A stretch of 64,000 bases of DNA from Amphiscolops sp. MND2022. Taxonomy: Eukaryota. The position numbers were made by a program, and so were the translations under genes. The notes beneath the pieces are model-generated. The model saw only the letters and a program-made list of their open reading frames with translations, was not told the origin of the DNA and searched no databases. Positions 1 through 64,000 of this stretch are shown here, piece after piece (the stretch's first letter is position 1; each line of letters begins with the position of its first letter). The stretch spans positions 100,750,001-100,814,000 of the forward strand of contig OZ076410.1 of assembly GCA_964187785.1 (NCBI GenBank), given 5' to 3'.

Positions 1-22
1 AGATCCCAAGGATAAATTAGTC

Positions 23-2152
23 ATGAAAATCCGTGAGGACGTGCAGACTTTACCCATTGAGATAAATGTTCAATCTGCGGGGGTATCACAGGAAGAACAA
101 ATATTCTATACGAATGATGATGACGAGACAGAGGAACAGTTTTGGGCAAGGAAAGAAGCAATCAGGAAAAATCCAATGACTGATGAGCCCACTGTTACCA
201 TAGAAACTCTGTCAACCAATTTGGTCAAACAACAATCAGACATCCAAGTCCGATTAAAGAAAACAAACCAGATAATCATCGAGCAGTCCAAAGATGCAGT
301 ATTGCAACAATTGAAGGCAAAGCTCCTTCATGAAGACTATTCAGAAAACATACTGCAACAGGATGCCCGCTATAGACACTATGCAAATAATCTGGAACGA
401 ATTGTACTCAAGGACGAAATCCTGACGAGGCAATATTTTGATGAAACAGGGAATGTTAAATACCATCAAATTTTGCTCCCGCAACACCTACTTCGAGAAT
501 TGCTTCAATCCCTTCATGGAACAGCGCAAAAACATCCCGGGATTTCCAAAATGTTGCAGGAAATTAGACAGAGGTATTACTACCCTAGCATGGCTAGGCA
601 CGTCAAAAAGTGGGTAGAAGGGTGCGAACAATGTGCCAGAGACAAGCGAGTCCCTAACGCCACAATCACACCTGAATTGCTCAATTTGCTCGAATGGGAC
701 CTTGGACCTGAAGACGCCATGCAGATTGACTTACTGCCGAACCTTCCCCCAAGCGGAGGATACGAAAACGTCCTAACGGCAATCGATGTATTTTCCAGAT
801 ATTTGTTTGCTTACCCTCTCACGGACGCATCAGCAATCAATGTAGCAAAAGTGCTCATTGATATCATGACCAAACATGCATACCTACCAACAACTCTTAT
901 TACTGATAAGGGTACTGCATTCACTTCTACGATTATTGCGGAGGTTACGCAGATTCTGGGCATCACACTCAAATGTGCAACGACAAAGCACCCGCAAACA
1001 ATTGGCAAATTAGAGCGGACACATGCCTCATTAAAGACAAATCTCAAAATGGCATGTGGGGAATACCGCCGACAATGGCATAAATACTTGCCATTAGCAG
1101 TACTGAATCATAATACAAGTTACCATGCCAGCATCGGCTGTGAACCAACGAGAGTATTTCATGGCCGAATTCCCTACAATATCCTAGATCATAAGCTTGG
1201 GAATAACCCAAACGAAAAAATCAGCCCTACAACCGAATTTGCTGAAGAAATTCAGAACAGGACGAAAACCCTAATAGACAAAACGAAGCAAAATATCATG
1301 CAGTCATATATCAAATACGAGGAATATTATGACCGCAAAGCGAAAGCTGCTCCATTGAAAGAAAATGAATTCTGTTTTGTCTTACAGCCGAAAGCGGACC
1401 ATCAAGGATCGAAAATCCCATTCCGCGATTATCGTTGGGTTGGTCCATTCATAGTGCAAAAAGTCTTACCAAATGAGAATTACATTGTACGACGGCTTAA
1501 TACAAACAAAACTCAAATATTACATCGAATTCGCCTTAAAAAATTTGTCCCCAATCAACCGCTTGAGGACAATTTCCGAGAGCAACGCTTGCAGCCAGAC
1601 GAAGAAATAGTTATTCCGCAGGATGACTTATACACCATAACGTGGGAAACCGACTTTGGCGAGCAGCTAACTATACGAGACAACGAAGCTATTCCGACTA
1701 GCTTACCGAATGGCGAACAGCCGAGTACGACACAAATTAACAATGACGCAAACGAGAGTGACGCGGATTATATAATCACGCGAGAAACGAATCAAGACAA
1801 TACGGCACACAGCCGGAATGACCGCTTAGGTGACAACGTCACAAAGAGAATTCAAAATAATGATGCAAATAGAAATAAAGGATCTGATTGGCCAAATCCG
1901 GCCGCTAACCCAAATACTCAAGAAAAATCTTTACCGAGTACAGCAAATGCACCGGAAAATCATGAAATTTTGTCAGAAAGAAATCCGCTAAATGAAAACG
2001 ATGCACAAAATTCTCCAAATAGGGGGGATGATATTATCGTGCCCGAAATATCTGAAAACGATGCTAGAAATGAAAGCCTGAGCCCTAGAGGAGGAAAATA
2101 TAACCTCAGGCCTAATCCCAACCCGAACTACTCAGAAGACTATAGATACTAG
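23..2152 (+). CDS. Gypsy Pol C-terminus: integrase (HHCC zinc finger, DDE core, GPF/Y module)
   Basis: LHGTAQKHPG...CEQC zinc finger; QIDLL / DVFSRYLF / LITDKGTAFTS / IGKLERTH catalytic core; RWVGPFIV motif; 709 aa open frame. Confidence 0.95.
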   Translation: MKIREDVQTLPIEINVQSAGVSQEEQIFYTNDDDETEEQFWARKEAIRKNPMTDEPTVTIETLSTNLVKQQSDIQVRLKKTNQIIIEQSKDAVLQQLKAKLLHEDYSENILQQDARYRHYANNLERIVLKDEILTRQYFDETGNVKYHQILLPQHLLRELLQSLHGTAQKHPGISKMLQEIRQRYYYPSMARHVKKWVEGCEQCARDKRVPNATITPELLNLLEWDLGPEDAMQIDLLPNLPPSGGYENVLTAIDVFSRYLFAYPLTDASAINVAKVLIDIMTKHAYLPTTLITDKGTAFTSTIIAEVTQILGITLKCATTKHPQTIGKLERTHASLKTNLKMACGEYRRQWHKYLPLAVLNHNTSYHASIGCEPTRVFHGRIPYNILDHKLGNNPNEKISPTTEFAEEIQNRTKTLIDKTKQNIMQSYIKYEEYYDRKAKAAPLKENEFCFVLQPKADHQGSKIPFRDYRWVGPFIVQKVLPNENYIVRRLNTNKTQILHRIRLKKFVPNQPLEDNFREQRLQPDEEIVIPQDDLYTITWETDFGEQLTIRDNEAIPTSLPNGEQPSTTQINNDANESDADYIITRETNQDNTAHSRNDRLGDNVTKRIQNNDANRNKGSDWPNPAANPNTQEKSLPSTANAPENHEILSERNPLNENDAQNSPNRGDDIIVPEISENDARNESLSPRGGKYNLRPNPNPNYSEDYRY

Positions 2153-2380
2153 AGGAAATTAAATTCGATTCAGGAGACTAGCCCTGAATTGTTTTGCCTT
2201 TTCTCTTTTTTATCTTTTATCTTTTAGTCCCAAGGCGATTCTTTTGAATAAATAATTGGGACAGCCAACAAAACCCCTTCAGAAGAATAAATACGGGGCA
2301 AAGAAAGAACAGAAATGGAAATTCAACAAAAGAAATAAACAAAGTTTACAGTTTGAGAGTACATATATACATATGCACAT

Positions 2381-5300
2381 TTAGTTTTTAGAACTGCTAG
2401 CTGAAGATTCGTCGGCAACAGATGAAGTCCTGGAACGCGAAATGGCCCTCTCCAATCGTCTTCGCTTGCTACCACTGGGAAGCTTTACTGCAGAAGCATC
2501 AGGGATGGAAGAAGTATCTGCTATAGTGGGACTGCGGAATTGAAACTCTGACCCAGAAAGCATAGAGCGGTAAGATGTAACAAGGGTCTTGTAGATAGCG
2601 GTCCGGCCGAAACCGTCCACAAAAGGCCAAGGGTCATAATCGGCGGCGAAAGCGGATTGCCCGAAAGAAGAAGACAAATGCTGGAACTTCTCAAGCAGGG
2701 GCTCACTGCAGCAGGCCAGTAAGGAATCAGGACCCGAAGTCAAATAGCTCTGACAGGGTAAGATCACATCTGCCAAACGGGATTGAAGCCCTGTTGTATC
2801 AATTCTCCCAAAGGAAACTGGGGGGTATTCAGGACTGACGGTAGTTATGCAGAGACAGCTTAACTTAAACAGGTAACAAAGATGATCATGGGACTGGAGG
2901 AATTCCAAATTCATAAAGAAATCAATGAGATCAGGGGGATCCTTGGCTGAGCTAAATTCAGCGGAGTGATTGTTCCGGAGGTGGTCCAATAGGGCAACAT
3001 ACTCGTCCCGGCAAGCTGACTCGTTGAATTCCGAGACCCAGAAACGCAGCTGGAATGTGGAGTACAGGCAATCAAAATGGCGCAAAGCAACATCCACTGG
3101 CCGTTTGAATAGAATGTATGGGTCGAACGCAGCCAACCCCTTGATAAGGTCGGAACTTAGCTCAGTATGTTGAAGAACCTCTGACAACAGGAACTTGATG
3201 TAACTTTTGGCGCTTGACGTGAAATCTGATTTGGCCTGGTCGGCAGTCTTACTGATCGCTGCTTTACTGGGCTTCTTGTTGAAGTGGAGCCCAGCTGCCT
3301 TCAAATTGCTTGCTGTGGTGACTTTGCCAGCGATCTTGAGACGCACTAGAAAGTCCTCGTCTCCCATAAATGTGCCCTGATTGAGCTGGAAATTCATCAG
3401 TAGGAACCAGGCGTTCTCGAGTGGCACTGTATCTGGCTGGAAGATACGGAAGCAGAGGCGGTTGATATATTTGCACAGCTCGCCACAAAGGAAGAAGGAG
3501 GCATCACGTCTCTGGCTCAAATTGGCGACGAAGCTGGTGACATCTGAAATTCATAAATTAATGGCCCTTAATAGGACAACAGACCGAAGGGATCTTAGTA
3601 GATTGAGAATACTCACAATCGCTGACCAAACGTTGGAAAAGCTCCAATTTGACAGCAAAGAAGTTGTCCATGATGAGGGACCATTCAAAGCTCTGGACCT
3701 AGAAAGAAAGCAATGTGAACATCTTGGAACTTACCCAACAACGATAGTACAAGGAAAGCAATTACTACGATTCCCTATGTAAAGAAAATACCACTTGAAG
3801 TTCATAACCTTATTGTGTACTCCTTGATTCTCTTGACGAGATGAATGGGCTGTGAGATAGTGGAGGATTGTTTTCCACTTCTTCGACAAGATTCGGCAAA
3901 GCTCAGGAATTTTCTCCACTTCCAGTCTGCAGGTCGTGATTGCCTAAACAAAGTGATCCTTAGGATTGGAATTCCAACTGAAGTTACTTACCACCCCCTA
4001 CCAGTGTAATGTAAATTAAGTGCGTAAACTAGACTCACTCGGACAAGTTCAGGTGACTCCGAAACCCAGTCTTCAGAAAGGCATCCTCCGAGTGAGACTA
4101 TGAGGCTTTGGAGAACAGAAAACATGTCTATATGCCCAAACACACTATAGTTCCTCTTGTGCATCAAGGTGCGCAAGTCGAGGAGTTCGAACCGAAAGCA
4201 ACTTTGAACCCCACGTGGGTAGGCTGGGTGATGGTCCACCGTCTTGATCAGGTCAACAGCACAACCCGAGATCGCAACTATGTCAGGAGCAGTATATACA
4301 ACGGATAGCAATCGAGATAAGGAGCCCAGTTCCTCTGTGAGTCCAGCGCCAGTGAGGCCACTTCTGCAGATGAACAGACGGCAGAGTTTCGCTCCTTCCC
4401 AGAATCGCAGGGACATAAAGCCCCCCCCCCTCTTCTCAAACTCAACTGCGAAATGCTGAGAGGCGGAGACCTGTTCAGCCACTTCCTCCATCAGGCAATT
4501 GAAGACATGTTGGAAAATGGCCTGAAATGGAACAAAATCAGATCGTTAACATGACGTCACTTTCCTGACCCTTCCCTACCAACTAATCCAACTTTTGGAA
4601 AACAACTGAGGGATCTTACCATGATGTGGTCCTCATTCCAATTGAAGTCCTGGAAAGCCGACTGAAACCCAGTGTAGCTCCCAACTCGCGACCACAGTTT
4701 TTGAAGCAGCGCCAGATCACCAGAACCTTGAATGAAGTCTCCCAAGAGACATATCTGTGTTCGCAACCGGGACTGTGGAGTAACGGGAGCGGAAGTATGG
4801 CCTTGCAGGTAATCCTCGTAGAATGGATTTCTTTCTCCAACGTCAACGAGCTCTGTATGTATGAATCTGGGTAGCTCATCAGCGAGTTCCTTCTTGCTAA
4901 GGATCTTGCCATTCCTCCCCCTAACGCGATGTTGAACCTTCCCAGTAACAGGATCCACCGTCTTGAGGTGTTCATACCTCCACCTCTGGTCTCGGCGCAG
5001 ATGCTTTTCGGTCCTGTGATGGCGTAGGATTTCAACGGTACCCTTGGTTTTGATGCTGAAATTCTTTTTACACATGTGGCACCATACCATGTGTGGATTG
5101 TGGAGGGGATCAGAAGGCCCAGAGATAAATGATCTTGTCCACCCAATTTTGGAAAGGAACTCTCTCATGGGTACCCCTCGCCTGGAAACTTTTTTCACTT
5201 TGACCGGTCTTGCGGTTGTAGTGCTTTTCCGAGACCTCTGGGTGGGTGTCCTATCTCGGATCTCAGAGAGGGTAATGTCGAGGCTACTCCTTCCACCAGT

Positions 5301-6644
5301 CTCAGCTCCCTCCTCAGAAGAATCTTGTGGCTGCGCTGGCTGAGGCGTTTGGGGAGAACCCCGGAGGTCTACAATCCCGAGAGTCTGGTTGATGAGAGCC
5401 ATTTCGGTGGGACTGTCACTCTCGTTAGGATCAAGGAAATCACTGACGTTCTGGAGCAGACTCATGTCAGTTTGTGACTCGTATCCTGACCCGACTTCAG
5501 CCAAAGTTCCCTCAGAACTGGATCCAGCAGGCAAATTGGAACCAGGAGTGGACGGTCGGGTCCGAATCTGAAATTTCTCCGTCCTTGAGGGAGCTGTTGC
5601 AGGTGTTCCTCTGACAGCTCCAATTACCATCCTTTCCATAGTCGAGCAAGTCATGTTGATGGCCTCATCGGTTAAAACCCGAAGCAAGTGGTAAACCTGT
5701 GGCTCAGTAAACGCAACGACTCTTTGGCCGACCGGAAAGGTATAAGGATCCTCAGTCTCGAAGTATTGCTTCAAGGTGGCTCGACTCCGCCCTGACAAGT
5801 TTCGTAAAGTGTCGTTTTGACCTGAGTGGTCAGCTCTGGATGTGCCGGGCTGGCCCGGATCGTGAACTTCTGAGCCTGATTCATCTCCAGTTTCTGATTG
5901 TTGTGCAGAGTCAAAAGGATTAATGGCATATAACGGTGGGCACTCGCCTTGGCTAACGCTTTCTGATGTTTGATTGACATCACTGGACTCGCCAATATCT
6001 TCAACTTGATTTTTCCCCCCAGGGAGTGGAGGGGGTTCCATGACAGAAGAGGAGGCATCCCCTTCGGACTGTAGGAACGAAACTTCGGGCATCTCTTCTG
6101 TCTGATCTTGAATGACTTGCAGCTCAGGGAAACCTGTACTCATCTTCGGCGTCACTGAAAGCGAAGTTTCGAGTTGGGTAAGACTATCTACTGAAGTCCC
6201 TGGCTGATCTGGAGGATTAGGTGTACTAGATCGTACAAATTCAGCATCGTGGTCTGCAATTTGGGCTAATTGGCCTTGGGCCGCATTGGGATTCTTTTCG
6301 ACGTTATCAGCAGAATTAGCCTCGGTAAGTCCTTGCATGGTTTCCATCCTCTGAAGCCCCTGACCTGCATAGATGACGGCACTGGCGTTGTTCGCACCAT
6401 GGAAGGAAATGTCTGCAGCTACGTGTTCAGTTTGGTCACGAGCAGCCCTGATTGGAGGGAAAGGAGGCGGTGAAGGATTAACTCCAGGAACATATCCAGA
6501 CACGGAGATGGGGACTGGGCGTTGAATAGCTCCGGCGGAATTGTCAATCGTGTTGGTGGTTTGAACTTGAAGTTCATCAGGATTCTGATTATCTAAGCAG
6601 AAAGAGATGAAATTTGGCGGTAAGCTTCCTTGAAAGAAATCCAT
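2381..6644 (-). CDS. Spliced antisense cargo gene of about 1295 aa: long acidic/disordered N-terminus, BED-type zinc finger and degenerate hAT-transposase body
   Basis: Exons 4620-6644, 4039-4521, 3809-3943, 3617-3698 and 2381-3543 join in frame through GT-AG introns of 98, 95, 110 and 73 nt (donors GTAAGA, GTGAGT, GTTATG, GTGAGT; the third is least certain). The motif WCHMCKKNFSIKTKGTVEILRHHRTEKH resembles hAT BED fingers. HFAVEFEK...MSLRFW aligns by eye with the first hAT catalytic strand but lacks the Asp. Confidence 0.7.
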
Positions 6645-7708
6645 TACGCCGCATTAGAAAACTTCCGGAAGTGTTTTGAAGAATTTAAATGAAACGACTT
6701 ATCACGTGTTCATTAGTGGATTCAGGAAGCGTTTTGTGAACAAATTCGACCCTGATCAAGTTGAACTAGTTCAAAATAGGAGAAAATCAAACCAACCTGT
6801 ATTAGAAGACATTCTGTTGAAACAGTCCACTTGGATACAGTCCCGATCCGGACGTTGTTGTAGAGGGGAATTCGAAGTGCTAGGGGATGAAGCAAAGAGA
6901 AAGAATCTGCGACGAAGCAGGACGTGGTCCGATGCAGGCACCAAGACGAAATTGACGATGGAGATGAAGATTAAATTCCGAATGGAAGAATAAATGAAAC
7001 AATAATTGGAATTGAATCAGGAATTGAATGAGTAAAGAATTACTAAAAGTTGGAGTTCGTGGCTGAAGGTTATTACCAGACTAATATTATGGGATTATCT
7101 ACATATTTATTCTGTACATGGAGTCTGCCAGCGAAGTGTACAAGAAACTTTGGTATTTACAGCTTACTTAGTTAGTGGCCTATTCCGGCCGTTTGACCAA
7201 TTACTCTTTATCGTTTCGTTCAGTTATCTTAGTTATTCTTTATTTAAAAAGAGGGAAAAATCCGCCATTTTGAATTATTTTGATTCATTATTTTCGCCAT
7301 TTTATTATTTAATTACCATTTTATCAGAGCTTAACTCTGATTGGCTGAAGCCATGTTGAAAGAATCTAGCGGCGCGTGTTGTTAATTGATCCGAAGCAAG
7401 CCGTTAATTACCCACTTGAAGAGAAGATATTTGATATCAACAACTTGAGTGCTGCTTACATCTACACTAGTGATGGCTTAGATAAAAGACAAACACCTAT
7501 TTAATCGGAGCCGCCAACCCCGTTTAGGAATTCCATTCAGGAAAGTTTACGATGAATCGGGACAATCAACCTGAGATTATCCCGCTAAATTGGAAACTTC
7601 GGGAAGAGTCCTAACTCGGAATTTGGGGAGGTGATAAGCTCATTCCGATTTCAAACTCGCTCACGACAAGTTGACTAGAAAACCTTCAAAATTGCGAAAA
7701 AATTAATA

Positions 7709-8479
7709 ATGGAGAAATTCAACAAAGCGAGAAAGCTCTTTGGTTCTCTTGACTTTAGCTCGGACTCATCAAACAACTCTGTGATCTATATCAGTAGCGA
7801 CGAGGAAACATCCGAAGGATGGGACTCAGATTGGTCAACGGACACGGAGGAACTGGTGAGGAGGGTTGAAACTCAAGTACAAGCCCAACCGATACCCATA
7901 GCAGGAAGAAGACTAACTACGGCAAGTGATGAGCCTGGACCCAGCACTGTGTCGCCCAACAAGCAGACCACGCCAAAGTTAGACAAGAAATACTTTGATG
8001 AGAAACTTTGCTATGCTCCAACTAGAGGCAACACAAAAAGGAGGATAGAGCTGTGCAAGACAATTCTGCCAGTTCTAGAGTCTCCACTATCTCCGCCTGC
8101 CCATGAGAAGGGGCCGTCAATGGACACTCCGCTACTACAGTCTGAAAACAGTGGATTCCATGCCTCTTTCCATATTCAGAATGCACTTCCTTACACGGAC
8201 ATCAGTACCCAGAGATGTACGAGTTGCATGGTCTGTGGAAAGTCAGTAGACGAAATAAAGGCAATGAAGGTGACTCGCTATATGGAAGCTTCGACGCCTA
8301 GGAGCGAACCGGCGTACATAACGGCTCTCAGGAAAGAAGCCTATATCAATGGTCTTAATGCAGGCAGTCTTCTCTTCATCGCACCCGCTGTGTCGCAGGC
8401 TGCCGCCTGTGACGGCACAAGAATCACAACAACGACTGTCGGCCAAAATGTGGCTCCTGGGACCCTACCCATTTATTAA
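7709..8479 (+). CDS. Accessory ORF of unknown function (256 aa; acidic N-terminus, CTSCMVC cluster)
   Basis: ATG-initiated 256 aa ORF with coding-like composition inside the Gypsy boundaries, divergent from the antisense gene. Confidence 0.55.
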   Translation: MEKFNKARKLFGSLDFSSDSSNNSVIYISSDEETSEGWDSDWSTDTEELVRRVETQVQAQPIPIAGRRLTTASDEPGPSTVSPNKQTTPKLDKKYFDEKLCYAPTRGNTKRRIELCKTILPVLESPLSPPAHEKGPSMDTPLLQSENSGFHASFHIQNALPYTDISTQRCTSCMVCGKSVDEIKAMKVTRYMEASTPRSEPAYITALRKEAYINGLNAGSLLFIAPAVSQAAACDGTRITTTTVGQNVAPGTLPIY

Positions 8480-8801
8480 AAGTAAACTGAAACTCTTCTT
8501 TAAAACTTTTTCATTTCTATGTATCTTGTTGCCTTGTTATTTTAAAACTGCCCAAAAGGACCGTCCCAGGGCATATTCCCTTACTCCCGAACCAAAAATG
8601 TGCTTATTACTTATTTGCAGACAACTTTAGTTTTGAATGTTAATGATATATTAGTCTGTTAACATGAATAGTGTTGTGTTGTTGTTTTGTAAATGCAATG
8701 AAGTGTTATTCAGAGATAATAGCAATCAACTAAGAGAGAGTACGGAAACGTGTTCAAATGGTTCCCTGTACTTTCCTACTAGCGTCACTTGCGCTCACCA
8801 T

Positions 8802-9408
8802 ATTGGCCAATCAGGTGCTTCCATTTTGTATTCTTTATTCTCTTTTGCCGATTACGGCCGTTGTCCAATTAGGACAAGTGTGCTATTAATACTGTTCAGG
8901 CAGGCGGCCTAATCTGGCTACTTAGTCTTCAACAAGCAAAGCACTTGTATGTGGCGCTAATTGCATGTAATAATATTTATGTGGTAGTAGGCTTTGATCA
9001 TCATGAAGTACCAATTTGAAGTACTATTTAATGTTTTGTTGTGTTATTAGTAAATAGTTGCCCAATCTCGCTCTAATATAGCCATGTTGCATGGGAGTTG
9101 ATGTTATTGCCCTAACAGGCCTTTTGCCATTGTACTCGCGAAAGGAATTTAGACCTAACATATTTGTTGTGCTGTCACGTGCTAAAGTATGTGTAATTAT
9201 ATCAACAAATACCAGTTCGATGAAAATATCTTGTCAATTTGCTATGAAATATGTGAACGATGCTTACGGTTAAATGATTGTCCCTTTGATGTGTGATATT
9301 TGAAACGGATAGCATTTACCTCGTGACCATCAAAAATGTGATCATATGATATTGTCTTGTTCATGGAATGTAAAGAATTGGAGTGTCATTCTTTCGGGGG
9401 TATAAATA
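8802..9408 (+). promoter_or_regulatory. Putative LTR U3 promoter: palindromic CCAAT pair and TATA box
   Basis: ATTGGCCAAT at 8802-8811; TATAAATA at 9401-9408 within GGGTAT-AA-ATACCC, about 140 nt upstream of the ATG at 9541. Confidence 0.45.
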
Positions 9409-9540
9409 CCCGTGCCTCTGGAAGAGAAGACACTTACTAATTTGCTCTCTTCTGGAAAGGACTATCATATTGAATACAAACGGTTCCACTGTTATTTTCG
9501 AGATAAAACCTAATTCAATTTTATACTCGAAGTTTTCTCT

Positions 9541-10126
9541 ATGCCTACTACAAGGAAACAAAAGAAGACTAGAAAGTCTCGAGGATTAGAAGTCCTTTCT
9601 GATATTGAAAACCTAGATGTAATGCTAGGAAGCAACCCTTACAATAGGACTGAAAGAGAAAGGAGTTTAGACAATAACTCTATTGAAAGGAGAGGAAGTA
9701 TCATAAGCAATGACTTGGACAATGAAGGCGAAAGTCTATTCTCTAACTGCAGGAATGATGAACCTAGGACAAGTGCCGATTTCGGCCAAAACTCAGCCGA
9801 AGCAAACTCACCGGCTGAGATAAACAGGTTGTCAAGCGAATTGAACTCTAGGATATCCCGTGAGATGGATGAAATGATGAATAATGTTGGGTCGCAGATC
9901 CAAAGGGCCATTAATGAGGCGATCAGCAGTCAAGTATTGCCTCAAATACAGAATATCATAATGGCCGGATCAGGCCGAGAGACAAGAAGGGGATGGGAAG
10001 TCCCAGTTGAGAGACCAGAAATAAATGCCGAAGAACAACAGGTTCTTAACGCTAAAGCTGGTTGTAGAAATGAACAATGTGATGGGTACCGGACAAATGG
10101 GCCATCTACCCGTACTGTTCATGACA
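9541..10126 (+). CDS. Gag-like N-terminal ORF (MPTTRKQKK...), ending at the putative LTR terminus
   Basis: Basic N-terminus and coiled-coil-like EINRLSSELNSRISREMDEMM. The frame stays open to 10126 and then runs into MITE sequence. Gag identity is inferred from its position after the TATA box. Confidence 0.5.
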
Positions 10127-11008
10127 CTATTGTTTTTCGCTATTCGCTAAACCGCTAATTTCAAATTCGCTATTTCGCTGAAAAAGTTTTTCTCCAAACT
10201 ATTAAATATTCAACTTTGAGTATGTTTCAAAAGGCACCGCGACAATTCGTACAAACTACATTTCGTACAATAGCCAAAAACCCGACATTTGTACACGGAC
10301 AATTGGTACAAAAATGAAACCGGACATTTCGTACAAAAGACATTTCGTACAAAATCAAATTGAACAGATTTGCAAAATAGGTCTCAAACAACAGAATTAC
10401 TAGCTTTCAGTGCTGTTACAGCCAATATGTATGGAACTTGATTCGATTAAAGAGGTTAGCATATATGTTGTATGGCTCGGTCGCTTCGCTCCCTTCGCCA
10501 AGTAGCAACATTGAGGCATGGCCAAATGGCACGTCGCTCCGCTTCGCTTCGCTCCTGCATTTAGGGCACTAGGGGTATGTGAACATAGCTGACTACGTTA
10601 TAATAATGAGTTGTTTAATATAAATTGCACGAAATGTCTGGTTTCGTTTTTGTACGAAATGTCTGGTTTCGCTTTTGTACGAAATATCTGGTTTTGGTTT
10701 TTGTACGAGATGTCGTGTGTACGAATTGTCGTGTGTACGAATTGTCGTGCCCCCGTTTCAAAATTAATTGATAACCTAAATCACTTTTTCAATAAAAAAA
10801 ACTTTCATTTTGCAACACTGAGTGGGTTTACCAAAGTAAGACTTGGAATTTTTCGAAATTCACTCTGAAACCCCGTGTATACTTTTAGCAAAATTGATTT
10901 TAGACATTCTATTAGTTGCTACTATTTTGAATCGCTAATGAAATCGCTGAAAAATAGATACGTGGTCGCTAATTCGCTAAATCGCTAATAAGCGGTGTCA
11001 AAATTCTG
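10127..11008. mobile_element. hAT-like MITE with (T)AGCG subterminal repeats; left terminus disrupted by the Gypsy end
   Basis: Right end GCGGTGTCAAAATTCTG (11008). Family members at about 15515-15842 (ends GTCATAACCCTG) and from 60465 (CAGAGTTTTGCCACCGCTAA). Confidence 0.55.
10233..10754. mobile_element. Mutator-like foldback MITE with 9-bp TSD
   Basis: TSD GTTTCAAAA at 10224-10232 and 10755-10763. Inverted termini share CGACAATTCGTACA. Inverted arrays of GACATTTCGTACAAAA. Confidence 0.75.
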
Positions 11009-11497
11009 TTTTTGGGTTTCCTACATTCTTTGAAAAACCTGACGTACTCCAAGATAGTTTCACGAGATCGTTTATGGAGTCCTCCGTTGCGAAATTCATG
11101 GCGAAAAAGATCAAGCACAATTGCACGAGGAAAAAAAGGGCTTTTAAAGCAGATTTTGGAATCTATTTTTGTCTCTTGCTTTGACTGTCCGGGCACCCAG
11201 AATAACTAGTTGCGAGCAATTTAATCAAAACAGAACATTAGTACGTAAGTTTTGTTATTCTAATGTTTCGTTAATCGCGAAATTGCTAATAATAAATCAG
11301 TTAAATTGCTTAAAACATTTGAGTCCAGGATTCAGCTTCCAAATTGGAAAAGCTGTTCTAGATTTATTGCGACTTCTAAGAAAACGGTGGAGTTTCAAGT
11401 ATCGGGTGGTAGAACCGAACCATTTTCGGCGCCAGTTTTACCTTTCGACAATAATCTACTGAATTGCAAAAAATGTTCATTTATTGCGTATGTTTTT

Positions 11498-12006
11498 AGT
11501 CGGCGCTTTATCCTTTTAAGGAAAAATGCCCGACTATTACAGTGGGTAGTTTTTTTCAGTTGACAATCTCATTCTGAGTGGTCCACTTTTTTACAATCTT
11601 TGTTCATTTGTTCAACTAATTTTCTGAGAAGTAAGAGATCGTGGGTTCGATTCTCGCACTAAACCACAAATTTTTTTATGCTTCCAAAAGTAAATGCGAG
11701 ACCAAAGGTTTTTTTCGTTGTGGTTTTTTCGGCACTATGCGACTTTTTTTCGAAAATTTTCGGATTCTATCAAAGGGTACCCCCTTGCATTTTTTTGAAG
11801 TTTTCGGTTTGTAAAAACGTTTAATGAGCCTGAATGGCCTTTTTTTAGTTTTTCGGCATTGTGCGACTTGAAAAAAATTCGAAAAAATTTTTTCAAAAAT
11901 AATTTTTTTGAAAAAAAACGAATTTTTTGCAAATGTTTCCAATAGTTGTTCCTTGAATATTTTTGAGCCTTAGATATGGCGCCGACTTGAGACGATCCCG
12001 TCTTGT
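11498..12006 (+). mobile_element. Helentron-type non-autonomous element (HINE/DINE-1-like), representative copy
   Basis: 5' subTIR AGTCGGCGC (11498) with a nearby partial inverted copy; 3' subTIR GCGCCGACT (11979-11987); hairpin GACG-ATCC-CGTC; end CTTGT; T-rich flanks; no TSD. Confidence 0.7.
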
Positions 12007-12020
12007 TAAGTTTTGCATCC

Positions 12021-12174
12021 CTGGATCCGGCAGATCTGGGCACACTGCCCGGTCTGGATGGCGTCAACGGGGGCTGTTTGAAGTTTTTGGCGGTGCCACA
12101 ACCCACAGAAAGGAGAAGCAAAGACTCAACCACCGCGTCCCGGATAGAAGAGTAAACACGTGGCGAGAAATGGG
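12021..12174 (-). CDS. Dynein exon 17 (AHFSPRVYSSIRDAVVESLL...); donor uncertain
   Basis: Acceptor TTTTTTTCAG with matching phase 1. Donor candidates: TCT/GTGGGT, GCA/GTGTGC, or non-canonical CAG/GGATGC at 12021. Confidence 0.6.
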
Positions 12175-15100
12175 CTGAAAAAAAACGGGAAGAAATAACG
12201 AGAAACCCTAGTTTGGAAGAAAATTAAATCTTGCACTTATCTTGCAAGTTTCTTACAAAATATGTGTTATTTTTGCAAGTTTCTCGCAAGCCGATGTCAA
12301 TCCTGCAAGAATCTTGCAAGGCCATGCAAATCTTGGAAGATGATAAATTAGAACCTTACATCACAGTTATAATAACGTAGTCAAAAACTTCACCAATTGT
12401 CGAAAATGGTCATTTTTCACTGATTCTTGGCCGGTTTTTCCGAAAACAATGTACGCATATGCTCGATTTGGGTTCGTTCGGCCTGATTTCAAAGACTTCA
12501 TCGTGTAGAGAATTAAAAAGGGTTATTTTTTTTCAATGTACATCGAAACTGTGATTCAAATGTTTGTAAAGACAGTTTGGAAGAATAATGCTTTGTGATA
12601 GAATAGTATATCTTCAGTAGTATGTGAATAGAATAGAATAGTACATCTTTTTTTTTGCAACACATTTTCAAGAATTGTATTTTTTCTCAACCTGGGTTGT
12701 AAACAATAACGAGAAAAAAAACAGGAAAAAAGTAAATAGAATGACCAAAGTGTAGATAGTAAATACTATACCAGTGTACTTACATACAGTTCGATATAAC
12801 TATTTAATAACAACAATTTGGTGCATTTTCTTGAAGATTCACAAAATAAGACACAGAATGTTTATGATGCAAAATCTTGTTAAAATTTCGAAATGATGTA
12901 GTACTCCTTTGCGGCTAATGATGAGTCTACTTTTAAAATTAAAAAAGTATATATAAATAAATATTGTAAACCTTGGTAAGTGGAGAAAAATTTGCAGATT
13001 ACTGCATTAATATCACAATGTTAGACATTGCTCGTTGTAAAATGGAATCTTGCAAATGAATGCACGTCAAGAGATACCCCGCGGTGGTGCGTTTCAAAGA
13101 AAAAGGGGAAAGAAAAGTCCAAAAACTTATTTTTAGCATATTGCGGCTAGTAAGTTAAAAAGAAGAGCTTGTAACGAGATCTAAAAAATCCTGAAATTTT
13201 CAAGATTCTAGCTACATTTTCCATGAACTAGGTGTAACAAGGGCTGGTAATGTATTGAGTGCCCCTTTTCAGACCTCATCACAGATGGCTATAAAATCAC
13301 TGACCAGAAAGACCAAAGGTCACTGACCGAAAAGACCAAAGGTCACTGACCGAAAAAATCAAAGGTCACTGACCGAAAAGATGAAAGGTCACTGACCGAA
13401 AAGCTCCTTGAGTCCATTGTCGCTCTCGACGCTGATGTCGAAACCTCGCTCAGAGTTGGTCTCTGACCCGTCATCGTCACTATCAAGAGGATCCTTCTTG
13501 GCTCCTCCCCCGCCTCCTGTAGTCGTAGCTGCTCCCTTGTGGCTCTTTTTCCGGTCAGTGTCCACCTGAGAGACAAGGAAAAAGGTCATCAAGGAAGGTC
13601 ACGGGTCAAAACAATCCGCGAAGGTCACGGGTCAAAAATATCCGCGAAGGTCACGGGTCAAAATATTCCGCGAAGGTCACGGGTCAAAATAATCCGCGAA
13701 GGTCACGGGTCAAAACAATCCGCGAAGGTCACGGGTCAAAAATATCCGCGAAGGTCACGGGTCAAAATATTCCGCGAAGGTCACGGGTCAAAATAATCCG
13801 CGAAGGTTACGGGTCAAAATAATCAGCGAAGGTTACGGGTCAAAATATTCCGCGAAGGTCACGGGTCAAATAAATGCGCGAAGGTCACGGGTCAAAAAAT
13901 CCGCGAAGGTCACGGGTCAAAATATTCCGCGAAGGTTACGGGTCAAAATATTCAGAGAAGGTCACGGGTCAAATAAATGCGCGAAGGTCACGGGTCAAAT
14001 ATATGCGCGAAGGTCACGGGTCAAAAAATCCGCGAAGGTCACGGGTCAAATATTCCGCGAAGGTTACGGGTCAAAATAATCTGCGAAGGTCACGGGTCAA
14101 AATATTCCGCGAAGGTTACGGGTCAAAATATTCCGCGAAGGTCACGGGTCAAAATAATGCACAAAGGTCGTCACGGGTCAAAATAATGCGCGAAGGTCAC
14201 GGGTCAAAATAATCAGCGAAAAGTTACGGGTCAAAATAATCCGCGAAGGTCACGGGTCAAAATATTCCGCGAAAGGTCACGGGTCAAAATAATCCGCGAA
14301 GGTCACGGGTCAAAATGATGCGCGAAGGTCACGGGTCAAAATATTCCGCGAAAGGTCACGGGTCAAAATAATGCGCGAAGGTCACGGGTCAAAATAATCA
14401 GCGAAAGGTTACGGGTCAAAATAATCCGCGAAGGTCACGGGTCAAATAATCCGCGAAGGTCACGGGTCAAAATATTCCGCGAAAGGTCACGGGTCAAAAT
14501 AATCCGCGAAGGTCACGGGTCAAATAATCCGCGAAGGTCACGGGTCAAAATATTCCGCGAAAGGTCACGGGTCAAAATAATCCGCGGAGGTCATGGGCCA
14601 AAATAATGCGCGAAGGTCACGGGTCAAAATGATGCGCGAAGGTCATTGGTCAAAATAATCAGCGAAGGTCACGGGCCAAAATAATTCCCGAAGGTAGCAG
14701 GTCAAAATAATGCGCGAAGGTCACGGGTCAAAATAATCAGCGAAGGTCACGGGCCAAAATAATGCGCGAAGGTCACGTTGCGTAATGGTACATGGGATGC
14801 ATTATTGAATAGTGATGAATTATATATGATACAATCAACTCCGGATAATTCGGATCTTCGTTAAATTCGTCTTCATCTGAAACCCCCATTTCGCGAGGAC
14901 GAATATCATGCTGTAAATTCGTATTTGTCAAAATAGGCCCCTCCGGGGCTCAGTACTATTTCTGCTTTAATCTTTATTTTTTTTGAAACAAAAAAATCAA
15001 TAATAAAAGAATCATATCTGGAATACCAATACACTCCTGTTTAATCATTACTTAGAGCACAATTAATCCCTGTACAAGTTTACACCGCCTTCAATTCTTC

Positions 15101-18100
15101 TCGGACTAAAGAAAATATAACTACTAAGCGTAGACGACGTTTCGCATTCGCATTTGAATGCAGGCGAAGCTCTCAACGAACGAATAATTAACACTCATTC
15201 GCTTCATCTCAATAATTCGGGCAACGAAAGCACAATTACGAACATTCGCTCGCTTCATCTCAATGACGTCAGCATACGAATGGATAATTACCACTCGCTC
15301 GTTCTATCGCACAAGAATTGAATTTAAATCTCTCGCTTACACTCACTGCCGAACAAAATATCTGAATTATTCAGATCGTCCGAAAAATTGTTCTGAAAAA
15401 AAAGTACACGTTTCCAGATTTCAATAATATTCCTGCTAAAGCAGAAATATTAAAAATTAGTACTGTTTTATTCAGTCCCTAGCGATACGAATTAAGAGGA
15501 TTCAACTGCAATAAGCGCTTTAGCGGCCGCCCATGAATGTTTCAGCGATTTCATTAGCGATTCAAATAAGCGGTAACTAATAGAATGTCCAATATCAACT
15601 TTTCCTCAGAGTATACTCGGAGTTTCAAAATGATTTTCAAAAAAATCCAACTCTTACCATTGTAACCCACACAGTAAAAAAATTCCGGTCTGATTTTCTG
15701 GCATAACTAAATTAGGTTATAATTAAATTTTGGAAGATACTTGAAGTCAAAATAGTTTGGAGGAAAACTTTCTCAGCGAAATAGCGATTTTTAAAATAGC
15801 GGTTTAGCGATTAGCGGAAAAATTAGCGATGTCATAACCCTGCTCAAGAAAGTCACGGGAGGTCACAATGGTAAAAGCCAAGAGGTTCGTTGGGAGGTCA
15901 CACGAGTAACCTTTGTGTACACGGTATGACATTTCGATTGCATTGGGTCAGCATTTTTAAAGCAGAAGTATGGCCAACGTTGAGTTAGATAAAAACTAAA
16001 ATAGTCATATGGCAAATGGTTCGCCCCATAGTTTTTAGAAAATAAAAACACGTGGCTATTACAGTGACGGCTCAGGAAAAACAAGCCGGGACCGGCCCAA
16101 GTCGGCGCCATATCTAAGGCTCAAAAATTGTAAAAAGACTTCAAAGTGTCAAGTATTCTCTTCAGCACCCGCATGAAGAAAAAAATGTTCCGATTTTTTT
16201 TCGAAATTTATTTTAAAGTCTCCGGTAAGTCGCATAGTGCCGAGAAATGTAAAAGGGGCCCTTTGGGAGTTTTTGAACATCCATTCTTTTGCAAAATAGA
16301 AAAAAAAAGACGGGACCCTTTGGAGACATTAAAAAATTGCGAAAGTCTCACAAAGCCGAAATAAGCTGCACAAAAAAATTTTCTGTTTTAGTCGGCGTTT
16401 TTCTACGAAAGCGCCGACTAACAAGCCACTGTAAGAGTTAAGTAAGGTAATTCCATTTTGCTTCGAAAAACGCAGGGCCAAAATGAGTGCCAAAAAGTTC
16501 GAATTGACACGAGAGGGTGAACTCTATTTCGATTATTCGAAAGTGGGAAAGAACTGGACCGGACTGGACTGGACTACTGACTTGTGTGGACATGAGCAGC
16601 TGGATGATGTGCAGAATGGTGTTCTGGACCTCGTTTATGTGCTCGAACAGCTGCACGTATCTGTCCTGCACACTAGCCAGCATCTCCCGCGAGAAGTCCT
16701 CTGGATTCCAACACCTGCAACACACAACAACAGTGACTCTGTGTCAGCACATTCTTGCATCTTTTCTGTTAACCACCAATGGTGAGCGCGGAAATGTTAA
16801 TTCCCCCCACCCTGTATCAGCGACGAGTTTCAGTTGCAGTTAGAGTTATAAAATACTGCAGTTTGATTGGTTGTTACTATTAATTCAATTATAATTTCTT
16901 TTGACCGCTTAACTGGGGGGGGATTAAATCGGTGAGGGGGATTAAATCGGTGAGGGGGATTAACAGAAAAGATCCCATTCTGTGGTATTCAAACGTTATT
17001 TGCGGTAATCAGCGCCAGTTGACACCAAAGTTTCTATTATTATATGGTTCCATTGGGACTGTTTTACATATAAAGCATTATAAAGCATAAAAATCCAAGA
17101 CGTCAAAAGTTGAGTTCGGTTTGACCGCATCGTTTAAGGTAGAAGACGCGACAACGACCTTCTCAAGGATGCATTTATTGAGTTTACCAAATAGATTGGG
17201 TACTGAACGAAACTGCAACTTGTACGCTTTTACCAGCGAATGTTTCGAAACACCGCAAAACACGAACAAAAAAATTTGAATCCGTGACATACCGGCTTTG
17301 TACGTAGCTTCCATATTCTTTCCTAAATGTGAAGATCCCCAAAATACAAACTCTAGAACGAATAATATCTCTAGAAGTGTGATTACAGTAATTACAAAGT
17401 CAAATCTTATTCTTTGTATAAAAGAACCGACATTTGAAACACGCTTTCGATATACATTGACAAACACAAAACCCTCTTGAATTTTGTACACAATGAAGAC
17501 TTCGAAATCAGGCCGAACGAAACTAAATTGATCATTGGCGTACATTGTTTTTGAAAAAAAAATGGACAAAATCAGGAAAAATGATCATTTTCGACAATTA
17601 GTAGAGCTTTTGACCATGTTATCATAACTGTGATGCCTTTCAAGATTCTAAATTTTCATTTTGCAAGATTTGTGTGGTCTTGCAAGATTGTTGCAAGACT
17701 GATATCGGCTTGGAAGAAACTTGCAAGATAAGTGCAAAATTTCAATTTCCTCCAAACTAGGGTAAGGAAAAGAAAAATGATTGCAACAGGTCCTAAGAAC
17801 ATTTTTCCACAAAAGAGAACCACTTGGCCTTGATAACGTATCAAAGGCAGGTTGATTCACAGAGTGAGTAACGAAACGTAGGCTGACCTTGAGAACGCGA
17901 GTTGGTGGTCAAACAGCACCATGTCTCTGATGTTATCCAGGGACTTGTCGATCCGGGTCTCGATGAGTTTGAGAACTTTGCGAGCCAGCTTGCGAAATCT
18001 CTGGATCGCCGAATGGACCTGAAGAAGCAACACACGGAAACATTAGGAGGGAATTAGAGTTATCGGGCATTTTCTGCCAACATCTTCAAAGATTCAGACA

Positions 18101-21100
18101 TTTTTTTGCGAGACCTTGCAAGATCAGACATTATTTTCTTCCAATAATGCTTTGTCTTCCAAAATCCTGGAAGTCAAATCCGACAGATTTTTGCAGAAAA
18201 TGTATGGAAGTTCGACTGGGGATGATACGGTGGGATCAAATCACAGTGGGAGATAGGTGAATGATCAATTTACAACAGACAATGTAAAAAAACCACTGAA
18301 TTTCCTCATATTATGACAAACACAAAACATTTCACATGTACGAGGACAGTGTAGAATTTAAATTTAATGAAATAACAGGACAATTATTGTTGATTAATCA
18401 TTATTTAAACCGGTATTCACTCCAACATTTTCGGCTATATTGCGGTCTATCGAGCTGACTTACAAACTTTTCAGTAAAATATTTCTTTAGTCTCTTCTTC
18501 AGTGTATCGTACGTTTGATTTCCATTTTTCATTTTATCAGGCAAGAAGACGATCTACAGAGGTACTACTCTCTTGAACAGACTGTTTCTCATTTGTTCAC
18601 TTCTTGTATGAGCATGATAGTACAATTTCTTGGTTCTTTCTTGACTTGTTATACGGGCGGTTTTTATACTAAGCTGGGGAAAACATGAAGCTGCATGTTC
18701 GTTGATTGTCCAAAACGAACAACTAATATTCTAAACTTTGATACGGAAATTGACAGATCATGAGGTGTCTGGTCGGACCTTTTTAGATTTTTCAGAAAAA
18801 AGTACCCGAATCTTTTACAGAGAGGTTTTTAGTCGGCGCTTTTCTGGGGAAAAGTGCCCAACTCTTACAGTGGCCAATTTTTTTTTTCGTCAGACTACAA
18901 TCTCACTCTGATTGGGCCACTTTTCTTACAATCGAAACTACTAAAACTACTAGCATAAAAGGCCAAGTCCTGTCAGCGGAAATTACTGCAAAAGGGTCCC
19001 GCCTTTCATATTTTACTATTTTACCGTAGCCTACAAAACCGGACGAGACTAAAGGGTCCCCCCTTTCAATTTTTTTTCGGCATTGTGCGACTTTTTTTCA
19101 AAAAATTTTTAATGTCTCAAAAGAGTCCCCCTTTCGAGTTTTTTGATACTTTGCAACAGAATTTATGTTAATAAAGCCCAAAGGGTCCCCCTTTTACATT
19201 TTTCGGCACTATGCGACATTTTCTGAAAGAAAAAAAAATTCAAGTTTTTTTTTAAAAAGTCTTTTGCGCATTTTGAGCCTTAGATATAGCGCCGACTTTA
19301 GACGTTCCCGTCTTGTTTCTCCCAGCCACAACAAAGCTCACACTGACATATCTAGGTTTTGATCAGTTTTGGGGTGCTCTGTGGTTAAATTGCACAGTCA
19401 ATTCTACATTTTCCCACACTTTTGATATAGAATTTCGATTGTGAAAACAAAAGACGGGTGGTAGACATTTCAAAATTTCGGTACTGTGGCACTTTTTTCC
19501 ATTTTCCCTAATGTTGCTAAATGCCCGTCTCCTCTCAGAAGTTTCTGACAGACTTTGCTAACACATGGAATCAGAAAGAGAATCTTACAATATGGTTCTA
19601 CCTCTAGATTCCAGAAACTGTGACATTTCATTTTTATCAGCTCCTAAACTCTCGTGGCTTGGCACTATTCAAGTCTTACCAGGAGCACAAATCTCGGCTA
19701 TTCCCGAACTTTTTCTTCGCATTTTTTACGAAATGCCAGAAAATAAGTTTTCGGCAGCAGAATTGATAACCAAGAAGTTAAAACACTTCGAAACTACAAC
19801 TAGAGTAGCATTCAAAAATATCGCAATTATATTGCTTAAAATGGCAAATTTCAAATCGAAACATTTTGCAAACTGTCACGAATACGAACATTGCTAGCCA
19901 GGAATGAATTTTTTCAGGTAGATTTTTTACAAACAGCCCAAATTCTACTTCAAATTTTCTAAAATTTTCCATTTCCATCTTTCTCAATATGGGTCATAGA
20001 ATTTTCAAACAAACATTTTTATAAACTAGACGAAATTCTAAAACACGTTGGTAACTTTGTTGACTAGCTACATGAACAGTGGCCATTATTCGCAATAGTT
20101 TGTTGAAACTGGAATAACATTCTATGGGAATAAAATCGCTCGAATGATTTCCCGTATCCACAACTCCAATTGTTTGCTTCATGTCAGATTCCTTCGATCG
20201 AATTTCTGGCGGAGTTCCAGAAAGCATCGGTTGCTTTGGCCATTGATTTTCATTAACTCCGAGAAACTCAGGACCTTGCCACCAGAGGTTTGAAGATATG
20301 AAATCCTTTACCTCCATTCCACGAGAAGATAGATCAGCTGGATTTTGTTGCGACGGAATGTGGTTCCATTTTGCTCTAGGCATTGATTCTTGAATCTCGG
20401 ACACTCTGTTTGCAACGAATGTTGTCCATGTGCGTGGTAGTTGATTCAGCCATTGTAACACGATTGTCGAATCTGTCCATGCATGTGTAGAATTGATGGT
20501 TAATTTCGAGGACTGTAGAGACTCAATGACGATACTCATCAATTTGGTTCCCAGTTGTGCTCCACATAACTCCAATCGAGGCAAACTGACTGTTTTCACA
20601 GGTGCCACACGTGTCTTTGCAACCAGAAGTCTCGTTAAAACTGAACCATCCTTAGATTTGATTCTGCTATACACGTTCGCAGAGTAAGCCTTTTCACTTG
20701 CATCTGTGAAAAGATGTAGTTGAAAGTCTTCAATTTCGCCATCAGGCAAAACACAGCGTGGAATGTGAAAACCTTCGAGTTGTTTTAAGCTGGTTCGCGC
20801 TGATAGCCACTCTTCTTTGATGTCAAATGGCAATTCAGAGTCCCAATCAATTCCGAGAATCCAAAGTTTTTGAAGCAGACCTTTATAGCGAATAATTACA
20901 GGACCAAGCCATCCACTAGGATCGAAGAGTTTCGATACGTCTGATAACAAAGTTCTCTTCGTATGTTGTTTGATAGCATCCAGAGTCACATTGAATGTGA
21001 AAGTATCAGGGTTGGGGTTCCAACGGATACCTAGTGTCTTTATATGGTAGTCTTTATCAAGAATTTTTGACGATTCTTCTGTTTCGCGTAATTTTTTAGG

Positions 21101-24100
21101 TAGGGAGAGCGTTATCGATGAGTCACTGCTTGTCCATTTGCGTAGTTCAAATCCATGCTTCTTCAATGCGGCAATCAATTGATGTACTAAAGATGATGCT
21201 GTGTCTTTATCTGGTGCACCTCCAATGAAATCATCGACGTAGAAATCATTGAAAATGGCCAATTGGACTTCTTCATCGGTAGACTTCTTTCCCACTTCCG
21301 GGAGACATCGTATCGAATGATAGGAAGATGACGCGATGCCATAAGTGACCCTCGTCATTGGCAGATGTTTTAGTGGTTCGGAAGGACTATCCCGCCACAA
21401 AATGCGATGAAAGTCTTTATCTTCATCGGCTAATGCAATTTGACGATACATCTTGGCAATGTCACCGGATAAAGCCACCTTGTGTAGTCTAAAACGCAGA
21501 AGTGTCGAGTACAAGTCTGGCTGAAGTTTTGCACCCACCATCAAAGATTCATTCAAGGACTGCCCGGTGCTCGTTTTCGCTGAGCCATCGAAAACAACTC
21601 TTAATTTGGTTGTCGTTGATTCCTCCTTGAAAACGCAATGATGTGGCAAATAATACAGTTGAGATGGATCTTTGTCTATTTCATTAAGTGGTACTTCTTC
21701 TATAAGTCCCAAATCCATGAATTCTCTGATGAAAATTCTGTAACGTTCATGGAGTTCAGGGTCTGCTATCAAACGTCGTTCTAGTGACATGAATCTACGT
21801 CGTGCTTGTGTGAAACTTTCGCCCAGTTTACTAACTTCTGGCTTGAATGGCAGTTTCACCTTGAATCGTCCGTCTTCTGCTTCTTGTGTGGTTTCAAGAA
21901 AATGTTGCTCACACTGCATTTCTTCTGCTGTTAGTTGCTTCGGAGAATGCACTTCCTCAATCTCCCAAAATCTTCTCGAATCAATATCCGTCTTCAGAAT
22001 GGTTACTGAATTCACTGCGGAGGTCGTTTCTCGTGGTAGTTTTCCTGACACAACCCATCCAAAAATGGTGTTCCTCAAATGGAGGCCATTCTCCTCTTCC
22101 AATTTGCCATCCAATACTATGCTTTCGTAGATATCCGATCCCAAAATGATATCAACTCGTCTTGACATCAGGAAGTCTGGATCAGCCAATTTTACCGACC
22201 TTGCATGCAAGCATTGTGCATTGGTGATTGGCTGAGACGGTAGAAATTCAGTCAATTTTGGTCTTACCAGAGCCTTCAAATCCAGTTTTTGGAAATGAGT
22301 AGGGCGAATCTCAAAGTCCACAGAAGACGTACTCACAAATTTAGAACTCACTATGCCGTTCAATTGAAATTGGTGTTCTCTTGAGTTTAAGATTTTGGGC
22401 GCACTCTTCTGTTATCATGCTCAATTGAGCTCCACTGTCAAGCAATGCTCTGCATTGAATTATGGATCCATCGGAGGCAACTACAGGAATTACTGCAGTG
22501 GGAAGGAGAACTGAATTAAATTTCACTGACGAATGGTGTAGATTAGTTTCTTGTATTGTTTTCGACTTGCTGTTGTCGACTTTGTCTGCATGTAACCACG
22601 TGTTGTGATTTTTGTGGCATTTCTTGCACGTCGATGTAGAAGGGCAATCTTTTGTCATATGACCCTCCCCCAAGCAATTGAAACAAAGCTTGGAAGTGTA
22701 TGCTAGATTCCTTTTTTCTGTCAGTGACATTTTCTGGAACTTTTGGCAATTGAAGATCCGATGTGCACCTGAACACGCTGGACAAATTGATGCTGTAGTT
22801 TTATAACTTTGAAATGGATGCGGATTTTTCGGAGAAGTGTGGAAATGTTTTTCCCTCTGCGGTTGTTGATTCTGTTTCATTATATCTGATGCTTCTAATG
22901 CTCGTGCCCGTTTTGCGATGAACTCTCGCAATTCGTTGATTTTCCGAATATTATCCCCTGGGCTATCCAACTCCCATTGCCTTCTTGACTCTGCGTCAAG
23001 TTTTTCAGAGATAATATGTACCCAATAGAAACAATTGAGTGAAGTGTCAATCTTCATGGCCTCCATAGCCATCAAATTTTCGTCCAGCGTTAGTTGTAGA
23101 CGCCTCAAACCTTCTGCAGATTCAGTGCGTAGGCTTGGCGCTTGATGAATTGCCTCCATATGAGCCTTTAGAATCAATCGCTTGTTCGAATACTGATTTT
23201 CAATTAATTCAATGCCAACCTGGTAATTGGATGCTGTCAATGGCAAATGAGCCAATAGTGTTGCTGCTTCGTCCTTTAAAGACGCCTTCAAATAGTTCAA
23301 TTTCTGTATATCGGGTATTGTGTCGTTTTGGTCGACAGCTGCAATGAATTGATCATAGAAGGGAATCCAGTCCTTGTATCGCCCCGAAAACTTCGGTATG
23401 TCAAACTTTGGGATTTTGACTCCCATTGTTCTACTGGTTGTTGGCTGTGGAAAGTGAGAATCAATCGGTTGGGCTGTTGATCTGTCGATGAGACCTTCAA
23501 TTTCCTTTATTTGGGTCTGAAGTTTCACTTCAAATTCATTTCCTGCTTGGAATTCAATATCAAACGCATCGTCACTTTCTTCTGATTTATCAAGGATGAC
23601 TGTGTTGAGTTGTAGGGCGAAAGTCAATTTCGCTTGCATCACTTCAAGCAATGCTCTGAGGGTTGCTAGGTCTTCATTTGTTACGTTGACCGGTGCTTTG
23701 TCTGCAATAGCATTGATTTTGATGGCATTTTTTGTTATAATGCCCGAAATTGCGGACCTTGATCTACGCAGTTGCTCTATAGTTTTAGTTTCAAGTGACA
23801 TCTTGATCGATTTCGAACAGTAATCGTACTTCTGAGTCTGTTCCCGGGTCGTATAGCACCAATAATGTTGCTGGATAGCGTTGACTTTGTAAATTGGTTT
23901 ACAAAAGAAAAATTGAATTTAATCTCAGCATGAAAGTTTCATTCAGTATTGAACTTGCAGTGACGAAAATTTACAAACAACTGAAAAAGGGTGATCAAGT
24001 TTAACAAATTATAATTTCATTCACAATATCACGTTTTCATTTTGTGCGATTGCAAATTAATCAAGTATTGGTTTAGAAAAGTTGGTCTTGACATCTTGAG

Positions 24101-27100
24101 GGTCAACATACCGAGCCCCTTGAAGGATGCACATTCTTCAAATGAGATGATCTGTTCGGTACATTAATGATATAATTCTCTTCCAGATCAGCAATGTCAG
24201 ATTTGGATTCATTGATTCAACTGTGCAGTTCCAGCGAGGGAATGAAAGATTTGGGTTGGAATTCGCTTGCAACAATAGATGGCACTAATTGCTTTGATTG
24301 GAATTCGATCAAAGAGGAGGCGCATAATAGTAGTTTAGATATATTTGATGATGTCTGGATTTGCCAACCAATTGTTGTCCGCAATCAACGTCTATTTAAA
24401 TTTGATGAAGAATTTTTGCGAGGTGTCCAAAAATGCACCAATAAGCGCCAATTAGCTGCAATCTTCCGAAAATTCAAATATAATAATGCCACAAAGGAAA
24501 CAAAAAAAAATAAACCCAGTTGAAGATTTCTCCACATCCTTTGCTAGTTCATTAGATATGACAGGACTGAGCTTCTACACTGCACCTAGTCATGTCAAAG
24601 GCGCTCATTCCTCAGCAATTATTGGCGTTGGACGTTGGTTCACTGATGGTCACGTAGAAGAGGGCGGGGACATATCTGTTTCTCTAACTCCCATCGGCAG
24701 GAAATTGTTCATGATAGCCAAACGCAGTGCTGCATCAAGTAGATTATTTGCTATGACTTCCACGATCGAGTCTTTCGTCAGCTGGGTATTGAAGGGTCCA
24801 ATATTACCTTGTGAGAAAAATATTTTCTATCACATCACTGATGTCTCTGATATGATAATTCAACCATCTTTGTGCGCTCATTCAGTCCTGACTATTTCAA
24901 CTGGATCCTTTCTTGTTAGTGGTTGGGAAGCTAACGATGTTACGGACAGGCATTTAAAATCCCAGTTAGTCACCAAATATTGCCCTGGCATTTGTGATGA
25001 AGTCCTGAGAGTAGGTTTGAAGAAATCAAATCCTCAAAAGTGTTCTGAAGCTCTTGCAACTGCTAAAAATTCCAAAACAGAGGCAATCGGACAATTGGTG
25101 TCAATGTCGAACAGGAAATTCTCCAAAAAGAGTCCATCTAAAAGAGGCCGGCCATCTGTTTCGAAAAAACAGAGAATGTTGAATAATTTGAGAGATGTAC
25201 GCATGCAATTTCAGGAACGGTAGCAGCAAAGAAAAGGTTAGTGGTTGAGTAGTTTAGGTCAGTCTGAAGTGTTCAATCGATTGAAGTAATACATTCACTT
25301 AATTGCAGAATATGTGGCATACAGATTGCTTTCACCGAACAAAAAGCTGAATGCTAAAAATATAAAATCAGCGTCTGTGACTGGTAAAGACCCAAAGGAA
25401 AAAGACCAGTCGCTGTAATTTAACAAGTGAGTAATGCTCTATCACCGGTTTTCCTTTTTCTCTATCTCTCTGCTGTACGATAAGAAGGCGTTCTTTCCCG
25501 CAGAGATGATCCAGAGGCAATTTGCAGAAAAGAGTGTCTTTTTCAGTAATAAAACTGTCAGATATTAATTGATAATCTTCTCAGTGCCAATTGAAAGGGG
25601 TGAATTTCAAAAAATTTGCCAATTTTGATGGCTGCAGATAAATTGCTTCCAATATGCTCGTAGGCTCGGCAATCGTCAGTACTTTAATTGTTCGGTTCGA
25701 TTTTTTAGAATTTCTTTTGAAAACAATGATTTTTTTGGGCTTTTTTGGGGTTGTCTGGGGTAGAAATAATAGGTTATTTTTTCAATGATTGTTTTCAATT
25801 CTGAATAAGAGTGGGTTCTCCATTCATTGACTGAAATCAATGCATGCTTTCCACAGGAAGCTTCCGAAGTTTCACTATAGGTCGAATCAGGAATCCAGTG
25901 CCTACTTTCAACTTCGCAACTCTGTTGATTTCGTCATTTCCACAGTATAATTTTTCAATTCTCGCCAACTGCCATTTCAGCGGTGGTAAATTGTCTTCAG
26001 CAATCAGGACTAAGTCACCTTCTGAAAATTTGGGACCTGAGTGGAGCCATCGTTTACGCACTTGAAGTGTCACAAGATAATCACGATGCCATGATTTCCA
26101 AAAAGATCGTTTAATCCGTTCCAGCAGCTTGAATCTTTGAGACAACGATGTTTTTGTCCATGTTGTTCATCATGTTGGGAATGTCAGACGCTGCTCTTCC
26201 TAGCAAAAAATGCGCTGGGGTGATTGATTGTAAATCGTTGGGGTCATTCGACATTGCTGCTAGTGGTCTCGAGTTAAGAATTGATTCAATCTGTATGACT
26301 ACTGTGTTCAGTTCTTCGAAGGAAAGAATCTGTAAGCCGACTGTTTTTCGCAGGTGACGTTTTAGGCTTTTTACGGATGCCTCCCACAATCCGCCAAAAT
26401 GTGGAGCACGAGGTGGGATTGTTTCCCATTCAATTCCTTCGTGGGTTACAAACCTTCCCAAAAATTCGTTGCTGCAAGCCAGTGAGAGTAATTCTTGAAC
26501 CTTTAGGATATCGTTCCTTGCTCCAATGAAATTCCTTCCATTGTCACTGAATATTTTCTCAGGAAGCCCGCGACGTGCTGTGAATCGTTTTATAGCAGCG
26601 ATACATGCTTCTTTCGTGAGGTCTCCCACCAGCTCTATGTGCACCGCTTGTTAAATTACTCACTCGTTAAATTACAGCGACTGGTCTTTTTCCTTTGGGT
26701 CTTTACCAGTCACAGACGCTGATTTTATATTTTTAGCATTCAGCTTTTTGTTCGGTGAAAGCAATCTGTATGCCACATATTCTGCAATTAAGTGAATGTA
26801 TTACTTCAATCGATTGAACACTTCAGACTGACCTAAACTACTCAACCACTAACCTTTTCTTTGCTGCTGCCGTTCCTGAAATTGCATGCGTACATCTCTC
26901 AAATTATTCAACAACTTTTTTTTATACTTGTGACAGTTTATAACATATTTGGTTTTGAATTTTATTTCAAGTTATCGAGTTGCGATATTTTAGAACGCTA
27001 CTACAGTTGTAGTTTCTAAATGCTATCATTTCTGGTGTTGAAAACTTATTTTCTGGTCATTTCCTTAAAATAGTTTCAGCACGCAGAAAAAATTCTGGGA

Positions 27101-30100
27101 TTAATTAGTTGTAACCTTGTAGAGGTATGCGTCGATGTTCATACTGTGCCATGTGATGGTGAGCCAGCCGGGAGAGAAGATGGCAATCATTTTGTTGACG
27201 TGGCCTCGGAACAGACCCCCCATCTGGGCGGGAATCAGGGCGGTGACGTCATGGAAGTCGGCGATGAGACTGTCGAGTCTGGACTTGTAGTTCTTGTACC
27301 GCGTCTCATTGTGCAGAATCTTCAACGCCGACTCGGGCAGCTCCATGCGCATACGGTGCATGTACTTCGCTTCCTGCAGAATTTCGTATATTCTACAACA
27401 AGACGGGAACAACGTCTAAAGTCGCATTTTCTTCATCTAAGGCGGCTCAAAAAGCGCAAAGTTTTTGAACCTGTAAAAGGGGGACCCTTCGGGCTTTTTG
27501 AAAATCCCGTTCGTTGCAAAATATCAAATAAATTGAAGGGGGACCCTCTGGAAACAAAAAAATCGAAAATTATCTGAAATTTTTCGATTTTTTTTAATTT
27601 TCGAAAAAAAACGAAAAATTAGAATTTTGAACAGTCTCATAGTGCCGGAATACATAAGAGAAGAGACTCTTTGGGCTTTTTGGCACTTTAGCTTGCTGCA
27701 AAATATCAAAAAAAATTGAAGGTGGGAAAATCGAAAAAAAAGTCGCACAGTGCCGAAAAAAAATGAAAGAGGGGACCCTTCAGTCTCGTCCGCTTTCGCA
27801 AATACTCGAAAAAAGTTTCTGGCTAAAGCAAGGACTCGAACCCGTGACCACTGGGTTCACCGTAAACCGAGCAAAGTCTGTACTAAAAAGTGGTACATAC
27901 ACGATGGGGTCTGGTCTGACAAAAAAAATAGCCACTGTAATAGTCGGGCTCTTTTCACAAGAAAAGCGCCGACTAAAAACAAACAATGCTTGAAAAGTTG
28001 GCAAAACTATCTAGGATCGAATTGCGGCCCAATCTGGCGCGCTAAAGGGGGGCTTTGGGATTTTTCAACATCCATTCTGTCGCGAAACTGTCGAAAAATT
28101 GAAGGGGGACCCTTTGGAGTAATTTATTTCGAAAAAAAGTCCCACAATGTCAAAAAACTGAAAAGGGGACCCTTTAGACTAGCCCGGCACTGTATGTTAC
28201 GCGAAAAAAAGGAAAAATTTTTGGTTCAGTTCGCTAGGCCAAATTATTCAATTTGGGACCATAATATTTTGTAGAACTTGTAGAACTAATTTGGTCAGTT
28301 CGTGTGGATTGAAAAAAAGTCACTAGTATAGTCGCGTTTCACTTCATGAAGCGCCGACTAAACCGAATATAATTGAAGACAAGGTTGAAAAAATATTTAG
28401 GTATATTTTGGAAGAAAACTACTTTTATAACTATGACTCCCTTGAAACATAAGTATTTTCATTGGAAAAATATATATATTTATCCAATTTTAGCAACAAC
28501 GTTATCAACATTTTTAATAATCCGTAAACGTTTGTTCGCAAATAGGAAGACTTGTTGTTCGAAATGCATTGGCAACACTTGTTTTCTGTGATCGTCAAGT
28601 GTCAGCTTTGCACGACTGAAGAGACGCTCTACAATATTAGAAGTGCGAGAAAACATTGCAATGCTAGCTATGAAAAATATTTCTTCTGAACAATTACTTC
28701 TTCTAAGAATAGTATTCAACAAAAAAATATTTCAAGTTTTTCGGAGCCGTGAAAATATTTTATTTAAATTCAAATATATTTTTTACAACCATGTGTGAAG
28801 ATCATTAGCTTCATGTGTGTACAATTCAAAATTTCAATAGTTAAACTAGTTTTTAAAAGATGATATATCGTGAGCTCGTTTCTCTTGAAAACATGGGCAA
28901 TAGATAGTTTGTAAGAACATTGAAGCACATCTACTGAATTAACCTACAGTCAAAAGTAATTTGAGACTTCGCTTGACCGTAAAGCCATTACATATATTAC
29001 AACCTTCAAATTTGACATTGAGGCGCTCATATTATCTAAATTACTCAGCGTCTATCGGATAATTTATTCTTTTTTTTAAAAAAAAAACGAAAAATCAATC
29101 ACCGATTTCCTTCCGTGAAACTCAAAACTCAAACTTAAACACCAATATATATTTTCAATACTATCCAAAATTTGGCGGTGGAGGTTCGAAAATATTGCGC
29201 TATATCCAAATTTTTGACGTTATATCCGAAGTATATTGCGGAATAGAATTGATCAGAATTCTTTAGAAAACCAATCTCTATTTTTCGTTTGTGTGGCACC
29301 CTATGGTACGATCCAGTGTATTGTACAGGATATGCCATTATACGAAAAATTATACGAAATCCCCAATTTGTTATACGAATCACATGTTATACGAAGATAT
29401 CATTATGATACGAGTTATACGGAGAATCGCTTTTCAGCCATTTTGCGTCGATTTTCCCGTAACTGGCTGAAGAAGTTTTTGAAAATTATGAAATTTTTGT
29501 GCTGAATTTCAAATGAAATGCATTCTAAAATGGGTAATAGGCTTTGCGGGATTCGGAAAGAGGGCTATTGCAATATCCTTTTTTGGAAAAATTAACACTT
29601 TCAGATAGAAAAAAGATCCAAAAATTGTACCCCATGCCTTTATATGATACAAAAGGCGAATTATACGAATACACGATATACGAAACCTTCCCTTCGATTA
29701 TACGATCACACGTTATAAAAGGAACTCAGTATACTAGACCGACAAATTCTTCCGCCAACGGGATTCAACAATTTATCAGAATATGTTCAATTCCTAACTG
29801 CAACAACCCAATCCTGTCTGGAAGAATGTGTTGATGAAATGAAAATCAAAACGTGAACGCTTTGGAAAGTAACTCGTGTCGTGTGCTTTTCTGTTCAGTC
29901 TACATTTCGAATACATTTGAAGCTGCTGAATGAAAAATCGAATCTTAGTCAACGAAGAAAGTTGACTAAGAAGATAACGACAACAAAGTCGGCACAGAAA
30001 TTTAACTCGAATTGAAGCTTGGAGAAATTTACTAAGAAACTGTTTATTAATGATTGAAACTCAACAATTTATCAAAGATATTACAATGAGATTTACAAAA

Positions 30101-33100
30101 TTTAAATACTGTGAGTGATTACTGGCGTGATTTATATATCGATTCCTAACTGCCATTATGTCGCTTCATTTCTATATTTTAACTAACGAAAAACATCGTA
30201 TGACGTACGTTTTTTCGTGTGACTTATTAGCTTTTTTTTTCAAAAATCCATCATTCGTTTCCATCCACTAAATTTAATTTCACGGCGACCCAATTCTCCG
30301 TACACCATAGCCTTGAGCGAGCTACGAGTTTACGTAGGTAGCTGGAAAACCAATTTGTGTTGCTAGTACGCGTTATGGCACCTTAAGGAGTGGCACCCAG
30401 GGCTTTTGAAAATAATATTGCAATATTATTTCGGATCAAAATATTTCCAATAAAAATATTGCAATAAACTATGTCAAAAATAAATATATTGCAATATATT
30501 GCAATATGCTGAATTTGAAGAATCTGAAGAGAATTAAATATCAACAAAAAACTTCAAAATTAGATTTGAACAGTTTGAGTCAGGCCACGAAGGACATCGC
30601 ATGGGATGGTGTTTTATATTTCTGGGAAATAGCAAAAGCGCACTTGAATTGAAAAGGTTGAATTACGAACGTTTCTGAGAAAAATCTAAGTAGGCCTATA
30701 GTGTGGTTGTTTTATATTTCTGAGAAATGCTCCACAAGAATGATTTTTAAATTTATTTTTAAATCCAATATATTGCAATATTATTGCTGTCTTTTGCCAT
30801 TCCCAATAAATATATTGCAATACAAATATTGCAATACAAATAATTTATTGAAAATAATTTATTGGTGGCACCTACCCCGAATCGCTGTTGACGAGAATGG
30901 CCCGTGGTTGTAGGGGGTTGTAGGCCAGCACGTGGAGGGAGGCCCCGCCCCGCACACTCTCCACGTTGGCCTTCCACTGGGTGTACCACAGGGTCTCGAA
31001 CGTGATCAACACTTGGGCCAGCTTGTTGTACTGTTTGCACACACTGTTGAACTCTGTTGAAACAAGAGAAGACATCTTCGAAACAAACATTCATTCATTC
31101 AACTATCTCTCCGTGATATTGTTTCACCTTTTACTCAGCTGCGAAGTTAATTGATGACGAAACGGTTCTTTAAGGTCACCCCCCCCCACAACCACCACCA
31201 CCGAAATTTTTGTGGAACATTAGTGGAAATATTATGAAAAAGACTTGAATACAAACCAGAAACCTTCAATTTCAATACCTTTACAGTGTGACAATTTGCG
31301 ATTGAGATATAAAATTTGTTCACACTGATTTTCCTTATGAAGGAAGTCACTCGTTTTTGATAAGAAATTAACGGTTTCCTGTTTTGAGTCACAAAAAACT
31401 GTGAATACGATCAAAATTATAGTTAAAATGTGTGAAAAATGTTTTGTTCAAACAAAAAAATTATTCCAATAGACGTTAACTTCCTTTAATGAAAGGAGGC
31501 TTTACTTTTGATTAGGCTAGTTAGTCCTCAATTTTAAAGAAAATTTATTTTCAAAAGTTTTGGGGTGTTCAGAAAAGAGCCGACGAAACTTCTCCGAAGA
31601 AATTTTGTGCCACAATTTTTGTGATTTTTTTCATGAAGTTTTCAAAAGTTTTACGTGCAAGAAATTACATCTTTGAAACAAACTTTCATTCAACTACATT
31701 CCTGAAGAAAACTCAGTTTTATCTCTCTTAAATACTGGCTCTTTTCTGTAGATGTAAAATCTTTTTCCATCACAGGAAGTTAATGTCTATTAAAATAGTT
31801 TTTTCTTGGATAGATTTTCAGGCATTCTGACTGTGATTATGTTCGAATTACCTGTTTTTTTGCCACTCAAAACAGGAATCTTTTGTTTTCCTAATCAAGA
31901 ATGCGTGACTTCATAGAGAAAAATTGTGTCAACAAAAAACCCTTGGCAATGTTTGAAAACTAGAATAGTCACTTCAAAACCATCATATTCCGCCGATATT
32001 TAGTTCCGCTGTAAAATCACGCCATGTCACGGAGCACTTTAATTGGCTAGAAAATCACGGTAATTCACGCGCGTGATTTTATGCTGTCCATACGTGATGT
32101 AGACCCGTTCCACAACATCTACAATCATTAGCGGTTAAGCGAGAGGCGGATAATCGATACCGCATTGTGCATTATGTTACATAAGTTGGCAAGGTTGCAA
32201 ACCCTTCATTTTGCAGATGGCCTCGTTGCTTCTGAATGACGTCATAGGCAACTCCACCCTTCTGATCAGCTGTTTGATCCACTGAATGGCCCCGCCCACA
32301 GGAGGAGCATTCCGCGTGATGGGGGGTTTGTCCTGAAACATCACAGCCAATCATGCACAGAACGGTTACATGACATTTCGTCCTACTGTATATTCCGGTG
32401 CATAAGCCCCCCCCCCCCTTTCTTTGAATTTTTGGAGGTCAAAAGTTTGGGGAGGGTATTGCTCGCCCGGTATTGTATGTTACGCCGAAAAAAAAACTTA
32501 TATAGTTCAGTTCGCTGGGCGAAAAGGTACAATTTGGTCCCTTAAAGGTTGGTAGAACTTTGTAGTGAAAGAGATCCAAAGTTTTGAGGGGTGAGTTAGT
32601 TTTATCTCAACAAATATACAGTAGTGGAAAAATGTATAGGGACAGTTGAGTGGTGAAGTGGTGAGAACTTGAGGCACGAGTCCGCCGAAGGCATCCAAAG
32701 AACGTTACCCCCCCCCCCACCTATGGGAGCTTATTTTGGGAGAGTTCCACGCAATACCAAACGATTTTATTGAAAAATTGTTCGAAACAATTCCTCCGAG
32801 ATTGGAAGAGGTGATTCAAATAAAGGGCAATCCCTCCAAATATTAAAACGACTTTTGGCTATTTTCATATATCATTTTTATGTATTTTGTAATTTTCTTG
32901 CTTTTTTATTGTTTTTTCATATTTTTCATGAAAATAACCGCTGTGTCCGAATACTTTTTGCCCATCTGGTCATCTGTTAGTGTTGACTTGAACTAGTACG
33001 TATAATGAGCAGGGTAAAAATTTAGTTTTACAGTTTTCCGAAAAACTTTTTCGTTCAGAAGATTTTGGTCTCCTTTAATCGAGTCCAAATCATTTTTTAC

Positions 33101-36100
33101 AATCAGATGTCTAATTCATTCATTACAGTATGGTACATAACCATTTTTGTTACCTATTGGCTTTATATAAATCTTTTAACCTACCATTGCCATTAAAATT
33201 TAACAAAATGTAAGTAATAATCGATTTTCACCAAACTTTGCAGGTGTCACATTTCTTTTTTCCAGTTCTGTAGGATTACTTATGGAAGGGACTAACTTTT
33301 CCACGCTCGTAAGCCGCGCGAACTTCCTTCATGTCAGTGGCGTAGAATCCGAACACAATCTCGTAGGCCTCTGCCAGCGCAATGCTCACTCCTCCGCGCT
33401 TTCTGATTGGCTCAAACCTGAAAGTCAACTTTGCAATATTTTCAACCAATAGCAGCAGCATATTGCAACAAGCCGCGACCGGCCCAAGTCGGCGCCATAT
33501 CTAAGGCTCAAAAATAGCAAAAGGACTTCAAAATGTCAAAGTATTGGTGAATTGGGGACCTTTTTATAAATAAAAAATTTTTGAAAAAAAAGTCTCACAA
33601 TGCCGAAAAAACTGAGAGGGGGACACTTTAGTCTCGTCCGGCATTGTATGTTATGCGGGAAACTTTTTGGTTCTGTTCCCTGGGCCAACAGGTGCAATTT
33701 AAAATCTTGTAGAACTTTTGGTAGAACTATTTTGGTCACTTTAGGTGTATCGAAACAAAACCGCTGAAGAAAAGCCATGACTATAGTCGACTCTCTTGTC
33801 AAGAAAAGCGCCGAATAAAAATAGTCTTTGTATCGACCAAACAGAATGACTGTCTTTCAAAAGTTGTAAAGGTTACTTCATGACACATTCAGAGTTACTT
33901 CAGAGAAAATGAATAACTAATAAACTATGTTTTAGATTTTTTCAACGACTTGTCGCGTGTGGCAGTCACAAATTTGAGTGAGATCTAAAGACTCTGGTTT
34001 TTGACACCTTGCAACATTTTTTTCGAAAAGTTTCATGTCACCGAAAAGTCTCCGCGTTGGTTTTTAAGATGTTTCCAGTTAAGAAACAGTGTTTTTCGAG
34101 TCTAAGGAGTTTTTTGTGCTCTTTCAGCACTGTGCGACTTTTTTTGAAATAAATATCCACCAAAATGAGTTTTTGAGGTTTTCAGTCGAAGAAGAAGCCT
34201 TTTTCTAAACTCAAGTGTACCCCTTTGTGTTTTTTCGACACTAATGTACAAAAGAATTTTGTCAACAATTGTCGTTCGATAGAATTGAAAGACTTTGTTT
34301 TTTGAGCCCTAGGCGGGGCGCCGATGTAAACCATTTCTGTTTTTACCATTATAATAAATATAATAACAAATTAATTTATCTGGCAACATTACAATCAATA
34401 TCATCAAATTAAAAACATCAAAAGAATAAATCGATGCCGGAAAAGACTCCCAAAAGGCGGTTGCCCGGTTGAAGGGAGCCTCTTGATAATTGTGAAATTT
34501 GAAGTTTTTCCTCAGAAGTTGACATGGGGAAAAAACAAAAAAAGAAGAAAAAACGGAACATCAGGAAAAAAATAAGCCCAGAAAGTTTTGGAGGGTTTCA
34601 ATGCGCGTGTGAAACAGTGAGAGCTCATGTGCTATCAATTTTAGGCACAGACACTCTACAGTGCATTAAGACAGCTGGAAAAAACCGGAAGTGAAGATGA
34701 AGTTCCAATGAAATTCCCTGAAAACTCGCTTCTCGTACCCCTGCTGATATAGTTTCAATTTACGGCTTCTGCGCACCCGATGCCCGACTTTACAGGCCCA
34801 GGACTCGTCAATGCTCTCGGGGAGCAAAGATGCAGACACCTGAGTACTCTAACGCGGGATTTTTTGCATCAGGTGGCAGAAGCATTTGGGGTATAATAGT
34901 AAACACTATGATACCCCCTAATTTGATGTATGGTTAAGCAAAACAAAACAGAAACAGCAGAGAAAAACAGCACTTACACTTGGATCCCACAAAAAATAAC
35001 GATGCTACATTGGCATTGATTATTCAAATTAAACAAAATGACAGTTCCAAAGAAGAAGAACCAATTGCTTTTTTACTGACGGCTGAAGAAAAAAACTGAT
35101 AAAATGAAACTTGAATTTAGTTGAAAAGCTCTATTTTTTATTATTAGTTCGCCTGCGTTCTCCTCAGTCGATAGAAGAGATGATTGTACGCTGTCCACTT
35201 GTTGCTCTCCTATGGCGGCAATCCGAAAACGAAGCGCACCAGGTCTTCGTTGCCTATGAAAAAACAGTCGAACAATTTATGACTAAGGCTCTTTATGGAG
35301 TCAGCGCTGATACCAGCTAGATTACTCAGGTCTGGAAAAACTCCCCCGGAATTCAACTTAATGAAAAGTGTCGGTACCCTAGATTTAAGAGAATGCTCAC
35401 CGACTTTCGATCTTGTGATAGGAATCAGGGCAAAAGTTTCTGGTGCTTTTCTCAGTCCATAGTTTATTCCCTTTTCCTTACGCAGTATTTCGTTCAACAA
35501 CTGGCTCTCGTGTCCTGTGGTCATTGACTTCAGAATAAATTTCAAGAGTTCATAAACATGAAGTTCGTATACAGTTTCCAATCCATTTGCCGACATCAAT
35601 TGATCGACATTGGTATATTTTGGCAGACGGTAAATGTTCCTGATTATCCTTTTCTATAAACGCAAAATCGGTTGGAGGTTGCTGAAAGCTGTGCATCCAT
35701 ATACCAAAACACCATTCTGCACAATTGGTTTGACGTGCGTTCTGTAGTATACAAGTAATTGAGACCTTTTTAGGTAGGGCCTTGTGCGTAAAACTGTGTA
35801 ATTACAGAACAAAAGTTTCCTTTTTATCTTTTCAACTTGATTTTTGAACCTGAGATCGTCATCAATTAACACTCTCAAATACTTAACACAATGTTGGACC
35901 ATCAAGCCAAACTTATCGGAGATTTCAGTTTGAGATGATTCACCAAAGATTACAGCTTTTGATTTATCGAGATTACATTTCAGCTTGTTACTTTTCATCC
36001 AGGAGTTCACAATCGATAAGGTGTTATCTAAGTTGTTGGTTCCGTTCTCTTCCATGCGGTCGAAAATGTTGGTGTCATCGGCGAAAAGAGTAACATGTGA

Positions 36101-39100
36101 TTGTACCGATTTGGTCAGGTCATTTATGTATAACAAGACAAGGATTGGTCCAAGAACTGAGCCCTGCGGAATTCCAGTACGAATTAATCCTAAATTGGAG
36201 TTAGAGCCATTGACTTGTGTATATTGGTATCTATCTGACAGATATGACTTCAAGAGTGCTGACACATGACCTCTCAAGCCCATATTTTCTAGTTTAAGAA
36301 TGAGAATTTCATGATCAATAGTGTCAAATGCCTTTTTCAAATCGAGGAAAACGCAAAACGATGCGACTTGTTGATCTTTCGACGCTCTTATTTGCTCCAT
36401 CACGCATGCTAGTGCATCTACAGTGTTTCTTTTTTTCCTGAATCCAAACTGGTTGTCATCGAGCAGCTTGAATTTTCCGACATAAGAGTATACCCGTTTA
36501 AAAGTGATTCGCTCAAGCACTTTCGATATCGCAGAAGGCAAGGATATGGGTCGATAATTCGAGAAATCATCTTTATTACCTTCTTTGAAGATAGGAATAA
36601 TTTTAGCGATTTTGAACTGGTCAGGAAAATAACTTAGGTTCATACACCTGTTGAAAAGAATTTCTAAGGGAGACGATACCACCGAACAACAATACTTAAG
36701 GAGCCTATTGCTTATTCCGTCCACACCAGTCGAAGTCTTGTTTTTAGCATTTGAAATTATCGAAATAACTTCTTCCACGGAAGTGCGTCTAAGGAACATT
36801 GAGTGCATTGTATATCCCGAGTTATTTTGTGCGAAAGGAGTTTTCTCTATTGATTGCTGATTTTTTTAGCTGGTTTTTAATTGCTGTTACCGTATTTCTT
36901 CGAATAGAATTCGCCCCCGAATATAGGCCGCCCCCGATTAAAAGCCGCATTAGGCCTGAAAATTTTATCTCAAAAACCACAGCTTACCGTATCTCTTGGA
37001 ATATAGGCCGCGAACTCACTACGGAGAAAATCACTACAAGCCGCGGCCTGTATTCGAAGAAATACCACGGTACAGTAGAGACTGCTTAATAGCAAGTCGC
37101 ACAATAGCAATTGATGTTTGTTAGCAAGACGCCCATAGGAACGAACCAATCATTTGGGCTTTAATCATTTGGGTTTCAATAGCAAGATTTTAAGAGTGAC
37201 GAAGCGACTTGCTATTAAGCAGTTTCTACAGTACAGTCGAACTCGGATAAAAGAAACACGGATAAAAGAAACATTCGGATATAAGAAACGTTTTCACCCC
37301 TCCTTTGCTTTTATGCAAGTCAAACTTTCTACGTTAATAGGGCAACTGATAAAAGAAACTGGATAAAAGAAACCCTTTTCTCACCGCCCAATGAGTTTCT
37401 TTTATCCGAGTTTGACTGTATTTTATTGTTTGATGATCTTATTATTGATCGATCTACTATGAACGATAGATGTGATTTACTCGACGTACTTGTGGAGCAG
37501 TTTGAGGGCTTCTTCGGTGGTCATGGTCCTCATGAACAGAGCCAGGATGTAAGAGGACACGATCACTTCCATATCGCCCACTTGGCTCAAAAACGCCCCG
37601 TACAGACTCTCGAACTTCTCTCGGTCTTTGCCCTTGAAATCCAGCACCTACAAAACAACACCACAAAAAGTTGCAATCAAAAATGAATTAGGAATCAGTA
37701 TAAACAAGCCGGGAACGGCCCAAGTCGGCGCCATATCTAAGGCTCAAAAAGACTCGAAAACCACTTTTTCTACAACTGGAGACAACAAAAGCTCTCAGAA
37801 AACTAAAAATTGAGAAAAAAAAATCCGAATTTTTTTTGAATTATTTTTTCGAAGTTTCCGGTAAGTCGCATAGTGCCGAAAAATGTAAAAGGGGGGACGC
37901 TTTTTATCTCATGTTAGACGCTTTGGATGCGTTGAAAATGAAGTACTAAGTACATATGGTAAAAATTGGTAAATGTGCATTAATTGCCTTAATGCACAAA
38001 AAGTGGACGTTCGCGTTGAACTGACGAAAAAAACTAGCCACTGTAAGAGTCGGGATTTTCTTCGAAAACGCCGACTAAAAAGGCCCCTGCGGGAAACAGT
38101 ATTATTTCTGCTTTTCGGCTTTCATGTTCAATAAAAGAAGCATATGCTAATCATTTATATAGCGAACAATTAATCAATGTACAAGTTTACACCGCTTTTA
38201 ATTCTTCTCGGACTAAAGTAAATACAACTACCAAGCGTAGACGAAGTTTCGTATTCGCATTTGAAAGCAGGCGAAGCTTTCGGCGAACGAACAATTAACA
38301 CTTGCTCGCTGCATCTCAATAACTCGGCGTACGAATGCATAATTACCCCTCGCTCGTTTCATCGCACCAGAAAAGAATTGTCGTCGGCAGCTTGAGAAAT
38401 TTAAATCTCACGCTTCTACTCACTGCCGAAGAACAAAATATCTGATTTTTTCATTAGGAATTAGAATCGCTACGAAAAGTTGACTGAAAAAAAGTTGCAA
38501 AGTTCAGATTTCAATATTATTCCTTCTATCGCGAAATAATTAAAACAATGAAAGGCGGCACAATCAATTGAATCAATGAGAAATACTAAATGTTAACCGT
38601 GTATGTGGGAGACATCTGCCAAGGAGCCCGTCTAGAAAAGGTATTTCCAAAAGAGTATCTGTTCGGTTTGGATGTTACTGAGGACTTGCTCATTCCTCGA
38701 GGGGTTAGAGAAGAATCATTCGTTTTTCCTATTATTATGCTTCTTCTGATTCACAATGTGATCTTTTCAAGAAAATTTACCTTCTCATGCAGATGCCGCC
38801 TCAACTACTTTTATTAAATACCAGATTAAATTAATAAACAATTAAAATAATGAATTACATTATCTAGTTATACAATATAAAAACATAATTTATACACATA
38901 CAAGAGGAACATTTTAAGTACCAGAAGATTACCGAAAAGCGGATATCCGATTGAAGCGAGCCTTTGAGAATATAATTATGAATGTAGGAGCATTTATTGT
39001 TAAAAAAGCCAGATCAGGGTCAACATAAAAAACTCTAGAGAAAAGCCCCAGATAGCCAGATTTCGTTTCATTGAAAACGAAATAGTTAGACATAGAAAAC

Positions 39101-42100
39101 ATATATTTTAAGCTAAAACTTGTAAAAAAAAATCCTCTTAAGATACTTATGCAGAAAACTTTCTACAAATAACTTACTTTTTATATTTCAAAAATCATTG
39201 ATTTTGACAACAAAGACTAAAACGAAAATTAAAATACGATACATTCAAGAAAATGGGGAGAGGGAAATTTGATGCATTGGGGAATAACAGTTGGAATTTC
39301 CGAGAAATCGCTTTTCAACAAAGTTCACAATAAGCTGGAAGCTGGAAACCAAGCTACTTTAGGTCATACAGGTGTCATTTCGTCCTGCAAAATTTCAACT
39401 ATTGCCATCTGAATCGTTCTCAATTTCAATTTGATACATCTCCAATTAACAGCAATCTCTTCCTGAACAATTTTGGCAAACTGGTCTTAACTGGTTTGTA
39501 ACATTATTCCATCAGAATGCTTGGAATCAGAAGTTTCAAATTGCGGTATTTTTGGTTACCGGTGATATGCAACTCAAATAATATACAGTGCTAAGTCCGT
39601 AATTCTATTCTACTGGAAGATTTCATTGAATAGGAGTTCTACAAAATCTCTCAGATTTTATACCATGCATTACATACTCTAAAAGTTTCATCAAAATTTA
39701 TTTCAAAACTCACAAATCGAAAGACAACAAAGACTATATTAGACAGAATTGTAACTACCACAATTTACAATACCTTCGAAACGAAGAGTTTCAACTGAAA
39801 AATTGTCATACTGAGCTCATAACGGTTTCATTCAGGAAGAAGAAAAGATGAAAAACTGGAAGGAAGCGGGGTTCGAACCTGTTTTATTTGAGAGACACTG
39901 GAGAAAATGTTTTGCAACTCTTCATATCGTTTTGTTAGCAGTTCGTCGAAAGAAGGACCATTAGGCGCAATCGTTCCATCCAGAGAAATATTTGTTCCCC
40001 AATCGCTGTAAATTTTCCCTAAAATGGGTTGGAAAAATACAAGATTTTGATTTTTAGCCCACGTTTTCGATTTTTAATTGGTCAAAGTGTACCCTTCACT
40101 TTCATAAATGTTTTCGGCTTTAAAAAAGCGTTTTGCGAGCTTAAAGTCCCTTTGTCGGCAATATGGGACTTTTTTCCAAAGACAGTTTCGAAAAATTATT
40201 GTCAAAAATAGGTTTTTTGATAATAAGAGTAAGGAAGAAAGTCTAATGGATCCCTTCGGGTTTTTTGGCCCTGCAAATTTGATAAATTTCTCACAATAGT
40301 GTCCCTTTGCACATTTAAAAAACTTGGTTTTTAGTCGGCGCTTTTATTAATAAAAGAGCCCGACTATTACAGTCACTCGTTTTTTTATTTAGGACAGACT
40401 CGAAGCGACGAACGTTAACGTTCAGTATCTTCAACTAAAGGAAACTAAACGAATACCCCGGAAACGCATCTAAGTTATTCCAAAGGGCCCCCTTTTGGTT
40501 TTTTACTTTTTAAACGTTACCTACAAACACGGACGTGCCTAAAGGGTCCCCCCTTTGGATTTTTTCGGCACTGTGCGACTTTTTTTCGAAGTTTTTTGAT
40601 ATTTTGCAACGGAATGTATGTCAATAAATCCAGAAGGGTCCCCCTTTTACATTTTTCGGCACTATGCGACTTTTTTGGAAAGAATTTTTTTTCAAAAATT
40701 TCAAGTTTTTTTCCAAAAAATGTTTTGCGCTTTTTGAGCCTTAGATATGGCGCCGACTTTAGACGTTCTCGTCTTGCTTTAAACTTTAAGAGGGGCGCCG
40801 ACTTGGGCCAATCCCGCCTTGTCATCTATTTCAATATAATACTTTTGTCCAAAGAAGAAAATGGGAAGATAAAAGTTTCAATGTTTTACCCATTATCTCA
40901 ATTTTAACTTACACGTCTCATTTTTCATTTTATTGACTAAATGCCTCTTAAAATGAAACTATTTGTTTAATCTAAATTAGTCAGGGGATGGTGTTTTTTA
41001 AATAGAAAAAGTTGATTGTAAAAGTAGAACTTTACGCAATGTTTATATAAAAAATTCAATTGGCCATGAAAAAAAATACCTCATCTATAATACCTTACAA
41101 CCATACTACTGAGCTAGAGATGAAAGACTTGCTTAAGACTGAGCCAACTATGATGCGTTGAGAGAGATTCGAACCTGTTACCGCCCCAGTATGGACGAAT
41201 GCTCTAACCACTACACCATGCTCCCTTCTTCTATAATACCGCACCCTTTTCTATCTTCAAAAAATTGCGAAAAATTTGAGAGAAAACAAGACTAGAACGT
41301 CTAAAGTCGGCGCTATATCTAAAGCTCATAAAGCGTAAAACATTTTTTTCGAAAAAAAAATTTGAATTGTTTGATTTTCTTCTTTCGGAAAATGTCGCAT
41401 ACTGCCGAAAAATGCAAAATGGGGGACCCTTTGGGTTTCATTAACATACATTCTGTTGCAAAAAATAAAACTCGAAGGGGGACCCATTTGAGACATTAAA
41501 AATGTTCGGAAAAAGTCGCAGAGTGCCGAAAAAAATCGAAAGAGGGACCCTATAGACTCGTCCAGTTTTGTATGTTACGTTTAAAAAGTAGAAAATGAAA
41601 GGGGGGATCCCTTTGCACTAAGTCTGCCTTGGCCGGCAAGTAGTTTTAGTAGTCTGAGTAGTTTTGGTAGTTTTTGTACACAAAGTGGACCGATCAGTGT
41701 GAGGATTGGCATCTGAAGAAAAACAAACCGGGAACGGCCCAAGTCGGCGCCATATATAAGGCTCACAAATGGCAAAGTATTGGTGAATTAGGGACCGTTT
41801 AATGAAGAAAATGAAAAAAAGTCTCACAATGCCGAAAAAATTGAAAGGGGGACCCTTTGGGATTTTTTAACATCAATTATGTCTGAAAATATCAAAAAAT
41901 TGAAGGGGGGACCCTTTGGTGAAATTTGTTTTCGAAAAAAAGTCTCACAGAGCCGAAAATACTCTAAGGGAGTACCCTTTGGCCCCGTTGAGTTTCTTAG
42001 ATGATGTAAAAACACTACTTCGTAAGCTAAGTAAGAATTGTAAGAAATTGTAAGATTGTAAGAATTGTAAGAAAAGTGGACCATTCAGAGTGAGATTGTC

Positions 42101-45100
42101 AGCTGAAAAAAACTAGCCACTGTAATAGTCGGACATTTTTCACTAGAACAGCGCCAACTAAAAACAGGGATCAACTTACTTAGGACTCGTCTGGCCTCGA
42201 TGGCATTCTTCCGGGGCGACTCTTCAATGTCGAATGCCTCGTCGGCTCCGAACAAGGCCATGGAAATTTCCAGCTCCGAGTTGTGGGGGGCAATCACTCG
42301 AGAATCGGCCGTGCTCGTGTTGTGAGAAAGAGACTCTTGCGACTCTTCGCCCGGGTTCCGGTCGCTAGCAGAAAGTTGAGTTAATCATCATTTAAATTAA
42401 CTTATCAGGGTTTTCAACAGGGTTGTAGAAAACGTTTTTTTTAGAAAAACGTCGTTTTTGAAGTTTTTTCTCATAAAAGTCGCGTTTTAGATCGATTTTT
42501 TCCAAAGCAGTTTCTCGACAATTTCTATCAAAACGCAGGGCGTGAAACTAATTGATACTTCAATTATGAGTATAATGGTATACAAATTAAATATTTCAAC
42601 AAAACGCATCAAAAATTTCAATTCTTCAGCATTTTTGGCAAAAGCTCAGTTTCTGAACTTTCTCGTGAGACAATTTGTTCCGCAATTCTGATTGAGTATA
42701 GCCCATAGTACTAAATCAAAATGTCAAAAAAGACGATCAAAAAACATCTGTAAAAAAACCGGAGAATTATTTCCCGAACTCAATCGCGATTTAAATCGGT
42801 GGGAATTTTTTTGACAACCCTGGTTTTCAAAACGCTTTTCCCGAAAAAAAAAACAGTATTATTCGGGGAAAACCTTGTCTTATTCCTACAGCCGTGGTAG
42901 CGAAGTAAAGCACAATCTTGGAGCTAACTTTATTTTTTGAGTGAAAAATTAATCATGATGAAACTTTGAAAAGCTTGCAGAGTAGCTAATTTTCTTACTT
43001 GATAGAGTTTCATCCATTAACTGCATTGGATAAAATCAAGTTTGCCATATCACTGGTGAAAAAAAGTCGACAGTTTAACGTGAAGCTGGAGAAAAACTAG
43101 TCAATATAAAAACCGCGTCTTTTTTCAAAGGCGCCGACTAAAATCGAGGCCGAACAAAAACTTTTTCAGTGACGAAACCAAAAAATGCTACAGATCTGAC
43201 AAATATAGTTTGTCATAAAAAGTGTGTTTTTCCAAAATTTGTTAGCGTTATTTTTTGAAGTTGAAGAGTCAGAATAATAAGATTTATAGAACGATTTAAA
43301 GAAAGATTTATAGAATATTAACGATTTATGAAACAAAAGATAATAATGATGGCTCTTTATCGACTTGAAATAAGGTAGGTTATATGGAGTGTGACGAGAT
43401 ATATATCAGAGTTTGAGCTCATCCGCAATCGCTCACAGAAATGAATAGGAAATCAATCGGAGCAAACAATGAAAAATTTCACACAACATTTCGTCTGAAA
43501 TGAATTATTTGCATCACTTCGAAAATATCCAATCAAAACTTCTTCAACTATCTGGAAAATTTCAGGGAACACACTATACAAATAACGCCACTTCACTTTC
43601 TATTTGAATGCTCAAAGTCTGAAACCTTTAGAAAACTTAGTTTTTTGAATCCATACTAAGTTTCGCCAGGAGCACGGAATGTAACAAAAACCCCAAAATC
43701 CCGCATAACAACCCAAGTTAACCAGTTGGAAACCAAAACAAGCCGGGACCGGCCCAAGTCGGCGCCATATCTAAGGCTCAAAAATAGCACAAAGACTTCA
43801 AAGTGTCAAGTTTTCTCTTCTACAGTACCCGAAACAACCAAAAGTTGGACCAAATTGGCGCGCCCTTTCGACATTTTTTAACATCCATTCTGTTGCGAAA
43901 TATCAAAAACAAGCCGGGACCGGCCCAAGTCGGCGCCATATCCAAGGCTCAAAAAGAGCAAAAAGACTTCCAAGTGTCAAGTACTCTTTTACAGTACTCG
44001 AAAATCGAAATTTTTTGAAAAAAAAATTTTTCGAAAAAATTACATATTCAAAAAATGGACCGAGTGGCGCGCCGGGGCTCGCGCTAGCGCGAGCCCCTGG
44101 CGCGCTAAAAGGGGGACACGTCCGAAATTGTCAACATTTTTGTCGCAGTTGAAGGGGGCACCCTTCGGAGAAAAAACAAATTTTCGAAAAAAATCTTACA
44201 ATGCCGAAAAACTGAAAGGGGGGACCCTTTGAGGTTTTTCAACATGCATTCTGTCGGAAAACATGAAAAAATTGAAGAAAACAAAAATTTTCATTTTCGG
44301 GAAAAATCTCACAATGCCGAAAAAAACTGAAAGGGGGACCCTTTGGGATTTTTCAACATCCATTCTGTCGCAAAACATCAAAAAAATGCAGGGGGACCCT
44401 TTGGGGAAAATTTTTTTCGAAAAAAAGTCTCGCAGTGCCGAAAAAAATGAAAGGGGGGAGTCTTTGGTCTCGCCCGGTATGGTATGTTACGCGGAAAAAC
44501 AGGAAAAACCTTTTTGGTTCAGTTCGCTAGACCGAATAGTGCATTTTGATGCAATAATATTTTGTAGAACTTTTGTAGAACTATTTAGGTCAGTTCGTGT
44601 GGATAGAAAAAAAAGAGTCACTATAATAGTCGCGTTTCACTTCATGAAGCGCCGACTAAAAATGAAGGGGAACCCTTTGCAGACAATAAAAATTTTTCGG
44701 AAAAAAAGTCTCACAATGCCGAAAAAACTGAAAGGGGGACCCTTTAGTCTCGCCTGGTATTGTATGTTAAGCTGGAAAAGAAGGAGAAACTTTTTATATT
44801 TGAGTTCCTCGTGCCAAAAGATCCAATTTGGAACCTGAACTTTCAAAGAACTATTTTGGTCAGTTCGTGTGGATTGAATAAAGTCACTAGTAACGTCGCG
44901 TTTCACTACATTTAGCGCCGAATGAAAACTAGATGATTAAATCACTGGTCGCTGATGGCGTTGGCAGAAGAGTCGATAAGCTGGGCGGAGGTTTGCAACA
45001 GATTTGGTGCCGCCCCATCTGTGGTCGTTCCTGCGTGTTGCACCCCAATTACACCTTCGGCTGGGTCCTCTTCGTTTTCTGGGTCCGATTCGTACGGATT

Positions 45101-48100
45101 CAAGCTCTGATGCGACCGAAGCTCGGCTGCGTGCATTGCGCTGGCTGAAAAGTACGATGTGAAATCATAACATGAATCATACGGAACGTTTATGTAGACC
45201 CGAAAAACTGAGGCCCGATAATGAAATGTTATCTGAGGCCCGAAACTTTGTTCATCGAAATTATTATAATAACGTAGTCAGCTATATTCACATACCCCTA
45301 GTGCCCTAAATGCAGGAGCGAAGCGACGTGCCATATGGCCATGCCTCAATGTTGCTACTTGGCGAAGGGAGCGAAGCGACCGAGCCATACAACAAATATG
45401 CTAACTTCTTCAAATAAATCAAGTTAAATACATATTGGCTGATATAATATTATTTGACGCTAATAGTCACCGAATTGATCGGGCCTCAAATTACACTAGC
45501 TTCGGGCCTCAAATATGCTACCCGAATCATATTATGACGTCATTTTGACTATCGAACCTGATTGGACACGACTGATTGGAGAACTACGAAGTTGTCTCGG
45601 TTAATGACGTCATTTTGACTATCGAACCTGATTGGACACGACTAGTTTGACATTTCTCGTTGAATCAAGAAATTAGGCTGAGAGAATACCATCTTTCAAT
45701 TTGACCCTTTTTTGTAATCCCACACCCCTCACACATAATCAAAACTTTCAAAAAGAAATTTTAAAAAGATATTCAAACTGACCTGAAATTAGAAGCGAAA
45801 TTTTTCCCTAAAAGGAAGTTAGCTTCTATTGTAATAGTTTATCGTTTTAACAAAACTTTTTTCTACAAATTTTGAATGGGATTATATTTAAATTAACTGT
45901 GTTTTGTGACTCGAAAAATGAAGCTGTTGATTTTCTAATCATGAAACTGTAAATGTTAACAAAGTTTATATCTGGATTAGGGATGTACCGGGATGCGTTT
46001 TTGAGTTCCGGCCGGAACCGGACCGGAACTTTGACTGTGCTATCCTACATTTACGTTCTCTGAAAAAAAGTTGCAGAAATTTCTGACATCACCTCTGTCA
46101 TCTGTTTATTCAGAAAGGCTGTTCTCCGAATTCGGAAACATATATGAAGAAAAAAGAAGCAGACTTCTTCCAGAAACTGGCGAAAAACTTTTATTTCTTC
46201 ACCATAATCTGAAATTGTTTTAGTCAATTGTATCAATTTATGAAACAATTTAAAACAATTTGGAAACAATGCTGTTTTTAAGAGAACTTTGTTCCGGCCG
46301 GAACCAATGATGATTCCGGCCGGAACCGGAACCGGAACTTTTTTGGAATTCCGGTACATCCCTAATCTGGATCCAAAACTGTCACCTTAAAATTAAATTC
46401 AAAATTGAAGGTTTCTCATTTGGGTTTTAGTCGTTTGTCCTAAGATTCGCACTAATTTTCTTTTAAAAATTTGGTGGTGGGGAAAACAGAAAAGAACCAA
46501 AACTTAATTTAAAATGAAACAAAAACGTGCTAGACTTCTGATAATTTACGTTGGTCACAAAGCCAGGCGAAGCTTGGAGTTGGGGCATAGTTGAAGTCAT
46601 TAGAAGGCGTATGATAGTTTACAAGCAGGAAGCGGCTCAGGAAGCGTATGTGGAAAGCAAAAGCAAAACTGTTCAAAAAATAAAATTGTAATAACAACTC
46701 CGTGAAGCAAGCCAAAAATTGTTAGTGTTAGGCTGTGAGACAAACCATAAAACTCTGATTCCTTCTCAACTAGGAAAGAAAAAAGGAAGATCATGGAAAT
46801 TGAATGATTACATGCTAACTCAAAAGTCACAGCCATTCAAACTGGCCAGTGCAACCAGCTCGTCGTAAGGGCATGAATAGAAACAAAGTCAACAAATTGA
46901 AGCAGCCATCGCCAAGCCAGCGGTTTTAGAAATCCTGAATGTGATGTCGTGGTCATGAATGAAGTTTTCTTGAATCTTACATGGACCTTTCATGCGTCAT
47001 GCTAGGATTTCTCAAGAATCATGCATGGACTTTTCATGAATCATGCAGGGACATTTCATCTGAATCATGCATGGACTTCTCATATATCATGCATGGACTT
47101 TTCATGAATCATGCATGGACTTTTCATGAATCATGCATGGACATCTCATATAAATCATGCATGGACTTTTCATGAATCATGCATGGAGATTTCATATGAA
47201 TCATGCATGGACTCTTCTTGAATCATGCTAGGATTTCTCATGAATCGTGCATGGACTTTCCATGAATCATGCATGGACTTTTCATGAATCATGCATGGAC
47301 ATTTCATATGAATCATGAATGGACTCTTCTTGAATCATGCTAGGATTTCTCATGAATCGTGCATGGACTTTCCATGAATCATGCATGAACTTCTCATATA
47401 TCATGCATGGACTTTTCATAAATCATGCATGGACAATTCATGAATCATGCATGGACTTTTCATGAATCATGCATGGACATTTGATATGAATCATGCATGG
47501 ACTCTTCTTGAATCATGCTAGGATTTCTCATGAATCATGCGTGGACTTTTCACGAATCATGCATGGACATTTCATATGAATCATGCATGGACTTTTCATA
47601 TATCATGCATGGACTTTTCATAAATAATGCATGGACTTTTCATGAATCATGCATGGACAATTCATGAATGATGCATGAATTTTTTATGAATCATGCATGG
47701 ACTTTTCATGAATCATACAAGGACGTTTCATGAATCATGCATGGACTTTTCATGAATCATGCATGGACATCTCATAAATCATGCACGGACTTTTCATATA
47801 TCATGCACGGACTTTTCATGAATCGTGCATGGACATCTCATAAATCATGCACGGACTTTTCATGAATCATGCTGGGATTTCTCACGAATCATGCGTGGAC
47901 TTTTCATGAATGATGCATGGACATTTCATATGAATCATGCATGGACTTTTCATATATCATGCATGGACTTTTCATAAATAATGCATGGACTTTTCATGAA
48001 TCATGCATGGACAATTCATGAATCATGCATGGATTTTTTATGAATCATGCATGGACCTTTCATGAATCAAACAAGGACGTTTCATGAATCATGCATGGAC

Positions 48101-51100
48101 TTTTCATGAATCATGCATGGACATCTCATATAAATCATGCATGGACTTTTCATGAATCATGCCTGGACTTTTCATGAATCATGCTAGGATTTCTCATGAA
48201 TCATGCATGGACTTTTCATGAATCATGCATGGTTTTTTCATGAATCATGCATGGACTCTTCTTGAATCATGCTGGATTTCTCATGAATCATGCATGGACT
48301 TTTCATATATCATGCATGGACTTTTCATGAATAATGCGGGGACTTTTCATATATCATGCATGGACTTTTCATGAATCATGCCTGGAATTTTCATGAATCA
48401 TGCCTGGACTTTTCATGAATCATGCATGGACTCTTCTTGAATCATTCTAGGATTTCGCATGAATCATGCATGGACTTTTCATGAATCATGCATGGACTTT
48501 TCATGAATCATGCATGGACATTTCATATATCATGCATGGACGTTTCGTGAATCATGTATGGACAATTCATGAATCATGCATGGACTTTTTATGAATCATG
48601 CATGGACTTTTCATGAATCATGTATGAAGTTCTCAAGAATCACACAAGATCGTTTCATGGATCATGCATGGACTTTTCATGAATTATGCTTGGACAATTC
48701 ATGAATCATGCATGGACTTTTTATGAATCATGCTAGGATTTCTCATGAATCATGCATGGAGTTTTCATTTATCATGCATGGACTTTTCATGAATAATGCG
48801 TGGACTTTTCATATATCATGCATGGACTTTTCATGAATCATGCATGGACTCTTCTTGAATCTTACTAGGATTTCTCATGAATCATGCATGGACTTTTCAT
48901 GAATCATGCATGGACATCTCATATGAATCATGCAAGATCTTGTCATATATCATGCATGGACTTTTCATGAATCATGCATGGACATCTCATATGAATCATG
49001 CAAGGACTTTTCACATATCATGCGTGAACTTTTCATGAATCATGCATGGGCTTTTCATATGAATCATGCATGGACTCTTCTTGAATCATGCTAGGATTTC
49101 TCACGAATCATGCATGGACTTTTCATGAATCATGCATGGACTTTTCATGAATCATACAAGGACGTTTCATGAATCATGCATGGACTTTTCACGAATCATG
49201 CATGGACATCTCATATAAATCATGCATGGACATCTCATATAAATCATGCATGGACTTTTCATATATCATGCGTGGACTTTTCATGAATCATGTATGGACT
49301 TTTCATGAATCCATATATGGACTTTTCAAGAATCATGCATGGGCTTTACATTAATCATGCATTGATTTTTAATGAACCGTGCACGAAATTTCTATGAATC
49401 ATGCAGAGAGTGTCAGCAGGGTGATTACAAACTAACTTCTGGCCTTCCACTCCTGTTTGGCCCTCCTGCCTTGCTCGATCTCAGCCCTTCTTCTGATCTC
49501 ATTCTCGTCACTTCTATCCAGAATGTCTTCCAATCTGGGTCGGGGGATGCCGGGTGCATTCTTCAACAAGCCTTCGTACTCCGACATCGTCCTATACAAA
49601 AAAAAAGTTTTAACAGCAAAAAGATTCATCGTAAAGTCCGAAACTTAAGCCTCGTTCAAATTAAAAGGCAAAGAACTAGTAGTTATTAACAATGAGTCAA
49701 CCAGAATTCAGAACATCGTCATGTATGAAACGAAGTTTTATGCGCCATATTTTTCCGGCAATAATCGTATAATTTTGGGGTGTTTTGATCGAAAACTAAA
49801 AAGGAGTTTTTTCTAACTTTTCACAACATTCAGTTCCACTTTTTCCCAAATCAAAGCAATGCTTGGTTCAAAAAATAACAATAAATGATGGATGATTGAT
49901 CATGAACAGTAAGAGAGTAAGTACTGTTACTTTATCATAATTTTAAAAATTTTGTGTTAGAATTCGTTACGGAATTTTTTGCTACTAACTTCAAGACGTC
50001 GATAAGTTTTGTGGTTCTATCAAGAAACAGATCCACGTGGAACATCAGATGTGCGTCATCGTGAATGCTGATTCCTGATTGGTCCGGAACCGAAGCCGAG
50101 AGGGTGATGTCAGCATTAGTCACCGTTCGGGTTCCCGAGGGCGGCTCGGCTGCGTTTCTATTGGTCGACGCTGCCGATATAGCTGTCGTTTCGTGGTGAG
50201 TCGCTGTACGAGTTTGTTTCAAGGGATGATAAATGGAAAAACATTTTGGCTCAAAATGAACACTTTTAAAAGTCAATTGCCCACCAAAAATGTTTGAAAT
50301 GTCGGCTCTTTTCTGTTTAACCCACCACCTTCCAAATTTTTGGAAATAACTTTGCTTGAAAATTTCACACTGGCCTGATTTAAAGTAAATTCTTTTTCCA
50401 TAACAAGAAGTTATCGTCTGTTATAATATTTTTTTGTTTGATCAAAATATTTTCCGCGCATTTTGAGTATACTATAGTAGTTATGTTCGTATACGAATAT
50501 ATTCACTGTTTTTTCGTGGCTCAAGACAGGATGAGCCAAATGCTGAACAAAGTTTGTAACTCAATTCTAAACTGTCACCCTGGAAATAAATATAAAATTG
50601 AAGGTTTCTGGTTATTTGTAATCAAGTCTTTTTGTTATGATAATTTCACTGATTTTCCAAAAAAAAAATTGGTAGTCGTGGTGGTGGGTTGTTTGGACAG
50701 AAAAGAGCCGAAATGTCGAAATAGTAGTTGTGTTTGCGTATTAATAAAACTTGGATTGATCGATTCGAAAACGATTTACACAGACCTATTTACAAAAATA
50801 GAGTAACAAATAACTTTCGAATGAAAAAAATATCAGAAAAGAGCGATCACTGATTTCTTGATAATTCCAAGTCGTTTTGATCATTGTACTGTATTCGAGT
50901 CAGTACAAACATTCAGACATTCTGTAAGTATCTTGCAAGTTTCATACATTTCAGACAAAAATATGTTATCCTATTTTGCAAATCAGACAATTTCTTGAAC
51001 GGTTCGAATTTCGAAAACTCAAGAAATCAGCCTAAAAAACTAGTTGTAAAAACATATTGGCATTCCAATATATTGCAATAAAATATACTTCAACGAAATT

Positions 51101-54100
51101 TACTTCTAAATGGCCAAAATGAACCGAATATTAGGGGTGTGCGATTAATTGATATTTCATTGAAAACCAAAGAATACATTAATTCATTGGTTTCATCAGC
51201 GCTGTAAAATTTCAGTCAATGAATCAATCTCAATTCTCATTGGCTATTTTAGGAAGCTATGCAAAATTTCCAGCATCTTTCCAACTTCAGTATAGTTTTA
51301 TAGTATGGAGTGACGGAGGTAACATTATTTCCAGTGGAAGTCAAAGTATTTCTCCAGCAATTTCAGAATGTTAATTTTTCTCAAAGAAAATCTTTTGAAA
51401 TAATAAATTTCTAACCTTTTCTGAATTCATTGATTTTCACCGACTTTTCAATTAATAAAAGCTGACATTGAGTGATCATTGACCGAGTTTAAATTTTTCC
51501 CTAACCGCACACCCCAACCGAATATGAAATACGAAATAGAATGAATATGAATATATTAGGTATAACAAGCCGGGAACGGCCCAAGTCGGCGCCATATCTA
51601 AGGCTCAAAAAGACTCGAAATCCACTTTTTCTACAACTGGAGACAACAAAAATTCTCAAAAAAAAATAAAAATTGAGAAAAAAATTTCTGAATTTTTTTT
51701 CGAAATTTTTTTTGAAGTTTACGGTAAGTCGCATAGTACCGAAAAATGTAAAAGGGGGGACTCTTTGGGATTTTTTTGAACATCCATTCTGTTGCAAAAT
51801 ATCAAAAATTGATGGGAGGAACAATAAGAAAAATTCGGAAAAAATCAGTCTCACAGTGCCGAAAAAAGGAGGAAAGTCTCATAGTGTCGAAAAAAGTGGA
51901 CCCTTCTGCTTTGGAATGGCTTTTTATCTCATGTTAGCGGCTTTGGATGCGTTGAAAATGAAGTACTAAGTACATATGGTAAAAGTTGGTAAATGTGCAT
52001 TAATGCACAAAAAGTGGACCGATCGCGTTGAACTGACGAAAAAAAACTAGCCACTGTAAGAGTCGGGATTTTCTTCGAAAACGCCGACTATAAATGTATT
52101 TCTTTCCATTCAACATCCCTGTGTGTGAAGCATGGGCCATGTTGAGGTTGGCCTTGAGTTTCTTCACGTGTTCCTTGAACTTGTCGCACAGGGACATGCA
52201 GAACAACAGCCGGGAGTACAGGGGCGTCTCGGGGGGCGGCTGCTCTCCATGCGGTTGGGGCACCCTGCATGCAAAAAAAAACAGATGAATTAAAAAAACA
52301 CTGAATTCCTTTTTTGTTGTTACATTATTATAAACAAGACGGGAACGACCAAAGGCGGCGCCATATCTAAGGCTCAAAATTTAGAAGGGGGGACCCTTCG
52401 GGCTTTGTGAAATTCCAGCTGGTTGCAAAAAAATAAAAAAAATTGAAGGGGAACCCTCGGGAGATTTTAAAAAAGTTCCGAGAAAAATTTTTTAACTGAG
52501 ATTTTTGAACAGTGTCACAGTGCCAAAAAATGTAAAAGGGGGGACCCTTTGCGACTTTTTGACATCCATTGTGTTGCAAAATATCGAAACAAATGAAGGG
52601 GGACCCTTTGGTGCAATCCAAAAAGTTTCAAAAAGTCTCATAGTGCCGAAAAAAAGTGGGGCTATGGTGGGATCTTTAGTGTGTTTTCGAGGTTGTGGAC
52701 GTCTGTTTTGTTTTTTCTTTTCGTTTTGGACGAGCTTCTGAGGTTGGAGTTGTTGAGGTTTGAAGTTGTTGAGGTTTGACGTTGTTGAACAAATGAACAA
52801 AAAAGTGGACCTTTCGTGTCTAAAAAAACTACCCACTGTAATAGTCGGGCACATTTTCTACTGAAATGCGCCGACTAAAAATGGCCCCTGCGGGGCACAA
52901 TATCATTTCTGCTTTTAGGCTTTCATGTTCAATTATAGAAGCATATCTATTAAACAAGGGATAACAAGCCGGGAACGGTCCAAGTCGGCGCCATATCTAA
53001 GGCTCAACAAATTGTGAAATTTTGGGGAAAAAATTGGGGAAAAATGAAAACGAACTTTAAAAACGTTATATTCGAACTTTGAAAACGTTATAAAAAAGAA
53101 CACTGAATTAACCTTTGTTGATAAAACAAGAAATTGTTTTGAGAAAACAAAGCTGTGTAATGTTTGAAAAGGTAATGTAATTAAAATTTTACAATTTGGA
53201 TATTCAAAGAACAATTAAGTAAAACGGAAATCATTCCAACACTTTTTGCTGTAACTAGGTAAGTCGATTTCGTTTCCGAACTTCTCCTGGAAAAAAATTA
53301 ATCTTTCGTTTCATAGTCACGTAGGTATAAATATATTCGAGCTTTGGAAAAACATTATATCCTAACTTTGAAAACGTTATATCTACTTTAAAAACGTTAT
53401 ATCTACTTTGAAAACGTTATATTCGTACTTTGAAAACATTATATCCGAACTTTGAAAACGTTATATCCGAACTTTGACACAGAGGCGAAGCGGTGCTTCG
53501 CAACACATGACGAAGACATCGATTATTTTAATATGCGTATATATATTATTTTAATCGCATGCGTATATATTAAACAGTTCAACTTTGTTCAATAACGTCC
53601 CTATGGCACAGTGGTCAAAACTTATGCCGTGCAATCGGGAGGCTGCAGGTTCGAATCTCTCTGGGGTTTTGGCTTTTTTCTAAAAGGCACTCATTATGAA
53701 GTTGACTATAGAGGAAAAAAACTTACTTAGCTGGACTGCAATGCACATTGACTTCGTCATGTGCAAAAACGTTGTATCCGAACTTTGAAAACGTTGTATC
53801 CGAACTTTGAAAACGTTATATCCGAACTTTGGAAACGGTTTATCCAATTCAGAAACCGTTACATCCGAACTTCAACTTTGAAACGTTATATCCTAACTGA
53901 AATCCGGGTTGACCTCTCGGGTAAAGGTTGAACAAATGAACAAAAAAGTGGGCCATTCAGAGTGAACTGAAAAAAAAACTACCCTTAAGGAAAAAGGCGC
54001 CAACTAAAAAACGTTGAATTTTTTTTGTAGTTACGTTACAATATTGAAAAAAAATCCATTCATACTACAGAAAAGGCAGTGTAGTTATTAACTGTTTGAG

Positions 54101-57100
54101 ATTGAATTTTATTTAAAAAATGGCAAAATTACTCAACTAAACTTGTAGGTGCTCCAACATTTCTTTTCCGAATTCAGGTCTAAAAATCTCTTTCTGAAAT
54201 CTTACCAGGAAATTCTGTTTGAGTTTTTGCTTAGCAGTGCTGCAAGAGCACTTTTTATTTTAAAACAGGGTAATTTGACAGGGTATTCCACAGGTCAATT
54301 GCCTTTTCGAAAAAAAACAGTTGCGAATAAAATACCTTCGTTGCATTAAATTGCAATACTCCCATTTCGTTCAGTTTCGCTGTTTCTTAAAAATTGCAGG
54401 ATAAGGTTTCAATTCTTTCGGTGTTAATTTACAAAGGAAACAAGCCGGGAACGGCCCAAGTCGGCGCCCGCTCAAGGCAAAAAGTGCAAGACAATTTCCT
54501 AACTCGAAACACCGAAGAAGTCTCATAGCACCGAAAACCAGACCCCAAAGTTATTCAACACGCCAATTATTTGAAAAGTTGAAAAAATTCGACAATGCTT
54601 AAACGTGCAACTACTTGAAACGGTAAAAAACTGAAGCCGTTCACTCTTTGGGGCAAAAAAAAATAAGTCTCATAGTGCCGAAAAAAGTGAAAAAGGGAAC
54701 GGTTCTGTTTTGGAACGGCTTTGTATTTCAGGTTAGAGGCTTTGGATGCGTTGAAAATCAAGTACTAACTAAGTATCGTTAAAGTGCACCGTGTACAAAA
54801 AGTGGACCATTCAGAATGAGACTGACCAAAAACTAGTCACTGTAATAGCCGGGCACTTTTCTTTAATCGAAAAGCGCCGTCTAAAAATAGTCACGCCTAA
54901 CTGCGCATTGCGAAAAAAAGATAACAATCCGAATAGCTGGGAAGTCTGTGAATGATCAAACAAGCCTCGATTGGCTAGTGAACAGACATTTTGGCGAAAT
55001 CTCGGTTAAAAATGTCCACTTTTTGTAACAAAAACTTTCGTTAGTTTCCACATCATTTTCCATCAAATTGTTCCTGAAAAATTTAGAACTCAAACTGGAA
55101 TGGTAATTTTTGGCCTGAAATTCAAAGGCAACAAAAACAAGACAATGGAATATTTGTCATACCCTGGACTGTTGGTGCTGTTTGATTGGCTGTTCGAATG
55201 CCCTTTGTTCTGCTGTTGCTGTTGCGAGGTGGAGGCAATCAGTGACCCCTGATTGACCTCTTTGAGAGCAAGGGTCACGTAGAGGTCATCGCCATCTATT
55301 AGACAGATCTCGTTGATGAAAGAAAGCATCTTGGCAATCAGCAGATTCGAGATCTGCAAAAGAAAACAAGAATTTGAATCTTCGAGGGAAAAAACATGAG
55401 GAAACAGTGAGCTTGCATTTTTCCAAACCGATTTCCATTTTTGACAGACAAAAATTGTCTACGAATGTTGAGAGAAAAAACCAGGAAGTTACTAACAAGT
55501 AGTTACACAGAGGCGAAGCCGTGCTTCGCAAACACTTGCGAACTTTTGAAGAAAACCAAATAAGCAATTTCATACGGAAAACCAAGGGTGAAAGGAGATT
55601 AAAATTTCATCAATTTCACAGCGCCAAAAAATACCCGAAGGGATACGCGTAAGCCTCGAAAACCATTCTTCCCCAACTGAAAACAGCAAAAAACCCATTC
55701 TTTCTCAACGGAAAATCTTAAACAGAAAAAAGAAGAAAAAAAATTTCAACATTTTTCGAAAACATTTCTGATGGTTTCCGGTAAGTCGCAAAGCCTTGAG
55801 GAGTCCTCTCGCAAAACGTTTCGTTTCTTGTAAAAATTGAGCAGGGGCTTCGGTGAAAACAAAGTTTAAAAAAGTCGCATAGAAAAAAGATCGGTCCGCC
55901 TCTGTTGTGACACGTGTCGTGCGCAGCAGTGCCGGTCCCAAGCCCGGATAAAGGAGGAGGGTTGGCGTCAGGAAGGGCATCCGGCCGCAAAAACCCCGCC
56001 ACAAGAACAAAATGGCAAAGTCTTTAAACAAAGTACCCACAGGCGATGCTAGCAGCCACAGAGCAGCTGGTGACGTCTCCGGCTGGGCGGCTCGAGGACA
56101 AGGAGTCGCAGGGTCGGGCCATCGCGGCGAAATCAGAGATTGTCCAAAATCTTTTCGTGTGGGCTCACTTAACGTGGGTACCATGCGCGGGAAAGGGGGT
56201 GAAATGGCAGAAATGTTGACTAGAAGGAGGACTGATCTGTGCTGCTTACAAGAGGTCAGGAGGAAAAACTCTGGCACAGCGATCCTGGTAGGTAAGCGCT
56301 CACGATACAAGTTCTTCTGGAATGGAAACGAAGAAGGTTTAGGTGGGGTAGGTGTGATGCTAGCGGAGAAGTGGTGGGAGAACGTGTTCGCGGTAGACAG
56401 AGTATCGAACCGAATTCTCCTCGTCAAAATGAACATCGATAAAGTCGTCTTCGCGTTTGTGTGTGTATATGCGCCACAGATCAATCTGAAGGCTGTAGAG
56501 AAAAACCGTTTCTATGATGCACTACAGACAGTTGTAACGAAAGTGCCTGGGTCTGAGCAGCTCTTTATCTGTGGGGATATGAACGGGCATATCGGCGCAG
56601 ACTCCAAAGGTTACAGTGAAGTCCAAGGCAGTTGGGGATACGGACTGAGAAATCCGGAAGGTGAGAGAATTCTGGAACTATGCGTCGCAAATGATCTCCT
56701 TGTAGGCAATTCTTGGTACCAGAAGAAGCCTCTGCACCTGGTTACGTACCAATCTGGAGGAGTTGCCACTCAAGTGGATTATATCCTGTTCAGACGAGCA
56801 TTCAAAAAGAAAGTGAGCAATGTCAAGGTTATAGCCGGAGAAGAATGCGCTCCGCAGCACAGACTAGTGATAGCAGATTTCACCGTCGCTGCCCCGTCAC
56901 CACCGAAGTGCAAGTTCGAGCCGCGGCTGAAAATTTGGAAACTACGAGCCCCAGACAAACAGGTTGAATTTGCAGAGCGCTTCAAAACAAATTTCGAAGC
57001 CTCGAGTGTGGAGGGCGCTGGGACCACCGTTGAAGAGTTATGGTTAGCCCTGAAGGGAAATTTGCTGCAGACCACGAAGGAAGTCTGCGGGACCTCCTCG

Positions 57101-60100
57101 AAACACCAGTGGAGAAAGCAGACGTGGTGGTGGAACGACGTGGTTGACAATGCTATCAAAGAAAAGCGAAAATGTTATAAGGCGTGGAAAGCGGGTGGCA
57201 GTCGCGTGGCCTACAACGACGCAAAGCGCGTCTCGAATCGAGCAGTCTTCCATGCAAAGAATGAAGCTCAAAAAGCTGCACTGGATGATATCGATTTCAA
57301 GTCTCCAGACATTTTTCGCCTTGCAAAGCAGCTAAAGAATGACAAGCTAGATGTAGTGGGAGAAAAGCCTGTCAGGAATGACGAAGGTGTGCTTTCGCTC
57401 GACGATAAGTCCAAGAAGAGTGCTTGGAAGGAGCACTACGAGCGACTCCTCAATGTCGAATTCGACTGGAGTCCGGATGATTTATCTGAGGAAGAACCTA
57501 TCGAAGGTCCCAGTGAGCCAATCACCGATGAACTCATCGCGAAAGCAGTCGCTAAGTTGCCTATTGGGAAAGCGGCAGGGCCATCTGGGATCATTGCTAA
57601 ATTGATAAAGCCCACTGGCGAATTCGGTGTGAGTTTGATCCGCCAGCTGATTGAAGTGATCAGATCTGAAGGTAAAATCCCGTCGGACTGGCGAGAAAGC
57701 TACATCATTAGTTTGTACAAAGGCAAAGGCGATGCACTCGATCGCGGCAACTACCGGGGTCTAAAGTTAATCGAACATGTATTGAAGGTCCTAGAGCGCG
57801 TTGTGGAGAGCCTGATCAGGAAGAGGGTGGAAATCAACGACATGCAATTTGGTTTCATGCCGGGTCGTGGTACCACTGATGCTATCTTCATCCTTCGTCA
57901 GCTACAGGAGAAACATATGGCGGCAAACAAGACCCTCTACATGGCGTTTGTCGATCTGGAAAAAGCATTTGACCGCGTCCCCAGGAATGTCATCTGGTGG
58001 GCGATGCGGAAGCTCGGGATCGAGGAGTGGCTAGTGAAAGTGGTTCAGTCAATGTATGAGAATGTGAGCAGCAGAGTGAGAGTCGGTAAGGGCTACAGTG
58101 ATGCTTTTGAAGTGAAAGTCGGTGTTCATCAGGGCTCAGTGCTTAGTCCGCTCCTGTTCATAATAGTGATGGAGGCCCTCTCCAGAGAATTCCATACAGA
58201 TCATCCGTGGGAACTGCTCTATGCTGACGACTTGGTTATCATTGCGAAATCAGTCGAGGAATTGTTAGAAAAATTGAAGAAGTGGAAGGCCGCTATTGAG
58301 AAGAGGGGATTACGGGTGAACATGGGAAAAACTAAAGTGGTTGTGTCTGGACATAATTTGAACGTGTTGAAAAAGTCCAGCAAGTTCCCCGGCGGTGTCT
58401 GTTTAACCGGTGTCGGTGCCAACTCAATCTATTGCAGCGGGTGTTCCCTTTGGGTACACAAGAGGTGTAGCGGTTTACCAGGGGCATTAAAAGAGGATCC
58501 TAAATACCGATGTCCCCGTTGCCAGGGCACCGCTCGTCGGATTGATGGCAGACCGATAATCGAATTGCAGCTGGGAAAAGACAAGCTGGAAGTTGTTCCT
58601 GAATTCTGTTACTTGGGCGACATGACTTCGGCCTGCGGTGGCTGTGACCTCGCAGTAATAATGCGCTGCAAATGTGCTTGGGGAAAGTTCCGACAGCTTC
58701 TTTCTTTACTCACCAATCGTCACATACCTCTTGTTGTCCGTGGCTATGTTTACTCAGCATCTGTCAGAAGCGTAATGCTTTATGGAGCGGAAACGTGGGC
58801 GACCACTGCTGACACTATGAGCCGGCTGCGCAGGAATGACAGAGCCATGTTGAGATGGATGTGTAATGTCAAATTGAACGACAAGGTCAGTTCTGGCTCC
58901 ATCCTTTCTAAACTCGGGCTCCAGGACATTGAGACAATCGTAAGAACTAACAGGTTGCGCTGGTTTGGCCACGTCGAAAGAAGCGCTGGGTGGATAAACC
59001 ATGTGAGAAACCTGGAAGTTCAGTCACAACAGAAAAGACCAGGGAGACCGAAGCTGACCTGGAATGATGGGGTGATGCGCGATAAACAGCTGCTCGGGAT
59101 GACGACATGTGACCCCCAAAACCGTTCGAGCTGGAGGGGTCGCCTGAGACAACGCCGACTGGCCTCACCCTCTGTTGAAGAGGATTAATCCCGGCCAGGA
59201 TAATACAAACAGGATAATGAATGAATGAATGAATTTTAAAACTGAAAATTGAGAAAAAATTTTCCGAATTTTTTTGAAGTTTCCGCTAAGTCGCATAGTG
59301 CCGAAAAATGTGAAAAAGGGACCCTTTAGGATTTGATAACATTCGTTCTGTTGCAAGATATCAAAAAATTGAAAGGAGGACGCTTTGGGTACATTTTCGA
59401 AAAAAATAAGGGAGTCTAAAAATTTTTTGAAAAAAAATTAGAATTTTGAACAGTCTCATAGTGCCGAAAATTCTGAAAAAAGGGACCCTTTGGGATTTTT
59501 TAACATTCGTTCTCTTGCAAAATATCAAAAAAAAATTGAAAGGAGGACTCTTTGGGGACATTTACGGGTTCGAACACGAAACCTCTGGGTTGAAAAGCAA
59601 GCATCTTACCACTAGACCACGAACGCGTGAAACGTGCGAGTTGCCGCGTGAAATCAGAGAGTTGTCGCGCGGAAAAAAAAGCACCCGCACTTTCCCATAA
59701 CACTTGCTTATCGCAAGTGTAATAAGTAGTGGAAACCAGATGGAAACGCCAAAGACCGCCACCCAGTTTGAGACTCAAAGAGCGCCAAATCTTTTGAACT
59801 GCTCAGGGGTGGCGTTTAAGAAAGCTCTGGAAAAACTCAGAGCGGAAAATTATCCGAAGGCGGTCCCTTCGGCTGGAAAATGCTTTACCCAATATCAAAA
59901 AACTCGAAATGTTAAGCAAGGTAATGGCAGATTTCGTCCCAAACAGATTTCGTCCCACGTGAAATTCTGACAGATTTCGTCCCATCTTTTACAATTAAAA
60001 CAGATTTCGTCCCACGTGGAATTTTGACAGATTTCGTCCCACATCCATTAAAATGACTTTGGTTAATTATTGATTATTTTTACGATAACCTAGTCAGCTA

Positions 60101-61793
60101 TAATCACATACCCTTAGTGCTCTAAATGGAGGAGCGAAGCGAAGCGGAGCGACGTGCCATATGGCCATGCCTCAATGTTGCTACTTGGTGAAGGAAGCGA
60201 AGCGACCGAGCCATACAACAAATATGCTAACCTCTTCAAATAATACCTGAAAATGAGCTTTAATTTTGAGGTCTCATATTAAACTAAATAAATTATACTG
60301 ATTAGCGCTCAATTTTTGTATTACATAGAATAATTTCCTATAACCCGGAACAAAATCTGTCCAAAGTTGGACAAAATCTGTATGGGACGAAATCTGGCAC
60401 ATTCGTTAAGCAATTTAATCAACCCGGAGCATTTAAACTCTATTTTTTTCCATACCCTTGGAAGCAGAGTTTTGCCACCGCTAATCAGCGATTTAGCGGC
60501 CGCGCAGAACTTTTTCAGCAATTTTCATAGCAATTCAAAGCGACAACTGATAAACTTTAAATTCAAAATTTCCTCAGTATAAACGGAGTTTCAGAATGAA
60601 TTTCTAAAAATTCTAAGTCTTACCCTCGTAAAACCCACACAATAAGAACAGTTGTAGTCTTTTTTCTTGCAAAAACTGAATAGAGTTATTATTTCATTCT
60701 AAAATATGCTGGATGCCAAATGCTTGATAATTTGAAGAAAAAGTTTTCAGCGAAATAGCGTTTTTTTTTATCTCCCTACCTAAGCTTAGATTTTTTCATT
60801 ACCTCTTTATTCGAGGTCAAACATAAACGTGATGACCAATTTTGAAAATAGTATATTAGGTTGCTGCATAATTAATTCTCAGGACAGAGACTCGACGAGC
60901 TGTATAAGCTCTTTCTCTGTCCTTTTTAGATGCTATCAATGTATTTATATATGTATTTATAAACTTTTGATGTTTGCATCTGAATGAATAAACTTCCTTC
61001 ATTCCTTCCTTTGAAATTAGCGGTTAGCGAAAAAATAGCGCGAAAATGGTAAAGATGTCCAAAATTTGGTTGGAAGACTAACTCCCCGGATCAGCCGGCC
61101 AGGTTGATCATACTCTGATCATATATGGTACCGTACAAATCATACAAATTTTTCTATGATCTTACCATGATGAATCTGGAATCATATATGGCACTGTGCG
61201 ACTTTTTTCGAACTATTTAATGTCTCCAAAGGGTCCCCTTTCAACGTTTTTGATATCTTGCAACAAACTGGAGTGCCAAAAAACCTAGAGGGTCTGCCCT
61301 TTGAAGTTTTTCGGCACTCTGAGACTGTTTAAAACTTCTCATTTTTCGTTTTTCTTTCTCGAATATTTTAATGTCTTCAAAGGGTCCCACTTCATTTTTT
61401 GGTATTTTGCAACAAAGTGGATTCTCAAAAAGCCCAAAGGCTTTTCAATTCTAAAATCCCCCTTTCGCAATTCTAAAAACTTTGCGCTTTTTAAGCCTTG
61501 GCTATAGCGCCGACTTCAGACGTTTCCATCTTGTATGGTGGGGAACTCCACCCCCAACCCCCCCCCCCCCGGTTAGGGTGCTCACCTGGAAAATGATGAG
61601 TCCGAGGAACCCAGTCCTGGCGTAGTGCTTCGAGAGGGACTCCAAGTTCTTGACGTGCTGGAACAGTTGAGGCACGACTGTGTCCACCATCTCGGAGGGA
61701 GAAATGGCGGCACTGCTCATCTGCACGAAGAACCGGTTCAGGGCTTCCAAGTACTTGCCTTTGTCTCGGGCGTCGTTGAAACATTCCGTCACG
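12021..61793 (-). CDS. Axonemal dynein heavy chain (outer-arm gamma/DNAH5-DNAH8-like), tail (DHC_N1) region; 17 exons in this window, gene continues beyond it
   Basis: Spliced translation gives dynein tail motifs: NDARDKGKYLEAL, VDLFLDRTTKLIDV, TTEEALKLLHKFE, KPPITRNAPPVGGAIQWIKQL, YNKLAQVLITFE, PGWLTITWHSMNIDAYL, IETRIDKSL. Exon phases chain consistently apart from two donors. Confidence 0.9.
13298..13398. repeat. 23-bp tandem array copying the exon 16 donor; each full unit contains AGGTCA-C-TGACCG (IR1)
   Basis: CACTGACC recurs at 13298, 13321, 13344, 13367 and 13390; four units carry the full AGGTCACTGACCG. Confidence 0.9.
13397..13565 (-). CDS. Dynein exon 16 (VDTDRKKS...KELF)
   Basis: Acceptor CTCTCAG, donor GTCAGT; 169 nt; phase 0 to 1. 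Confidence 0.75.
13595..14776. repeat. Minisatellite of about 25-27 bp (AAGGTCACGGGTCAAAATAATCCGCG), roughly 45 copies
   Basis: Direct reading of tandem units with small variations in the spacer part. Confidence 0.95.
16081..16419 (-). mobile_element. HINE-like element copy
   Basis: Begins ACAAGCCGGGACCGGCCCAAGTCGGCGCC (reverse of the 3' end) and ends at GCGCCGACT. Confidence 0.65.
16582..16714 (-). CDS. Dynein exon 15 (CWNPEDFSREML...LMSTQ)
   Basis: Acceptor GTTGCAG, donor GTCAGT; 133 nt; phase 2 to 0. Confidence 0.85.
17888..18018 (-). CDS. Dynein exon 14 (VHSAIQRFRKL...IETRIDKSLDNIRDMVLF)
   Basis: Acceptor CTTCAG, donor GTCAGC; 131 nt; phase 0 to 2. Confidence 0.9.
18831..19316 (+). mobile_element. 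HINE-like element copy
   Basis: AGTCGGCGC ... GCGCCGACTTTAGACGTTCCCGTCTTGT; internal (ACTA)-type microsatellite. Confidence 0.7.
20075..22363 (-). CDS. BEL/Pao Pol: protease end, reverse transcriptase and RNase H; truncated before the integrase
   Basis: DIAKMYRQI, FYVDDFIGG, LFDPSGWLGP, FTDASEKAY, LPRLELCGA, WTDSTIVLQW, NPADLSSRG. Similarity is lost after LLRIMATV (about 20075). Confidence 0.95.
22341..23801 (-). CDS. BEL/Pao Gag and protease N-part; one-base frameshift relative to Pol
   Basis: IPKFSGRYKDWIPFYDQF...KLNYLKASL (DUF1759-like); three Cys/His knuckles including CFNCLGEGHMTKDC; protease motif ALLDSGAQLSM. Confidence 0.93.
   Translation of the reverse strand: MSLETKTIEQLRRSRSAISGIITKNAIKINAIADKAPVNVTNEDLATLRALLEVMQAKLTFALQLNTVILDKSEESDDAFDIEFQAGNEFEVKLQTQIKEIEGLIDRSTAQPIDSHFPQPTTSRTMGVKIPKFDIPKFSGRYKDWIPFYDQFIAAVDQNDTIPDIQKLNYLKASLKDEAATLLAHLPLTASNYQVGIELIENQYSNKRLILKAHMEAIHQAPSLRTESAEGLRRLQLTLDENLMAMEAMKIDTSLNCFYWVHIISEKLDAESRRQWELDSPGDNIRKINELREFIAKRARALEASDIMKQNQQPQREKHFHTSPKNPHPFQSYKTTASICPACSGAHRIFNCQKFQKMSLTEKRNLAYTSKLCFNCLGEGHMTKDCPSTSTCKKCHKNHNTWLHADKVDNSKSKTIQETNLHHSSVKFNSVLLPTAVIPVVASDGSIIQCRALLDSGAQLSMITEECAQNLKLKRTPISIERHSEF
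23866..24108 (-). repeat. Single 243-bp LTR with PBS and PPT on its two sides
   Basis: Termini TGTTG...CAACA. PBS-like TGGTGCTATACGACCCGGG at 23843-23861 and PPT-like AAGGGGCTCGGTA at 24109-24121, both on the minus strand. Confidence 0.85.
24194..25223 (+). CDS. JmjC-domain Fe(II)/2OG dioxygenase (KDM2/KDM7-like), antisense within the BEL element; split by a 1-nt frameshift in an A9 run
   Basis: WFTDGHVEEGGDISVSLTPIGRKLF ... FVSWVLKG ... IIQPSLCAHSVLT ... FLVSGWE: Thr at 24642, His at 24651, Glu at 24657, Lys at 24702, His at 24879. ORFs 24194-24523 and 24486-25223 fuse to about 342 aa if one A is removed from 24502-24510. Confidence 0.8.
25837..26646 (-). CDS. BEL/Pao integrase core and C-terminal (DUF5641-like) region; 5'-truncated, one frameshift near 26140
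   Basis: AVHIELVGDLT, RFTARRG, IFSDNGRNF, HFGGLWEASVKS, LNSRPL, FWKSWHRDYL, RPIVKL. Confidence 0.93.
26655..26913 (-). repeat. Inverted duplicate of 25177-25435 (JmjC ORF end and 3' region)
   Basis: About 259 bp reverse-complement match; I noticed two substitutions. Confidence 0.9.
27116..27392 (-). CDS. Dynein exon 13 (IYEILQEAKYM...PGWLTITWHSMNIDAYLYK)
   Basis: Acceptor TTGTAG, donor GTTACA; 277 nt; phase 2 to 0. Confidence 0.92.
27398..27974 (-). mobile_element. HINE-like element copy abutting the exon 13 acceptor
   Basis: ACAAGACGGGAAC...AAGTCGC at the left end; GCGCCGACT at the right end. Confidence 0.6.
28480..28690 (-). pseudogene. hAT transposase C-terminal dimerisation-domain fragment
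   Basis: RTSNIVERLFSRAKLTLDDHRKQVLPMHFEQQVFLFAN. Confidence 0.75.
30876..31053 (-). CDS. Dynein exon 12 (FNSVCKQYNKLAQVLITFE...ILVNSDS)
   Basis: Acceptor TTTCAACAG, donor GTAGGT; 178 nt; phase 1 to 2. Confidence 0.92.
32203..32332 (-). CDS. Dynein exon 11 (DKPPITRNAPPVGGAIQWIKQLIRRVELPM...)
   Basis: Acceptor GTTTCAG, donor GTTTGC; 130 nt; phase 0 to 1. Confidence 0.92.
32722..32968 (+). pseudogene. Tc1-like transposase C-terminus and right TIR remnant
   Basis: Translates LWELILGEFHAIPNDFIEKLFETIPPRLEEVIQIKGNPSKY*, then TGTCCGAATACTTTTTGCCCATCTG. Confidence 0.65.
33297..33417 (-). CDS. Dynein exon 10 (FEPIRKRGG...AYERGK)
   Basis: Acceptor CTTTCAG, donor GTTAGT; 121 nt; phase 2 to 0. Confidence 0.9.
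35130..36810 (-). mobile_element. 5'-truncated CR1/L2-group non-LTR retrotransposon (RT and C-terminal part, frameshifted)
   Basis: NYRPISL, QFGFRK, FLDLKKAFDTIDH, GIPQGSVLGP, LFADDT in 35654-36808; continuation in 35210-35599; A/T-rich tail near 35130. Confidence 0.85.
36890..37070. mobile_element. Tc1/pogo-type MITE 1 (TA TSD)
   Basis: TA-CCGTATTTCTTCGAATA ... TATTCGAAGAAATACCACGG-TA. Confidence 0.7.
37073..37231. mobile_element. Tc1/pogo-type MITE 2 (TA TSD)
   Basis: TA-CAGTAGAGACTGCTTAATAGCAAGTCGC ... GCGACTTGCTATTAAGCAGTTTCTACAG-TA. Confidence 0.75.
37234..37418. mobile_element. Tigger/pogo-type MITE 3 (TA TSD)
   Basis: TA-CAGTCGAACTCGGATAAAAGAAAC ... GTTTCTTTTATCCGAGTTTGACTG-TA. Confidence 0.8.
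37490..37647 (-). CDS. Dynein exon 9 (VLDFKGKDREKFESLY...TTEEALKLLH)
   Basis: Acceptor TTTTGTAG, donor GTACGT; 158 nt; phase 0 to 2. Confidence 0.92.
37704..38076 (-). mobile_element. HINE-like element copy
   Basis: Same subTIR and hairpin signature, reverse orientation. Confidence 0.65.
39879..40018 (-). CDS. Dynein exon 8 (KIYSDWG...RYEELQNIFSSVSQIKQ)
   Basis: Acceptor CATTTTAG chosen because it restores phase 1; donor GTTCGA; 140 nt. Confidence 0.75.
40333..40776 (+). mobile_element. HINE-like element copy
   Basis: AGTCGGCGC ... GCGCCGACTTTAGACGTTCTCGTCTTG. Confidence 0.65.
41150..41222 (-). pseudogene. Degenerate tRNA-like sequence (A and B boxes)
   Basis: TGGTGTAGTGGTT ... GGTTCGAATC on the minus strand; stems do not close into a cloverleaf. 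Confidence 0.4.
42180..42364 (-). CDS. Dynein exon 7 (low-complexity insertion)
   Basis: Acceptor TTTCTGCTAG, donor GTAAGT; 185 nt; phase 2 to 1. Confidence 0.75.
44946..45144 (-). CDS. Dynein exon 6 (low-complexity insertion)
   Basis: Acceptor CTTTTCAG, donor GTGATT; 199 nt; phase 1 to 2. Confidence 0.7.
45978..46364. mobile_element. hAT-type MITE
   Basis: 14-bp TIR TAGGGATGTACCGG; 8-bp TSD ATCTGGAT at 45970-45977 and 46365-46372; CCGGAA subterminal repeats. Confidence 0.9.
46953..49404. repeat. Satellite of about 22 bp (TTTTCATGAATCATGCATGGAC), roughly 110 units
   Basis: Direct reading; recurring variant units (GGACTCTTCTTGAATCATGCTAGGATTTC) suggest higher-order structure. Confidence 0.95.
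49437..49591 (-). CDS. Dynein exon 5 (TMSEYEGLLKNAPG...EWKAR)
   Basis: Acceptor TTTGTATAG, donor GTTAGT; 155 nt; phase 2 to 1. Confidence 0.85.
49990..50203 (-). CDS. Dynein exon 4 (...HLMFHVDLFLDRTTKLIDVL)
   Basis: First AG after a pyrimidine tract; donor GTTAGT; 214 nt; phase 1 to 2. Confidence 0.8.
51565..52089 (-). mobile_element. HINE-like element copy; another copy at 52334-52876
   Basis: Same terminal signature; the two copies flank dynein exon 3. Confidence 0.65.
52119..52264 (-). CDS. Dynein exon 3 (VPQPHGE...LLFCMSLCDKFKEHVKKLK...); donor non-canonical or at 52089
   Basis: Acceptor TTGCATGCAG, phase 2. A phase-1 donor is required: CAG/GGATGT (52119) or TA/GTCGGC (52089). Confidence 0.75.
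53365..53900. repeat. Two short arrays of a 22-bp unit (TTATATCCGAACTTTGAAAACG) around a degenerate tRNA-like segment
   Basis: Units at about 53365-53478 and 53765-53900; B box GGTTCGAATC near 53648. Confidence 0.7.
55163..55353 (-). CDS. Dynein exon 2 (ISNLLIAKMLSFINE...)
   Basis: Acceptor CTTTTGCAG, donor GTATGA; 191 nt; phase 0 to 2. Confidence 0.85.
55889..59233 (+). mobile_element. Near full-length RTE-clade LINE
   Basis: Structured 5' UTR, single ORF, short 3' UTR and (TGAA)n tail; no TSD found. Confidence 0.9.
56012..59188 (+). CDS. RTE ORF: APE endonuclease, reverse transcriptase and Cys-rich PHD-like insert (1058 aa, uninterrupted)
   Basis: SLNVGTM, CLQEVR, VYAPQ, GDMNGHIG, QVDYI, PQHRLV; NYRGLKL, QFGFMPGR, DLEKAFD, GVHQGSVLSP, LLYADD; CSGCSLWVHKRCSG...CPRC. 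Confidence 0.95.
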   Translation: MAKSLNKVPTGDASSHRAAGDVSGWAARGQGVAGSGHRGEIRDCPKSFRVGSLNVGTMRGKGGEMAEMLTRRRTDLCCLQEVRRKNSGTAILVGKRSRYKFFWNGNEEGLGGVGVMLAEKWWENVFAVDRVSNRILLVKMNIDKVVFAFVCVYAPQINLKAVEKNRFYDALQTVVTKVPGSEQLFICGDMNGHIGADSKGYSEVQGSWGYGLRNPEGERILELCVANDLLVGNSWYQKKPLHLVTYQSGGVATQVDYILFRRAFKKKVSNVKVIAGEECAPQHRLVIADFTVAAPSPPKCKFEPRLKIWKLRAPDKQVEFAERFKTNFEASSVEGAGTTVEELWLALKGNLLQTTKEVCGTSSKHQWRKQTWWWNDVVDNAIKEKRKCYKAWKAGGSRVAYNDAKRVSNRAVFHAKNEAQKAALDDIDFKSPDIFRLAKQLKNDKLDVVGEKPVRNDEGVLSLDDKSKKSAWKEHYERLLNVEFDWSPDDLSEEEPIEGPSEPITDELIAKAVAKLPIGKAAGPSGIIAKLIKPTGEFGVSLIRQLIEVIRSEGKIPSDWRESYIISLYKGKGDALDRGNYRGLKLIEHVLKVLERVVESLIRKRVEINDMQFGFMPGRGTTDAIFILRQLQEKHMAANKTLYMAFVDLEKAFDRVPRNVIWWAMRKLGIEEWLVKVVQSMYENVSSRVRVGKGYSDAFEVKVGVHQGSVLSPLLFIIVMEALSREFHTDHPWELLYADDLVIIAKSVEELLEKLKKWKAAIEKRGLRVNMGKTKVVVSGHNLNVLKKSSKFPGGVCLTGVGANSIYCSGCSLWVHKRCSGLPGALKEDPKYRCPRCQGTARRIDGRPIIELQLGKDKLEVVPEFCYLGDMTSACGGCDLAVIMRCKCAWGKFRQLLSLLTNRHIPLVVRGYVYSASVRSVMLYGAETWATTADTMSRLRRNDRAMLRWMCNVKLNDKVSSGSILSKLGLQDIETIVRTNRLRWFGHVERSAGWINHVRNLEVQSQQKRPGRPKLTWNDGVMRDKQLLGMTTCDPQNRSSWRGRLRQRRLASPSVEED
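59925..60400. mobile_element. Foldback MITE with CAGATTTCGTCCCA subterminal repeats and an internal GCGAAGCG module
   Basis: About five direct copies on the left; inverted copy TGGGACGAAATCTG near 60385. Confidence 0.55.
60879..61010 (+). mobile_element. L2/CR1-type LINE 3' end
   Basis: Stem-loop AGGACAGAGA...GAGCT-GTATA-AGCTC...TCTCTGTCCT, then AATAAA and a (CCTT/CATT)n tail. Confidence 0.6.
61586..61793 (-). CDS. Dynein exon 1 of this window (VTECFNDARDKGKYLEAL...GLIIFQ)
   Basis: Acceptor TTTGTTGCAG, donor GTGAGC; 208 nt; phase 2 to 0. Confidence 0.9.
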
Positions 61794-62869
61794 CTGCAAC
61801 AAAACAACAATACACACCAGAGGTAAGTTTGTGGTGACTAATTAAAACAGAGAAGCCAATGAATTGATGCTTTAAAAAGGTGAAAAGTTAGTCAAAACCT
61901 AAAGGTTTTCTCCATACGGTGCATTTTTTGGCTCTTTTCTGTTTTTCCCTCCACCATCATTTTTTTTGGAAAAATAATGAAAATCTCATTACAAAAAGAC
62001 TAATTGTTGTGATAAACTTATTAAATAGGTGTGTTATGTGAGCCCTAAATCTAGTTAGGGATTTCAGCGATCGGCCTTGTATGATTCACAGCTCTTGAGC
62101 TTTTACATTATTCAGTGTGGCGGCGAGGGCACAGGAAGGAGCAACCTGCAACCAGGCGAAATTCTTCATTACTAGGTTGTTTCGTTCCTTTTTGTTTTGT
62201 GCTCTTTTTGGAGCCTTAAGTGCTCTTTTTTTGAGTTTTTAGTGCTCTTCATTGAGCCTTTTAGTTTCTAATTTTTCGAAAATTTTATTCCCTTCGAGAC
62301 TCAAATGATCTATCGATACTGCTTCGTCCTTTATGCTTCAGGACGCTTTCAGCCCAGACAGCTGAGCCAACGAACAACAAACCTTGTGATTGGCACATCC
62401 AAAACGCAATATATATATATATTCAAAAGACATCGGTGCAGTAGTTCACTCTTACCGCGGTGCCTCCTCACTCGAGCTGTAACCTACTCGAACCATACCC
62501 GCAGCGCAACATCAGTACCCTTATCATTGTCGCTGGTTTTATTGATCACCGTGATACAACCACTTTATAGAAAATTGGAGGTTCCCGATTCAGCTTGCAT
62601 ACCTGAAGTTTCAGCCCCGTCACATCATTATCCCCAAACCTATTTCAACCTCCAACAACCAGTCAGTCAATACAAACATCACCAGCTGAATTTTGCTTTC
62701 TACAATCTGCTACACCCTCTCACTGAAGCTGGCAGCCTGCCAATAATATCGCCTCATTTCAATCGTGATTTTGATCGCTAGATCTTTTCCCGAGACAGCA
62801 TCCATTTTTCCCGATTCGGAAATTTAGTTTTCTCTCAGATTTTGAAGTTTTTCAAATCACTTTACATGT

Positions 62870-63650
62870 AACCAAATGTTTACGTAGTCGCGGCGTATGG
62901 TGTGCGATATGTGGATACGTGCACACGAAATGCAGCGGTCTGTCTGCTGCAAAAGACTGGTCCAAAGATTTCACCTGTGTACGCTGCCAGGGACCACAAC
63001 CAAGAGAAGCCGCCAACTCTCCATCCAACGAACCACTGAACAGTTCAACCAGTCACCTGAGCACCGCCACACACCAGAGACAACCCCCGGCTGATGAACT
63101 GAACGAAGATCTGTCAGTAGATGGTTTCTGGTCAAAAGTCACCCCCGAAATAGCAAATCAAATTAAGTATTTTTAGCATCTAGTAGTTCATTGGAGACCT
63201 CTATTCACCACAATGCCTAAACGCGAAACTGGGCATAAGTTTGTTGAAACAATGGACCGCGTACTTGCTGCAATTGCAGAGAAACAAAGCAATGAGAACA
63301 CAGCTTTGTATGCAGCAATGCTAATGCCTCATTTAGTCCTAGCAAGGACTACCTCTGAGCCAGATGCGTCGAGGAACAAGACGACGACCAGGCGACTGAG
63401 AATGTGGCTAAATGGCGAAATCGAAGAACTTTTCAAGAAAGCAGAGGCATTGCAGAAACGAACAGCGAAATAAAAATCCAACCATAGAACAAGAGATACG
63501 TTCCGAGACTTCGAGGCACACATGTCCAATGGGAAAATCTCAAATGCCCTACGGAGTGTTAACGACTGTGAAAAAGGCGGAGTATTATCTCTGTCAGAAA
63601 AAATGTATTCAACAAAAAATGGCAAACCCTCACATAAAACTTGACAATAT
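62870..63650 (+). pseudogene. Degenerate N-terminal part of a CRE-like (RLE-type) non-LTR retrotransposon
   Basis: PHD-like CAICGYVHTKCSGL...FTCVRC, then GHKFVETMDRVL...AAMLMPHLVL...RRLRMWLNGEIEELF and HMSNGKISNALR...GGVLSL, broken by stops. Confidence 0.6.
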
Positions 63651-64000
63651 ATTAGGTTTCTGCGAGAATAGCTTTCGATCAGGGTTGCCACTTTTTTGAA
63701 AAAAATAACGACCTGTCATGTTTTTTCGAAAAACGACCAAAAAAACTACTTTTTGAAAAAAGAACGTCTTTTTTGGAACTTTGTTTCAAAATTCATAAAA
63801 TATAATTTATAAAATAGCAATAAAATTCATTGCGGGCTAATCGCGGGATGCCTCTAGTTGTTTCTTCTGTTCTTTAAGTTCTTCCAACTTTCTTTCTTGA
63901 TCCAATATTTCATTTAAACGGAATTCAAGTCTTTCAAAACCTGATTCGGTGTATATTTTCTTCAACATATTTTCTTTCGTGATTGCAATACTTTTTCTCT

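Follow-up and report, generated by a model that had tools for sequence, protein, structure and literature searches.

The antisense JmjC-like gene and its BEL/Pao carrier

We analysed a 64,000-nt stretch of the genome of Amphiscolops sp. MND2022 (GCA_964187785.1, contig OZ076410.1, positions 100,750,001 to 100,814,000 of the forward strand), hereafter the window. Between the integrase end and the long terminal repeat (LTR) of a BEL/Pao element, and on the opposite strand to the element, lie two overlapping ORFs of 109 aa (24194-24523) and 245 aa (24486-25223) that together represent a broken copy of a 348-aa gene (Table 1). The ATG at 24194 is 86 nt from the LTR. The ORFs contain the motifs FTDGHVEEGG, GRKLF, FVSWVLKG and QPSLCAHSV, and T, H, E, K and H stand at H-3, H, H+2, H+17 and H+76; in the intact protein these are T150, H153, E155, K170 and H229. 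The position of the ORF, its motifs, the spacing of the five residues and the distance to the LTR had been described in the original prediction, and its observation of an antisense, JmjC-like ORF within a BEL/Pao element is confirmed.

Table 1. Features of the window element and its antisense gene (window coordinates)
Position	Strand	Feature	Basis
24194..24523	+	N-terminal piece of the JmjC-like gene; codons 1-103 match the intact copies, then the frame is lost	Identical in register, up to the A run, to the intact 348-aa ORFs of genomic copies C1120 and C11
24495..24503	+	A9 homopolymer; the extra A (aligned at 24502) causes the +1 frameshift	All seven other copies have one A fewer (A8)
24504..25223	+	C-terminal piece of the JmjC-like gene, with the predicted double-stranded beta-helix core (TDGHVE, K, CAHSV) and the basic tail with KRGRP; ends at a premature TAG (25221-25223)	TAG is CAG in all other copies, whose stop lies at 25239-25241
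24166..25239	+	1,074-nt segment holding the whole ORF, bounded by an acceptor-like ttctcttccag (ends 24186) and a donor-like AG/GTTAGT (25236/25237)	Exactly absent from a sister BEL family with 84-89% identical DNA (sequence L020 joins 24165 to 25240 directly); splice signals read from the sequence, without RNA support
23866..24108	-	Single LTR of the window copy (243 nt, TG..CA)	Matches both 100% identical LTRs of the full C11 copy (L053 2340-2582 and 9516-9758)
24109..24125	-	Polypurine-tract-like stretch next to the LTR (inferred)	Read from the sequence (sense AAGGGGC.CGGTA before TGTTG)
23843..23861	-	Primer-binding site (sense TGGTGCTATACGACCCGGG), 4 nt from the LTR	Read from the sequence
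22341..23801	-	BEL/Pao gag	DUF1759 E 3.4e-33; weak zf-CCHC hit (E 0.0015, 19.0 bits, under the 20.8-bit cut-off)
19994..22363	-	BEL/Pao pol (protease, RT, RNase H); homology to the other copies stops at 20058	Peptidase_A17 E 1.9e-49; weak RVT_1 hit (E 0.00038, 20.7 bits, under the 29.6-bit cut-off)
25837..26649	-	Integrase C-terminal part, displaced to the other side of the LTR relative to gag-pol	DUF5641 E 6.2e-29, weak rve hit; about 582 nt of the integrase N-terminal part missing compared with the other copies
26655..26913	-	259-nt inverted duplicate (99%) of 25177-25435, next to the rearrangement break	Found only in this copy; the junction at 26913 is also present in contigs of sequencing runs X1 and X2

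The original prediction requires correction in several respects. It held that the A9 run was the only lesion and that the fused protein was 342 aa. However, the window copy also has the premature TAG, so the natural ORF is 348 aa. The original prediction also suggested that the extra A may be an assembly error, a possibility that our data neither support nor exclude. Moreover, the window element is rearranged, with gag-pol (23801 to 20058) on the far side of its single LTR; that this copy is a dead, rearranged one had been missed.

Linkage of the gene to the element

To explore whether the gene is a fixed part of the element, we compared the eight genomic copies. The gene is at the same place in all eight, antisense between pol and the 3' LTR, and two copies are intact; the other six, including that of the window, are broken. 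In the full C11 copy the ORF lies inside an element with 100% identical 243-nt LTRs, an AATAT 5-bp target-site duplication and a primer-binding site 4 nt from the LTR, and C11 pol adds an Integrase_H2C2 domain to the BEL/Pao signatures in Table 1. A nested insertion of another transposon was rejected, since the segment has no TIR, LTR, other repeat or target-site duplication and is fixed in all copies. An antisense 379-aa ORF at 2381-3520, beside a Gypsy integrase in the window, was considered as a further family member but is unrelated.

Predicted fold and active site

All protein work used the natural intact copy L013:4655-5698:- rather than a consensus, mended or ancestral sequence. Sequence searches gave little. 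Pfam returned no JmjC or Cupin_8 hit for the ORF pieces or the intact protein, even at E 10, and no PHD, CXXC, F-box or other Pfam domain in the 348-aa protein. Searches of PDB sequences with phmmer and with an 11-sequence profile returned only snurportin and an amidotransferase at E above 1. Only 3 of 44 relatives gave weak Pfam JmjC hits (best E 2.8e-4). The genome also holds multi-copy JmjC frames that are Pfam-positive; alignment of the family profile by hhalign with two Pfam-positive JmjC frames of this genome was in the right register but weak (E 0.0066 and 0.064).

An AlphaFold model built from 11 sequences was unusable (pLDDT 36.7). We therefore built a deeper, 44-sequence alignment from a profile search of 1.84 billion representative proteins, in which 226 clusters matched; a second, word-indexed protein search with the alignment added nothing. 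The resulting model has pLDDT 92.5 and pTM 0.86. Foldseek against the PDB ranked ceKDM7A, PHF2 and PHF8 first (E about 6e-9), and VIA-align gave Z 15.1 to ceKDM7A, 14.9 to KDM2A and 14.7-14.8 to PHF2, KDM7A and PHF8, with about 250 residues aligned at rmsd 3.8-4 A and 12-14% identity. All top hits in the PDB, Swiss-Prot, AlphaFold DB clusters and the ESM Atlas were JmjC proteins; the AlphaFold DB and Atlas searches by shape returned only JmjC proteins, with KDM2 first in the Atlas (TM 0.59 by query), and a language-model search returned JmjC clusters at 0.95. These results support a JmjC fold. The family profile hit only PHF8 in the PDB (E 0.028), with T, H, E/D, K and H in register. Among relatives, T150 is kept in 37/43 (plus 3 Ser), H153 in 40/43, E155 in 43/44, K170 in 41/44 and H229 in 42/44; in JmjC enzymes the H, D/E and distal H bind iron and the Lys and Thr bind 2-oxoglutarate.

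The assignment to the KDM2/KDM7 subtype made in the original prediction is soft. Although KDM2/7 members ranked first in each library, Z was 13.3-13.9 for JMJD5, JMJD6, FIH and UTX, a small margin, and no reliable phylogeny is possible at this level of identity. The motif is HxE, whilst PHF8, the only KDM2/7 member aligned here, has HxD (that the subfamily as a whole uses HxD rests on the original prediction).

Selection, distribution and transcription

The original prediction would have been undermined by neutral evolution, absence from other copies of the family or lack of transcription. Against the homologue in contig L060, a relative with 88% identical DNA, dN/dS was 0.22 (dS 0.29, Fisher p 8e-13). 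The integrase region of the same pair also gave 0.22, and the non-coding spacer differed at 16.6% of sites; the gene is under purifying selection as strong as that on the integrase region.

The genome holds at least 118 matches, and many divergent lineages keep intact frames of 330-420 aa. Relatives sit antisense between pol and env of LTR-bounded, Gypsy-type elements, an arrangement also seen in other assemblies, and the BEL-borne clade is sister to a Gypsy-borne one (support 100/100). This occurrence in env-bearing Gypsy-type elements had not been anticipated in the original prediction. Of the 226 matching protein clusters, the ten examined carried no functional names (one 'hypothetical protein') and had no NCBI or UniRef members.

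Four sequencing runs hold the sequence. They have uniform depth over the whole element, loose ends at the LTR edges and contigs up to 90 kb, and so look like DNA; no splice joint was seen in them, and a search for RNA-Seq found no run listed.

Interpretation

Our preferred explanation is that the ORF is a decayed copy of a real accessory gene of LTR retroelements, which in intact copies encodes a single-domain protein with a predicted JmjC Fe(II)/2-oxoglutarate oxygenase fold and a basic C-terminal tail; in this subfamily the tail carries an AT-hook-like KRGRP motif. The analysis itself establishes the fold (as a high-confidence model), the conservation of the catalytic residues, the fixed linkage to the element, the purifying selection and the close relatives in a second LTR superfamily. 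By contrast, oxygenase activity, entry into the nucleus and action on chromatin are inferred, as is expression, probably from the gene's own antisense promoter in or near the 3' LTR and possibly as a spliced mRNA, to which a 36-codon frame after 25307 might be joined. The favoured, though tentative, inference is that the protein would remove repressive lysine methylation by KDM2/7-like chemistry at or around copies of the element, favouring their transcription or integration despite host silencing. We are highly confident that this is a functional element-borne JmjC oxygenase, but the histone-demethylase anti-silencing mechanism is rather less likely than not; taken as a whole, the explanation is somewhat more likely than not. 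The original interpretation, of an element-encoded demethylase transcribed antisense from the 3' LTR to counter silencing, is thus partly supported: the evidence extends to the predicted fold, the integral place in the element and the selection.

The strongest alternative, possible although less likely, is that the protein is an active JmjC hydroxylase like JMJD6, JMJD4, JMJD5, FIH or TYW5, which would modify a non-histone protein or an RNA (for example a host splicing or translation factor, or the element's own Gag or integrase) to help the retroelement replicate. As in the JmjC-only hydroxylases, the protein has only a JmjC core; its structural scores to JMJD5, JMJD6 and FIH are close to the best; JMJD4 and PSR/JMJD6 rank 2nd to 6th in the Swiss-Prot fold search; and T(H-3) and K(H+15 to +17) also occur in FIH and JMJD6. 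However, the top ranks in four structure libraries and the only PDB profile hit belong to the KDM7/KDM2/PHF8 group, and the basic tail with its AT-hook-like motif suggests DNA or chromatin. It is unlikely that the protein works without catalysis, as a scaffold that recruits activators or blocks heterochromatin proteins, as reported for the fission-yeast JmjC protein Epe1, which is reported to oppose heterochromatin non-enzymatically (PMC7192584, PMC6624913), since conservation of all five cofactor-binding positions in 86-98% of 44 divergent relatives is not expected if catalysis were dispensable. Least likely is a useless passenger (a captured host gene fragment or nested insertion) or a role for the antisense RNA alone: although the sister BEL family shows that the element can exist without the segment and most copies are broken, broken copies are what is expected of old insertions, and this reading is disfavoured by the dN/dS, the intact frames in many lineages, the conserved catalytic residues, the shared arrangement in Gypsy-type elements of other assemblies and the lack of TIR, LTR or target-site duplication.

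A broader, speculative and rather unlikely reading is that LTR retroelements of invertebrates carry a previously unnamed family of catalytically competent JmjC enzymes, exchanged between Gypsy-type env-bearing and BEL/Pao elements, which would act as a transposon-encoded eraser of repressive histone methylation and a counter-defence against piRNA- and heterochromatin-based silencing. In this view, some patchily distributed 'host' JmjC-only genes, such as the HRJD genes linked to regeneration, might be element-borne or domesticated copies.

Transposons are mostly seen as targets of chromatin silencing, but a few fight back, including plant VANDAL elements through their VANC proteins. A JmjC enzyme kept under selection inside animal LTR retroelements, and passed between superfamilies, would be a direct countermeasure at the level of chromatin or protein hydroxylation. 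The results also show that a sizeable protein family is invisible to Pfam and recognisable only by structure, and such genes can be mis-annotated as host JmjC genes.

Comparison with known systems

Our literature searches found no paper on a JmjC gene in a retrotransposon, although accessory ORFs in LTR elements are known. The nearest solved structures, the JmjC domains of ceKDM7A, PHF8, PHF2, KDM7A and KDM2A, belong to host genes, whereas the present protein is encoded by a retrotransposon, lacks PHD, CXXC, F-box or LRR domains, and is a 348-aa protein with a basic tail. The HRJD 'JmjC-only' genes of cnidarians, planarians, Ciona, annelids and molluscs (PMC6390904) are likewise single-domain, multi-copy and patchily distributed among invertebrates, with a gene tree that does not follow the species tree; they are described as host genes closest to KDM8, are recognised by the JmjC domain, and are discussed without a TE link. 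Any relationship of these genes to the present family is only a lead.

In position and orientation, the gene resembles the antisense additional ORFs between pol and the 3' LTR of plant LTR retrotransposons (Grande gene23, RIRE2, Retand, PvRetro13; PMC7264820). These are also present in most copies of a family, with their own antisense transcription reported for Grande and Retand, but according to that review have no recognisable enzyme fold and no known function. HTLV-1 HBZ, from a 3' LTR antisense promoter (mentioned in PMC7264820), is also a protein-coding gene read antisense from the 3' end of an LTR element, but the protein is unrelated and the promoter and transcript are here only inferred. 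Additional ORFs shared between diverse retroelement types in bdelloid rotifers (PMC5408684) parallel the sharing between BEL/Pao and Gypsy-type elements, although the proteins appear to be different.

A further parallel is the AlkB-type 2OG dioxygenase (m6A RNA demethylase) ORF of Phalaenopsis orchid Ty3/Gypsy elements (PMC9289625), whose activity was shown in vitro. There too, an Fe(II)/2-oxoglutarate dioxygenase is fixed as an additional ORF in a lineage of LTR retrotransposons and is proposed to counter host control of the element. The orchid enzyme has an AlkB fold, acts on RNA and occurs in one Gypsy lineage of plants, whereas the family described here has a predicted JmjC fold and occurs in both BEL/Pao and Gypsy-type elements, in the present case in an animal.

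Organization of the BEL/Pao copy

To locate the candidate gene relative to its carrier, we first mapped the ORFs and Pfam matches of the window. Two overlapping ORFs on the forward strand face BEL/Pao genes on the reverse strand, and the motifs that the original prediction assigned to a JmjC domain (FTDGHVEEGG, GRKLF, FVSWVLKG and QPSLCAHSV) are all present.

Features of the window and of the other loci examined
Feature	Position	Strand	Remarks
First ORF of the JmjC-like gene	24194-24523	+	109 aa
Second ORF of the JmjC-like gene	24486-25223	+	245 aa; overlaps the first
Extra A	24502		A9; A8 in all other copies
Premature stop	25221		TAG; CAG in all other copies
Stop position of the intact ORFs	25239-25241		348-aa ORF
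Segment absent from the sister BEL family	24166-25239		holds the ORF
LTR of the window copy	23866-24108		single
BEL/Pao gag	23801-22341	-	DUF1759; weak zf-CCHC hit below the Pfam cut-off
BEL/Pao pol	22363-19994	-	Peptidase_A17; weak RVT_1 hit below the Pfam cut-off
Integrase C-terminal part	26644-25837	-	DUF5641; weak rve hit
Inverted duplicate	26655-26913		259 nt; 99% to 25177-25435
36-codon frame	25308-25419	+	in phase after a putative 71-nt intron
Flanking inverted copies	18825-19842 and 26964-27980		74-88%, five collinear blocks
Exon-like frame, DHC_N1	27104-27412	-	E 3.2e-18
Gypsy-type integrase	23-2152	+	Integrase_H2C2, rve
Antisense 379-aa ORF	2381-3520	-	no Pfam hit
Non-LTR retrotransposon ORF	56012-59188	+	endonuclease, RVT_1 and a PHD finger
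Tandem array	13491-14777		period about 26 nt, more than 40 units
Full copy on contig C11	L053 2340-9758		7,419 bp
Antisense ORF of the C11 copy	L053 9430-8384		ATG 86 nt inside the 3' LTR
Natural intact copy	L013:4655-5698	-	used for all protein work
Pfam-positive JmjC frame (example)	L034:1435-2055	-	multi-copy
JmjC-like frame by a DNA polymerase	L057 (G000:C2:23209000-23218900)		421 aa, intact

To establish the normal anatomy of the element, we searched the window's own genome (1.07 Gb) at the DNA level and found seven further full copies of the 24100-25450 stretch, at 96-99% identity, and one partial copy. Alignment of window 18000-29000 to these loci shows the normal order to be pol (up to window 20058), about 582 nt, then 26649 down to 23866. 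The window copy is therefore permuted, and reads integrase C-terminal part, 3' region, one LTR, PBS, gag, pol. About 582 nt of integrase, including its N-terminal part, are missing between the outer ends (20058 and 26649), and the inverted duplicate sits at the break. Contigs of two sequencing runs (X1 and X2) carry the junction at 26913, so it is not peculiar to this assembly. The circularly permuted or tandem-like arrangement could derive from a tandem pair sharing an LTR or from a 1-LTR circle.

The full copy on contig C11 has 243-nt LTRs that are 100% identical and end TG..CA, a 5-bp target-site duplication (AATAT), a PBS 4 nt after the 5' LTR, gag, a 1,407-aa pol with Peptidase_A17, RVT_1, Integrase_H2C2 and DUF5641, and the antisense ORF. 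Comparison with the LTR of the window copy shows that the ORF was correctly placed in the original prediction, on the opposite strand between the end of the integrase and the LTR.

The sequences flanking the window element on either side are inverted copies of each other and contain a short motif that recurs in the window (translated as GGPFG..F); they are probably copies of a dispersed repeat in opposite orientation. The exon-like frame beside the element matches dynein heavy chain N-terminal region 1, from which we infer that the element lies in an intron of a dynein heavy-chain gene. Elsewhere in the window, the Gypsy-type integrase is followed by a different antisense ORF that has no similarity to the JmjC-like family, i.e. 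another antisense accessory ORF of unknown nature, whilst a non-LTR retrotransposon ORF carries a PHD finger, a chromatin-reader domain.

State of the ORF in the genomic copies

Alignment of the eight copies shows two lesions in the window copy, the extra A and the premature TAG, rather than the A9 run alone as originally proposed. Two copies, on contigs C1120 and C11, have an uninterrupted 348-aa ORF; the other six have frameshifts or stops. All later protein work used a natural intact copy (L013) without any repair of the sequence.

Predicted JmjC fold and conservation of the cofactor site

Sequence methods alone failed to identify the protein. Pfam gave no hit at E up to 10, a search of PDB sequences gave nothing, and an index of 5.8 billion proteins gave only ten unnamed hits. 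However, a profile search of 1.84 billion representative proteins found 226 relatives at E up to 1e-3. In a 44-sequence alignment (A2), W148, H153, E155, G168, K170, Q223, P224, H229, V231, T233 and G243 are nearly invariant; T150 is kept in 37/43, H153 in 40/43, E155 in 43/44, K170 in 41/44 and H229 in 42/44. The A2 profile hits only PHF8 among all PDB sequences (E 0.028), and in that alignment FTegHiE matches YTDFHID, GkKlf matches GEKIF, and QPalcAHaVlT matches IPTGWIHAVLT. Three of the 44 relatives match Pfam JmjC weakly.

With A2 as input, AlphaFold gave a model with pLDDT 92.5 and pTM 0.86, whereas an 11-sequence alignment had given a pLDDT of 36.7. Foldseek against the PDB ranked ceKDM7A, PHF2, PHF8 and KDM7A first (E about 6e-9). 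VIA-align gave Z 15.1 to ceKDM7A, 14.9 to KDM2A and 14.7-14.8 to PHF2, KDM7A and PHF8, over about 250 residues at rmsd 3.8-4 A, with other JmjC groups (JMJD5, JMJD6, FIH, UTX) scoring 13.3-13.9. Searches by shape of the Swiss-Prot models, AFDB clusters and the ESM Atlas returned only JmjC proteins, with KDM2 first in the Atlas, and the language-model neighbours are JmjC clusters at 0.95.

The JmjC fold and an intact cofactor site are thus well supported. The KDM2/7 subtype is the best guess but is not secure: the motif is HxE where PHF8, the only KDM2/7 member aligned here, has HxD (the original prediction states HxD for the subfamily), and no reader domain is present. The C-terminal 50 residues are basic in most relatives, and in the close subfamily they carry KRGRP, an AT-hook-like motif, whose reading as an AT-hook is an inference.

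The genome also holds other multi-copy frames, of 206, 207 and 213 aa, that pass the Pfam JmjC cut-off (about 50 near-identical copies listed), with the motifs TPWHVDYTNTSVFYHLLHGKKEFF and MPAGMIHMV. These represent a second, Pfam-visible JmjC gene carried by some repeat.

Purifying selection on the accessory gene

To test whether the ORF behaves as a working gene of the element, we compared it with its counterpart in a BEL element with 88-92% identical DNA from another public assembly (contig L060), which carries the same ORF at the same place. Nei-Gojobori counts over the 348 codons gave 53.5 synonymous changes on 222 sites and 49.5 non-synonymous changes on 801 sites, with dS 0.29, dN 0.064 and omega 0.22 (Fisher p 8e-13 against neutrality). 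As a control, the integrase part of pol in the same pair also gave omega 0.22, and the non-coding spacer differs at 16.6% of sites. The accessory gene has been as constrained as the integrase region. That six of eight copies are now broken is the usual decay after insertion.

Relatives in other element types

The family is not confined to BEL/Pao. The intact protein matches at least 118 places in this genome at 24-64% identity, many of them open frames of 330-420 aa. At two of the loci examined (L056 and L058), a Ty3/Gypsy-type pol (RVT_1 in L056 only; RT_RNaseH, Integrase_H2C2 and rve in both) is followed by the antisense JmjC-like ORF and then by sense ORFs that look like env. At a third (L057), the frame lies about 3 kb from a type-B DNA polymerase fragment (DNA_pol_B_2), and the family may also occur in or beside Maverick/Polinton-like elements. 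In other assemblies, the homologue P0011 lies inside a 13.2-kb element bounded by 100% identical 300-nt LTRs, between pol and a 701-aa sense ORF, and the homologues P0004, P0006 and P0007 (61, 65 and 52% identical to the window family) lie beside Gypsy-type pol genes.

A maximum-likelihood tree of 25 sequences puts the BEL-borne pair (L013 and P0002) as sister to P0005 plus the Gypsy-borne P0004, P0006 and P0007. That clade has 100/100 support and sits among other Gypsy-borne lineages; the tree is unrooted and so does not establish the direction of transfer. Most sampled contexts are Gypsy-type.

A sister BEL family with 84-89% identical DNA (L020) lacks exactly the ORF-bearing segment. The gene is therefore dispensable for the element's structure, and was gained or lost as a unit. 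A degenerate, 39%-identical homologue (L021) lies about 220 nt from an integrase-like stretch of about 70% DNA identity.

Putative expression signals

The ORF-bearing segment begins 28 nt before the ATG, with ttctcttccag, and ends at AAAAG|GTTAGT; similar acceptor-like and donor-like motifs flank homologues in other contigs. These signals are read from the sequence alone: the four sequencing runs that hold the sequence behave like genomic DNA, and no RNA-Seq run was listed. If the donor at 25236/7 were joined to the acceptor-like ttgcag ending at 25307, the downstream 36-codon frame would follow in phase. That frame is open in the window family, in L060 and in the ORF-less sister L020, with an in-frame 3-nt deletion in one of the three, and starts with ATG only in the family that lacks the JmjC segment. 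Its amino-acid conservation is weak.

Interpretation and comparison with known systems

The observation of an antisense JmjC-like gene within a BEL/Pao element is confirmed, with the corrections described here. The accompanying interpretation is supported in part: structure, residue conservation and selection support the JmjC reading, whilst demethylase activity, an anti-silencing role and expression from an LTR promoter remain inferences. The window copy itself is a dead, rearranged insertion, but the gene family it represents is a real and apparently undescribed accessory gene of animal LTR retroelements.

Literature searches found no paper describing a JmjC gene in a retrotransposon. Patchy, multi-copy JmjC-only genes of invertebrates, whose tree does not follow the species tree, have been described as HRJD (PMC6390904), and a link between these and element-borne JmjC genes is possible. 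The nearest precedents are the AlkB-type m6A demethylase ORF of orchid Gypsy elements (PMC9289625), the antisense ORFs of unknown function between pol and the 3' LTR in plant elements (PMC7264820), and accessory ORFs shared among rotifer retroelements (PMC5408684). Also relevant are the TET/JBP dioxygenases linked to fungal KDZ transposons and the VANC anti-silencing proteins of VANDAL elements.
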